32,000 bases of DNA, taken from assembly GCA_021294815.2 (NCBI GenBank), contig CP095464.1:150001-182000 (forward strand). The letters run 5' to 3'. Below the pieces are notes generated by a model. That model had not been told where the DNA came from, ran no database searches, and saw only the letters and a program-made list of their open reading frames with translations. How positions within the stretch are numbered: position 1 is the stretch's first letter; every line of letters starts with the position of its first letter. This document shows, one piece after another, positions 1 to 32,000 of the stretch. Made by a program: the position numbers and the translations under genes. The DNA is from Verrucomicrobiota bacterium. GTDB taxonomy: Bacteria; Verrucomicrobiota; Verrucomicrobiia; Opitutales; LL51.

Positions 1-1829
1 CGAAGCCCGTGATCCCCCACAAATGATCCACTTTGCTTGACGTGATCGCCTAAAATATGCCTGAGCGCTGCATGTAAAAGATGCGTCGCCGTGTGGTGGC
101 GCTGAATCTCTCGACGCCGTACAACATCGATATTTAAAGTGACTTCATCACCGACCAATAGCCCTTCTGCGTCCACAACCTTATGTAAGATATTGCCCTG
201 AGCATCCCGCAAAGCATCAATCACCGGTATCGTTTTGCCATTACATACTATTGTGCCGGTATCGCCAATTTCGCCCCCCATCTCGCCGTAAAACGGTGTG
301 CAATCCGTCATCACCAAAACACCCTCTTCCTGACGAATGATTTGCTGAATTTTTGCCGCAACACCCTCCATTTGCGTATATCCTACAAACTTCGTAGTCG
401 TTTCTGAACTTGTTTCCGAGACGGCAATTTTAGACTTTTTTTGCGCATTCCGTGCACGTTCGCGCTGCGCTTCCAACGCCTCTTGAAAACCGACTTCATC
501 GACGGCAAAACCACGCTCTTGTGCAATAAGCTGCGTTAAATCAAGCGGGAAACCATAGGTATCGTATAGCAAAAACGCATCGCTACCACGGATCATTTTC
601 GAATGAGTCTGTCCTAAACGTTCTTCCAGAAGTGCCATCCCACGGTGAAGTGTTTTCTCAAACATCGTCTCTTCCGTTGTGATCGTTTTGAGGACAATCT
701 CACGGCAAATAGAAAGTTCCGAAAAAACCGGCGACATCTTTTCGATTACACATTCCGCCAGTTGCGCAAAGCTTCCAACCGGCAAGTTGATCTTTTTGGC
801 GAAAATAACCGCACGGCGTAGAATCCGTCGCAAAACGTAGTGCCGCCCTTCGTTCCCGGGTAGAATACCATCGGCAATCGAAAACGTCAGCGCCCGGATA
901 TGATCCGCAATCACTCGATAAGCGAAATCGATTTTCTCCTGTTCCGACATCTTTTGACGGTCTTTAGCTACCATTCCATGATAGGTCGTTCCCGATAGCT
1001 GAGCAATTTTCTGAAAAATGTAATCAAATAGATCGCTGTCGTAGTTCGACGGTTTTTGAGAGAAATCCGTAAAATTCTTGGTCGTCTTAAAGATGCCGGC
1101 AACCCGCTCGAGGCCCATACCGGTATCAACGTTTTGCGCTGCAAGATCCGAAAATTCCCCGTTACCAAGCGCGTTGAATTGCATGAACACGAGATTCCAT
1201 ATTTCGATACAGAGTGGGGAATCGCGATTGACAAGTGTCCCACGTGTATCGCCCTCCGGCGTGAGATCCATGTGGATTTCCGAACAAGGACCACAGGGCC
1301 CCATATCGCCCATCATCCAAAAATTTTCCTTTTTCCCAAAGGAAAGAATGTGGATATCGGGATCGAGACCCTCTTGACGACAAATCGCTTCCCATTCGTC
1401 ATACGCTTCTTGATCGAAGCTTGCTGGCTCTCCAGGACCTGGCCGATAAACCGTTATGTAGAGTCGCTCTTTCGGAAATCCCCAACGGTGCGTCAATAAC
1501 TCCCATGCCCAGTGAATGGCGTCTTTTTTAAAATAATCCCCAAATGACCAATTCCCAAGCATCTCAAAAAACGTGTGATGGTAGGTATCAAAGCCAACAT
1601 CTTCGAGATCGTTATGCTTACCGCCGGCTCGGATGCATTTCTGCGTATCCGCTGCACGCTTATAGGGTCGAACGCGCTCGCCTAAAAAGATCGGAACGAA
1701 CTGGTTCATCCCCGCATTGGTGAACAACAAATTGGGTGACTCCGGGAGGAGCGATGAGGACGGTACAACTTGGTGGCCTTTGGAAGCGAAAAAATCTAAA
1801 AAGCTTTTTCGAATTTCGGCTGAATTCAT
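1..1829 (-). CDS. alaS: Alanyl-tRNA synthetase, N-terminal ~609 codons; the 3' end lies beyond the left window edge
   Basis: Absent from the ORF track because it has no stop codon in the window. My minus-strand translation from the ATG at 1829 reads MNSAEIRKSFLDFFASKGHQVVPSSSLLPESPNLLFTNAGMNQF...GGKHNDLEDVG...HHTFFEMLGNWSFGDYFK, which is the class II AlaRS core. Near position 100 it reads HHTATHLLHAALRHILGDHV, the editing-domain His motif. Both ends are in the same frame. The ATG overlaps the fabV stop (ATGA). Confidence 0.93.
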   Translation of the reverse strand, partial: MNSAEIRKSFLDFFASKGHQVVPSSSLLPESPNLLFTNAGMNQFVPIFLGERVRPYKRAADTQKCIRAGGKHNDLEDVGFDTYHHTFFEMLGNWSFGDYFKKDAIHWAWELLTHRWGFPKERLYITVYRPGPGEPASFDQEAYDEWEAICRQEGLDPDIHILSFGKKENFWMMGDMGPCGPCSEIHMDLTPEGDTRGTLVNRDSPLCIEIWNLVFMQFNALGNGEFSDLAAQNVDTGMGLERVAGIFKTTKNFTDFSQKPSNYDSDLFDYIFQKIAQLSGTTYHGMVAKDRQKMSEQEKIDFAYRVIADHIRALTFSIADGILPGNEGRHYVLRRILRRAVIFAKKINLPVGSFAQLAECVIEKMSPVFSELSICREIVLKTITTEETMFEKTLHRGMALLEERLGQTHSKMIRGSDAFLLYDTYGFPLDLTQLIAQERGFAVDEVGFQEALEAQRERARNAQKKSKIAVSETSSETTTKFVGYTQMEGVAAKIQQIIRQEEGVLVMTDCTPFYGEMGGEIGDTGTIVCNGKTIPVIDALRDAQGNILHKVVDAEGLLVGDEVTLNIDVVRRREIQRHHTATHLLHAALRHILGDHVKQSGSFVGDHGL

Positions 1830-2986
1830 CCTAATGTTACCTCCTGCTCGTAATCGACGCCATCTAGGCCAAAACCAAAAAGCCGAAGAAATTCTTTGGT
1901 ATAATCCCCATAGTTTGTTAGCTCTTTGAGATTTTCCGTCGTAATCTGGGGCCAAATTGATTCGACTTCTGCTTGTACATCTGGCTGTAATTCGCGGTCA
2001 TCCATACGAACACGTCCGAGCTCGTCTCGTTGTTGCTTGAATTGCGAGGCAAACAAACGATACATCTGCTCGATACAGCCCTCATGGAGATTTTTTTGCT
2101 TCATGACCTTGAACAATACAGAAAGATACAACGGCACTACCGGGATCGCAGAACTCGCCTGCGTCACAACCGCTTTATTAACGGAAATTGCTGCACGACC
2201 ACCAATCGCTTCGAGCTTTTTGTTTAAAACACCTGCTGTTCGCGTAAGATCCTCTTTGGCCTTCCCAATCGTGCCCTGTGCATAAATCGGCCATGTTACC
2301 TTCGGCCCAAGATAGGAATAAGCATAGGTTTGCACACCTTTTGCGAGAACACCGGCAGAAAGCATCTGATCGATCCAGCGCTCCCAATCCTCTCCGCCCA
2401 TCACCTTACAGGTCGCCGCAATTTCTTCATCGTTCGCGGGCGAAAGCACGATTTCATGGACTTCGCCGGTATCTGTATTGACCGTTTTACTCCGAAATTC
2501 TTCACCAACGGGCTTGAGAACCGATTTGTACACTGCTCCTGTTTCGGGATCGGTACGCCGCGGCGACGCCAAGCTATAAATGACTAGGTCGACCTGCCCC
2601 AGTTTTTGCTGAATACGTTGAATGGTCTCTTGTTTGATCGCATTCGAAAAAGCATCGCCATTGATACTTTCCGAAATGCGTCCAGCTTGGTGAGCAAATT
2701 CATCGAAAGCACGCGCATTATAAAAGCCCGCGGAAGCCGGCTTTCCGTCGATCTCGGGACGCTCGAAATACACACCAATCGTATCCGCTTGGTAGCCAAA
2801 TGCGGCTACAATCCGACTGGCAAGTCCATAACCTGTGGAAGAACCTATGACCAATACTCGCTTCGGCGCTCCGGCAATCACACCTTGTTGCTGGACATAG
2901 GCAATTTGCTCGGCGACGTTTTGCCGACACCCCTCAGGATGAGCCGTGATACAAATAAAACCGCGAATCTTGGGCTTAATGATCAT
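1826..2986 (-). CDS. fabV: Enoyl-ACP reductase FabV / trans-2-enoyl-CoA reductase family
   Basis: N-terminus MIIKPKIRGFICITAHPEGC, the GSSTGYGLA nucleotide-binding motif and a ~386 aa length are typical of FabV/TER. The ORF-track start at 3022 adds 12 residues and overlaps the upstream gene. The ATG at 2986 gives the canonical N-terminus. Confidence 0.9.
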   Translation of the reverse strand: MIIKPKIRGFICITAHPEGCRQNVAEQIAYVQQQGVIAGAPKRVLVIGSSTGYGLASRIVAAFGYQADTIGVYFERPEIDGKPASAGFYNARAFDEFAHQAGRISESINGDAFSNAIKQETIQRIQQKLGQVDLVIYSLASPRRTDPETGAVYKSVLKPVGEEFRSKTVNTDTGEVHEIVLSPANDEEIAATCKVMGGEDWERWIDQMLSAGVLAKGVQTYAYSYLGPKVTWPIYAQGTIGKAKEDLTRTAGVLNKKLEAIGGRAAISVNKAVVTQASSAIPVVPLYLSVLFKVMKQKNLHEGCIEQMYRLFASQFKQQRDELGRVRMDDRELQPDVQAEVESIWPQITTENLKELTNYGDYTKEFLRLFGFGLDGVDYEQEVTLG

Positions 2987-2990
2987 GCGC

Positions 2991-3980
2991 TCACGGTGTA
3001 ACCAAATCCGCGCACGATTCAAATTTATTTTCGTTATGCAGCTCCTGGGCAGTTACCGTTGCCGTCCCCATTTTGCCGACTACAATTCCCGCAGCGATAT
3101 TTGCAAAATACGCGGCCGTTTCTATGGACTCGCCCGCAGCATATGCGGCCGTTAAGACAGCAATGGAAGTATCGCCCGCTCCGGAAACATCAAATACCTC
3201 ACGCGCACGACTGGGAACTTTTTGCATCATACCGTTAGATTGTGCTACAAGCATCCCCTCTCTTCCGAGCGTGACCACAAGATTTTTGGGGTGGAAGTTC
3301 TGAAACAAAGCCTCACAAAGTGCGCCATGAGGTATGTCTTGGAGCGATAATAACGCCAGTGCTTCGCTATAATTCGGCTTCAAGATATCAACATCGTGAT
3401 AAATAACGTGATTTTTGGGTTTCGGGTCCACTGCAACAATTTTTCCACTGTCGTGAGCCTGAGCAACGAGCTCATCAAACAGCGACTGAGTCACCACGCC
3501 TTTCGCGTAGTCAGACATAATCACTGCGTCATAACGCTTCCAATCGATTGTGATCGGTAGTTTCGGCGCATATCGCATCGGAGGATCTTCGACATCGAGA
3601 CGGCAAAGCTGTTGATTGCGGACAACGACACGTGTTTTTAAAATCGTTCGCGCTTCCGTCATGGTAGGCACACGCAACAGCGGAATTTCATATTGTTCTA
3701 AAAGCCATTGTGCGTGTTGGCCATAACGATCGTTGCCTAAAACTCCCAAAAGATCAACCGAAACACCCAGTGAATGTAGATTCAGAGCAACATTGGCAGC
3801 CGCACCCAGTGTTGCGGTCTCGCGACCAACTTCGACAACTGGGACAGGTGCTTCGGGTGAAATCCGTTGTGCATCACCAAAAATATAGCGATCGAGCATA
3901 ATATCGCCCACTACGAGGATGCGTAGCCGTGCCATCGCTTTGAGTATGCGCTCTAAAGAATTTTCTGGAATTTGGATCAT
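2991..3980 (-). CDS. hldA: D-glycero-beta-D-manno-heptose-7-phosphate kinase (RfaE/HldE domain I only, PfkB family)
   Basis: RILVVGDIMLDRYIFGDAQRISPEAPVPVV, GAAANVA and DVSGAGDT...AAGIVVGKMGTATV align along the full length with the kinase half of E. coli HldE. No adenylyltransferase domain is attached. Confidence 0.85.
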   Translation of the reverse strand: MIQIPENSLERILKAMARLRILVVGDIMLDRYIFGDAQRISPEAPVPVVEVGRETATLGAAANVALNLHSLGVSVDLLGVLGNDRYGQHAQWLLEQYEIPLLRVPTMTEARTILKTRVVVRNQQLCRLDVEDPPMRYAPKLPITIDWKRYDAVIMSDYAKGVVTQSLFDELVAQAHDSGKIVAVDPKPKNHVIYHDVDILKPNYSEALALLSLQDIPHGALCEALFQNFHPKNLVVTLGREGMLVAQSNGMMQKVPSRAREVFDVSGAGDTSIAVLTAAYAAGESIETAAYFANIAAGIVVGKMGTATVTAQELHNENKFESCADLVTP

Positions 3981-5245
3981 TTGTGGGTTTTTATAAGGTT
4001 GATAATGTATTGCGCCGTTTTTTCTGAAGCACCTAGGTTTTGATTGGCCCAGATTTTCAGATTGTTGGCGAGACTTTTACACGCTTCATCATCTTGTGCT
4101 AGTTCTACAAGTACGCGAATAGCTTCTGCGTGAGAAGAGACACGGATGGCGCCATGTACGGCTTCGATTTGTCGGCAAAGTTCGCGGAAATTTTCCATAT
4201 GGTTGCCGTAAACTAGTGCAACCCCCGCATGGGCCGCATCCAGTGGACTCTGCCCACCGAGATTTGGTTCCAAACTTTTACCGACAAAGGCAAGATCGGC
4301 AACTTGTGTTAGCCGTGCGAGCTCGCCGGTCGTATCCGCTAAGCAGACATCGATGCCTTGAACATCACCCTTAAAAACCCCGAATGAACGCTGGTGATAG
4401 GAGCAATTGGCCTGTACAATCTCCTTTAAAACATCTTCTCGCCGTTCTGCATGTCGAGGAACTAACAGGAGTCGATAATTTTGAGCTTTTAGATGCTTAA
4501 AAACTTCTAAGAGCATCGCTTCCTCGCCTGGCCATGTCGAACAGCCCAGTAAGATACGCGTATTTTTGGGAAACCCAAGTTCTTGCTTTAAAGCTTCTTT
4601 TTCAGCAGGTTCCATCGGCGATACCGCTCGGTCAAATTTCAAATTGCCGAACATGGCGATATTTTTCTCAAAGAACATCGCGATACGCTGCCGATTTTCT
4701 TCCGATGAGGCTACAATCGAAAAAACTTGATGAAAAAGTTTTTTAGCAATCCAGGGAACTTTTTGATAATGCTGAAACGAGCGGTCTGAGAGTCGCGCAT
4801 TCACTAAAATCGCGGGCACTTTATGCTGTCGCGCTTGATATAGATGTTCGGGCCACAATTCACTTTCCACTAAAATAATCGCATCCGGTTGAACACGTCG
4901 CCAGGCTAGTACACTAAAAAGCCAAAAGTCCCAGGGGAAATATCCATGCCACAAAAGGTAGGGCTCTAGTTGTTCTCGAATGATTTTCCGTGCCGTCGTC
5001 GTTGTGGTCGTTAGGACGATCTCAAAATCACGGTGTAATCGCTCCACGAGCGGTTTGATCGCATTCACTTCCCCAACACTTACCGCCTGAATCCATAGCC
5101 GAGGCCTTTTTTTGATCACATGCGGTAGGAAACCGAAACGATGACCTATGTCTTGCCAGTAACCACCGCGCCGCCACATCTTGGGGAGGTTTTTTAGTAA
5201 CAAAAGCGCTAAAGCCGGTAAAATGAATAGACGGTACAAAATCAT
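3977..5245 (-). CDS. waaA: 3-deoxy-D-manno-octulosonic acid (Kdo) transferase
   Basis: WIQAVSVGEV, ESELWPEHL, NARLSDRS, LVPRHAERR and DTTGEL...ADLAFVGKSL match the WaaA/KdtA family. I chose the ATG at 5245 (MILYRLFILPAL..., the membrane-anchor helix as in E. coli WaaA) rather than the TTG at 5296. It overlaps the heptose kinase start by 4 bp. Confidence 0.85.
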   Translation of the reverse strand: MILYRLFILPALALLLLKNLPKMWRRGGYWQDIGHRFGFLPHVIKKRPRLWIQAVSVGEVNAIKPLVERLHRDFEIVLTTTTTTARKIIREQLEPYLLWHGYFPWDFWLFSVLAWRRVQPDAIILVESELWPEHLYQARQHKVPAILVNARLSDRSFQHYQKVPWIAKKLFHQVFSIVASSEENRQRIAMFFEKNIAMFGNLKFDRAVSPMEPAEKEALKQELGFPKNTRILLGCSTWPGEEAMLLEVFKHLKAQNYRLLLVPRHAERREDVLKEIVQANCSYHQRSFGVFKGDVQGIDVCLADTTGELARLTQVADLAFVGKSLEPNLGGQSPLDAAHAGVALVYGNHMENFRELCRQIEAVHGAIRVSSHAEAIRVLVELAQDDEACKSLANNLKIWANQNLGASEKTAQYIINLIKTHK

Positions 5246-5336
5246 CACCCATATCAGACCATGCGCATCTCCCCGCAAGCGCAACCTTATTCGCAATTCG
5301 TCTTGCCTTTCGAAGCACGACTGCTAGCGTTCGCGT

Positions 5337-5894
5337 ATGGCGTCGCCAACCGATATTCGTAAAGGGAAAGTCATTATGTATCAGGGTGTACCGCACCTCG
5401 TCCTCGAGATGATGCACCGCATGCAGGGGCGCCAGGCCGGCTTTGTACAGACAACGTTACGGAATCTCGCCACCGGAGCATCGACTACGGTCAAATTTCG
5501 CAGTACGGAAAATGTCGAATTTTGCCACGTCGCGACTGAGACCTACGAATATTCTTACGAGGATCCACAAGGAGTGCATTTTATGAGTCCGGAAACTTTT
5601 GAAGATACGGTTTTACCGGCATCTTTAATTGAGGACCAGAAGAAGTATCTTGTTCCAGCACACGAGTACGACCTATTATTTGTGGATGGGAAAGCGATGG
5701 AGGTTCGCCTACCGTCTTCGGTGGATATGAAAGTCGTTGATGCACCCGAAGGGGTCCGTGGAGATACTGCTTCGAACGTCCAGAAACCCGCGACGACCGA
5801 GAGTGGACTAACGCTTCAGGTTCCGCTTTTTATTAAGGAAGGCGACATCATCCGGGTGAGTACCGATACGGGGAAATATCTCGGGCGCGCTTAA
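5337..5894 (+). CDS. efp: Translation elongation factor P
   Basis: 185 aa, colinear with E. coli EF-P: IRKGKVIMYQG..., GDTASNVQKPATTESG, VPLFIKEGDIIRVSTDTGKYLGRA. The loop-tip residue equivalent to E. coli K34 is Arg (QGRQAG). Confidence 0.93.
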   Translation: MASPTDIRKGKVIMYQGVPHLVLEMMHRMQGRQAGFVQTTLRNLATGASTTVKFRSTENVEFCHVATETYEYSYEDPQGVHFMSPETFEDTVLPASLIEDQKKYLVPAHEYDLLFVDGKAMEVRLPSSVDMKVVDAPEGVRGDTASNVQKPATTESGLTLQVPLFIKEGDIIRVSTDTGKYLGRA

Positions 5895-6592
5895 TTTTTC
5901 ATGACGAATTCCTGCCGGGTATAAACGGTTTGATTTTCTGCTAAAATACCTCCGAAAACGGTTCCGACGGAAACGATGGCGTTTTTGCCCAAAAGTGTTC
6001 CCGGAAGAAGGACGGCATTGCAGCCGACTTGAGCATGATCGCCTAAAATGGCCCCGAACTTTCTCAATCCGGTGTGTGTATTTGGCTTTATTACTACCTC
6101 TTGTTGATCAAAGCGCAGGTTCGATAAAATGGTCCCTGCCGAGAGATGGGCATAATTCCCCAAAATTGAATCGCCAACATAGTTAAAATGCGCCACCTGG
6201 ACGTAATCCATTAGAAGTGCATTTTTCACCTCACAGCTATTGCCAATAAGGCAGTGCTCGCCGATGATCACATTTTTACGAATCAATGCCCCACCCCGAA
6301 TCTCTGTATAGTCTCCGATATAAACATTATCTTCAATCGTACACACCTGCGGTAATTGAACGTTTTTACCAATATAGACATTTTTCCCAATTGAGCGGCC
6401 GTTTGTAATCCCACAGTACTTTTGCCAGAAGGATTTTTTTTCAAGAAAAGTCTTCCCTTTATGGGTCTCGCGATAGGCAATAAGCGCAGTTTCGATGTTT
6501 TTAATCCAGTCCCACGGCGCTGTATTTTTTGGGAAAAAGTGTACAAAAGCCGATAAGCTCTTGGGTAACGAAAAAAATGTTTCCGCTTCCAT
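5891..6592 (-). CDS. Stand-alone left-handed beta-helix (hexapeptide-repeat) protein, GlmU C-terminal-like putative acyl/acetyltransferase
   Basis: Repeated [LIV]-G-x-x-x-x hexads, for example IGKNVYIGKNVQL, VYIGDYTEIRGGALIRKNVIIGEHCLIGNSCEV, VGDSILGNYAHLSAGT and LGDHAQVGCNAVLLPGTLLGKNAIV. They follow a ~70-aa non-repeat N-terminal region. No nucleotidyltransferase domain is present. Confidence 0.6.
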   Translation of the reverse strand: MEAETFFSLPKSLSAFVHFFPKNTAPWDWIKNIETALIAYRETHKGKTFLEKKSFWQKYCGITNGRSIGKNVYIGKNVQLPQVCTIEDNVYIGDYTEIRGGALIRKNVIIGEHCLIGNSCEVKNALLMDYVQVAHFNYVGDSILGNYAHLSAGTILSNLRFDQQEVVIKPNTHTGLRKFGAILGDHAQVGCNAVLLPGTLLGKNAIVSVGTVFGGILAENQTVYTRQEFVMKN

Positions 6593-6630
6593 AAAAAGGG
6601 CATCGTTTCAACTCCAGTGGAAAGTGCAAG

Positions 6631-7524
6631 TTATTTGCGAAAGCGTACAACGGCATCCTTTTCATAGGTCAGATCGATCCGGTGGACTGGTAATCGCGTG
6701 CGGACATCGGGGGTATTAAGGATAAAACTCAGGCGCTGGAGTTGCTCGTCAAAATCGGTGTCTTTAAAAATCACAAGTGCCGCATCTTGACAGCGAACCT
6801 TGATCCGTGACCACGGTACAGAATGCTTTTTGAGGTTTTCGATCATGACCACTTCCATTTGCGCGTAAATCGGCCAATATTTGGTCTTCGCGAGTAAAAG
6901 TAGCTCACAGACTTTTTTTAAATGAGGAACTTTTTTATAAGCTTTCCCTTCTTTCATCAAAATCGTTCCCGCTAAAAATGGCATCATTCGACGTTCCCAG
7001 GGCGATAAGCAAACGCCCGTAAAAACGGTCCCCTCCGCATCGATCAGCATCTCCTTCTTTTTCGCTCCCTCTTGGACAAGTAGCCGTAAGATGGGTTTGC
7101 GTTCGGCAATCGTAACCTGAATTTTATCCGGAAATACCCGAGAAACGGTGACGAACTTAACTTGTGGGCACTGCGTCATCTTCCTCTGAATCGACTCAAT
7201 GTCCAGGTCCATGATGTCTGTCCCTTTTTTAAACGAAAGATAGGGTCGCGCCCAAGTTGCGGTTAAATAACCATCGGTTTGAAAAATGACCTGATGGACG
7301 GGCTGCGCTAGAAGCGCCTTTTGAAGGTTTGGGAGATTTCGCTGGAGCCAAAAGACACCATAGATTCCAGAAAAAACCGATAAAAGAACCGCAATGGCGA
7401 GAACTATCTTCTTAACGGGCCATCGCCGATTTTGTTTCGGCGCCGTCTTCCATCGTGTTGGATCAATACGTGCCAACGGAGGATTCCTCTTTTGTCGGAG
7501 AAACATAGAGACACTCTGCATCAC
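6631..7524 (-). CDS. ftsQ: Cell division protein FtsQ-like (bitopic, POTRA domain)
   Basis: Basic cytoplasmic N-terminus, then one TM helix (IVLAIAVLLSVFSGIYGVFWL), then a POTRA-like segment (IQRKMTQCPQVKFVTVSRVFPDKIQVTIAERKPILRL). It sits immediately downstream of ddl, as in dcw clusters. The start is uncertain because the ORF overlaps the ddl 3' end by ~60 nt. Confidence 0.7.
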   Translation of the reverse strand: MMQSVSMFLRQKRNPPLARIDPTRWKTAPKQNRRWPVKKIVLAIAVLLSVFSGIYGVFWLQRNLPNLQKALLAQPVHQVIFQTDGYLTATWARPYLSFKKGTDIMDLDIESIQRKMTQCPQVKFVTVSRVFPDKIQVTIAERKPILRLLVQEGAKKKEMLIDAEGTVFTGVCLSPWERRMMPFLAGTILMKEGKAYKKVPHLKKVCELLLLAKTKYWPIYAQMEVVMIENLKKHSVPWSRIKVRCQDAALVIFKDTDFDEQLQRLSFILNTPDVRTRLPVHRIDLTYEKDAVVRFRK

Positions 7525-8407
7525 GAATGATAGCGGCCTCGACCATCTGCTGACAAAGGTCCGCGTAGGTCATCCCTCGTGCGGCAGCTGCCTTCGGTAA
7601 CAAACTCGTCGCCGTCATACCGGGAATGGTATTGATTTCGAGGAAATAAAATCCATGGGCGTCGAGCAAAAAATCTACCCGCGCGAAGTCGCGACATCCA
7701 CAGCGATGGAACATAATTTCCGCAACCCGCTGCATTTGAGCAGTCATCGCATCATCAATTGGCGCCGGAACAAGATACTCCGTCATCCCTGAGATATACT
7801 TATGTCGATAATCATAGAACCCATCTTTCGGACAAATCTTAATCAATGGTAGAGCCTTACCGCCGAGTAATCCTGCTGTAATTTCAGCACCCTCGATACA
7901 ACGCTCCGCAAACCAGATACCCGTTTGAAAATTTTGGACGCTAAAGTCCTCTGGATGACGAATCTTGGTCACACCTACGCTACTTCCCTTATTATCGGGC
8001 TTCATCACGAACGGTTTTTGCTGGAAAAACTTAAAAAGCTCTTCGAAACTCTGCCCTTGATAAGGGATATATTCTGGTGTGGGAATATCGAGCTGTTGTG
8101 CAATTTGCTTTGTCGCGATCTTGTCCATACAGAGACGACTCGCGGCAGCATCACTCCCGGCATACGACAAATGGCGCGCCTCAAGAAGGTCCTGAAGACC
8201 GCCGTCCTCCATAAACTCTCCGTGTCCTAAGGGCAATACCACATACTTTTCTGGCGTCAGCAATTCTGGCAATCGATCCTCATCGAGCTCAAATAGCTCC
8301 GTCGGGAAACAATCTTTGAGGGCCTCATAGGCACTCCGACCACTGCACAGGGACACCGCACGTTCCGAAGAACTCCCTCCCCCGCACAAAATTGCAACTT
8401 TTTTCAT
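7463..8407 (-). CDS. ddl: D-alanine--D-alanine ligase
   Basis: MKKVAILCGGGSSSERAVSLCSG, HGEFMEDGGLQDLLE, KPDNKGSSVGV and RVDFLLD...FYFLEINTIPGMT are ATP-grasp Ddl signatures. Confidence 0.92.
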   Translation of the reverse strand: MKKVAILCGGGSSSERAVSLCSGRSAYEALKDCFPTELFELDEDRLPELLTPEKYVVLPLGHGEFMEDGGLQDLLEARHLSYAGSDAAASRLCMDKIATKQIAQQLDIPTPEYIPYQGQSFEELFKFFQQKPFVMKPDNKGSSVGVTKIRHPEDFSVQNFQTGIWFAERCIEGAEITAGLLGGKALPLIKICPKDGFYDYRHKYISGMTEYLVPAPIDDAMTAQMQRVAEIMFHRCGCRDFARVDFLLDAHGFYFLEINTIPGMTATSLLPKAAAARGMTYADLCQQMVEAAIIRDAECLYVSPTKEESSVGTY

Positions 8408-8416
8408 GTTTTACCC

Positions 8417-8445
8417 TATTTACGAAGACTGTTACAATTTGGCAA
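8417..8445 (-). promoter_or_regulatory. Candidate sigma70-type promoter upstream of ddl
   Basis: The minus strand reads TTGCCA-N17-TAAATA in the 42-nt gap between the RNase gene and ddl. The -10 element ends only 9 nt before the ddl ATG, implying a very short leader. Sequence match only. Confidence 0.3.
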
Positions 8446-8449
8446 TGTT

Positions 8450-10159
8450 TTACTTTAGTTCTACATTCGATTCAAAATCGGTAATGCGAAAGTTTTCGAC
8501 ATGAAATGCCGCATCGGCACGGAAAAAAAGCTTCGCGTCGTACTCTTTTTCGATCGATAAGAGACGGTCTTCAAATGAACTGCGAAGATATTCTAAAACG
8601 CTCGGATGGAGATACACGCGGACCTTCTGGACACTGGCACCGTACTTTTTAAAAATATTCACGAGCCGTCGGTAAATCTCGATGCTCACTGTACGCGCGG
8701 ATTTAACAAAACTTCGGCCACCGCAATAAGGACACGTTGCCCGCATATCGCGAACTGTACTCTGGGCGTGACGTTGGCGCGAAATCTGCATAAGACCAAA
8801 AGCCGAAATGGGTAAAATTTGAGTTCGTGCGGCATCATTTTTTAAAAGCTCGAACATCAATTCGTAGAGCTTGCGCCGGTCTTTGAGATTCTTCATGTCG
8901 ATAAAGTCGACAATAATCAATCCCCCGAGATTGCGCAGTTTGATCTGGCGTTCGATTTCCTTGGCTGCCTCGACGTTGACTTGGTAGATAAAGTTACGGT
9001 TGTTATCGCCATCGCTCAACTTATTGCGGTGACTTCCAGTATTAACATCGATCGCCGTCAGCGCTTCGACCTCATCGATCACAATTTCCCCACCAGAAGG
9101 GAGCGCGACGTGCCGCATGAAAGTCTGTTCGATTTGTCGATCAACATTAAAGCGCTCATATACCGGAATCGCCTCTTGGTAGCGATGGATTTTCGACTTC
9201 GAACGTTTCGAGATTTTCCCTACTAATTCTACCATCCGGTCGTACGTTTCCGGATCGTCGACAATCACGCGATCAATTTCCTCGGTCAGAAAATCTCGAA
9301 CCGAAAGTTCAATGAGATCAGGCTCCTGGTAGAGCTGAACGATCTGCCCTTTACGTTGCTCTTTTTTCTCAAGGATCACTTCCCACTTTTGCAGTAAAAT
9401 GTGGAGGTCACGAACAAAATAACGGATCTTTTTCCCCTCTCCCGCGGTCCGAATAATCACACCCATCCCCTCAGGAATCGTCAACTTTTCGAGGATCTTT
9501 TTAAGCCGTTGGCGCTCTTTCTTATCTTCAATCTTTTTGGAAATCCCACACTCACCAGCATACGGCATTAAGACGATAAACCGACCTGCGAGCGCAATAT
9601 TGGTCGTTACTCGCGGCCCCTTCGTTCCGATCTGATCCTTAATAATTTGGACCATGATTTCAGCGCCGATAGGATAAAGCTCCGGAATTTTTTCGATGCT
9701 GAGCTGGCGCGCGCGCGAAGAACGGTTATGGCGGACAACCTCAATACCAGAATCTGCTGCCGGGAGTGCGTCCCAATAGTGCAAAAAGGCGTTCTTTTCT
9801 CGCCCGATATCGACAAATGCTGCCTTGAGTCCCGGTTCTAGATTTTGGATTTTCCCATTAAAAATTGCCCCGACCATGTTGGCCTTATCATCACATTCGA
9901 CGGAAAATTCCTTTAAGATCCCGTCCTCTAATAATGCAACCCGGCGCTCCAATGGATTGGAGTTAACAACAACTTCCCGAAAAACCTTTGGGCCTACCGT
10001 GAGCTTTTTAAGGATACGTTGCAAAAGTGGCTGCTCTTTCTCGCGTGCTTTTGAGGACTTTCGTAACTCGTTTTTATCCGGAATGAGCGCGGGTTCTTCT
10101 TCCGGCACCTGTTTTAACTCGTCGAGCAACTCTTGCTCGTTTTGTAAATTATTCTTCAT
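8450..10159 (-). CDS. rng: Ribonuclease E/G family endoribonuclease (RNase G-like; no C-terminal scaffold region)
   Basis: S1-domain region (VGAIFNGKIQNLEPGLKAAFVDIG), catalytic core (TAIDVNTG, NVEAAKEIERQIKLRNLGGLIIVDFIDM) and a Zn-link CPYCGG motif. The 569 aa length fits RNase G. Confidence 0.85.
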   Translation of the reverse strand: MKNNLQNEQELLDELKQVPEEEPALIPDKNELRKSSKAREKEQPLLQRILKKLTVGPKVFREVVVNSNPLERRVALLEDGILKEFSVECDDKANMVGAIFNGKIQNLEPGLKAAFVDIGREKNAFLHYWDALPAADSGIEVVRHNRSSRARQLSIEKIPELYPIGAEIMVQIIKDQIGTKGPRVTTNIALAGRFIVLMPYAGECGISKKIEDKKERQRLKKILEKLTIPEGMGVIIRTAGEGKKIRYFVRDLHILLQKWEVILEKKEQRKGQIVQLYQEPDLIELSVRDFLTEEIDRVIVDDPETYDRMVELVGKISKRSKSKIHRYQEAIPVYERFNVDRQIEQTFMRHVALPSGGEIVIDEVEALTAIDVNTGSHRNKLSDGDNNRNFIYQVNVEAAKEIERQIKLRNLGGLIIVDFIDMKNLKDRRKLYELMFELLKNDAARTQILPISAFGLMQISRQRHAQSTVRDMRATCPYCGGRSFVKSARTVSIEIYRRLVNIFKKYGASVQKVRVYLHPSVLEYLRSSFEDRLLSIEKEYDAKLFFRADAAFHVENFRITDFESNVELK

Positions 10160-11406
10160 GAATACTTGCTTCTAAATCGGTATATGCTCTGGACGATTCC
10201 TTGCAAGACACAACAAACCATCATAAACGATCCGCCGTAACTAAAAAAGGGCAACGGGATCCCCGTAATGGGCATAATCCCGAGCGTCATCCCGATATTC
10301 ACGCCAATATGTACCAGGAGCATCACGCTAATACCAATCGCCAGCAGCGATCCAAAGCGATCACGCGACATGCTGGCAATTCGAAGACCATTTCCCAATA
10401 AAATCAAATACAATAGCAACACCAAAATACCGCCGAGAAATCCATGCTCTTCGGCAAATACCGAAAATACAAAATCATTTGTCGCCACTGACTGCGGGAG
10501 ATACCCAAGACGCGCCTGTGTCCCCTTTTGATGCCCCTTCCCACGAAGTCCCCCCGTCCCTACAGCAATGAGCGACTGACGTAGGTTCCAACTGACACCA
10601 ATCCCTTTGGGGTCGACAATATCGGGAGCAACAAAGGAAATAATGCGGTTGCGCTGATAATCTTTAAGCGGGAGAAAGGAAATTTTTTCGAACTGCCCCA
10701 TCGCGTTTTGGGGACTGAGGTGATTTTCGTCGAGATACAGGTGGTAGGCGTACGCATCCCAGGCAACAAATCCGATTAAAGTGAGCAGGAGGAAAAAGAT
10801 TGTTGTGAAAAATTTTCCTGGAACTCCCGACACGAAAAGTAACGCGAAGGCGATTGGAAAAAATGGCAGAGAAGATCCGAGATCTGGTTGCAACATAATT
10901 AACCCCACTGGAATGAGAAAAATCAGGCAAAAATACGCGATCGACGATAATGATTCCTTGAGGTCCCCAATCTTTGTCCGCGCTAAAATTCCTGCGCCCA
11001 TAATAAGGGTTCCAAGTTTCGCAATTTCCGAAGGTTGAATAACAACACCACATACATTCAGCCAACGCGTCGCCCCAAATTTACGCATCCCTAAGGGAGA
11101 GAAGACGAGCAATAGTGCCAAAATCCCGAAACCATAAATCCAATGGGCATGTCGCAATAATAGACGATAGTCGGTAAAGGAAATCACAAAGTACGTCAAC
11201 ATTCCAATAGCCGCCCAAACAATTTGCATCTTCCATTGTGTTCCGGAACGGTAACTCTGTGCCGATAGAATTGTCGTGACCCCGATCGCGATCAAAAAAA
11301 GCATACAACACGGCGATACGCTATCAAAACCAATGCCATGCTCTCCACGACAAAACGCGCGCCACCATAGGGTTGCACGCCACTTAAGCTCTTCAAGAAT
11401 CGACAT
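10156..11406 (-). CDS. rodA: SEDS-family peptidoglycan glycosyltransferase, RodA-like
   Basis: Polytopic membrane protein with QPDLGS, DYQRNRI, QSLIAVGTGGLRGKG..GTQ, NDFVFSVFAEEHGF and VNIGMTLGIMPITGIPLPFFSYGGS. The GGLRGKG/GTQ/VNIGM pattern resembles RodA more than FtsW, although the ddl/ftsQ context would also fit FtsW. Confidence 0.8.
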   Translation of the reverse strand: MSILEELKWRATLWWRAFCRGEHGIGFDSVSPCCMLFLIAIGVTTILSAQSYRSGTQWKMQIVWAAIGMLTYFVISFTDYRLLLRHAHWIYGFGILALLLVFSPLGMRKFGATRWLNVCGVVIQPSEIAKLGTLIMGAGILARTKIGDLKESLSSIAYFCLIFLIPVGLIMLQPDLGSSLPFFPIAFALLFVSGVPGKFFTTIFFLLLTLIGFVAWDAYAYHLYLDENHLSPQNAMGQFEKISFLPLKDYQRNRIISFVAPDIVDPKGIGVSWNLRQSLIAVGTGGLRGKGHQKGTQARLGYLPQSVATNDFVFSVFAEEHGFLGGILVLLLYLILLGNGLRIASMSRDRFGSLLAIGISVMLLVHIGVNIGMTLGIMPITGIPLPFFSYGGSFMMVCCVLQGIVQSIYRFRSKYS

Positions 11407-11410
11407 TCCG

Positions 11411-11797
11411 TCAAGACCGCATAGCGATCAAATCACTGCGGACTGAGCGTTCCCAAATGTGATCTCCGAGGGTTACGCGTACACCAGCGATGAGCTCCGG
11501 ATTTTCCTGAACGATCAGTTCCAACGGTCGTCGGTAAGTCGTTTCCAGTGAGCGATGAATAGCCTCGGTGTTGCAATCCCCTGCACATTCGATTCGGACC
11601 GTTCGTTGGCGATAAGCTTCTCCTAAAAAATATGCGTACTTCCGCAGTAGTGATCCACGGTCACGCTCAGAAAACTCTAAAATTAACCCCGCTAAAGCCC
11701 GTATTTTAGAAACGTCAAGCGCCCCTTGGGCATCAAACGACGACGACGCGAGTCGCTTTGCTAAAGCCGATATCCTTCGTTTCGAGCGCATCTTCAA
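11411..11797 (-). CDS. atpH: F-type ATP synthase delta (OSCP) subunit, unusually short
   Basis: The C-terminal ELIVQENPELIAGVRVTLGDHIWERSVRSDL matches the conserved delta/OSCP end. It sits directly after atpF. It is at most 128 aa (TTG at 11797, or ATG at 11791), versus ~177 aa in E. coli. Confidence 0.7.
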   Translation of the reverse strand: MKMRSKRRISALAKRLASSSFDAQGALDVSKIRALAGLILEFSERDRGSLLRKYAYFLGEAYRQRTVRIECAGDCNTEAIHRSLETTYRRPLELIVQENPELIAGVRVTLGDHIWERSVRSDLIAMRS

Positions 11798-12321
11798 AAC
11801 TCGACCTCGGCCATTGTACGGTAACGCCGACGTTCTTCATCCGTCATAGATTTGACCAATATCTTGGCAACAACATCTGTAACGAGCACTTTGACTTCAT
11901 CTTTGAGATCATCGACAACTTTTGCCTTCTCGGCCTGAATTGTTTGCTTTGCCGACTCGATCATCTCATGCGCGAGATGTTCCGCCTCTGTCCGCTGACG
12001 TACACTGTGTTTCTCAGCCTCAATTTTCGCATTTTCAACAATCCGACACGCCTCCGCTTTTGCCTCACTTAGGCGCTCTTCCACAGCACTATCGGCTTGC
12101 GCGAGTTTTTGCTTCATCTCATCCGCGTACTGCAACCCGTGCTCGATTTTTGACCGACGCTCGTCCATCGTCTTCAATACGGGCTTAAACGCGAAATAGT
12201 AGAGAATTCCGACGACGCACAAAAAATTGAGCGATTGGATGAGAAGTAGCTGCCAATGAACTCCAAAAGCCTTCGCGACTTCGGTTAGTACGTTGGCAAT
12301 AACTGGCATTAAACCGTACAC
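11794..12321 (-). CDS. atpF: F-type ATP synthase Fo subunit b
   Basis: Single N-terminal TM helix (WQLLLIQSLNFLCVVGILYYFAFKPVLKTMDERRSKIE) followed by a long charged helix. It lies between atpE and atpH. Confidence 0.85.
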   Translation of the reverse strand: MYGLMPVIANVLTEVAKAFGVHWQLLLIQSLNFLCVVGILYYFAFKPVLKTMDERRSKIEHGLQYADEMKQKLAQADSAVEERLSEAKAEACRIVENAKIEAEKHSVRQRTEAEHLAHEMIESAKQTIQAEKAKVVDDLKDEVKVLVTDVVAKILVKSMTDEERRRYRTMAEVEF

Positions 12322-12327
12322 GACCGA

Positions 12328-12531
12328 TTATTTCGCAAAGAAAAGTGCGTAGAACGCGACCGCCTCCGCTAACGCCATACCAACGATCGACTGCACCAAA
12401 ATCTTTCCCGATGCACCCGGATTCCGCGCAACGCCGTCCACGGCCTTGGTCCCGATGCTCGCAACGCTAAACGCCGCTGCAAAACATCCCAGCGCCCCGA
12501 CTAAACCCGTATTTGTAATTTCCAATATCAT
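12328..12531 (-). CDS. atpE: F-type ATP synthase Fo subunit c
   Basis: 67-aa two-helix hairpin with an ARNPGASG loop and the conserved carboxylate in GMALAEAVAFYAL. Confidence 0.9.
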   Translation of the reverse strand: MILEITNTGLVGALGCFAAAFSVASIGTKAVDGVARNPGASGKILVQSIVGMALAEAVAFYALFFAK

Positions 12532-12543
12532 AAAATTCCTTTC

Positions 12544-13515
12544 TCACGCCACCTGCGCGGCGCCCTCCTCTTCGTGCTTGCAGATAAGGCCGATGTATAC
12601 GGCAACCAGCAACGTAAAGACAAACGCCTGCACCACACCGACAAGGCATTCTAAAAAGTAAAACGGCAGAGGCAAGAAATATCCCAAGACATGCGCAAGA
12701 CCATTGATTGCTTGAGCACCCCAAGTCGAAACAGACGCCAACATTTGATAAAAATCCGTTCCCTGAAGCCCTCCAGAAGTCAGGAACTCACTCATTGCAT
12801 ACATGTTGTGCAAAAGATTTTCGCCTCCAAAAATGTTGCCAAATAAACGAAACGATAGCGAAACGATGCGAAAGAGAATCGATAGCGATTCGACAAGTCC
12901 AACACCGAAAAAGATGACAAACAAAAACTGATAGACGAACAAACTCACCTCACGTTTATCGGCCTTGTTGCCGAAATTGTGCTCGTAAAGGCCTCGAAAT
13001 CCAACACATTTAATGCAATAGTACAGCCAGGCTACATTGGCAATGAGCGCAAGTGCAAGTGTCGCGTTGAGATCGGCATTCATCGGGCGAAAAATCTCCC
13101 ATGACTGATCATGAACATTGAGCCAAATCGAGCCAACTCCTGGAAGCAGTCCACTTAAATTCTGAATGACAATAAAAACAAAGTATCCCAAAAGTAGCGG
13201 AAAAATTTGCCGATAGAGATCGCGTCCAACAATGGGCTCCAAAATGCCTTCCAAACCTTCGACAACACTCTCGATGCAGGCTTGCCCATTTTCCGGAATC
13301 ATCCGAATACCTCCGCGCGTCATCAACCGGATGGCCATCGCAATTGCGAGCGAAATGAATACCCCCATCAGCAAAGAGTTCGTCAAGTAAGTCCCCAACC
13401 CCTCGGTAACCGCCGATTCCGCCCGAGGCGATAACCCTTCCGCTGACAAAACTGCTGGAGAAAATAAGACCCCCGCAATCGCAACGCGTAAAATCAACTG
13501 CCACCTTGCAATCAT
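12544..13515 (-). CDS. atpB: F-type ATP synthase Fo subunit a
   Basis: Polytopic protein with the conserved LSLSFRLFGNIFGGE arginine motif and a C-terminal helix pair. It has a signal-like N-terminal extension. It is the first gene of the atp cluster. Confidence 0.88.
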   Translation of the reverse strand: MIARWQLILRVAIAGVLFSPAVLSAEGLSPRAESAVTEGLGTYLTNSLLMGVFISLAIAMAIRLMTRGGIRMIPENGQACIESVVEGLEGILEPIVGRDLYRQIFPLLLGYFVFIVIQNLSGLLPGVGSIWLNVHDQSWEIFRPMNADLNATLALALIANVAWLYYCIKCVGFRGLYEHNFGNKADKREVSLFVYQFLFVIFFGVGLVESLSILFRIVSLSFRLFGNIFGGENLLHNMYAMSEFLTSGGLQGTDFYQMLASVSTWGAQAINGLAHVLGYFLPLPFYFLECLVGVVQAFVFTLLVAVYIGLICKHEEEGAAQVA

Positions 13516-13529
13516 CAGAAACGGGTTTC

Positions 13530-13558
13530 AGTATAGCACCCACCCCACCAAAAGTCAA
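13530..13558 (-). promoter_or_regulatory. Candidate sigma70-type promoter for the atpB operon
   Basis: The minus strand reads TTGACT-N17-TATACT, near consensus, in the divergent intergenic region. The -10 element ends 14 nt upstream of the annotated atpB ATG. Confidence 0.45.
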
Positions 13559-13612
13559 AACCAAAACCGACACTTTTTCTCGTCGGCATTCAGCTGTCAC
13601 CGCCGCTGATTT

Positions 13613-14890
13613 TTGTTTACTTTTCGTTTTTTTTTGATAGAAAGCGCCGTTGTGGGTCTTTTCATTAGTTCCCGCGGTGGCGCGTACGCCTCGAAACAGA
13701 GTGGAAGTGTGCTTCTGCTTTCGATTCTGATTTGCGCGTTCATTTCTGTACTTGCTATCTTGTTTACAAAGCAGTCGCACGAGATGCTTGAGTACCGCAC
13801 GGAGATCCAAATCGATCAAAAGGCCCGTGTCGAAGCTTACTCCTTTCTGGAACTCGCTCTAACATTTTTATCAAAGAGTTGCGAATCCGACAGTGTTCCC
13901 TATCTCAACAGTAACACACGTGCATGGGAGGCTGCTAAGCACGCTAACTCCACAAAAAACGGCCTCACATTCTACAAAGAAATCGTAGCACCTGAAAACC
14001 CAAATGACGATCAGAGTATCGAAAAAGCTATAGGTGAATACATCACCCAATGTGTGACCAAAACCGCCGGCGTTGCGCTAGCTATCGGTGAGGAAGTTAA
14101 GCTCGAAAATCGCAACCTGGAAAAGCTCAAGGGGTATCTCCAGATCAAAAATGCATCCGGCAACAATGTGCCAATGATCCATCACAAAGGCACACAGGGC
14201 ACGTTTGATACTTATTATACCTTCGAGGACCTCAGTAACAAGCTCCCACTTTGTGCGGCGTTCTACAAGAAAAACAAAAATCTCATCAATGCCGCCTTGA
14301 GAAGCGTCAGTGGCGAGTACAGCAACAGTGCCGACGCGATGAGCGATTATCTGACCGCCGATCACCCAAAGACTTTCCATAACTGGAATGAAGTCCAATC
14401 CGCACTGGGAAACGTCAATGCCGCTAAGCTCGAAAGTCTGAAGCGCCTGTTTACGATCGATCGCGAAGTACTGGAACACTGCGAGAACAGAAAAGTCAAC
14501 CTCATTACTGCACACGAAAGCCTTTTAGATGTTGTTAGTAATCACCTCGGACTTATGACAAGTTTGAAGGGGCACGCACGCGATCAATCGTTGATCAAAG
14601 ACCTCGGCACCCACCCTGAGGCAAAACTCTACACCGACCAAACACAGATATTTAAGCTTGGTGTCCATGTGGTTCATAACAATGACAGTATCTTCCAGCT
14701 CCAGTGCTATGGAACCTCCGTCGGCACCGAATCGTCGGGCTCTAAAGTTAGTAAAGAGACGAAGCCCAATTGGTCGGAAAGACTTGGCGGAACCCACGAC
14801 AAGAAAGACAATAAAAAGGACACAAAAAATATCCCAGTGAAAGCATCGTCACGTTTTTGCTTTAATCTTCAATGCATCGAGGAAATTTAA
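13613..14890 (+). CDS. GspK-like minor pseudopilin (diverged)
   Basis: Prepilin-like N-terminus KQSG/SVLLLSILICAFISVLAILF without Glu+5, as in GspK. It also has a VNLITAHESLLDVV motif resembling the GspK (N)xNTA helix-hairpin region, and a C-terminal beta segment (QIFKLGVHVVHNNDSIFQLQCYG). The ORF-track start is the TTG at 13613. The GTG at 13652, preceded by AGAAAG, is a more likely start. Confidence 0.55.
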   Translation: MFTFRFFLIESAVVGLFISSRGGAYASKQSGSVLLLSILICAFISVLAILFTKQSHEMLEYRTEIQIDQKARVEAYSFLELALTFLSKSCESDSVPYLNSNTRAWEAAKHANSTKNGLTFYKEIVAPENPNDDQSIEKAIGEYITQCVTKTAGVALAIGEEVKLENRNLEKLKGYLQIKNASGNNVPMIHHKGTQGTFDTYYTFEDLSNKLPLCAAFYKKNKNLINAALRSVSGEYSNSADAMSDYLTADHPKTFHNWNEVQSALGNVNAAKLESLKRLFTIDREVLEHCENRKVNLITAHESLLDVVSNHLGLMTSLKGHARDQSLIKDLGTHPEAKLYTDQTQIFKLGVHVVHNNDSIFQLQCYGTSVGTESSGSKVSKETKPNWSERLGGTHDKKDNKKDTKNIPVKASSRFCFNLQCIEEI

Positions 14891-14895
14891 GAATT

Positions 14896-15987
14896 ATGGC
14901 CCATTTATCCGATTTATTCGCAAACTGGCAGGAGCAGCGCACGTTGCTCGACCGCGAAGAGGCTTACCTTATCCCCTGCGAGTGTTGCCTAATCAGTAGC
15001 TGCCCGCGACCGGCGGAAAAGAGCAATCCCGCGACGATCGAAGGTGAGGTATCGATTTCACTTGAGACCTCGAGCCCCTTCCCGTTGGACGATATTTTTT
15101 GGGGGTATTTTGAGAACACCACCTCTGGAAACATTCAGATTTTTTCCGCACTCAAATCTCGCATCAAAGACCTCGACACCAATGCCCTTAATGCGACTTA
15201 CCTTCTCCCCGATTGCTTTATACCGATTTTCGATCCTTCGATTAATCGAGCAATTTTGAAGCATCAAGAGCACGAAACCTTTTTTCAACGCGACGTCAAT
15301 GGAGAGCTGACCTTTAGCGAGGAGATCCCGGATCGTAGCGAGATTCCTGTTGTTGAAATTGTTGAGGTAATACCAGTGCGCGAATTTGGTCTCGTTGTCC
15401 ACTACACCTGGCGGACCAATGCCGGCAGCGATGCGTTCGAAAAAGTTCTCGAGATCCCTTACAACGACCTGCGCCTCCACGCGATCAACATGCAAGTTGG
15501 GTTATTGAAAAAAGTCACTGAAAATAACAAACGTACAGCCAATATTACGCGAATCGTTAGCGTCGCTTCGGTTGCCGTAATTTTAGCGACTGTCGGCGGT
15601 TGGTTCTTATTTAGATCCCTAGCAGGACATCAAGTACGGGTTTCACGCAAGCTCACCGCCAAGGAAAAGCAAGTGAAGAGCGTTCAAAGTAAAGATGATC
15701 GCGCCCATGAACTGGAGCTCTTTTCCGACCGCAAGCAGGCTTACTTCCGCGGTCTCGATAAAATCAACGCATTGCGACCAGAGTCGATCCTGTTTAAATC
15801 GCTGCATACCTCTGAAGGCGAGAATTTTGAAATCCGGGGCGTCGCGACCTCACTCGAAGAATCCGAGCGTTTTCAGCGGGCACTCGAAGAGTCCCAGCAG
15901 TTTAGGATCGTAAAACTTGTCAACGAAGGTCTTGACAACGAGGCCCATATCCAATTTTCCCTCTCCCTAACTTTTAGAAAATTATGA
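14896..15987 (+). CDS. Bitopic GspL-like / PilM-PilN fusion-like assembly protein (diverged)
   Basis: ~230-aa cytoplasmic domain, one TM helix (IVSVASVAVILATVGGWFLF), a coiled-coil segment, then a PilN/GspL periplasmic-like end (FEIRGVATSLEESERFQRALEESQQFRIVKLV...IQFSLSLTF). The ATG at 14896 lies 5 nt after the upstream stop. The assignment rests on architecture and context only. Confidence 0.5.
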   Translation: MAHLSDLFANWQEQRTLLDREEAYLIPCECCLISSCPRPAEKSNPATIEGEVSISLETSSPFPLDDIFWGYFENTTSGNIQIFSALKSRIKDLDTNALNATYLLPDCFIPIFDPSINRAILKHQEHETFFQRDVNGELTFSEEIPDRSEIPVVEIVEVIPVREFGLVVHYTWRTNAGSDAFEKVLEIPYNDLRLHAINMQVGLLKKVTENNKRTANITRIVSVASVAVILATVGGWFLFRSLAGHQVRVSRKLTAKEKQVKSVQSKDDRAHELELFSDRKQAYFRGLDKINALRPESILFKSLHTSEGENFEIRGVATSLEESERFQRALEESQQFRIVKLVNEGLDNEAHIQFSLSLTFRKL

Positions 15988-16613
15988 AAAAACCTTCAAC
16001 CCTCAAAACTTTTTTCTCTCTCCTCAAGCCCAGCGAAAGTATCGCCATCGCTGCCGTGCTCGGTGTTGTCGCCCTTGTGGGGATTACAATGAACGTTAAA
16101 GCTTGTAAAACCTACCGAGTGCTCAAATCCGCAAATGAGGAGAAAAACAAAGAACAAAACAGCTGGCTTAGCCGAGAAAAAGACATCGATAAACATTTCC
16201 AAGACGTAATTGATGATATTCGGAGTCGGAAACGCATCGATCGCTCGGAACTCATGACGCTCGTCCAAAATGCCGCCAAACGCTTATCGCTAAAGCACAC
16301 CATTAACGGGATCCCAGAGACCGTGAACGGGAAGTTCTTTTCGTTTAACAAGGTTTCTATCACGCTCAGCGACGCCTATTTTGCCGATATTTTGGCCTTT
16401 GATAATGCTGTCGAGATCCCCGATTACGCCCTCTGCATCGATAGCATGTCGCTCGACCTCTCGGGAGCCAAGTTACGGGCAACAATCAGCCTCTCCGCAC
16501 TCGATATTAAGGCCGACCAAGATCCCAATACCCTCGTCGCGCGGATTTTGGGCTCGTACGATCTCGACGAAAAGCTTATCATGTGGAATGGGAGTAAGGA
16601 TCTCGTCGAATGA
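15984..16613 (+). CDS. Bitopic GspM/PilO-like assembly protein (diverged)
   Basis: Short N-terminus, one TM helix (IAIAAVLGVVALVGITMNV), a charged coiled segment, then a small alpha/beta domain (VSITLSDAYFADILAFDNAVE...IDSMSLDLSGAKLRATISLSAL). It has an ATGA overlap with the upstream gene. The assignment rests on architecture and context only. Confidence 0.45.
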   Translation: MKKPSTLKTFFSLLKPSESIAIAAVLGVVALVGITMNVKACKTYRVLKSANEEKNKEQNSWLSREKDIDKHFQDVIDDIRSRKRIDRSELMTLVQNAAKRLSLKHTINGIPETVNGKFFSFNKVSITLSDAYFADILAFDNAVEIPDYALCIDSMSLDLSGAKLRATISLSALDIKADQDPNTLVARILGSYDLDEKLIMWNGSKDLVE

Positions 16614-16641
16614 AACATTTTTATAAGTAAACAATAAAGGG

Positions 16642-19398
16642 ATGGTTATGACAAAAGGAAGATACTTCGTATTAGGGCTATTTCCGCTCGCGGTTTCAGC
16701 GTCGCTTCTCTGGAACCACAATACAGCGGTCGCCGCAAATGCACCGGTAGCAACAGCATCGGCACCCGGGGCTTTACCGCCAGGTGGAGCTGGATACCCT
16801 GCGCCAGCGGATCCATATCCTCTGGAACCCGATGATGACATTGTCAATCAGCTCGTGCTAACCAACGCTGAGCCTCGTGACGTGATTGGTGTTCTCGAAA
16901 AGCTCACAGGACGGACGGCACTCGTTGAGAAACTCCCAACCTCGATTGGTAAGATTTCGATCGACATTCAAGAACCCATCACCCGATTAGAGGCGATTTC
17001 CGCCGTCGAGAGCGTATTGAGCTTGAACGGTATCGCGATCGTTGATATGGGAGAAAAATTTCTCAAAGCGGTCGATAGCAAACGGGCTATTTCACAGTCA
17101 CCAGAGATTGTTGATGATTCACTGCAGATCTATGAGCCGAATCAGCACATTTGCTCCAAGTTCTTTAAACTCAATTACCTTGATGCGAATGAATTCAACC
17201 GTCTCGTGAAGCCAATTCTAACTCCCAGCGTTTCGAATGTCGTGGTCTTTACAGCTTCCAACTCGCTCTTTATCACCGATACAATGGCCAACCTTCGGCG
17301 TGTCGAAAATCTCGTGGAGCGCACCGATACACCGATTAAAATGATCGAGGAGATCAAATTTATCCCGCTCAACAACGTTAAGGCATCGAGTGTGGTCAAA
17401 AAATTCGATCAACTCAAACGCGGGGCGTTGAAAAAATACCTTTCAAACATGACGATTGACTGCGACGATTCGAGCAATCAGTTGATTATCATTACCCCTC
17501 CTGCAAACCTCTCGATCATCGAAAATATCGCCAAACAACTCGACAATAAATGCGAGCTATTGTTGCGTTCAGAGGTGATGCGCATTAAACACGGTGATGC
17601 GAAAAAGATTACCGAAATTGTCTCTAAAATCGTCAAAGAGCAACGCTCTCGGATTGAAAAGGAGAACAAAATGGCCTTTGAACGCCAACAAGCTCAGATG
17701 ACGGCACAGGGTGCACTTGCGAATGCACTTGCTCAAGCGGCAAGCGGCTCACGAAGCAACCAGCAAATCAGCAATTCTTATAGCGAATTTATCTCGTCTC
17801 AACAGGTGCCTGGTGAAATTGGAGAGGAACAAACGGCGCAATTTTCCGCCAACCTAACACTCGAAGCTGATGAACGCAGCAATTCGATCATCGTCTACGG
17901 AACGGCCTCTGACCTCCAACAGATCCGCAATTTGATCAATAATCTCGATGTCCTCCTCGACCAGGTCCGCATCGAAGTCATCGTCGCCCAAGTTACGTAT
18001 ACGGAGGGTCAACAGTCCGGCCTCGATAGCTTTGGAGTTGATTTCAATAGAGTCAATGGCACAAAAAATGGAGGCACTACAACAGCTAAGACTGGAAGTA
18101 CAAGTGGATCGGCTGGTAGTACTAGTGATGATGGGACGGGTACAGGCGCAGTTGCTGGAACCATCGCAGCTGGAGCTAAAACTCTCCATGAAATTAACTT
18201 TAATCTTGCCCATGCAAACAAAGGAACCTTTACAGGGAGTTTAAGAAACTTTTCTCTAGACGCCGTCTTTAAAGTCGCACAATCAGACACTAATGTCAAA
18301 ATTCTCTCGACGCCGACATTGGTAACGACGCACAACCGCAAGGCAAACTTCAAGATTGGTGAAAAACGTCCATTCCTCGACTCTTCGACTAAGAGTGATA
18401 GTAAAGACGCCCAAGAGCGTATCCAGATCAAGTATGAAAATGTTGGTCTCGAGCTAAAAGTCACACCGCTTATTGGCAATAATGGTATCATCCAAATGGA
18501 AATTGAGCAAAGAATTTCCCAAAAAACTGAAAATGCTAAGATTGCATCTTTGGAATGCCCCGTCATTACAGACAAGGAAATTAATTCTTTTGTTAGTGTT
18601 GCCAACGGCGATGTCATTGTGCTTGCAGGATTTAAAGAGCGTAAGACTGACACAATGAGGGGAAAACTCTTCTTAATTGGTGATATACCCCTTATTGGAG
18701 ATCTTCTTTCCCCCAGGAAACGTGAGGAGTTAACAACGGAATTAATTATCTTCATTAAGCCGACAATTATCCTGCGGCCTCAAGATGAAGCAGCCTATCT
18801 GGATCAACAGGTTGCACGGACATCGATTAAAGAAGACATCGATTACTATAAAAAAACTGGTGGTGATTTGCTACCTTCCAAACCTTTCCCACACACTACG
18901 CTTGAAGACCCAACGAAGGGATTTTTCCCCGAGAAGGAATCTCCTCAAGGGCCTGGTTCCCATCGACAACCACATAAAGGTGTTCCGGAAACTGAACCTA
19001 TCATAGAGGAAACTCTGCCGGTCATTGAACAACCTTCACAAAAGGCAAACCCGCCTCAGGAAAAACAAAATAGCAAGAAAACGCGCCGTCAACGCCGACA
19101 CGCAGCCTCTAATACAAGGGAAAAATCCAAAAAAACCTCCAGGGATTCTTCCAAGAGCAAAACGAATCAGCATTCTCGCCGCGGACGTCACCATGAGGAA
19201 TCCGCTAATAAAGGAAAAACAGTCTCGAAATCACCTGCTGAGTCCGAAAGAGGTGCGGACAACTCGCGCAAGCGATCTCGCGGACGTCGAAGCGAACATG
19301 TTCATTCTCAGTCCAAAGTTCAAACCTCGACTCAAAAAAAATTAGACGCTGGAATGTCGAAGGCACGGGGTCGGAGAAGTAATCGTAGAGCTCAATAA
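16642..19398 (+). CDS. gspD: GspD-type secretin with a ~200-aa C-terminal extension ending in a polybasic tail
   Basis: Signal peptide, then N0 (DVIGVLEKLTGRTALVE...EAISAVESVLSLNGIAIV), then repeated N1-N3 ring-building domains (NSLFITDT, NQLIIITPP, NSIIVYGTASDLQQIRNLINNLD). The secretin core follows (RIEVIVAQV..., ILSTPTLVTTHNRKANFKIGEKRPF, GDIPLIGDLL...ELIIFIKPTII). An AAGGGA Shine-Dalgarno sequence lies upstream. Confidence 0.9.
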   Translation: MVMTKGRYFVLGLFPLAVSASLLWNHNTAVAANAPVATASAPGALPPGGAGYPAPADPYPLEPDDDIVNQLVLTNAEPRDVIGVLEKLTGRTALVEKLPTSIGKISIDIQEPITRLEAISAVESVLSLNGIAIVDMGEKFLKAVDSKRAISQSPEIVDDSLQIYEPNQHICSKFFKLNYLDANEFNRLVKPILTPSVSNVVVFTASNSLFITDTMANLRRVENLVERTDTPIKMIEEIKFIPLNNVKASSVVKKFDQLKRGALKKYLSNMTIDCDDSSNQLIIITPPANLSIIENIAKQLDNKCELLLRSEVMRIKHGDAKKITEIVSKIVKEQRSRIEKENKMAFERQQAQMTAQGALANALAQAASGSRSNQQISNSYSEFISSQQVPGEIGEEQTAQFSANLTLEADERSNSIIVYGTASDLQQIRNLINNLDVLLDQVRIEVIVAQVTYTEGQQSGLDSFGVDFNRVNGTKNGGTTTAKTGSTSGSAGSTSDDGTGTGAVAGTIAAGAKTLHEINFNLAHANKGTFTGSLRNFSLDAVFKVAQSDTNVKILSTPTLVTTHNRKANFKIGEKRPFLDSSTKSDSKDAQERIQIKYENVGLELKVTPLIGNNGIIQMEIEQRISQKTENAKIASLECPVITDKEINSFVSVANGDVIVLAGFKERKTDTMRGKLFLIGDIPLIGDLLSPRKREELTTELIIFIKPTIILRPQDEAAYLDQQVARTSIKEDIDYYKKTGGDLLPSKPFPHTTLEDPTKGFFPEKESPQGPGSHRQPHKGVPETEPIIEETLPVIEQPSQKANPPQEKQNSKKTRRQRRHAASNTREKSKKTSRDSSKSKTNQHSRRGRHHEESANKGKTVSKSPAESERGADNSRKRSRGRRSEHVHSQSKVQTSTQKKLDAGMSKARGRRSNRRAQ

Positions 19399-19419
19399 CA
19401 CGAACTAGGGGGAAGCACA

Positions 19420-20037
19420 ATGATACGTTTATTCAAGTTCATCGGTTACGGACTCCCCCTTTTGGGAGTCGCCAATGTCGTCGGAGAAACAGGTCCACAA
19501 GCAAACGTAGCCTACAGTTCACGTGGGCTGGAACAACGGTCGCCATTCGGTGATCGGAAACCTCGCTCTAAGCCAGTCATTAAGACAAGCACAGCAGCAC
19601 AAACAATACCGGTTAAAAAGCCGGAACCTCCGTTGTCGAAACGGGATTTGTCATTCGTTGGATTTTTAAGCATCAACGGCTACCGCGAGTATGTGATTCA
19701 CGAAAAAATCAAAACTGACTTCGTTTACCAAATCATTAACCAGCAATTTCCGACGCCACTCCATTATAAGGCAGGGAAGTATGATGTCCAAAATCAGACA
19801 CTGGAAGTGTTGATTGATAACGATCGGGCTCTTTGTAAACTCGGAGAATCCAAGGATAACAAGGGCGGTAGTGGTACAAGTAGCGCGAAAGTGGCTTATG
19901 GAAATAGTGATAGCAGTTCATCAAAAAACACTGCCTCCAAGGGAAATTCTAACTACTCCAAGTGGGATGACTTTTGGGACGATGATGACGACGATTTCGA
20001 CTGGCTCGATGACGACTGGGATGATTTCGACTTCTAA
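19420..20037 (+). CDS. Small exported protein, PilP/GspC-HR-like core with an extreme acidic-aromatic C-terminal tail
   Basis: Strong Shine-Dalgarno (AGGGGGAAG), then a hydrophobic N-terminus (FKFIGYGLPLLGVANVVG), a Pro/Lys linker, and a beta-rich core (LSFVGFLSINGYREYVIHEKIKTDFVYQI...LEVLIDNDRALCKLGE). An S/G/N linker leads to the tail WDDFWDDDDDDFDWLDDDWDDFDF. Coding status is well supported. The functional assignment is architectural only. Confidence 0.5.
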   Translation: MIRLFKFIGYGLPLLGVANVVGETGPQANVAYSSRGLEQRSPFGDRKPRSKPVIKTSTAAQTIPVKKPEPPLSKRDLSFVGFLSINGYREYVIHEKIKTDFVYQIINQQFPTPLHYKAGKYDVQNQTLEVLIDNDRALCKLGESKDNKGGSGTSSAKVAYGNSDSSSSKNTASKGNSNYSKWDDFWDDDDDDFDWLDDDWDDFDF

Positions 20038-20050
20038 TATGGGATGACAC

Positions 20051-21739
20051 ATGGACAATTTTTTAGATAAACTCTTCGCCTCGGTAGCACCGGATTTACC
20101 AGAGGCGATCGCGGGGCTTCACGTCGACAAAAAAATCGAACTGCTCGCGGAAAAGTTAAATGCGGATATTAACGGCGCATACGAGTGGCTGTCCAATGCG
20201 ACACAGATGCCGTTTCAGCCCAAATTCTCTGTTTCGCAAGGTGTGACGTCGATCTTGCCTGAAAAGCTCATTTTGGAGTATTCTTGCTTACCAATTGATC
20301 TGGGCGAAGGTCAAAAACAAGGGCTCGTTTTTGGCTGGCCTCCGGATGGGAATATGAAGAAATGGATTAAAGCTTCTTCAACAAAAGATTTTCAGTACTG
20401 CCTCGGACCAGCCGCGGATATTCGAAAATTCATTAACGAGCGTTTCGGTGTTGGCGCGGGAAGCTTTTTAGATGGTGCTGCCGATGGCGTTGGGCTCGTC
20501 GAAAAGAAAGAAGTTGAACAGGAGGACGAAGATGCGGTCGTGATCAAGTTCGTCAATGAGCTGATCAAACAGGCATTACGCGATCGCGCGACCGATATTC
20601 ACTTCGAGCCGCAAAAAAACTCCTTACAGATTCGCTACCGAATCGACGGTGCACTGGTTCCCGTCAGCTTACCCCCAAACCTCGTGCTTTTTCAGTCAGC
20701 GATTATCTCGCGATTGAAAATCATGGCGAAGCTCAATATTTCGGAAAAACGTCGTCCACAAGATGGACGTATCGCGTTTCGCTCCGGTGATACCTCGATC
20801 GACATCCGTGTTTCGACACTTCCGATTACCTATGGCGAGAGCATTAGCTTACGTCTACTCAATCTTGGTGAAGCGCCGGTACAACTCGAGAAAATGGGCC
20901 TTGGCGAGAAGGAATTCGATCAAGTTGTTAACGCGATTACCCGTCCTCACGGAATTGTCTTGGTGACCGGTCCCACGGGATCCGGAAAATCGACGATGTT
21001 GAACGCATGCATCCGAAAAATCGAAGACCCGGAAATCCGCATTATTACAGTCGAAGACCCAGTCGAGTACGAAATCGCGGGAATCAATCAGTGTCAGGTT
21101 CAGTCCGATATTGGGATGACGTTTGCGAGTGCATTGCGTTCGATCTTACGTCAGGACCCCGATGTCGTGATGATCGGTGAGATTCGCGATGGCGAGACCG
21201 CTGACATCGCAATCCGTGCTTCGATTACGGGACACCTTGTCTTGAGTACCCTCCATACAAATGATGCGGCCGGAGCGGTTTCCCGTCTTTGCGATATGGG
21301 GCTTGAGCCATTTCTCCTGGCCTCTTCGTTGCAACTTGTCGTTGCGCAACGTCTTGTTCGACGGATTTGTCCGCACTGCGCCACTAAAGCCAACTACACG
21401 CCGGAACAACTCGATTACGCACTTCGTGCGCTTCGTGTCCATAATCACAAAGATGAACTACAGTTTTTGGATAAGATTATGGTCGGTAAAGGGTGTGACA
21501 AGTGTAAAAACGGATTCAAGGGTCGGCTCGCGGTCCATGAAATTCTAGTCATCAGCGACAAAATCCAGCAGTGTATTATCAAAAACGCCCCGGCTCGCGA
21601 GATTCGACGGGTTGCGATTTCGGAGGGAATGCGAACACTCCAAGAATGTTCCTGGGATCACGTCAAGAAAGGCGAGACGACGCTCGACGAGGTCATGCAG
21701 TTTGCCGATAAAAACAATATGGACGACGAGGAATCGTAA
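20051..21739 (+). CDS. gspE: Type II secretion / type IV pilus assembly ATPase (GspE/PilB family)
   Basis: T2SSE_N-like N-domain, Walker A GPTGSGKST, VEDPVEY, LRQDPDVVMIGEIRD and the His box TGHLVLSTLHTN. The tetracysteine motif is CPHC...CDKC. Confidence 0.92.
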   Translation: MDNFLDKLFASVAPDLPEAIAGLHVDKKIELLAEKLNADINGAYEWLSNATQMPFQPKFSVSQGVTSILPEKLILEYSCLPIDLGEGQKQGLVFGWPPDGNMKKWIKASSTKDFQYCLGPAADIRKFINERFGVGAGSFLDGAADGVGLVEKKEVEQEDEDAVVIKFVNELIKQALRDRATDIHFEPQKNSLQIRYRIDGALVPVSLPPNLVLFQSAIISRLKIMAKLNISEKRRPQDGRIAFRSGDTSIDIRVSTLPITYGESISLRLLNLGEAPVQLEKMGLGEKEFDQVVNAITRPHGIVLVTGPTGSGKSTMLNACIRKIEDPEIRIITVEDPVEYEIAGINQCQVQSDIGMTFASALRSILRQDPDVVMIGEIRDGETADIAIRASITGHLVLSTLHTNDAAGAVSRLCDMGLEPFLLASSLQLVVAQRLVRRICPHCATKANYTPEQLDYALRALRVHNHKDELQFLDKIMVGKGCDKCKNGFKGRLAVHEILVISDKIQQCIIKNAPAREIRRVAISEGMRTLQECSWDHVKKGETTLDEVMQFADKNNMDDEES

Positions 21740-21786
21740 AAATTTTCGCTTTCGTTTTCGATTTTTTTCATTAGAGTCCTGCCGGT

Positions 21787-23733
21787 ATGGATCTGCGCTT
21801 AGAAGCGGCCGTAACGGCGGGATTTTTATTACCAGAAGCAGCAAAAAACTGCGAGGCCTGGCTGCACGATCTCCCTGAATGGGGACAACAATCCATCGAA
21901 GAATGTATCGTTCAAAAGCGCTGGGATGAGCTCAATAATCGTTTCTTTCAAAACCTCGCCTTTGGGACGGGCGGAATGCGGAGCCGTACGATTGCGGAGT
22001 ATGTTACCAAGGCTGAACAGGGCATCGGATCTGCATTTGAAGCACCGGAACACGCCGCTGTTGGCAGCGCATATTTAAATGATTTCAATATTGCTCGGGC
22101 GACAATTGCCCTCTTCCGCTATTGTAAAACGCAGGATACGAATGGCCTCCGACTCGTCATTGCACATGATGTGCGTCATTTTTCCGAAAAGTTTGCGCAG
22201 ATTACCGCTCGCATCTGGAACCTCTTAGGCGGGAAAGCGCTACTTTTTGAGGGTCCTCGATCGACGCCACAACTCAGCTTTTCCGTTCGCAAATACCGCG
22301 CGATTGCGGGTATTGTGATTACGGCGAGCCATAATCCTGCCCATGACAACGGCTATAAGGTGTATTTCCGGGATGGAGCTCAAGTGGTTGATCCCCATGC
22401 CTCGGCGATTATTGAAAACTTTAAAAGGGTTTCACTACGGGAAGCTGTCGAAGTTTTAACGACAATCGAACGTCAACCGGTCGCACTTCAATATTTTGAC
22501 GCCGAAGCCGATCGTGCCTACATCCAAGAGCTCAAAACAAACCTTTTCGAGCCGGAAACCTTTAAAAAAACACCGATCGAGGTCGTCTTTACACCCATTC
22601 ATGGCACAGGGGATATCATTTCCGTTCCATTGTTACGTGAGCTGGGCGTTAAAGTTTTTCCAGTTGAAGCTCAGATGGCACATGATCCACGCTTCCCGAC
22701 GGTCGTCTCTCCAAATCCTGAAAATTTCGAGGCCCTAACGCTCGCCGTTCAACAGGCAAAAAAATCGGGTACGGAACTAGTTATTGGGACAGATCCCGAC
22801 GCCGATCGCATCGCGATTGCTGTACATGATCAAAATGGAGAATTCGTGCCATTTACTGGTAACCTCACAGGCGCACTTCTCGAGGAATTTCGTCTGAGTC
22901 GGATGAAAGAGTTAGGATGGATTCCACAATCGGGCGGTGATAATGTCGCGTTCATTAAGACCTTTGTTACAACGCCGCTGCAAGAAAAAATCGCTCAACA
23001 TCACGGCGTGAAGTGCATCAATACGCTGACAGGTTTTAAATGGATCGGCGAAAAGCTCAATGACTACGAGCAGCAACTCCAGAAAAAACTCGAAGCACGC
23101 CAACAGCCGAAAATCGACTACGTCGAAACGCCTGCCGACGAACGTCGTGCCCTACTTTTGCGCGATAGTACTTTTTTTGCCTTCGGTGGCGAAGAAAGTT
23201 ACGGCTACCTCGCCAGTAATAATGTACGCGACAAGGATGCAAACGCCGCTGCCCTGATGATTTGCGAACTCTACGCGTTTTTACGGCAACAAGGGAAAAC
23301 ACTGATTGATTTTCGCGACGAACTCTATCAAAAGTACGGCTACTATGCGGAATCGCAGATCAATCTCTACTTTGAGGGTGCTACGGGCGCGCAAAAAATT
23401 CAAAATATTTTAACATCCTACTCTCAAAATCCCCCCAAGGAAATCCATGGAGTTCCGGTTGCGCATGTCACGGATTTCACCCGCGATACGATCTACGATG
23501 CCGATGGGAAACAAATTCCGTCGCAATCTTTCTTTATCTTGGATCTCGCTGATGGGAGCCGTTACGCCGTTCGAGGTAGTGGTACAGAGCCGAAAATTAA
23601 GTTTTATCTCTTTGGTCACACACCCGTAACGACAACTGTCGAGCAAGCGATGCAGCAGACGCAGCAATCACTTCAAGACCTGAAAACAGCGCTCAAGACC
23701 GATGCCTACCAACGTGCGGAGCAGAAAATTTGA
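21787..23733 (+). CDS. Alpha-D-phosphohexomutase (phosphoglucomutase/phosphomannomutase, PgcA-like)
   Basis: FGTGGMRS, catalytic-Ser loop TASHNPAHDNGYK, metal loop GTDPDADR, sugar loop GGEESYG and phosphate loop RGSGTEPKIK. Confidence 0.88.
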   Translation: MDLRLEAAVTAGFLLPEAAKNCEAWLHDLPEWGQQSIEECIVQKRWDELNNRFFQNLAFGTGGMRSRTIAEYVTKAEQGIGSAFEAPEHAAVGSAYLNDFNIARATIALFRYCKTQDTNGLRLVIAHDVRHFSEKFAQITARIWNLLGGKALLFEGPRSTPQLSFSVRKYRAIAGIVITASHNPAHDNGYKVYFRDGAQVVDPHASAIIENFKRVSLREAVEVLTTIERQPVALQYFDAEADRAYIQELKTNLFEPETFKKTPIEVVFTPIHGTGDIISVPLLRELGVKVFPVEAQMAHDPRFPTVVSPNPENFEALTLAVQQAKKSGTELVIGTDPDADRIAIAVHDQNGEFVPFTGNLTGALLEEFRLSRMKELGWIPQSGGDNVAFIKTFVTTPLQEKIAQHHGVKCINTLTGFKWIGEKLNDYEQQLQKKLEARQQPKIDYVETPADERRALLLRDSTFFAFGGEESYGYLASNNVRDKDANAAALMICELYAFLRQQGKTLIDFRDELYQKYGYYAESQINLYFEGATGAQKIQNILTSYSQNPPKEIHGVPVAHVTDFTRDTIYDADGKQIPSQSFFILDLADGSRYAVRGSGTEPKIKFYLFGHTPVTTTVEQAMQQTQQSLQDLKTALKTDAYQRAEQKI

Positions 23734-23773
23734 TTGCCATTGTGTAAATATTTCATAAATCTACTCTCTGGGT

Positions 23774-24592
23774 ATGGGAAATATAGACTTAAGCAATAAC
23801 ATTAGTCGTCCACGGGATGGGAGTAACATGGGGGTACGCGATGCGCTGCCGTTCGCCTCTTCGATGAGAACAAAAACGGAAATTTTTAACACTATCGAAG
23901 ACCAAATACAGAATGCCCGCGAGCAGGGAAATATGATTCCGGACGCCACGATGGATCAGCTCGTGCTCAATATCTCGGGGCGCGAAACTACTTCCGAAGA
24001 GTTACTGAAGGCAACAGAAACAACTCAAAAGTTAATCACCAGCGCTTCCCTACTTTCGGAACGTGCGCAAAATGAGCTCGTCAATACGCCTTCAAAAATT
24101 ATCCAACACAGCCATGCAAGTACCGATGTCCAGGAAAAGGGGAAGGCGCTCTACCAGGATCTCGCGGCACAGCTATCCGCACTCACTTCAGGCGAAGCAC
24201 AAAAAAAACTTCTCCAAGCAATCGATAACACTGATACCTCGGAAAAACGCCATAGCTGGCACGTCGCACTCTTTGAATCTATCGATCAAAACGCTGACCA
24301 AGGGATCGATAATATCAATGCAGTTGCTCAGCGTCCACTGATCCGCTTGATGGGCGATACGGCACAGAACCTTCCTGCGGTTTCAGCGAATGAGCAAGCC
24401 TCATTCCAACAGTCGGCGATGCATATGCTCCAAAGGGCGCAATTCCCGTATAAATTCGATGCCGATGCTTTCCGCGAGGCCCTTGTGGCTCTAGCTGCTG
24501 TCCCGGAAAATGTTCGGACAACGGAATATAGTAGGTTTCTCAAGGACGAAGAAGACCGGGCAAAAGCGTTAAACACACAAGCGGCCGAGTAA
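23774..24592 (+). CDS. Hypothetical protein, predicted helical and soluble, no recognisable family
   Basis: Uninterrupted 272-codon ORF filling the gap between the phosphohexomutase gene and pyrH. Its composition is similar to its neighbours. I see no TM segment, signal peptide or motif. The only competing ORFs are short ones in other frames. Confidence 0.55.
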   Translation: MGNIDLSNNISRPRDGSNMGVRDALPFASSMRTKTEIFNTIEDQIQNAREQGNMIPDATMDQLVLNISGRETTSEELLKATETTQKLITSASLLSERAQNELVNTPSKIIQHSHASTDVQEKGKALYQDLAAQLSALTSGEAQKKLLQAIDNTDTSEKRHSWHVALFESIDQNADQGIDNINAVAQRPLIRLMGDTAQNLPAVSANEQASFQQSAMHMLQRAQFPYKFDADAFREALVALAAVPENVRTTEYSRFLKDEEDRAKALNTQAAE

Positions 24593-24631
24593 AGCGTTGC
24601 TTTTTGAGGAAAAATCCCTCTGCTGACGGGC

Positions 24632-25339
24632 GTGTACCAACGGGTGGTCCTCAAAGTCAGCGGAGAATATCTGGGTGAAACCGGTATCGGTTTATCGAGA
24701 CCCAAGATCGAAGCGTTTGCTCAGCAAATTGTTGCAATCCAAAAGTTCGGCGTCGCATTAGCCCTCGTGCTCGGGGGCGGTAACATCTTCCGTGGACACA
24801 CGTATAACCACCGTAATTCCGGGTTTAAGCGGACGGATGCCGACCAAATGGGTATGCTTGCAACGGCTATCAATGCACTTGCACTGCGTAGTGTCTTAGC
24901 GCAACAAGGGGTTTCCGCAACCATTCAGAGCTCGATTAAAATTGAAGGCATTGCAGAGCGTTTTTCGGTTACCAATAGCGAAACCGCATTACGAGATGGG
25001 AAAGTGGTTTTATTTTGTTGTGGTACTGGGAATCCATTTTTTTCAACTGATTCGGCGGCCGCACTTCGCGCCTGCGAACTTCAGGCGGATATCTTACTTA
25101 AAGCAACCAATGTCGATGGTGTCTACGACTATGACCCGAAATTACACCCGGAGGCTAAAAAATTTAACCACCTCACCTATTCGGAAGTCCTTCAGCTCGG
25201 CCTTTGTGTTATGGACATGACCGCCTTTATTCTTTGTAGGGAAAACAATATTCCTATCCGTGTTTTTAATGGACATGATGAAGACTCAGTTGTACAAGCA
25301 GTTCAAGGACAGCCTATCGGAACATTGATTGGGGAATAA
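24632..25339 (+). CDS. pyrH: UMP kinase
   Basis: YQRVVLKVSGEYL, LVLGGGNIFRG, FCCGTGNPFFSTDSAAALRA and ATNVDGVYDYDP. It uses a GTG start. Confidence 0.92.
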   Translation: MYQRVVLKVSGEYLGETGIGLSRPKIEAFAQQIVAIQKFGVALALVLGGGNIFRGHTYNHRNSGFKRTDADQMGMLATAINALALRSVLAQQGVSATIQSSIKIEGIAERFSVTNSETALRDGKVVLFCCGTGNPFFSTDSAAALRACELQADILLKATNVDGVYDYDPKLHPEAKKFNHLTYSEVLQLGLCVMDMTAFILCRENNIPIRVFNGHDEDSVVQAVQGQPIGTLIGE

Positions 25340-25346
25340 GTATTTT

Positions 25347-25907
25347 ATGGAAACAGATTTGGCTCTAAAAAATATTAAAGCGGCTATGACGAGGGCCGTC
25401 GAACACACGAATAGCGAATTTTCATCGCTCCATACCGGTAAGGCTTCAACGTCGATGGTCGAAAATCTTATCGCGGATGTCTACGGAAGCAGTATGCGGA
25501 TTAAGGAAATTGCAGCCATTACGACACCCGATGTACGGACGATCCAGATTCAACCCTGGGATAAATCTTCTGTACCGTGTATTGAAAAGGCAATCCTAAC
25601 AGCCAATATCGGTCTAACACCGATTTCGCAGAGCACGCTTATTCGCTGTACCGTTCCGGAAATGAGTGGGGAGCGCCGTAAAGAACTGGTGAAGGTCGCC
25701 AATACGATGGCCGAAGCTGGGCGTGTTGCGATTCGTTCTATTCGTAGGGATGCACTGGAAAGCTTTAAAAAACTCCAAAAAGCCGGTACAGTCACCGAAG
25801 ATGAAATGAAGCGTCTCGATAAAGAGGTTCAGAAACTCACGGATAACGCCATCGACGAAATCGCCAAATTACTTGCTTCGAAAGAAAAAGATCTCATGCA
25901 GGTTTAA
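25347..25907 (+). CDS. frr: Ribosome recycling factor
   Basis: Colinear with Frr (EFSSLHTGKASTSMVENL, IQPWDKS, ANIGLTP, PEMSGERRKELVK, IRSIRRDA). The ATG at 25347 (METDL...) is preferred over the ORF-track start at 25329, which overlaps the pyrH stop. Confidence 0.92.
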   Translation: METDLALKNIKAAMTRAVEHTNSEFSSLHTGKASTSMVENLIADVYGSSMRIKEIAAITTPDVRTIQIQPWDKSSVPCIEKAILTANIGLTPISQSTLIRCTVPEMSGERRKELVKVANTMAEAGRVAIRSIRRDALESFKKLQKAGTVTEDEMKRLDKEVQKLTDNAIDEIAKLLASKEKDLMQV

Positions 25908-26271
25908 AGACGATTTTCTGAATACGGCTTTGGGGACAGAGTTGTTGAATTTTTTTAAGGATTTCCTTTTGGCGGAATGTCAGTTCTTGGCGTATGGTGC
26001 TGTTGTTGACATTCACAAACAAAATTCCCTGGGCATTGACGCGCTCCGGTTTTGAAAATTTCTGCAAGGGCTCACCGACAATCAAAGGCCACTGATCGAC
26101 AATCGTGGAATGCGTTCGAGCTTCCGGTGTTTGAATGTATTTTTCGATAAGACGCTTGGCGATTGTTTCTATGGGAACCTCCTCACGCTCCACTGCGATC
26201 GAAGTATCACGTGGTAGTCCACGGAAATCGGCAATAAGGTTCTGGATTTTTTTCGAAAACCGCGGACGCAT
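25894..26271 (-). CDS. DUF721 domain protein (DciA-like)
   Basis: The 125-aa protein has the DUF721 pattern W..IVG..L..FSKPERV..GILFVNVNNSTIRQELTF..KEILKKI. It is the last gene of the minus-strand gltX/transporter run, 3 nt after the transporter stop. Confidence 0.6.
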   Translation of the reverse strand: MRPRFSKKIQNLIADFRGLPRDTSIAVEREEVPIETIAKRLIEKYIQTPEARTHSTIVDQWPLIVGEPLQKFSKPERVNAQGILFVNVNNSTIRQELTFRQKEILKKIQQLCPQSRIQKIVFKPA

Positions 26272-26274
26272 GGC

Positions 26275-27603
26275 TTAGAGGCACAGTGCGCCAATGAGCG
26301 CAAATCCCATCACCGGGAGATTGAAATAAATAAACGCCGGCACACAGCTATCCCAAATATGATCATGCTGTCCATCGGCATTAAGTCCTGACGTAACGCC
26401 CAACATTGTATCGGAAACCGGCGATCCCGCATCGCCCAACGCCGCCGTCGCCCCAATGAGACAAACGGTCGCTAAAGGGCTAAAACCTAGCTCGACGCAT
26501 AATGGAACACAAATCCCCGCGACAATCGGTACTGTGGAAAACGATGATCCGATACCCATGGTAATGAGGAGCCCAACGAGTAACATGCCTAAAGCACCGA
26601 GAAAAGGGCTACCGTGGACGGCTTCGGTCAACCAACTGACAAGTGCCTGCGTATCGCCTGTTGCTTGGAGTACGGCACTGAAACCCGAGGCCGCGATCAT
26701 AATAAACGCAATCAGCGACATCATTTTAAACCCCTGTGTCACGATATTGTCCGACTCATGCCACCCGACAACACCACCAAGCGTAAAGATACAAAATCCC
26801 GTCATCGCACTCGCAATGGTGTTTTCCAAAATAATTTGGACGATCAGTGTGCCTAAAATCGCCAACCCCGAAACAATGATATCCCAACGCGTACAAGGTT
26901 CTTCTTCCGTCGCATGGACAGAACGCGTTTTGTTGCGATCATAATGCCGAGGCTTCCGATAACGGTAGAGCGATAACACAAGCCCGACAACCATTCCGAA
27001 TGCCGGTAATGCCATGCCGAGAACAATTTCTTTCAGACTGACCGAAACACCGTATTGGAGTAAATTTTCACGGAGAATGCTATCTAAAAAAATGCTCCCA
27101 AAGCCATACGGAATCAGCATGTACGCAAAAATCAGACCAAAGGCTAATAAATTACTCAATAAACGGCGATCAATCTGGAGCTCGGCAAAAACTTCTAGCA
27201 AAGGTGGAATGAGAATCGGTATAAACGCAATATGGACCGGAAGTATGTTTTTCGAGGCAATGGCAATCAAACCAATAAAAACAAAAATGAGCGCTTTGAG
27301 GTGAAGTCGACGATGACTTTCTCGACTCGTAACAAAGTGAATGACTTTTTGCGATAGCCAAATGGGAACACCAGAATGCGCTACGGCTGCTGCAAAAGCA
27401 CCTAAAATCCCATAGCTTAGGGCGATATTCGCACCGCCACCGAGACCTGAAGCAAAAATCTCGAGTGTTTTGGGAACGGAAAATCCACCCAAAGTCCCCC
27501 CTAAAATCGCACCTGCTGTCAGCGCAATCACTACGTTTACCCGAAGGAGCGCAAGCCCAAGAACGCTCGCAATCGCAACGAGAACCGAATTTGTTAGAAT
27601 CAT
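26275..27603 (-). CDS. YuiF-like membrane transporter (Na+/H+ antiporter NhaC C-terminal family), paralog 1
   Basis: Polytopic 442-aa protein. LRVNVVIALT, PVHIAFIPILIPPLLEVFAELQIDRR, LITMGIGSSFSTVPI and LGDAGSPVSDTMLGVTSGLNADGQHDHIWDSCVP match what I recall of B. subtilis YuiF. The substrate is unknown. Confidence 0.85.
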   Translation of the reverse strand: MILTNSVLVAIASVLGLALLRVNVVIALTAGAILGGTLGGFSVPKTLEIFASGLGGGANIALSYGILGAFAAAVAHSGVPIWLSQKVIHFVTSRESHRRLHLKALIFVFIGLIAIASKNILPVHIAFIPILIPPLLEVFAELQIDRRLLSNLLAFGLIFAYMLIPYGFGSIFLDSILRENLLQYGVSVSLKEIVLGMALPAFGMVVGLVLSLYRYRKPRHYDRNKTRSVHATEEEPCTRWDIIVSGLAILGTLIVQIILENTIASAMTGFCIFTLGGVVGWHESDNIVTQGFKMMSLIAFIMIAASGFSAVLQATGDTQALVSWLTEAVHGSPFLGALGMLLVGLLITMGIGSSFSTVPIVAGICVPLCVELGFSPLATVCLIGATAALGDAGSPVSDTMLGVTSGLNADGQHDHIWDSCVPAFIYFNLPVMGFALIGALCL

Positions 27604-27608
27604 GTTTT

Positions 27609-28901
27609 TTAAGATTGAAAGATTTCGAGTGTCCGACGAATACGTGCTAATACCCGTTTCTTACCGAGGACAGGCAACATCCGATAAAAGCTCGGACCAA
27701 CACCGCGTCCAGAGACCGCAAAGCGAACCGTATGAATATAGTCCCCGGTTTTAACGCCATGTTGTTCGGAAAGATCGTGAATCATCTGTTCCAAATTCGT
27801 TTCGTTGAATTCTGTTAACGCATCGGCAGCATTTAAAAATTCTTCGAGACGTGGACGCGGATTGAATTTCGATAACTTTTCCCACTCTGCTTGCGGACGC
27901 TCAAAGTTTTCATCGAAAAAGTATTCTACAAAACGCCCTAATTCGGTAAATGAACGTAGCTTTTCTTGGCAAATCGTCAGGACTTGGTCGATATAGGCTT
28001 CATCCGTATGAACATCGAGTAATTCCTTCCCGCGGCGTAAAAATTCTTCGAGCGGCATATTTTTAATGTATTCCGCATTCATGTAGGCTAATTTACGTTC
28101 ATCGAAACGGGCATTCGTCTTGTTAATTTCAGGGAGATCAAAGAGACGAATCACTTCTTCAATCGGCATAATTTCGCGATCATCTTTGGGAGACCACCCG
28201 AGTAAACAAAGGTAATTGCGTAGTGCTTCGGGAATAAAGTGCTGTTTATGATAATCTTCAACCAGGGCTCCGGTTTCGCGCTTACTCATCTTCCCCGCTC
28301 CATTGGTTTTTAAGATTAACGGAATGTGGGCAAATTTTGGCGGCTGCACACCGAGTGCTTTGAAGAGCTCTACATGTTTGCTAGAATTCGATAAGTGATC
28401 AGCCCCACGAATCACATGGGAAATCTGCATCGCAGCATCATCGACCACATTGACAAAATGAAAGGTCGGTGTCCCATTCGAGCGAAAGATTACAAAATCT
28501 TTTTCCTCCGCACGGTAAACAGGCCCGTGGATTAAATCGTCAATGAGCTGCGGTTCGTGTGAAACTCGAAAGAAAATCGCCCCCTCTTGCTCGTAGACTT
28601 TATCGTTTTTTCGGAGAATTTCCAAATATTCTTGGTAAATTGTATCACGTTGACTCTGAAAATAAGGGCCATAATCCCCACCGACTTCCGGACCTTCATC
28701 CCAATCGAGCCCAAGCCAATGAAGACTGTCAAAAATAACCTCCGTCGCCCCTGGAATATGTCGTTCGCGATCAGTATCTTCTATGCGTAAAACAAAAGTC
28801 CCCCCGGTATGGCGCGCGTAGAGCCAGTTAAACAGCGCGGTCCTCGCCCCGCCAATATGAAAAAACCCTGTCGGACTCGGTGCAAAACGAACGCGTACCA
28901 T
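27609..28901 (-). CDS. gltX: Glutamyl-tRNA synthetase
   Basis: VRVRFAPSPTGFFHIGGARTALFNWLYAR (HIGH motif), LRIEDTDRER and KMSKR (KMSKS motif). At 430 aa it is at the short end for bacterial GluRS. Confidence 0.93.
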   Translation of the reverse strand: MVRVRFAPSPTGFFHIGGARTALFNWLYARHTGGTFVLRIEDTDRERHIPGATEVIFDSLHWLGLDWDEGPEVGGDYGPYFQSQRDTIYQEYLEILRKNDKVYEQEGAIFFRVSHEPQLIDDLIHGPVYRAEEKDFVIFRSNGTPTFHFVNVVDDAAMQISHVIRGADHLSNSSKHVELFKALGVQPPKFAHIPLILKTNGAGKMSKRETGALVEDYHKQHFIPEALRNYLCLLGWSPKDDREIMPIEEVIRLFDLPEINKTNARFDERKLAYMNAEYIKNMPLEEFLRRGKELLDVHTDEAYIDQVLTICQEKLRSFTELGRFVEYFFDENFERPQAEWEKLSKFNPRPRLEEFLNAADALTEFNETNLEQMIHDLSEQHGVKTGDYIHTVRFAVSGRGVGPSFYRMLPVLGKKRVLARIRRTLEIFQS

Positions 28902-28955
28902 AGTGGCGCCGACGGTACACAGATTCGCTGAAAAGGAAATAAAAAACTCCCTCTT

Positions 28956-30281
28956 TTACAGCCAAAGCGCACCGAGCAGCCCAAACGCAATCACCGGAAG
29001 ATTGAAATCAATAAACGCCGGTACGCAGCTATCCCAAATATGATCATGCTGGCCATCCGCATTGAGTCCCGATGTAACACCCAACATCGTATCCGATACC
29101 GGTGATCCCGCATCGCCAATTACCGCTGTTGCCCCGACAATACAGATTGTCGCCAGTGGACTAAAGCCCAATTCCAAACACAAGGGAACATAAATACCGG
29201 CGATAATCGGAACCGTTGAAAATGAAGAACCGATGCCCATTGTAATCAAAAGCCCAACGGATAACATACCACAAGCTGCAAGGAAGGAATTGCCATGAAC
29301 TGCATCACTTAGCCACTGAACGAGAGCTTGTGTATCGCCCGTCGCACGTAGAACTGCACTAAATCCAGAAGCTGCAATCATGATAAACGCAATGAGCGAC
29401 ATCATTTTGAATCCCTGGGTTACGACGTTATCCGATTCGCGCCAGCCAACAACACCGCCTAGCGTAAAAATCAAGAACCCTGCCATTGCGCTCGCAATGG
29501 TACTTTCTAAAACAATTTGAACAACAAGTGCTCCGAAAATTGCTGAACTCGAAACGATCATATCCCGACGCGTACACGGTTTTTCCTCACGGGTCTGGAT
29601 AGAATGAATTTTCGTACAACTATAATCTCGTGGCTTCCGGTAACGATAAAACGATAATAGCAACCCGACAATCATCCCTATCGCCGGAAACGTCATACCC
29701 AACATTACTTCCTTAAGACTCACTGACAAACCGTTTTGGACCAAATGGGTTCGCAAAATGCTTTCTAAAAAGATACTACCAAAGCCATATGGAATCCACA
29801 TGTAGGCAAAGATAATCCCAAACGAAATGAGATTGCCGACGACACGACGATCGATCTGTAGTTCGGCAAAAACTTCTAGCAAAGGTGGAATAAGAATCGG
29901 TATAAACGCAATATGAACTGGGATCGCATTTTGCGAAGCAATCGCCAAGCCACCAATCAGGATAAACATTAGGACCTTTACGAAAATAGGCTTTCCACGT
30001 GGACGTCGAACAAAAGCAATTATTTTTTGGGATAACCAAATCGGAACTCCTGAATGGGCAACCGCAGCCGCAAACGCCCCGAGAATGCCATAGCTTAGAG
30101 CGATATTCGCACCACCACCAAGTCCCAATGCAAAAATCTCCAACGTCTTTTGAGGAGAAAATCCTCCTAAAATACCACCTACAAATGCCCCTGTCGTTAA
30201 CGCAATCACGACATTGACACGGCATAAAGCCAAAATAAGTACACAGCCAACCGCGGCGAGCACCGAGTTCGTCAGAATCAT
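28956..30281 (-). CDS. YuiF-like membrane transporter, paralog 2
   Basis: 441 aa, colinear with the 26275..27603 product and carrying the same family motifs. Identity is roughly four fifths at the amino-acid level by eye. Confidence 0.85.
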   Translation of the reverse strand: MILTNSVLAAVGCVLILALCRVNVVIALTTGAFVGGILGGFSPQKTLEIFALGLGGGANIALSYGILGAFAAAVAHSGVPIWLSQKIIAFVRRPRGKPIFVKVLMFILIGGLAIASQNAIPVHIAFIPILIPPLLEVFAELQIDRRVVGNLISFGIIFAYMWIPYGFGSIFLESILRTHLVQNGLSVSLKEVMLGMTFPAIGMIVGLLLSFYRYRKPRDYSCTKIHSIQTREEKPCTRRDMIVSSSAIFGALVVQIVLESTIASAMAGFLIFTLGGVVGWRESDNVVTQGFKMMSLIAFIMIAASGFSAVLRATGDTQALVQWLSDAVHGNSFLAACGMLSVGLLITMGIGSSFSTVPIIAGIYVPLCLELGFSPLATICIVGATAVIGDAGSPVSDTMLGVTSGLNADGQHDHIWDSCVPAFIDFNLPVIAFGLLGALWL

Positions 30282-30493
30282 ACTGTTCCTTCGTTTACAA
30301 TGAACCGGTGTCCGTGAACTTCAAAACCTCATGATGATGTACATGATGCCCTGCCGAAAACACCGCATGGTTGCGGACACAAACGATCGAACCCCATGTA
30401 ACATTGACCATAGCGGCGTCTTATGCTAAGTGCTGCTTTCAATTGTAAAGCAAAAATTTTTACTTTTCGCCACACTGGCCATTACTAAACATC

Positions 30494-31015
30494 ATGTACA
30501 TGCAGTGTCCTTTTCCGAAAAAATTCCCCTCACAACTCCAAAAAGACGATGAATTTTTCATGTCGATGGCCTACAACGAAGCTATCCAGGCCTATGAAGC
30601 CGACGAAATTCCCGTCGGCGCAGTAATTGTCTATCAACAACAAATCATTGCATCTGCACACAACCGCGTCAAAACGCTCAATGATCCAACTGCACATGCC
30701 GAAATGCTCGCCATTACCCAAGCAGCGCAATTTATCGGCGATTGGCGGCTCAATGAAACGACGCTTTACGTCACCAAGGAGCCCTGCCCTATGTGCTCCG
30801 GTGCTACGATTATGGCTCGCGTCGGAACGGTTATTTTCGGTTTTTCCGATCCTAAAATGGGCGGTCTTGGCGGTGCATTTTCGCTACAAAATCTTCCACA
30901 AACCAATCACCGGCCCGTTATCAAGCAAGATGTTCTAAAGGAATCCTGCTACGAACTCGTTCGTCGATTTTTCGATACCCGACGTCACCGCATCGAAGAA
31001 ATCAATGACCTTTAA
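30494..31015 (+). CDS. tadA: tRNA-specific adenosine-34 deaminase
   Basis: EIPVGAVIV, the HAEMLAI zinc/catalytic motif and PCPMCSGA. The size is typical for TadA. The start could be the ATG at 30494 or 30500. Confidence 0.9.
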   Translation: MYMQCPFPKKFPSQLQKDDEFFMSMAYNEAIQAYEADEIPVGAVIVYQQQIIASAHNRVKTLNDPTAHAEMLAITQAAQFIGDWRLNETTLYVTKEPCPMCSGATIMARVGTVIFGFSDPKMGGLGGAFSLQNLPQTNHRPVIKQDVLKESCYELVRRFFDTRRHRIEEINDL

Positions 31016-32000
31016 AATCCAAGCGCTCTTTTTTCTTGTTCTGTGAGTAGTTTCTCCCCGTTTCCCGTATTTACTCTTCCATTGATAAAGCGAAGGCTTT
31101 TTGAAAACAAACGCTCGAATAGAAAATCAAAAGCTGATTGCAATGGCGCATTGTTCCGATCGGAGATAAAGAGGGTAATATTTGCGCGAAAATACATTAG
31201 TTCCTTTTGGATGCCTTGAATTGTTTTTTTCGGATCAATCAGTGACCATACCGCGTTGCGATAATACCCCACAAACATCGCGCGCGTCGCATACTGTTGA
31301 GCAAGCTCTTCGTTACCTCCTTCTCGGCGAAAAAATTGCGCCATATTCTCGAAAAAAAACGACCATACCGTCAGTGCCACAGACACCATCGTTAATGGCA
31401 TCTCTTTCCAGAAAATCCGCTCTTCATCACCGGTCTCTAAAAATGCCACAGGACTTTCCTCGGTGATCGAGTCATCATCCGTAAGAGTTTTTATCTTCCC
31501 AAACAACGCCTCTCGAATCGGTTTAAAACGTGCCCGTATGCTATTGGCACTATTGGAACGCTCGAGATCCGTGAAACAATCTTCTATACGTATAGTGATG
31601 ACCTCGTTTAGTGCTTGTCGTTCTTCGGGTATAAGGGCCAGTAATAAGAGTCCAAACTGCATTTGATAGAGGCTCGCGATCCGTGCCTGCATCCGATAGC
31701 GCTGGACGCGTTCAGAAAGCGCCCCACCGGCAAAGGGCCATTGACTGACTTCCTGAAAGTAGGCAGACAGTCTTCCTAATTCCATAACGCATTTCCAGGC
31801 GGAATATCCCTGCCAAATTTCCTTCCTCTCACGGTAACCGTTTCCCTCCGCAACCGCTCCGAAAGGGTTTAAAATTTGCTCGATCATCGCTCCAAGCGGT
31901 CGATTTCCCAAAAATAATCCCATCCGCGCCGCCATATCTTTTTGCCTCGCCAATACCGCTTGAGACTTAGGTCGATCGGGTATTGCCGTAGTACTCTGTG
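31012..32000 (-). CDS. Hypothetical protein, predicted helical, N-terminus possibly beyond the right window edge
   Basis: The ORF track gives 31012..31953 with a TTG start. I read the same frame as open with no stop up to position 31998, so the true start may lie outside the window. No recognisable motif. Confidence 0.5.
   Translation of the reverse strand, partial: QSTTAIPDRPKSQAVLARQKDMAARMGLFLGNRPLGAMIEQILNPFGAVAEGNGYRERKEIWQGYSAWKCVMELGRLSAYFQEVSQWPFAGGALSERVQRYRMQARIASLYQMQFGLLLLALIPEERQALNEVITIRIEDCFTDLERSNSANSIRARFKPIREALFGKIKTLTDDDSITEESPVAFLETGDEERIFWKEMPLTMVSVALTVWSFFFENMAQFFRREGGNEELAQQYATRAMFVGYYRNAVWSLIDPKKTIQGIQKELMYFRANITLFISDRNNAPLQSAFDFLFERLFSKSLRFINGRVNTGNGEKLLTEQEKRALGF

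What the first reader, a model, noticed from the sequence alone, without database searches (positions are those of the whole stretch)
13613..21739. Permuted, pilin-less type II secretion-like module (K-L-M-D-C/P-like-E) divergent from the Fo ATP synthase operon
Six tightly packed plus-strand genes, with junctions of 5, -4, 28, 21 and 13 nt, encode a clear GspD-type secretin and a clear GspE-type ATPase. The other four proteins are highly diverged and I can place them only by architecture and short motifs. They are a GspK-like minor pseudopilin, a bitopic GspL/PilM-PilN-like protein, a bitopic GspM/PilO-like protein, and a small exported PilP/GspC-like protein. Canonical T2SS operons run C-D-E-F-G-H-I-J-K-L-M. 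Here K-L-M precede D and the C/P-like gene follows D. No platform protein (GspF/PilC), pseudopilins G-J or prepilin peptidase occur anywhere in the 32 kb. The flanks are housekeeping genes (atpB, phosphohexomutase), so this is not an obvious island. Either the machine is split across the genome, or this is a reduced secretin/ATPase/alignment-complex system whose output is unknown.
Basis: partly seen in the sequence, partly recalled or inferred. Interest (0 to 1): 0.7.

Follow-up and report, generated by a model that had tools for sequence, protein, structure and literature searches.

The report
Trimmed type II secretion gene block
These six genes are the core of a type II secretion machine typical of Opitutales bacteria. 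In this small-genome gut lineage the block has lost its neighbouring pseudopilin and platform genes, so it is an interesting variant of a known system rather than a new kind of machine.

Summary
Six tightly packed + strand genes (13652-21739) lie between atpB and a phosphoglucomutase gene. The 32 kb window has no GspF, no G-J pseudopilins and no prepilin peptidase.

All six proteins can be placed:
- p4 is a GspD-type secretin and p6 is a GspE/PilB-type ATPase.
- p1 is a diverged GspK (hhalign 97.9% to relatives that pass GspK models).
- p2 is a PilM-PilN fusion, which is the GspL architecture.
- p3 is GspM (98% to Pfam-validated GspM).
- p5 is a remote GspC-like protein with only an HR-type domain (85-93%, controls at most 0.7%). 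It belongs to a large family with no Pfam model.

The "permutation" is the norm for the clade. Many Opitutales and Puniceicoccales genomes carry gspG-H-I-J-K-L-M-D-C'-E-F in this order. The window's lineage keeps only K-L-M-D-C'-E. It keeps this block in two different genomic contexts, under purifying selection similar to that on housekeeping genes.

The lineage is gut-associated, and the window's contig is 878 kb.

Most likely this is one locus of a split T2SS, with the missing parts encoded elsewhere. I could not test that. A truly reduced or repurposed machine remains possible at about 10-15%.

The parts
13516..13651 (.). Divergent intergenic region between atpB (minus strand) and gspK (plus strand); presumed promoter region of the block
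   Evidence: The ORF map places it between the two genes. The sigma-70 and terminator scan found nothing above the shuffle expectation. The same atpB|gspK junction is conserved in L001-L003 and L085.
13652..14890 (+). p1, a diverged GspK-like minor pseudopilin of 412 aa. NCBI's own gene call starts at the GTG at 13652; an upstream TTG at 13613 is also in frame.
   Evidence: It has one N-terminal hydrophobic helix (aa 13-43) after the motif KQSG|S, with no Glu at +5. hhalign of the window clade against the Opitutales family gives Prob 97.9%, E 6e-13, over aa 15-411. A member of that family, from L047, matches NF037980 GspK (E 1e-22) and Pfam T2SSK_1st (41 bits, above the 26.2 cutoff), and follows four prepilin genes. 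Direct hits for p1 itself are marginal (GspK E 0.09). dN/dS is 0.14-0.17.
14896..15987 (+). p2, a GspL-type bitopic protein of 363 aa: a cytoplasmic PilM-like domain, a transmembrane segment at about aa 215-244, and a periplasmic PilN-like domain
   Evidence: The C-terminus matches Pfam PilN at 22.4 bits, against a cutoff of 22.8. The family profile A7 searched against PDB hits PilM (3jc8_M, E 3e-14; 2ych, E 8.5e-14) with its N-terminal half, and PilN (3jc8_N, E 6.5e-9) with its C-terminal half. GspL (4pht) appears only faintly. hhalign of the window clade against other Opitutales members gives 99.7%. dN/dS is 0.03-0.04.
15984..16613 (+). p3, a GspM-type bitopic protein of 209 aa with a transmembrane segment at aa 13-41
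   Evidence: There is no direct Pfam hit. hhalign gives 98.6% to Opitutales homologues. The merged family gives 98.0%, E 1.8e-13, to seven homologues, five of which pass the Pfam T2SSM or T2SSM_b cutoffs. Opitutales members give sub-threshold T2SSM and T2SSM_b hits. The gene always follows the L gene. dN/dS is 0-0.06. A single-sequence AF2 model was unusable.
16642..19398 (+). p4, a GspD-type secretin of 918 aa
   Evidence: It matches Pfam Secretin, Secretin_N three times, and N0 weakly. NCBIfam GspD scores 320.5 bits against 175.6 for PilQ. Amuc_1098_fam scores only 39.8 bits against a cutoff of 750.
18772..19398 (+). Lineage-specific basic, low-complexity C-terminal tail of the secretin (aa 711-918)
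   Evidence: The tail has 47 K+R against 26 D+E, with pI 10.4. A basic tail is clear in W, L001 and L085 and weaker in L005 and L086, and is absent from full-cluster relatives such as L087, L016 and L047.
19420..20037 (+). p5 (called X or GspC' here), a small exported GspC-like protein of 205 aa: an N-terminal hydrophobic leader, an SPF motif, a six-stranded beta domain (aa 76-141), and an acidic Trp/Asp/Phe tail (aa 181-205)
   Evidence: There is no Pfam or PDB sequence hit. hhalign gives 96% to the protein found between D and E in other Opitutales. The family has 2528 representative clusters at E<=1e-3. AF2 with a 21-sequence alignment gives pLDDT 84-89 over aa 72-142 with six strands; the rest is disordered. 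hhalign of the deep family against a GspC set gives Prob 85-93%, E 3e-7 to 6e-6, covering the HR region and the preceding SPF/LF motif. Three members of that set pass the Pfam T2SSC cutoff. Reversed, shuffled and unrelated controls give at most 0.7%. Foldseek against PDB found nothing significant.
20051..21739 (+). p6, a GspE/PilB-family assembly ATPase of 562 aa
   Evidence: It matches T2SSE at 438 bits, GspE at 534 bits and PilB at 506 bits. The CPHC...CDKC tetracysteine motif is visible in the sequence. It is 97% identical to the L001 protein, with dN/dS 0.015.

Best explanation
The six genes are gspK, gspL, gspM, gspD, a minimal gspC-like gene and gspE. They form the central block of the type II secretion cluster that is standard in Opitutales and Puniceicoccales, which runs gspG-H-I-J-K-L-M-D-C'-E-F.

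In the window's lineage the block has been cut on both sides. The lineage is a gut-associated Opitutales clade, and the window's contig is 878 kb. The block now sits between the Fo ATP synthase genes and a phosphoglucomutase gene.

Inferred mechanism, from established T2SS knowledge:
- The GspE hexamer docks on the PilM-like cytoplasmic domain of GspL.
- GspL and GspM form the inner-membrane assembly platform.
- The HR-type beta domain of the GspC-like protein links that platform to the N0 ring of the GspD secretin.
- GspK caps a pseudopilus that pushes folded cargo through the secretin.

The platform protein GspF, pseudopilins G-J and the prepilin peptidase are needed for this. I infer, but have not shown, that they are encoded elsewhere in the genome.
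For: Identity of the parts:
- D and E are direct family matches.
- K: hhalign 97.9% to homologues that pass GspK models.
- L: PDB profile hits to PilM and PilN.
- M: 98% to validated GspM.
- C': 85-93% to validated GspC, with clean controls, and a confident six-strand beta domain.

Clade norm: the full 11-gene order is seen in L016, L020, L025, L027, L036, L041, L045, L047, L048 and L087. L047 and L087 are annotated gene by gene.

Evidence that the block is functional:
- dN/dS is 0.015-0.10 for L, M, D, C' and E, and 0.14-0.17 for K. Housekeeping neighbours give 0.014-0.09.
- The same six-gene block persists in L085, where PGM is 71% identical and K only 34%. It also persists in L005 with entirely different flanks.
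- The G|S prepilin-type junction of GspK is conserved. This implies that a prepilin peptidase is still present.

Precedent for splitting:
- In Puniceicoccaceae, the orthologous gspE sits alone among housekeeping genes.
- In Opitutaceae, the K-L-M genes lie inverted downstream of D-E-F.
- In this very window the Fo genes are not followed by F1 genes.
- A paper on the reduced-genome gut Opitutales family UBA9783 reports type IV pilus and competence genes in those genomes (PMC12306168). That the window belongs to UBA9783 is my inference.
Against: The rest of the genome could not be read. The GspF profile search listed only the top 120 of 800 hits, and none came from the 878,461-bp contig. So the presence of F, G-J and O is not shown.

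The genome is probably very small, which makes real loss more plausible than it would be in an ordinary genome.

Both flanks were lost together, and the same boundaries appear in two genomic contexts. The clade also gained new charged tails on D and C'. This hints at remodelling and not just relocation.

GspK evolves fastest, and it carries a 1-nt frameshift in one strain.

The UBA9783 paper found no secreted hydrolases, so the cargo is unknown.

The C' assignment rests on profile-profile comparison only. Foldseek gave no support.
Confidence: 0.7

Rival explanations
1. Autonomous reduced machine. The lineage has truly lost GspF, GspG-J and the peptidase. The secretin, the ATPase and the L-M-C'-K proteins work as a stripped-down conduit with a new mode of action. 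The acidic Trp/Asp tail of C' and the basic tail of the secretin might provide a new coupling between the two proteins.
For: Both flanks are missing in every member of the clade, in two genomic contexts. The contig is 878 kb, and related gut Opitutales genomes are under 1 Mbp. In W, L001 and L085, a clearly basic secretin tail co-occurs with an acidic Trp/Asp tail on C'. The pairing is weak in L005 and L086. The block is under strong purifying selection, so it is doing something.
Against: No T2SS or type IV filament machine is known to work without a platform protein and a major pilin (established knowledge; compare the survey in PMC6668835). Keeping a pseudopilin cap (GspK) with an intact prepilin-type junction makes little sense if no pseudopilus and no peptidase exist. 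Split loci are documented in sister lineages.
Confidence: 0.1
2. Same hardware, different output. In this reduced-genome gut lineage the T2SS-derived machine is used for DNA uptake or for displaying a short fibre for contact, and not for secreting enzymes. Nucleotide scavenging would suit an organism that cannot make nucleotides.
For: The paper on UBA9783 gut Opitutales reports no secreted glycoside hydrolases or proteases, no nucleotide biosynthesis, and the presence of 'type IV pili' and competence genes (PMC12306168). The secretin carries a 208-aa tail with pI 10.4 that could bind nucleic acid. p6 scores almost equally well as PilB and as GspE.
Against: That the window belongs to UBA9783 is inferred, not shown. 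In full-cluster relatives every diagnostic component is T2SS-type: T2SSG, T2SSK, T2SSM, T2SSC-like, and GspD with N0 and three N domains. No PilT-type retraction ATPase or ComEA/ComEC gene lies in the window. A role of the basic tail in DNA binding is pure speculation.
Confidence: 0.15
3. Decaying remnant. This is a non-functional leftover of the ancestral 11-gene cluster, on its way to deletion in a shrinking genome.
For: Five of the eleven ancestral cluster genes are gone from the locus. gspK has a frameshift in one strain. K and C' are the fastest-evolving genes.
Against: All six ORFs are intact in the window, L001, L005 and L085. dN/dS is 0.015-0.17, in the same range as rodA, rng, ddl and atpB. 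The block has survived divergence down to 31-34% identity for K and C'. A streamlined genome with about 90% coding density would not keep 8 kb of dead genes.
Confidence: 0.03

Closest known systems
Canonical Gsp type II secretion system (Klebsiella Pul, Vibrio Eps, Pseudomonas Xcp)
   Same: It shares a GspD secretin with N0 and N domains, a GspE ATPase with the tetracysteine motif, and a GspK minor pseudopilin without Glu5. It also shares a GspL built as a PilM-like plus PilN-like fusion, a GspM, and an HR-type GspC-like linker. Relatives add GspG, H, I, J and F.
   Different: The clade's order is G-H-I-J-K-L-M-D-C'-E-F, not C-D-E-F-G-H-I-J-K-L-M. The C-like gene follows D, is only about 200 aa, and has no PDZ or coiled-coil domain and no Pfam T2SSC hit. 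No GspN, GspS pilotin, GspA/B or GspO lies in the cluster. In the window lineage G-J and F are not in the locus. D and E score below the NCBIfam equivalog cutoffs.
Type IVa pilus alignment subcomplex PilM-PilN-PilO-PilP-PilQ
   Same: The p2 family profile matches solved PilM and PilN chains better than GspL. One validated GspM-family homologue (L072) also gives a sub-threshold PilO hit. The order cytoplasmic/bitopic, bitopic, secretin resembles pilMNO..Q.
   Different: PilM and PilN are fused into one protein. The HR/PilP-like gene comes after the secretin and is not a lipoprotein. The relatives' pilins are T2SSG/T2SSK-type. No PilT is present. The secretin is closer to GspD than to PilQ (320 against 176 bits).
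Chlamydial reduced T2SS (classed as 'generic' in Denise et al. 2019, PMC6668835)
   Same: It is a PVC-superphylum T2SS-like system with an incomplete gene set, found in host-associated bacteria with small genomes.
   Different: Chlamydiae are reported to lack the minor pilins and GspL/M. This locus keeps exactly those genes (K, L, M) and lacks F and G locally, so it is the complementary subset.
Akkermansia Amuc_1098-Amuc_1102 type IV pilus-like cluster
   Same: It is a verrucomicrobial, gut-associated secretin gene cluster with poorly annotated small partner proteins.
   Different: The secretin here scores 39.8 bits against the Amuc_1098 family model, whose cutoff is 750. None of the partners matched Amuc family models. 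It is a different system.

Membership tests
Type II secretion system (Gsp) | Outer-membrane secretin of GspD type (N0, N1-N3 and secretin domains) | tested here: met
   Secretin 121.7 bits; Secretin_N three times; N0 23.4 bits (below the 27 cutoff). GspD is the best NCBIfam model at 320.5 bits, below the 351 equivalog cutoff.
Type II secretion system (Gsp) | GspE-type assembly ATPase | tested here: met
   T2SSE 438 bits. GspE 534 bits against PilB 506 bits, both below their equivalog cutoffs, so the subtype is assigned from context.
Type II secretion system (Gsp) | Assembly-platform proteins GspL and GspM | tested here: met
   L: PDB profile hits to PilM and PilN, and hhalign 99.7% to the clade family. 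M: hhalign 98% to homologues that pass Pfam T2SSM/T2SSM_b. The window proteins themselves give no above-threshold direct hit.
Type II secretion system (Gsp) | GspC (HR domain linking the platform to the secretin N0 ring) | tested here: inconclusive
Type II secretion system (Gsp) | Minor pseudopilin GspK | tested here: met
   hhalign 97.9%, E 6e-13, to the Opitutales family. Its L047 member hits NF037980 at E 1e-22 and T2SSK_1st above the cutoff. The position after G-H-I-J in relatives agrees.
Type II secretion system (Gsp) | Inner-membrane platform protein GspF | tested here: not met
   It is absent from the 32 kb window in a six-frame HMM search and from the block in L001, L005 and L085. Whether it lies elsewhere in the genome could not be determined. 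This is 'not met' for the locus and untested for the genome.
Type II secretion system (Gsp) | Major pseudopilin GspG and minor pseudopilins H, I, J | tested here: not met
   There is no prepilin motif and no pseudopilin homologue in any frame of the window. They are present directly upstream of K in full-cluster relatives.
Type II secretion system (Gsp) | Prepilin peptidase (GspO/PilD) | not testable with these tools
   None is found among window ORFs of 120 aa or more. It is not in the cluster even in full-cluster relatives, so it is expected elsewhere. The genome is not available here.
Type IVa pilus system | Separate PilM, PilN, PilO, PilP lipoprotein and PilQ, plus the PilT retraction ATPase and PilA-type pilin | tested here: not met
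   PilM and PilN are fused. There is no lipobox in p5. There is no PilT or PilA in the window. The PilQ model scores 175.6 bits against 320.5 for GspD.
Akkermansia Amuc_1098-type pilus cluster | Secretin matching NF042912 (Amuc_1098_fam) | tested here: not met
   39.8 bits against a cutoff of 750.

The most novel reading that the evidence does not exclude
In a clade of gut Opitutales with genomes of about 0.9 Mb, the T2SS may have been remodelled. It would be a secretin, ATPase and L-M-C'-K machine that no longer uses a dedicated GspF platform or a G-J pseudopilus. Newly evolved, oppositely charged tails would couple its parts: a basic 150-200 aa tail on the secretin and a Trp/Asp/Phe acidic tail on the GspC-like protein. 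It might serve DNA or nutrient uptake, or cell-to-cell contact, instead of enzyme export.
Probability: 0.1. Interest if true: 0.7.

Novelty: new variant of a known kind. Interest (0 to 1): 0.35.

Why it matters
Three things make this worth recording.

First, it documents a T2SS layout, G-H-I-J-K-L-M-D-C'-E-F, that is standard across Opitutales and Puniceicoccales. I could not find it described in the literature.

Second, it assigns a role to a large unannotated protein family. The family has about 2,500 representative clusters and no Pfam model. It appears to be the GspC/HR-type linker of verrucomicrobial T2SSs. Automated annotation and TXSScan-type models currently miss it.

Third, it shows that a gut Opitutales lineage with a very small genome keeps 8 kb of T2SS core genes under strong purifying selection. 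A related family is reported to have no obvious secreted hydrolases. This makes the lineage a good place to ask what a T2SS does in a metabolically dependent gut bacterium. If the missing parts really are absent, it would also show how far the machine can be reduced.

Tried and rejected
- Direct Pfam, NCBIfam and PDB sequence searches with p1, p2, p3 and p5, alone or as alignments of 2-3 close sequences, gave nothing useful. The only exception was a borderline PilN hit.
- Exact-sequence look-ups of the window's GspE and of P0001 found no contig.
- A GspF profile search was meant to find a copy on the 878,461-bp contig. Only the top 120 of 800 hits were listed and all were typical Opitutales proteins, so the result is inconclusive.
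- AF2 of p3 from a single sequence failed, with pLDDT 35.
- I suspected that the roughly 650-aa gene downstream of the solo Puniceicoccaceae gspE was the same PGM as in the window. It is not.
- Homology to the Akkermansia Amuc_1098 cluster was considered and rejected.
- The promoter and terminator scan was uninformative.
- Literature searches for a published description of this gene order found none.

Full report
**Observation**

The six + strand ORFs exist as described: p1 13613/13652-14890, p2 14896-15987, p3 15984-16613, p4 16642-19398, p5 19420-20037 and p6 20051-21739. Their junctions are 5, -4, 28, 21 and 13 nt.

p4 is a secretin. It matches Pfam Secretin at 121.7 bits, Secretin_N three times, and N0 weakly. 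Its best NCBIfam model is GspD at 320.5 bits, against 175.6 for PilQ. p6 is a GspE/PilB-family ATPase, with T2SSE at 438 bits, GspE at 534 and PilB at 506. Both D and E fall below NCBI's equivalog cutoffs.

The other four proteins gave no usable direct hit. The exceptions were a borderline PilN match at the C-terminus of p2 (22.4 bits against a cutoff of 22.8) and a marginal GspK match at the N-terminus of p1 (E 0.09).

Everything else in the 32 kb is housekeeping: alaS, fabV, pfkB, kdtA, efp, ftsQ, ddl, rng, rodA, atpH-F-E-B, PGM, pyrH, frr, dciA, two nhaC genes, gltX and tadA. There are no tRNA genes and no Rfam hits. A six-frame search found nothing. That search used a GspF HMM, 40 Opitutales pseudopilins and a prepilin-motif regex.

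**Source and close relatives**

p1 is 100% identical to NCBI protein UPA28569.1, annotated 'MAG: hypothetical protein LW808_000650 [Verrucomicrobiota bacterium]', on a contig of 878,461 bp. Only two other homologues turned up among 5.8 billion clusters.

Their contigs show the identical arrangement: atpB, then K-L-M-D-X-E, then PGM. These are L001 from a Logan assembly and L002-L004 from an Opitutales MAG, GCA_029059345.1. Protein identities between the window and L001 are 65, 85, 85, 73, 60 and 97% for p1 to p6.

**Wider synteny**

I scanned one genome per GTDB species with GspE and mapped ORFs with phmmer and jackhmmer. Homologues of p1, p2, p3 and p4, a protein of about 190-240 aa, and p6 lie in this same order in many Opitutales and Opitutaceae genomes. 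Examples are L016, L020, L022, L025, L027, L036, L041-L048. There the block is preceded by three or four prepilin-motif genes and followed by a gene of about 420 aa.

I annotated L047 gene by gene:
- GspG (T2SSG 80 bits; TIGR01710 87 bits).
- GspH (E 6e-12).
- Two more N-methyl pseudopilins.
- The p1 homologue is GspK (NF037980 E 1e-22; T2SSK_1st 41 bits, above the cutoff).
- The p2 homologue gives faint PilM hits.
- The secretin is GspD (320 bits).
- The last gene is GspF (T2SSF 143 bits; TIGR02120 251 bits).

A Puniceicoccales MAG, L087, shows the same 11 genes with precomputed Pfam labels.

Variants exist. In Opitutaceae L029, L033 and L049, D-E-F is followed by inverted M-L-K. In Puniceicoccaceae L006-L023, gspE stands alone among housekeeping genes such as mutY, rpsO and pnp by sequence signature. 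A neighbour-joining tree places these solo E genes inside the cluster-type E genes, so they are orthologues. The window clade is a long-branch sister group.

**Placing the four diverged proteins**

- **p1.** hhalign of the window clade against the Opitutales GspK family gives Prob 97.9%, E 6e-13, over aa 15-411. It has a single N-terminal helix after KQSG|S and no Glu at +5. That is the GspK pattern from established knowledge.
- **p2.** A 31-sequence family profile hits solved PilM chains with its N-terminal half (3jc8_M E 3e-14; 2ych E 8.5e-14; 5eou E 4e-8). It hits PilN with its C-terminal half (3jc8_N E 6.5e-9). GspL appears only faintly. The window clade aligns to the family at 99.7%. There is a transmembrane segment at aa 215-244. 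A PilM-PilN fusion is the GspL architecture.
- **p3.** It aligns at 98.6% to Opitutales homologues. The merged family aligns at 98.0%, E 1.8e-13, to seven non-Opitutales homologues, five of which pass the Pfam T2SSM or T2SSM_b cutoffs. Opitutales members give only sub-threshold hits.
- **p5.** It aligns at 96% to the protein between D and E in other Opitutales. The family has no Pfam model and no PDB sequence match. It nevertheless has 2528 representative clusters at E<=1e-3 in a library of 1.84 billion proteins.
  - AF2 with a 21-sequence alignment predicts a six-stranded beta domain at aa 76-141 with pLDDT 84-89. The rest is disordered.
  - I then collected GspC proteins from other T2SS clusters in the fetched loci. 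Three pass the Pfam T2SSC cutoff, and one also has a PDZ domain.
  - I compared these with the deep X alignment. The result was Prob 85-93%, E 3e-7 to 6e-6. It covers the HR region and the preceding SPF/LF motif.
  - Reversed, column-shuffled and unrelated-family controls give at most 0.7%.
  - p5 is therefore best read as a minimal GspC with only an HR-type domain.

**The trimmed block**

The window, L001-L004, L085, L086 and L005 form a clade that keeps only K-L-M-D-C'-E.

L085 has the same atpB and PGM flanks at much greater divergence. PGM is 71% identical, E 84%, D 58%, M 48%, L 45%, K 34% and C' 31%. L005, a Puniceicoccales MAG, has the same six genes with the same boundaries but different flanks. 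Trigger factor lies upstream and a ClpC-like gene downstream.

dN/dS between the window and L002 or L001 is 0.03-0.04 for L, 0-0.06 for M, 0.06-0.09 for D, 0.10 for C', 0.015 for E and 0.14-0.17 for K. For PGM, atpB, rodA, rng and ddl it is 0.014-0.09. The block is therefore maintained by selection and is not decaying.

**Are F, G-J and the peptidase elsewhere?**

I could not test this directly. The genome is not in the species-representative collection. The GspF profile search returned only the top 120 of 800 hits, and none came from the 878-kb contig.

Four indirect arguments favour a split machine:
1. A pseudopilus cap protein with a conserved prepilin-type junction is retained under selection.
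2. Sister lineages already scatter T2SS genes.
3. The window itself shows another split machine, since atpB-E-F-H is followed by rodA and not by F1 genes.
4. A paper on the gut Opitutales family UBA9783, whose genomes are mostly under 1 Mbp, reports type IV pilus and competence genes in those genomes (PMC12306168). Membership of the window's organism in UBA9783 is my inference from genome size, taxonomy and gut-derived relatives.

Three points argue the other way. The genome is very small. Both flanks were lost cleanly. The clade has also gained a lineage-specific pair of charged tails, which suggests some remodelling.

**Comparison with known systems**

By component content, the full-cluster relatives are a bona fide T2SS. 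The differences from the canonical Gsp operon are these:
- The two halves of the operon are in swapped order.
- A minimal C-like gene lies after D.
- The cluster has no pilotin, GspN, GspA/B or GspO.

Denise et al. 2019 note that T2SS pilins usually sit in the middle of the locus. They also note that the chlamydial T2SS lacks the minor pilins and GspL/M (PMC6668835). The present locus is the complementary subset.

The secretin is not of the Akkermansia Amuc_1098 family.

I found no publication describing this order.

**Verdict**

This is a real and conserved feature. It is one locus of an Opitutales-type T2SS whose internal order is normal for the clade.

The locus-level absence of pilins and platform is a derived trait of a reduced-genome gut lineage. 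Most probably it reflects a split system (about 0.7). A truly reduced or repurposed machine has a minor chance (about 0.1-0.15).

I rate it a new variant of a known kind, of moderate interest.

Noticed in passing
window 18772-19398 (secretin aa 711-918) and 19960-20034 (p5 aa 181-205); also L001, L005, L085, L086: In the trimmed-block clade the GspC-like protein ends in an acidic Trp/Asp/Phe run, for example WDDFWDDDDDDFDWLDDDWDDFDF. The secretin also carries a C-terminal extension. That extension is clearly basic in the window (47 K+R, pI 10.4), L001 and L085. It is only weakly basic in L005 and L086. Full-cluster relatives (L087, L016, L047) have neither the acidic run nor the long extension. 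Their C-like proteins end in a basic 'VAEEIRRRRALRR' helix or a Q/N-rich tail. A possible electrostatic partnership between the two tails is untested.
   Followed up: partly
L002/L003 about 9414-10717 and L004 235-1538, corresponding to window about 13870: gspK of the K2L24 Opitutales strain has a 1-nt deletion in an A-run (CAAAG becomes CAAG) that splits the gene into pieces of 133 and 240 aa. It appears in three assemblies that may share the same data. Both pieces still show dN/dS of 0.14-0.17. It could be a sequencing error, phase variation or recent pseudogenisation.
   Followed up: partly
window 11411-13515 (-): The ATP synthase genes atpB-atpE-atpF-atpH are followed directly by rodA-rng-ddl-ftsQ. 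No F1 genes (alpha, gamma, beta, epsilon) lie in the window. The delta subunit is only 128 aa and matches only the C-terminal third of the OSCP model. The arrangement is conserved in L001-L003 and L085.
   Followed up: no
window 13930-14180 (p1 aa about 95-175): Compared with Opitutales GspK proteins, the window-clade GspK has an insertion of about 80 residues that hhalign leaves unaligned. The protein is 412 aa, against 331-397 aa in relatives.
   Followed up: no
window 23774-24592 (+): A 272-aa hydrophilic protein has no Pfam match and no signal peptide. It is conserved in the same position, between PGM and pyrH, in L001 and L085. Its function is unknown.
   Followed up: no
window 26275-27603 (-) and 28956-30281 (-): Two paralogous NhaC-type Na+/H+ antiporter genes flank gltX. 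L085 has only one at this position.
   Followed up: no
window against L002, genes from ddl to p5: Synonymous divergence between the window and the K2L24 strain varies about 30-fold between neighbouring genes. dS is 0.06 for gspM, 0.30 for gspL, 0.65 for gspD, 0.96 for rodA and 1.8 for rng. This suggests recombination between strains.
   Followed up: no
L006-L023 (Puniceicoccaceae, e.g. Thalassobacterium L014, Coraliomargarita L019): The orthologous gspE gene stands alone among housekeeping genes (mutY-like, rpsO, pnp). No secretin, GspF or pseudopilin lies within 10 kb. T2SS genes are therefore already dispersed in this family.
   Followed up: partly
A9 / (p5 family): The GspC-like 'X' family is large, with 2528 representative clusters at 50% identity and 1117 at E<=1e-10. 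Its members are uniformly about 180-250 aa and have no Pfam or NCBIfam model. Nearly invariant SPF residues follow the leader peptide.
   Followed up: partly

Follow-up and report, generated by a model that had tools for sequence, protein, structure and literature searches.

A GspD-type secretin of a Verrucomicrobiota bacterium with an S-domain-like helix pair and a long, disordered polybasic C-terminal tail

Gene content of the locus and identity of the secretin

The analyzed window, a stretch of 32,000 nucleotides from a Verrucomicrobiota bacterium of the order Opitutales (contig CP095464.1), harbored a GspD-type secretin gene together with the neighboring genes and features listed in Table 1. 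The secretin was identical in sequence to LW808_000665, an NCBI protein from a Verrucomicrobiota MAG. Its membership in the secretin superfamily was supported by a Pfam match to PF00263 (Secretin) scoring 121.7 bits (cut-off 27.5), which spans profile positions 3-168 of 169 and aligns to the core end of solved GspD chains. The motif ELIIFIKPTII (aa 700-710, nt 18739-18771) closes the core at aa 710. Three Secretin_N domains (99.3 bits) were detected, the AF2 model showed alpha/beta N-domains, and N0 scored weakly in the window protein (23.4 vs. 27) and was called in most homologues; N0 plus N1-N3 ahead of the barrel is the arrangement expected of GspD.

Among the NCBIfam models, GspD (TIGR02517) gave the best match, with 320.5 bits and thus below its cut-off of 351.35. 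Scores for the other secretin models were far lower, including PilQ (TIGR02515, 175.6 bits vs. a cut-off of 284.35), MshL (112.9), HofQ (111.6 vs. 554), and SctC (89.7), and no AMIN domain was identified in the window secretin by Pfam. A Foldseek search with the AF2 model placed T2SS secretins on top, led by PulD (6hcg, E 7e-29), with GspD, ExeD, and EpsD as further best matches.

The gene context is also that of a GspD operon, with a GspE gene located two genes downstream, a PilN-/GspL-like gene upstream, and conserved synteny. The order of the upstream genes was kept in relatives. Within the upstream trio, the 371-aa protein alone gave a weak match, to PilN (E 1.4e-4); gene order and N-terminal hydrophobic segments suggest that the three are likely GspK-, GspL-, and GspM-like. 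Genes for pseudopilins and GspF were absent from the window, and neither a lipoprotein pilotin gene nor a peptidoglycan (PG)-binding domain was detected in the operon. Additionally, the organism encodes genes for the synthesis of PG and Kdo/LPS (ddl, ftsW, ftsQ, and kdtA).

Table 1. Positions of the secretin gene, its C-terminal segments, and neighboring genes in the window
Feature	Position	Strand	Details
Three upstream genes (425, 371, and 209 aa), likely GspK-, GspL-, and GspM-like	13613..16613	+	Same operon
GspD-type secretin gene	16642..19398	+	ORF; 918 aa plus stop (TAA)
Secretin beta-barrel core, ending in ELIIFIKPTII	18280..18771	+	Pfam PF00263, aa 547-710; dN/dS 0.05
S-domain-like helix-turn-helix, aa 711-749	18772..18888	+	AF2 helices 713-726 and 730-739; dN/dS 0.024
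Pro/Glu-rich disordered linker, aa 750-805	18889..19056	+	Net charge -4; 12 Pro; dN/dS 0.44
Polybasic disordered tail, aa 806-918	19057..19395	+	16 K, 20 R, 20 S; net charge +26; dN/dS 0.33
Terminal Arg cluster KARGRRSNRRAQ	19360..19395	+	K/R count in last 8 residues across loci
Probable HR-domain (GspC/GspB/PilP-like) protein, 205 aa	19420..20037	+	N-terminal hydrophobic segment, RSPF motif, Pro/Lys spacer
Acidic-aromatic C-terminal tail WDDFWDDDDDDFDWLDDDWDDFDF	19963..20034	+	Net charge -12 over last 40 aa
GspE-type secretion ATPase	20051..21739	+	Pfam T2SSE 2.7e-131; TIGR02533 534 bits (below cut-off 630)

Architecture of the C-terminal extension

Beyond the secretin core, the reading frame continued for 208 residues up to the TAA stop, close to the approximately 200 given in the preliminary description of this DNA. 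This extension consists of three parts, namely an S-domain-like helix-turn-helix, a Pro/Glu linker, and a disordered polycation. The S-domains of T2SS and T3SS secretins are helical and partly disordered, and bind a partner that aids targeting or assembly. In the predicted structure, the first segment of the extension has the helices of a GspD S-domain (pLDDT about 60-80); it was 93% identical to the relatives that share 86% and 76% identity with the whole protein, and contained the conserved motif PQDEAAYL...Y..TG.F (alignment A1). The preliminary description had placed the polycation at the position that holds the S-domain in classical T2SS and T3SS secretins. Instead, the first approximately 39 residues of the extension form a conserved S-domain-like helix pair rather than novel tail, and the polycation is appended after it.

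The remainder (aa 749-918) was predicted by AF2 with pLDDT below 50 and without secondary structure, and the polybasic part reached only about 35-40. The final 121 residues (nt 19033..19395) contained 17 K, 20 R, 7 E, 3 D, 6 H, and 21 S, reproducing exactly the earlier counts of Lys, Arg, and about 10 acidic residues, with a total of just 14 A, V, L, or M. The resulting net charge of +27 per 121 aa was the highest of all window proteins, the runner-up having +14. The polybasic tail had no match in Pfam or in PDB sequences, and no secretin with such a tail was described in the literature searched for such tails, in agreement with the earlier remark that the polycation is unfamiliar among described secretins. 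No tandem repeat was found in the DNA of the window tail, and tandem repeat expansion is thus unsupported as its origin.

The Ser/Lys/Arg-rich polycation could also be read as a "histone-tail-like" nucleic-acid binding element of a secretin that takes part in DNA uptake or binds extracellular or host DNA, and some PilQ/HofQ secretins bind DNA. However, the GspD-like family scores, the structural matches to T2SS secretins, the presence of GspE and GspL/M-like genes in the operon, the periplasmic C-terminus of solved secretins, and the lack of any match to a DNA-binding family in Pfam make this explanation very improbable.

Authenticity of the tail

The evidence shows the polybasic tail to be a genuine, translated part of the protein; it is cationic, is predicted to be disordered, and persists throughout the clade. 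Relatives from independent assemblies with 86% and 76% identity kept the tail frame; L001 and L003, from two assemblies, and L002, from a third, each had this frame open and a tail collinear with that of the window protein. All 208 extension residues aligned between the window protein and L001 with zero indels, and the dN/dS of the tail was 0.33, compared with 0.05 for the core. Nothing was found in favor of an artefact, such as a frameshift, a missed stop, or a fusion with a separate small gene; the extension is purine-rich, and a second plus-strand frame has just 2 stops there. Only the secretin frame among the six was free of stops across the extension, both in the window and in two separately assembled relatives. 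Collinearity in independent assemblies, the absence of indels, a dN/dS below 1, and this single stop-free frame rule out a frameshift or read-through, leaving an artefact of any kind with a negligible probability. Neither of the findings that the preliminary description had named as refuting it, a stop or frameshift near the end of the core or the absence of comparable tails in close orthologues, was encountered.

Fusion with a small basic gene was rejected, because relatives with short extensions had no extra gene between gspD and its neighbor (gaps of -17 to +74 nt) and have the terminal basic motif in common with the window secretin. Embedded ORFs in alternative frames (18785..19006, 19025..19345, and 19205..19420 minus strand) were rejected as well, as they contain stops in relatives.

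Extensions in relatives and in the order Opitutales

Every homologue with at least 46% identity carried an extension of 116-318 aa, and none had lost it. The extensions of close homologues ended nearly always in an Arg cluster, with at least 4 K/R, mostly Arg, among the last 8 residues in 14 of 14 loci of the window clade. This threshold was also reached by 52 of 79 Opitutales secretins, compared with 50 of 586 control ORFs (8.5%). Among close relatives, the extension's net charge lay between -5 and +25, and three clade members had a net-negative extension (-5) and kept just the terminal Arg cluster. Both net-negative and net-positive long extensions (-63 to +21) were found in the wider sample, and basic enrichment of secretin extensions recurred in several lineages. 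Secretins of this order commonly have long, disordered C-terminal extensions, among which the window tail is extreme but not unique.

Such variation would also be expected of a mostly neutral spacer or entropic bristle, in which the S-domain-like helices and a short terminal basic motif are functional and the rest is a fast-evolving, low-complexity insert with drifting charge. Indeed, the tail evolves far faster than the core (dN/dS 0.33-0.44, including the linker), its identity falling to 70% at 86% overall identity and to 29% at 76% overall, and the spread of length and charge among close relatives and in the wider sample, as well as internal repeats in the tails of L084 and L085, fit the same explanation. 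However, the dN/dS of the tail is still well under 1, all close relatives retain the extension, the charge of +27 per 121 aa is extreme for the genome region, and basic enrichment appears in several lineages. We therefore regard a neutral spacer as rather unlikely.

The downstream gene and its acidic-aromatic tail

The gene immediately downstream of gspD had a conserved place, between gspD and gspE, across about 70 Opitutales loci. In the AF2 model of its product, six consecutive strands (aa 76-141) were predicted with pLDDT about 90, followed by disorder after aa 146; structure prediction used a 16-sequence alignment. Judging from sequence and model together, the protein appears to consist of a putative anchor segment, a Pro-rich linker, a small beta domain, and a charged unstructured end. 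A Foldseek search returned PilP (2lc4) at rank 2 with a weak score (E 0.23), the only functionally coherent match, and an hhalign comparison fell on GspC residues 90-154, below significance. Nothing significant was found in Pfam, NCBIfam, PDB profiles, or hhalign against E. coli GspC and GspB, and the PDZ or coiled-coil domain characteristic of GspC was found neither by Pfam nor in the AF2 model. The HR domain of GspC is a six-strand beta-sandwich that binds the secretin N0 domain (PMC3169554), and the six-strand beta domain matching this sandwich makes an HR-like nature of the downstream protein plausible. We regard it as a probable HR-domain protein with a probable inner-membrane anchor.

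Tails of the type (W/Y/F-D)n, such as WDDFWDDDDDD..., were present in 16 of 16 homologues of this neighbor and at every locus of the window clade, the 48% relative L087 among them. The HR-like neighbor of most Opitutales ends in a basic motif, PRRRVILPKK.

Co-occurrence of basic and acidic tails

With the Opitutales loci taken as independent points, acidic partner tails accompanied net-basic secretin extensions in 15 of 22 cases vs. 2 of 45 (Fisher 5e-8). The net charge of the secretin extension was likewise negatively correlated with that of the neighbor tail (Spearman -0.46, p 6e-5, n=70, kinship ignored). A second lineage (L017/57/68/72/75) also combined poly-D/E neighbor tails with net-positive secretin extensions. 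Nevertheless, the association comes down to one or two evolutionary transitions, and charge covariation within the window clade was not significant (rho -0.36, p 0.20).

In a sister lineage (L084-86, L088, L089), the secretin extensions measured 120-376 aa with a net charge of +8 to +21, and the HR-like neighbor was a tail-less protein of 107-132 aa in L085, L086, L088, and L089, where the gene was complete; the L084 neighbor is cut by the contig end and lies outside this count. No acidic tail was found elsewhere in the operons of this lineage. Basic tails thus occur beside a tail-less neighbor, and therefore the acidic partner is not the sole reason for the tail. The earlier suggestion of an acidic partner encoded by the next gene gained a conserved acidic-aromatic tail and its co-occurrence with basic extensions, but it does not account for the basic tails of the sister lineage.

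These basic tails are better accommodated if the extension binds polyanions of the envelope, such as peptidoglycan, anionic phospholipids of the inner leaflet of the outer membrane, or LPS/Kdo phosphates, with the acidic tail being unrelated or secondary. The extension would then fix the secretin in the envelope, replacing the lipid anchor of a pilotin or a PG-binding module. The wide distribution of the short basic C-terminal motif among Opitutales secretins relative to control ORFs, the PG and Kdo/LPS synthesis genes in an organism whose T2SS operon has no detected PG-binding domain, and the PRRRVILPKK end of most HR-like neighbors, which suggests a shared anionic target, are consistent with this explanation. 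Precedents are OutB's C-terminal extension, which cross-links to PG, and the SPOR-like domain of Legionella LspD (PMC9239104). However, polyanion binding leaves unexplained why the neighbor tail switched from basic to acidic-aromatic in the exact clade with the longest basic extension, and the net charge of the extension varies within this clade. We consider such an anchor possible, with less confidence than we place in pairing of the two tails.

Proposed pairing of the two tails

We favor, with a probability of roughly 40% and from sequence features, the interpretation that the secretin tail acts in the periplasm as an electrostatic leash and pairs there with the neighbor's acidic-aromatic tail. 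The secretin would comprise a normal GspD body and the S-domain-like helix pair, followed by a flexible, disordered, polycationic leash of approximately 170 residues that ends in the Arg cluster. In solved secretins, the S-domain lies on the periplasmic side, directly below the outer membrane, and the C-terminus is periplasmic; the leash should accordingly hang there as well. A channel has 15 copies of it, which would amount to a net charge of roughly +300 to +400.

In the window clade, the leash would mainly bind the (W/F/Y-Asp)n tail on the product of the next gene. This protein would be anchored in the inner membrane, and its folded HR domain would dock on the N0 ring of the secretin. Through Arg-Trp cation-pi and charge contacts, the two disordered tails would then join the outer-membrane half of the T2SS to its inner-membrane half a second time, in a multivalent, "fuzzy" manner. 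We infer the HR fold, N0 docking, and tail-tail contact, as well as the periplasmic location and any scaffolding role. A charged C-terminal extension on an HR protein is functional in OutB (PMC9239104).

The acidic tail seems to have arisen later than the basic leash, which therefore probably also, or originally, bound another anionic ligand. As a tentative extension of the pairing interpretation, we suggest an IDR-IDR complex, up to 15-fold around the periplasmic channel and held by charge and cation-pi contacts, that would couple the halves of the T2SS. Such a complex would be undescribed before and might replace a pilotin or PG anchor, and the partner tail might have changed from PRRRVILPKK to an acidic sequence after the secretin tail turned polycationic.

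Comparison with known systems

To our knowledge, secretin assembly and the coupling of outer and inner membranes are understood almost wholly from Proteobacteria, with their folded pilotins, GspA/B, and PG-binding domains. As in the S-domain/pilotin pairs PulD-PulS, OutD-OutS, GspD-AspS, and InvG-InvH, the window secretin has a segment directly past the barrel and keeps the helix pair (aa 711-749). Unlike these secretins, it adds approximately 170 disordered residues with a net charge of about +22 after the helices, and the partner proposed for it is not a folded lipoprotein but the acidic, disordered end of an HR-like protein.

Neisseria PilQ, a type IV pilus secretin, has a small basic repeat region that is N-terminal, consists of Ala/Lys/Gln octapeptide repeats, and has been discussed for polyanion (DNA) binding. 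Both this region and the window tail are low-complexity basic stretches in a secretin, whereas the window tail is C-terminal, non-repetitive, Ser/Arg/Lys-rich, and located on a T2SS-type secretin. The AMIN domains of PilQ and the SPOR-like domain of Legionella LspD, the latter cited in PMC9239104, are likewise extra secretin modules and plausible anchors to envelope polymers, but they are folded and N-terminal, whereas the window module is a C-terminal disordered polycation without a domain match.

Dickeya GspB/OutB comprises a TM anchor, a linker, an HR domain that binds secretin N0, and a 28-residue polyampholyte C-terminal extension (PMC9239104). The protein downstream of the window secretin appears to share this layout of anchor, Pro-rich linker, small beta domain, and charged unstructured extension. 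In contrast to the short polyampholyte of OutB, which cross-links to peptidoglycan, the tail of the HR-like protein is purely acidic-aromatic, the long charged extension is found on the secretin itself, and homology between the beta domain and HR lacks statistical significance. The downstream protein resembles GspC and PilP in its six predicted strands, in the adjacency of its gene to gspD, and in the PilP match by Foldseek, and differs from GspC in that its gene follows gspD instead of preceding it, it lacks a PDZ or coiled-coil domain, and its sequence profile matches are insignificant.

The Verrucomicrobia operon studied here, without a pilotin, GspA/B, or a PG-binding domain, has instead a conserved S-domain and a long, charged, disordered tail, to which the window clade adds a neighbor of opposite charge. 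If the tails pair, the electrostatics of disordered tails would be a structural element of an envelope-spanning bacterial machine, simple and testable, and adjacent genes would have co-evolved in charge. Without pairing, the secretin tail would still be a candidate domain-free anchor to envelope polyanions. Whichever interpretation holds, a clade-conserved feature is lost when annotation pipelines cut off or disregard such tails.

Additionally, the tails of the sister-lineage secretins L084 and L085 do contain internal repeats, and a 15-nt tandem repeat (2.8 copies) was identified at 19991-20032, inside the DNA that encodes the acidic-aromatic tail.

The secretin and its C-terminal extension

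The window protein is a divergent GspD-type secretin in which an S-domain-like element is preserved. GspD was its top NCBIfam match (320.5 bits, slightly below the equivalog cut-off of 351), the PilQ score was 175.6 bits, and the Pfam Secretin domain covered aa 547-710 (profile positions 3-168 of 169). The AF2 model, built from an alignment of 25 homologues, contained the N-domains and barrel as expected. Foldseek searches with this model placed T2SS secretins on top (PulD 6hcg, E 7e-29, then ETEC GspD, ExeD, and EpsD), with InvG and PilQ ranking behind them.

The core motif ELIIFIKPTII (aa 700-710, nt 18739-18771) is followed by 208 residues up to a TAA stop, in agreement with the in-frame continuation noticed in the preliminary description. 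The final 121 residues (nt 19033-19395) contain 17 Lys, 20 Arg, 7 Glu, 3 Asp, 6 His, and 21 Ser with a net charge of +27, reproducing exactly the earlier Lys, Arg, and acidic counts; the maximum per 121-aa window in any other protein of the window was +14. AF2 predicted two helices after the barrel (aa 713-726 and 730-739) and no secondary structure at aa 749-918 (pLDDT <50), and the extension was therefore divided into a helix pair, a linker, and a polycation. The post-core position had been pointed out as the usual place of the S-domain; an S-domain-like element is indeed present there, and the polycation is appended after it, not substituted for it. Searches of the extension against Pfam and PDB sequences gave no match.

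Coordinates of the secretin gene, the parts of its extension, and the downstream gene (nt, window; aa, secretin)
Feature	Position	Strand	Description
Secretin gene	nt 16642..19398	+	ORF, 918 aa; three Secretin_N, weak N0, Pfam Secretin
S-domain-like helix-turn-helix	aa 711-749	+	highly conserved; AF2 helices
Pro/Glu-rich linker	aa 750-805	+	net -4
Polycation	aa 806-918	+	16 Lys, 20 Arg, 20 Ser; net +26; ends KARGRRSNRRAQ
Neighbour gene	nt 19420..20037	+	205 aa; starts 21 nt 3' of secretin gene

Two inserts were also observed within the secretin. A Gly/Ser/Thr-rich low-complexity stretch (NGTKNGGTTTAKTGSTSGSAGSTSDDGTGTGAV..., aa 470-516, window 18049-18189; pLDDT <50) lies directly ahead of the barrel, carries a 26-residue deletion in the 86%-identity relative L001, and is retained in the 76% relative; it may be a variable loop exposed at the surface or in the lumen. 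At aa 320-386 (window 17599-17799), a very long AF2 helix (320-367) and a second helix (373-386) are inserted in the last N-domain; this Gln/Ala/Glu/Lys-rich insert is kept in the clade consensus.

Conservation of the extension

The possibility that the tail is an artefact, which the preliminary description raised as a frameshift or missed stop, is scarcely credible. A protein identical to the window secretin is recorded at NCBI for a Verrucomicrobiota MAG (878-kb contig), and the same open frame with a collinear extension was found in relatives from three independent assemblies (L001 and L003, 86%; L002, 76%). All 208 extension residues aligned with those of L001 with zero indels, and across the extension the secretin frame alone of six lacked stops in all three sequences compared. 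The dN/dS ratios between the window and L001 (Nei-Gojobori) were 0.05 for the core, 0.024 for aa 711-755, 0.44 for aa 756-797, and 0.33 for aa 798-918. Because of these sequence patterns, we consider the tail to be translated and under purifying selection that is relaxed but real. No tandem repeat was found in the DNA of the tail.

Comparable tails were present in close orthologues: in every homologue at >=46% identity (Puniceicoccales/Opitutales MAGs), the same core motif was followed by a further 116-318 aa, and these extensions were mostly net basic and nearly always had a terminal Arg cluster (RRRR, RIRRR, RNRR). From 80 species-representative Opitutales loci, the earlier loci, and the window, we obtained 79 scorable secretin loci. 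At least four Lys/Arg, mostly Arg, occurred in the last eight secretin residues in all 14 window-clade loci, and at least three in 52 of 79 Opitutales secretins versus 50 of 586 control ORFs of the same loci. The polybasic tail is real and conserved. In a more diverse set of 142 representatives (50% identity clusters), extension length had a median of 65 aa (90th percentile 157, 95th 208), and long extensions carried either sign (net -63 to +21). Disordered C-terminal extensions that finish in a short basic stretch are thus general among these secretins, and the window secretin is extreme in length and charge, not unique.

In the sister lineage (L084-L086, L088, L089), the extensions were 120-376 aa with net charges of +8 to +21. 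Two of these Puniceicoccales tails contain internal repeats, with units of ~30 aa in L085:3001-5778 (GRSAPTEPAQRRAAISEQDRGVPTKPVQRV) and RRAAEERRLREREE-type units, which may be helical or coiled-coil, in L084:858-3176.

The downstream neighbour protein

Practically all Opitutales loci have a homologue of the neighbour between gspD and gspE. The neighbour encoded in the window comprises an N-terminal hydrophobic segment, a conserved L..RSPF motif, a Pro/Lys spacer, a ~70-aa beta domain, a Ser-rich linker, and the tail WDDFWDDDDDDFDWLDDDWDDFDF. AF2 predicted six consecutive strands at aa 76-141 (pLDDT ~90) and disorder elsewhere. In GspC, the HR domain that docks on secretin N0 is described as a sandwich built of six consecutive strands, and the structure most closely related to it is PilP (PMC3169554). 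PilP (2lc4) was the second-ranked Foldseek match, yet a weak one (E 0.23); Pfam T2SSC matched 1 of 56 family members weakly (E 0.038), the hhalign alignment of the neighbour to E. coli GspC (residues 90-154) was not significant, and profile searches of PDB sequences gave no match. An HR domain is therefore probable but unproven. A similar overall layout is seen in GspB/OutB, in which a short, charged extension at the C-terminus becomes cross-linked to peptidoglycan (PMC9239104).

All neighbours of the window clade, that of the 48% relative L087 included, carry a C-terminal (W/Y/F-Asp)n tail. It stands in place of the basic, well-conserved PRRRVILPKK-like motif of most other Opitutales (loci L018-L081, e.g., L058:8016-8561 and L081:8079-8714), in which the secretin extensions are 40-60 aa long and roughly neutral. 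Sister-lineage neighbours were 107-132 aa and tail-less in the four loci with a complete gene (L085, L086, L088, L089; that of L084 is cut by the contig end), and no acidic tail was found elsewhere in the operons of this lineage. Part of the acidic-aromatic tail is encoded by a tandem repeat of 15 nt (window 19991-20032; 2.8 copies, 70% matches), and the YDxYG or WDD repeat tails of relatives' neighbours (P0131, P0135, L087) are much longer. Repeat slippage is therefore the probable mode of evolution of this tail.

Opposite charges and the possible role of the tail

Extension net charge correlated negatively with neighbour tail charge (Spearman -0.46, p 6e-5, 70 loci, phylogeny ignored). Extensions of at least +5 accompanied 15 of 22 acidic-tailed neighbours versus 2 of 45 basic-tailed ones (Fisher 5e-8, phylogeny likewise ignored). 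A second lineage (L017, L057, L068, L072, L075) combined poly-Asp/Glu neighbour tails with extensions of +3 to +15. In NJ trees, only one or two transitions underlie the association, and within the window clade the amounts of charge on both tails did not covary (rho -0.36, p 0.20); three members of this clade have extensions of net -5 in which only the terminal Arg cluster is kept. Since the sister lineage has basic extensions and tail-less neighbours, the basic tail seems to predate the acidic-aromatic tail and not to depend on it; on this rough tree, acidic neighbour tails appeared only in lineages whose secretin tail was basic beforehand.

In solved secretin structures, the S-domain lies on the periplasmic side just under the outer membrane, and the tail is therefore most likely periplasmic, in 15 copies per channel. 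Opposite-charge disordered tails on one complex would have a very high effective concentration, so some interaction between them is physically likely. Our best explanation, held at a probability of about 0.4, is an electrostatic leash that in the window clade pairs with the neighbour's acidic-aromatic tail. Charge and Arg-aromatic contacts would hold the two together. Besides the presumed HR-N0 contact, the channel in the outer membrane and the platform in the inner membrane would thereby gain a further connection, multivalent and fuzzy. This proposal, drawn from composition and comparative patterns only, is chemically sensible and testable, and there are clear counter-examples to its simplest version.

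Binding of the tail to envelope polyanions (peptidoglycan, anionic lipids, or LPS) is somewhat less probable and not mutually exclusive with pairing; the organism has ddl, ftsW, ftsQ, and kdtA, and such binding better accounts for the ancestral basic ends and for the sister lineage with its tail-less neighbours. That the stretch from the S-domain to the terminal motif is a largely neutral spacer is rather doubtful. DNA binding, suggested earlier, is very improbable. Searches of the literature revealed neither a polybasic secretin tail nor a GspC-like acidic-aromatic tail. What is new here is the long, disordered, polycationic leash at the secretin C-terminus, associated throughout the clade with an opposite-charge tail on the adjacent gene.

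Other features of the window

The order ftsW, ATP synthase a/c/b/delta, T2SS block, phosphoglucomutase, UMP-kinase-like gene, and frr is kept in L001 and L002. Close relatives are Puniceicoccales MAGs that we take, from their isolate names, to be termite-gut bins, which together with the 878-kb source contig points to a host-associated lineage whose genome is small. The first operon gene (window 13613-14890) has an uncertain start (mechanical ORF of 425 aa from TTG; gene calls of 238, 402, and 426 aa in L001, L002, and L087); its product has a pseudopilin/GspK-like N-terminal hydrophobic segment and no family match. ORFs 23774-24592 and 31012-31953 (272 and 313 aa) had no Pfam match, and the former, also without an NCBIfam match, is syntenic with a 249-aa L002 gene between pgm and pyrH. 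A minus-strand gene of the glutamyl/glutaminyl-tRNA synthetase family (Pfam tRNA-synt_1c) is flanked by two Na+/H+ antiporter genes (window 26275-30281), paralogues of 442 and 441 aa with the same pair of Pfam domains.

What the first reader, a model, noticed from the sequence alone, without database searches (positions are those of the whole stretch)
19420..20037. Adjacent small exported protein ends in an extreme Asp/Trp/Phe tail, charge-complementary to the secretin tail
The gene 21 nt downstream of the secretin has a strong Shine-Dalgarno sequence. Its product has a hydrophobic N-terminus, a Pro/Lys linker, a PilP/GspC-HR-like beta core and an S/G/N-rich linker. The last 24 residues (nt 19963..20034) are WDDFWDDDDDDFDWLDDDWDDFDF, which is 15 Asp, 4 Trp, 4 Phe and 1 Leu. 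GspC proteins normally carry a PDZ or coiled-coil domain at this position. A polyanionic aromatic tail encoded next to a polycationic secretin tail suggests an electrostatic tether, meaning a pilotin/S-domain-like or GspC-secretin docking pair built from disordered tails. Alternatives are a Ca2+/metal-binding or substrate-capture element. I am not aware of this pairing being described.
Basis: partly seen in the sequence, partly recalled or inferred. Interest (0 to 1): 0.75.

Follow-up and report, generated by a model that had tools for sequence, protein, structure and literature searches.

The report
Acidic tryptophan tail on secretin connector
A small exported protein encoded next to the outer-membrane pore of a protein-secretion machine in uncultured gut Verrucomicrobia ends in a conserved tail made almost entirely of aspartate and aromatic residues; the tail is real and under selection, but that it grips the pore's positively charged tail is plausible rather than shown.

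Summary
ORF 19420..20037 (205 aa) ends in WDDFWDDDDDDFDWLDDDWDDFDF, which has 23 of 24 residues as D, W or F. The next best 24-residue window in six frames has 12.

The protein belongs to a very small family: 16 representatives among 1.84 billion proteins, all in Puniceicoccales/Opitutales MAGs. It always lies between the secretin and gspE in a T2SS-like cluster. Its layout is a signal peptide, an F-x-S-L-x-x-R-S-P-F-G-D motif, a Pro/Lys spacer, a six-stranded beta core, an S/G/N linker and the acidic-aromatic tail.

A GspC-HR/PilP-type core fits by topology, gene position and colinear sub-threshold matches, but no match is significant.

Twenty-seven related clusters fall into three states:
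- **Group A (16 loci):** acidic/aromatic connector tail, and a long secretin extension with a basic end.
- **Group B (5 loci):** no connector tail, yet three secretins have long tails with Arg clusters.
- **Group O (6 loci):** the connector tail is basic (RRRVIRP), and the secretin tail is short and neutral or acidic.

The acidic tail therefore never occurs without a basic secretin tail, but the converse does occur. Quantitative covariation is weak. Tail-to-tail docking is the best single hypothesis (about 0.35-0.4). I file this as a new variant of a known kind.

The parts
13613..14890 (+). First gene of the cluster. It encodes a possible GspK-like minor pseudopilin. The true start is probably downstream, near KQSGSVLLLSIL.
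   Evidence: Its position is conserved in L001, L004-L013, L020 and L022. It has no Pfam or NCBIfam match. The assignment rests on the N-terminal hydrophobic segment and gene order only, so it is an inference.
14872..15987 (+). GspL-like assembly-platform protein with a PilN-type periplasmic C-terminal domain.
   Evidence: Pfam PilN PF05137 matches at aa 295-365 with 22.3 bits against a cut-off of 22.8. Orthologues in L001 and L013 give 22.8 and 17.7 bits.
15984..16613 (+). GspM/PilO-like platform protein, assigned by position only.
   Evidence: A conserved 206-210 aa gene lies between the PilN-domain gene and the secretin in all related loci. It has no family match.
16642..19398 (+). GspD-type secretin of 918 aa. 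It has an N0 domain (aa 74-142), three Secretin_N stretches and a secretin domain (aa 547-710).
   Evidence: Pfam Secretin matches at 3e-35, Secretin_N at 1.5e-28 and N0 at 23.4 bits. TIGR02517 GspD scores 320 bits, below its cut-off of 351.
18772..18903 (+). Conserved segment just after the barrel (aa 711-754, RPQDEAAYLD...PFPHTTL). It occupies the position of an S-domain.
   Evidence: The segment is conserved between groups A and B. The S-domain role is an inference.
18904..19395 (+). Disordered C-terminal extension of the secretin (aa 755-918). Residues 801-918 have net charge +27, with clusters RRQRR, RRGR, RKRSRGRR and a terminal RGRRSNRRAQ.
   Evidence: The charges were computed. All 16 group A orthologues have an extension with a basic end, and several build it from tandem repeats.
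19408..19413 (+). Shine-Dalgarno-like GGGGGA, 6 nt upstream of the ATG.
   Evidence: Read directly from the sequence.
19420..19488 (+). Predicted Sec signal peptide (aa 1-23, MIRLFKFIGYGLPLLGVANVVG|E).
   Evidence: The hydrophobic stretch is about 15 aa and contains Gly and Pro. The best 19-aa Kyte-Doolittle mean is 1.46, and residues V and G sit at -3 and -1. Homologues have still shorter h-regions and AxA-like sites. No dedicated predictor was available, so this is an inference.
19525..19554 (+). Family signature motif GLEQRSPFGD (aa 36-45). L37, S41, P42 and F43 are invariant or nearly invariant.
   Evidence: Shown by alignments A2, A4 and A7. In P0010 the motif falls within a sub-threshold match to Pfam T2SSC.
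19555..19647 (+). Pro/Lys-rich spacer (aa 46-76, net +7).
   Evidence: A Pro/Lys-rich spacer of roughly 30-40 aa is scored in the 13 group A connectors where the parser worked and is visible by eye in L006, L009 and L020; group B linkers are 17-23 aa with at most one Pro.
19648..19842 (+). Six-stranded beta core (aa 77-141), a candidate GspC-HR/PilP-type domain that would bind secretin N0.
   Evidence: The AF2 core model has mean pLDDT 88 and six consecutive strands. hhalign places it on the T2SSC region of E. coli GspC, but with probability of only 2-5%. Foldseek hits PilP 2lc4 at E 0.1 with the full-length model only.
19843..19962 (+). Flexible Ser/Gly/Asn-rich linker (aa 142-181).
   Evidence: pLDDT is 39-50. 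Composition was read from the sequence.
19963..20037 (+). Polyanionic aromatic tail WDDFWDDDDDDFDWLDDDWDDFDF (aa 182-205, net -15), followed by a TAA stop.
   Evidence: Tails of the same composition occur in all full-length family members.
20051..21739 (+). GspE/PilB-type secretion ATPase.
   Evidence: Pfam T2SSE matches at 2.7e-131. TIGR02533 GspE scores 534 bits and PilB 506 bits, both below their cut-offs.

Best explanation
ORF 19420..20037 encodes the periplasmic connector of a T2SS-like machine in a reduced-genome, gut-associated member of Puniceicoccales (Verrucomicrobiota).

**Proposed anatomy**
- The protein is exported by a cleavable signal peptide (inferred).
- It presents an N-terminal F-x-S-L-x-x-R-S-P-F-G-D motif, inferred to dock on the GspL/GspM-like inner-membrane platform.
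- A Pro/Lys spacer follows.
- A six-stranded beta domain of the GspC-HR/PilP kind comes next, inferred to dock on the secretin N0 domain.
- A roughly 40-residue flexible linker leads to a 24-residue tail of Asp interleaved with Trp and Phe.

**What is shown about the tail:** it is a selected, clade-specific, fast-evolving low-complexity module.

**Most likely mechanism (inferred):** the tail is a multivalent acidic-aromatic 'sticker'. It would bind the Arg/Lys clusters of the long disordered C-terminal extension of the cognate secretin through salt bridges and cation-pi contacts. This would give an otherwise unanchored connector a second, fuzzy hold on the secretin, and/or shield the polycationic secretin tails during assembly.
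For: **Tail and family**
- The tail's composition is extreme.
- The family is tiny: 16 representatives among 1.84e9 proteins. All full-length members keep the same layout and a D plus W/F/Y tail despite 25-30% identity.
- The gene always lies between the secretin and gspE.

**Core domain**
- The core has six consecutive strands at pLDDT about 90. This matches the six-strand sandwich described for GspC-HR in PMC3169554.
- Colinear sub-threshold matches point to T2SSC/GspC: Pfam E 0.053 in P0010, and hhalign onto E. coli GspC residues 84-157, which fall within its T2SSC domain at 76-152.
- PilP 2lc4 ranks second in Foldseek with the full-length model.

**Pairing with the secretin tail**
- All 16 clusters with an acidic/aromatic connector tail have a secretin extension of 116-318 aa whose last 30 residues are net +1 to +11 and which ends in an RRR-type motif.
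- No cluster has an acidic tail without a basic secretin tail.
- Across the wider family the two tails have opposite polarity. Where the connector tail is basic (six group O loci, five of them parsed, net +4 to +13), the parsed secretin tails are 40-59 aa long with net charge -6 to +1. Homology of group O connectors is supported by hhalign at 93% probability, E 3e-7.
- Both tails grow by tandem duplication. In L005 both are expanded: RRRRR modules about three times, and WDD about eight times.
- The secretin tail's K+R count correlates positively, though weakly, with the connector tail's D+E count (rho 0.54).

**Precedents**
- Acidic, Trp-containing disordered tails are known docking elements, for example the WalK C-terminal tail (PMC9087282).
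- The only PDB sequence resembling the tail is the BLM acidic-aromatic peptide, crystallised as a fusion with RPA70 (7xuw). That the peptide occupies RPA70N's basic cleft is from my own knowledge.
Against: - Three of five group B clusters (L015, L018, L021) have long secretin tails with Arg clusters but a tail-less connector. The basic tail therefore has a function that does not need the acidic tail.
- The net charge of the whole secretin tail is zero or negative in 4 of 16 group A loci.
- Covariation is weak, not corrected for phylogeny, and absent for charge densities.
- The Pro/Lys spacer of the same protein is found in group A and not in group B, so it is an alternative basic partner.
- Membership of the core in GspC-HR/PilP is not statistically supported. 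The core-only model gave no PilP or GspC hit (best E 0.13), and hhalign probability is 2-5%.
- No co-folding or binding test could be run.
Confidence: 0.38

Rival explanations
1. The tail anchors the machine to the cell wall or envelope. In this reading the acidic-aromatic tail binds peptidoglycan glycan strands (aromatic stacking plus carboxylates) or bridges to envelope polyanions through Ca2+ or Mg2+. It would resemble the C-terminal extension of the HR-domain scaffold GspB/OutB.
For: OutB consists of a TM helix, an HR domain and a 28-residue low-complexity C-terminal extension. That extension cross-links to peptidoglycan and is needed for full secretion (PMC9239104). The connector here has the same order of parts: beta core, then a low-complexity tail. 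Its tail is evolutionarily plastic (basic, absent or acidic), as might be expected of an envelope-contact element. Poly-Asp is a classic divalent-cation binder (general knowledge).
Against: Peptidoglycan and the inner leaflet of the outer membrane are themselves anionic. A tail of net charge -15 would need cation bridging to bind them. The basic tails of group O connectors and of group A/B secretins are the more natural envelope binders. Nothing here tests sugar or metal binding.
Confidence: 0.2
2. The tail pairs with the Pro/Lys spacer of the same protein, either within one molecule or head-to-tail between neighbours. This would drive ring formation or auto-inhibition of the connector under the secretin.
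For: Spacer and tail go together. All 16 group A connectors have both, although the spacer was scored automatically in only 13 (the parser failed on L006, L009 and L020). None of the five group B connectors has either. Group O has neither a Pro/Lys spacer nor an acidic tail. In the window protein the spacer is +7 and the tail -15, so the mature protein is close to neutral overall.
Against: The spacer's K+R count is nearly constant (6-10), while the tail's D+E count ranges from 7 to 21, so the two do not scale together. A Pro-rich Lys-Pro/Glu-Pro spacer is more simply read as a rigid periplasm-spanning rod of the TonB type (general knowledge).
Confidence: 0.13
3. The tail captures substrates or pseudopilins. 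In this reading it replaces the PDZ or coiled-coil domain of canonical GspC and recruits basic exoproteins or pseudopilin tips into the secretin vestibule.
For: In canonical GspC the domain after HR is a PDZ domain implicated in substrate specificity (bioRxiv 10.64898/2026.05.07.723501). Here the tail occupies that position, and no PDZ domain is detected.
Against: Group B connectors work with no C-terminal module at all, and group O connectors carry a basic one. A conserved substrate-recognition role at this position is therefore unlikely. No substrates are known for this organism.
Confidence: 0.12
4. The tail is a neutral low-complexity expansion. It would be a by-product of replication slippage in a reduced-genome symbiont and have no specific function.
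For: Related tails do expand by short tandem DNA repeats, for example a 9-nt WDD unit repeated about 8 times in L005. Tail length and sequence vary greatly.
Against: The same unusual composition (Asp plus Trp/Phe/Tyr, almost no K/R, an aromatic last residue in 11 of 16) is kept across lineages that share only 25-30% identity in the folded core. It is always at the C-terminus. In the window the DNA is not a clean repeat.
Confidence: 0.07

Closest known systems
GspC (T2SS protein C; Pfam T2SSC PF11356, usually with a C-terminal PDZ or coiled coil)
   Same: It is encoded beside gspD in a T2SS-type cluster. A conserved x-F-G motif and a linker precede a roughly 65-residue domain of six consecutive beta strands. 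Sub-threshold matches land in register on the T2SSC/HR region.
   Different: No convincing TM anchor is present; a signal peptide is predicted instead. There is no PDZ or coiled coil. The C-terminus is a polyanionic aromatic tail. The gene lies after the secretin rather than before it. The sequence similarity is not significant.
PilP (type IVa pilus alignment-complex lipoprotein)
   Same: Both are small periplasmic proteins with a disordered N-terminal part and a beta-sandwich core that binds secretin N0. The neighbouring gene here encodes a PilN-type domain. PilP 2lc4 was the second Foldseek hit with the full-length model.
   Different: No lipobox Cys is present. The hit was not recovered with the better core-only model. 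PilP has no acidic tail.
GspB/OutB scaffold of Dickeya (an HR domain plus a polyampholyte C-terminal extension)
   Same: An HR-type domain is followed by a short low-complexity C-terminal extension with its own function. In OutB that function is peptidoglycan contact, and the extension is needed for full secretion (PMC9239104).
   Different: OutB has a TM anchor. Its extension is a polyampholyte of 28 residues, not a net -15 Asp/Trp/Phe tail. No sequence relationship was detected.
Pilotin / secretin S-domain pairs (GspS, AspS and others)
   Same: In both cases a dedicated partner is proposed to bind the extreme C-terminus of the secretin.
   Different: Pilotins are folded outer-membrane lipoproteins that bind a short S-domain helix. 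Here the candidate partner has no lipobox, and both elements are long or disordered low-complexity tails.
Acidic-aromatic docking tails (the W-acidic tail of WalK; the BLM peptide crystallised with RPA70; the SSB and T7 gp2.5 tails, recalled from my own knowledge)
   Same: These are disordered acidic stretches with Trp or Phe, often with a C-terminal aromatic residue, that dock on basic surfaces (PMC9087282; 7xuw, where the basic-cleft binding is from my own knowledge).
   Different: All of them are cytoplasmic or nuclear, and each carries a single motif. Here the tail is periplasmic and multivalent, and the proposed partner is itself disordered.

Membership tests
GspC (T2SS protein C) | Encoded in a T2SS gene cluster next to the secretin gene | tested here: met
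   The gene lies between a GspD-type secretin and a GspE-type ATPase in the window and in 27 related loci.
GspC (T2SS protein C) | N-terminal transmembrane anchor (a bitopic inner-membrane protein) | tested here: inconclusive
   The only hydrophobic stretch is about 15 aa and contains Gly and Pro. Its best 19-aa Kyte-Doolittle mean is 1.46, and it is followed by a V-x-G|E site. Homologues have 9-12 aa h-regions and AxA-like sites. This favours a cleaved signal peptide. No dedicated predictor was available.
GspC (T2SS protein C) | HR domain homologous to Pfam T2SSC: a six-strand beta sandwich | tested here: inconclusive
   The AF2 core has six consecutive strands, as described for GspC-HR. Pfam T2SSC matches only P0010, at E 0.053, and not the window protein. 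hhalign places the core on E. coli GspC residues 84-157, within its T2SSC domain, but at 2-5% probability. Foldseek with the core-only model found no GspC or PilP structure.
GspC (T2SS protein C) | C-terminal PDZ or coiled-coil domain | tested here: not met
   No Pfam PDZ or other domain is detected. The region after the core is predicted to be disordered, with pLDDT 39-53.
GspC (T2SS protein C) | [quoted passage not shown] | not testable with these tools
   An N0 domain is present in the secretin (23.4 bits). No multimer prediction or binding assay was available.
PilP (T4aP) | Lipoprotein with a lipobox Cys after the signal peptide | tested here: not met
   There is no Cys in the first 138 residues of the window protein, and no L-x-x-C lipobox in the N-termini of the family members read.
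PilP (T4aP) | PilP-type beta-sandwich core | tested here: inconclusive
GspB/OutB scaffold | TM anchor, HR domain and a C-terminal extension that contacts peptidoglycan | tested here: inconclusive
   The order 'beta core then low-complexity extension' is shared. A TM anchor is unlikely. Peptidoglycan binding is not testable here.
Secretin pilotin (GspS/AspS type) | Outer-membrane lipoprotein that binds the secretin S-domain | tested here: not met
   No lipobox is present. S-domain binding is not testable.

The most novel reading that the evidence does not exclude
The roughly 15 polycationic, repeat-built secretin tails and the polyanionic Trp/Tyr-rich connector tails form a fuzzy polyelectrolyte/cation-pi collar around the periplasmic part of the secretin. 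This would be a new assembly principle. It would replace the membrane anchor of GspC and the pilotin/S-domain lock. Its charge polarity was swapped during evolution: a basic connector tail in free-living Opitutae, and an acidic connector tail with a basic secretin tail in the gut clade.
Probability: 0.17. Interest if true: 0.75.

Novelty: new variant of a known kind. Interest (0 to 1): 0.5.

Why it matters
T2SS connectors (GspC, PilP, GspB) are known to tie the outer-membrane secretin to the inner-membrane platform through folded domains.

If the acidic-aromatic tail does bind the secretin's polycationic extension, it would be the first case of a secretin complex held together, or chaperoned, by paired disordered tails. 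The three natural states found here (basic, absent, acidic connector tails) would provide ready-made controls.

The result also defines a previously unannotated connector family for verrucomicrobial T2SS clusters. These clusters are otherwise annotated as lacking GspC. One of them is retained on an 878-kb contig from a MAG that may have a reduced genome.

Tried and rejected
**Searches that failed or were unavailable**
- A genome-contig scan with the connector alignment failed because no stretch was conserved enough. The secretin alignment was used instead.

**Searches that found no link to GspC or PilP**
- Profile searches of PDB sequences found no PilP or GspC. They found only a compositional match of the tail to the BLM peptide in 7xuw.
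- An iterated homologue search with the widened alignment A4 did not reach any annotated GspC or PilP.
- Adding group O sequences (A7) did not raise the hhalign probability against E. coli GspC.

**A result I withdrew**
- A first tail-versus-tail correlation (rho 0.78) came from inconsistent region definitions and is discarded. With uniform definitions it is 0.54, or 0.45 without near-duplicates.

**Explanations considered and rejected**
- UGA-to-Trp recoding, which is known in some Verrucomicrobiota. TGA ends 10 of 26 ORFs here, and this ORF ends in TAA.
- A PEP-CTERM/MYXO-CTERM-type sorting signal for the Arg-rich secretin end. No hydrophobic segment precedes the Arg cluster (sequence).
- A pure DNA-slippage artefact in the window.
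- A type IV pilus or competence secretin. GspD scores 320 bits against 176 for PilQ, and three Secretin_N stretches plus N0 fit a T2SS. This is a leaning, not a proof.
Full report
**1.
ORF 19420..20037 (+) encodes 205 aa. It starts 21 nt after the stop of a 918-aa secretin and ends 13 nt before a GspE-type ATPase gene. Its last 24 residues are WDDFWDDDDDDFDWLDDDWDDFDF: 15 Asp, 4 Trp, 4 Phe and 1 Leu. Among 29,368 stop-free 24-residue windows in six frames, the mean D+W+F count is 2.6 and the best window elsewhere has 12, against 23 here. The binomial P for at least 15 Asp in 24 is 5e-14. The Asp codons are mixed (8 GAC, 7 GAT), and TRF finds only a weak 15-nt, 2.8-copy array. The genetic code is standard, with TGA ending 10 of 26 ORFs. 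Segment charges are: Pro/Lys linker +7, core 0, S/G/N linker +3, tail -15. Secretin aa 801-918 are net +27.

**2. Source and context.**
The secretin and the small protein are identical to UPA28572.1 and UPA28573.1 of a 'Verrucomicrobiota bacterium' MAG (locus tags LW808_000665 and LW808_000670), on an 878-kb contig. Relatives are Puniceicoccales/Opitutales MAGs. The JAI* records appear to come from termite guts and the K2L24 MAG from a rodent gut, judging by isolate names and locus tags only; I did not verify this.

The cluster reads as follows:
- an unannotated 425-aa gene (possibly GspK-like, by inference only);
- a 371-aa protein with a C-terminal PilN-type domain (22.3 bits against a cut-off of 22.8, repeated in two orthologues);
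- a 209-aa gene in the GspM/PilO position;
- the secretin;
- the small protein;
- gspE.

No gspF or pseudopilin genes lie in the window. Flanking synteny (RNase G, RodA and ATP synthase upstream; phosphoglucomutase downstream) is shared in full with L001 and in part (ATP synthase and phosphoglucomutase) with L013.

**3. The family.**
A word-indexed search found 4 homologues. An exhaustive HMMER profile search of 1.84 billion representatives found only 16. All full-length members share one layout: a short hydrophobic N-terminus; the motif F-x-S-L-x-x-R-S-P-F-G-D (L37, S41, P42 and F43 invariant or nearly so); a Pro/Lys spacer; a beta core; an S/N/G/Y linker; and a C-terminal tail of Asp with Trp, Phe or Tyr. 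Example tail ends are GWNWDEWDDDDDFDW, LDDDWDDWDDDDW, NWDDWDDWDDDW and YDYDFDFDDWDFDDDDDWDY. Because these proteins share only 25-30% identity in the core, the tail's composition is under selection. Its exact sequence is not.

**4. What the folded part is.**
- *Structure prediction.* AF2 gives a confident core. With the full-length input, residues 77-141 have pLDDT above 90. A core-only model has mean pLDDT 88 and pTM 0.74. It consists of six consecutive beta strands with a longer connection between strands 3 and 4. Everything else is disordered. GspC-HR is described as a sandwich of six consecutive strands in two three-stranded sheets, with PilP as its closest structural relative (PMC3169554).
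- *Direct tests are weak.* With the full-length model, Foldseek ranks PilP 2lc4 second (E 0.1, probability 0.82, TM 0.40). With the core-only model no PilP or GspC structure appears, and the best E is 0.13.
- *Verdict.* The protein works like a GspC/PilP/GspB-class secretin connector by position, topology and register. Membership in those families is not demonstrated. It lacks the PDZ or coiled coil of GspC, the lipobox of PilP and of pilotins, and probably a TM anchor. The hydrophobic stretch is about 15 aa with Gly and Pro, has a 19-aa Kyte-Doolittle mean of 1.46, and has small residues at -3 and -1.

**5. Do the two tails travel together?**
I collected 27 related clusters besides the window. 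They fall into three states.

| Group | Loci | Secretin identity to window | Connector | Secretin post-barrel tail |
|---|---|---|---|---|
| A | 16 scored, including the window | 46% or more | Pro/Lys spacer plus acidic/aromatic tail; post-core net charge 0 to -20; aromatic last residue in 11 of 16 | 116-318 aa; last 30 residues net +1 to +11; ends in an RRR-type motif; whole-tail net -5 to +29 |
| B | 5 (L015-L018, L021) | 35-39% | Only 107-160 aa; no spacer and no tail | 56-376 aa; net +2 to +17 |
| O | 6 (L023, L024, L031, L034, L078, L042; five parsed) | 29-35% | Homologous (hhalign 93%, E 3e-7; BLASTP 2e-9) but with a basic, Pro/Arg-rich tail carrying an RRRVIRP-like motif; net +4 to +13 | In the five parsed loci, 40-59 aa; net -6 to +1 |

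L003 was excluded because its connector is cut off by the contig end. In group B, three secretin tails are long and carry Arg clusters: L015 has HTRRRLRRRANRK, L018 has KYRRRRTRG, and L021 has repeated QRR modules. Group O loci come from environmental metagenomes. In many other distant clusters gspE follows the secretin directly.

Three conclusions follow:
- The acidic tail never occurs without a basic secretin tail (16 of 16).
- Basic secretin tails do occur without the acidic tail (3 of 5 in group B).
- The polarity of the connector tail is inverted between group O and group A, while the secretin tail changes the opposite way.

Within group A, the secretin tail's K+R count correlates with the connector tail's D+E count at rho 0.54 (one-sided permutation p 0.02). 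After dropping two near-duplicates this falls to 0.45 (p 0.06). Charge densities do not correlate, and nothing is corrected for phylogeny. An earlier value of 0.78 came from inconsistent region definitions and should be ignored.

Both tails grow by tandem duplication. In L006 an 87-nt unit encoding an RRKRR module is repeated 4.9 times at 96% identity. In L005 a 102-nt unit with RRRRR is repeated 2.9 times in the secretin, and a 9-nt WDD unit about 8 times in the connector.

**6. Mechanism.**
*Shown:* the tail is a selected, clade-specific, disordered polyanionic-aromatic C-terminal module on a protein that is always encoded between the secretin and gspE.

*Inferred, with moderate support:* the protein is a soluble periplasmic connector whose beta core docks on secretin N0 and whose N-terminal SPFG motif docks on the GspL/M-like platform.

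*Inferred, with weaker support (about 0.35-0.4):* the tail binds the Arg/Lys clusters of the secretin extension through multivalent salt bridges and cation-pi contacts.
- Geometry allows it. A 40-residue flexible linker and a 160-residue disordered extension can easily meet in the periplasm.
- Chemistry favours it. Asp pairs with Arg/Lys, and Trp/Tyr/Phe with Arg.
- Acidic, Trp-containing disordered tails are established docking elements (WalK C-terminal tail, PMC9087282; BLM peptide crystallised with RPA70, 7xuw; SSB and T7 gp2.5 tails from my own knowledge).

The group B counter-examples mean the secretin's basic tail must have a function of its own, such as contact with an anionic envelope component. 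The acidic tail would then be a later addition that binds, shields or regulates it.

**7. Rivals.**
[quoted passage not shown] The difficulty is the like charge of tail and envelope.
- *Pairing with the protein's own Pro/Lys spacer (0.13).* The spacer is found in group A and not in group B, but its charge does not scale with the tail.
- *A substitute for the substrate-selecting PDZ domain of GspC (0.12).* This is unlikely to be a conserved role, because sister groups have no tail or a basic one.
- *Neutral low-complexity expansion (0.07).* This is contradicted by compositional conservation across deep divergence.

**8. Novelty and verdict.**
I found no description of this family, of its SPFG motif, or of an acidic-aromatic connector tail paired with a polycationic secretin extension in the literature searches. 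It is best filed as a new variant of a known kind: a secretin-N0 connector of T2SS/T4P machines. It is not a new kind of system. Interest is moderate (0.5). The tail, the charge inversion and the repeat-built secretin tails are unusual, and the three natural states give built-in controls. But the proposed docking is untested, and the organisms are uncultured.

Noticed in passing
L024:5399-5968, L031:5450-6046, L034:2006-2539, L078:956-1603, L042:5456-6142: Distant homologues of the connector, from environmental Verrucomicrobia, carry a basic Pro/Arg-rich C-terminal tail with a shared RRRVIRP-like motif. This is the opposite charge to the window protein. Their secretins have short tails that are neutral or acidic.
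   Followed up: partly
L006:8480-8903; L005:8284-8583 and 9243-9325: Secretin C-terminal extensions are built from near-identical tandem DNA repeats, each encoding an Arg cluster: 87 nt repeated 4.9 times at 96% identity in L006, and 102 nt repeated 2.9 times in L005. In L005 the connector tail is also a 9-nt WDD repeat of about 8 copies.
   Followed up: partly
L014:7497-8624: One group A connector (375 aa) has an extra acidic repeat region of roughly 190 aa (units such as KSDDEESADDEDQDKEESSE) inserted between the signal peptide and the SPFG-type motif. It also has a Tyr/Asp tail.
   Followed up: no
L018:5001-7136 (P0073) and L040: In a group B secretin, the tail carries both an Arg cluster (KYRRRRTRG) and an acidic-aromatic stretch (YDEDVLW...FDQFDRYYDD) on the same polypeptide. 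Its connector has no tail.
   Followed up: no
L020:5606-6307; L007:8110-8796; L008:4549-5208: In some lineages the connector tail is a long Gly/Tyr/Asp low-complexity region (for example GGYDSYGYGGGGYDSYGYGG..., ending in W) rather than Trp/Asp. It resembles eukaryotic prion-like or FUS-type sequences.
   Followed up: no
window 17640-17900 (secretin aa ~335-420): Secretins of this clade carry a roughly 60-70 aa insertion within the third Secretin_N stretch (IEKENKMAFERQQAQ...ALAQAASGSRSNQQISN...). It is almost invariant among three orthologues that share only 57% identity overall. It is shorter or absent in group B.
   Followed up: no
window 13613-21739: The T2SS-like cluster has no gspF, no major or minor pseudopilin genes other than a possible gspK-like gene, and no prepilin peptidase gene. 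It is wedged between ATP synthase genes and phosphoglucomutase, and this arrangement is conserved in L001 and L013.
   Followed up: partly
window 26275-30281 (- strand): Two paralogous Na+/H+ antiporter genes (Pfam Na_H_antiporter plus Na_H_antiport_2, 442 and 441 aa) flank a class I Glu/Gln-type tRNA synthetase gene.
   Followed up: no
window 23774-24592: A conserved 272-aa ORF with no family match follows phosphoglucomutase. An orthologue sits at the same place in L001 (268-280 aa).
   Followed up: no
window 14872-14896: The GspL-like ORF overlaps the upstream gene by 19 nt if it starts at 14872. Orthologues begin at the equivalent of MAHLSDLF (14896), so the real start is probably the downstream ATG.
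   Followed up: no
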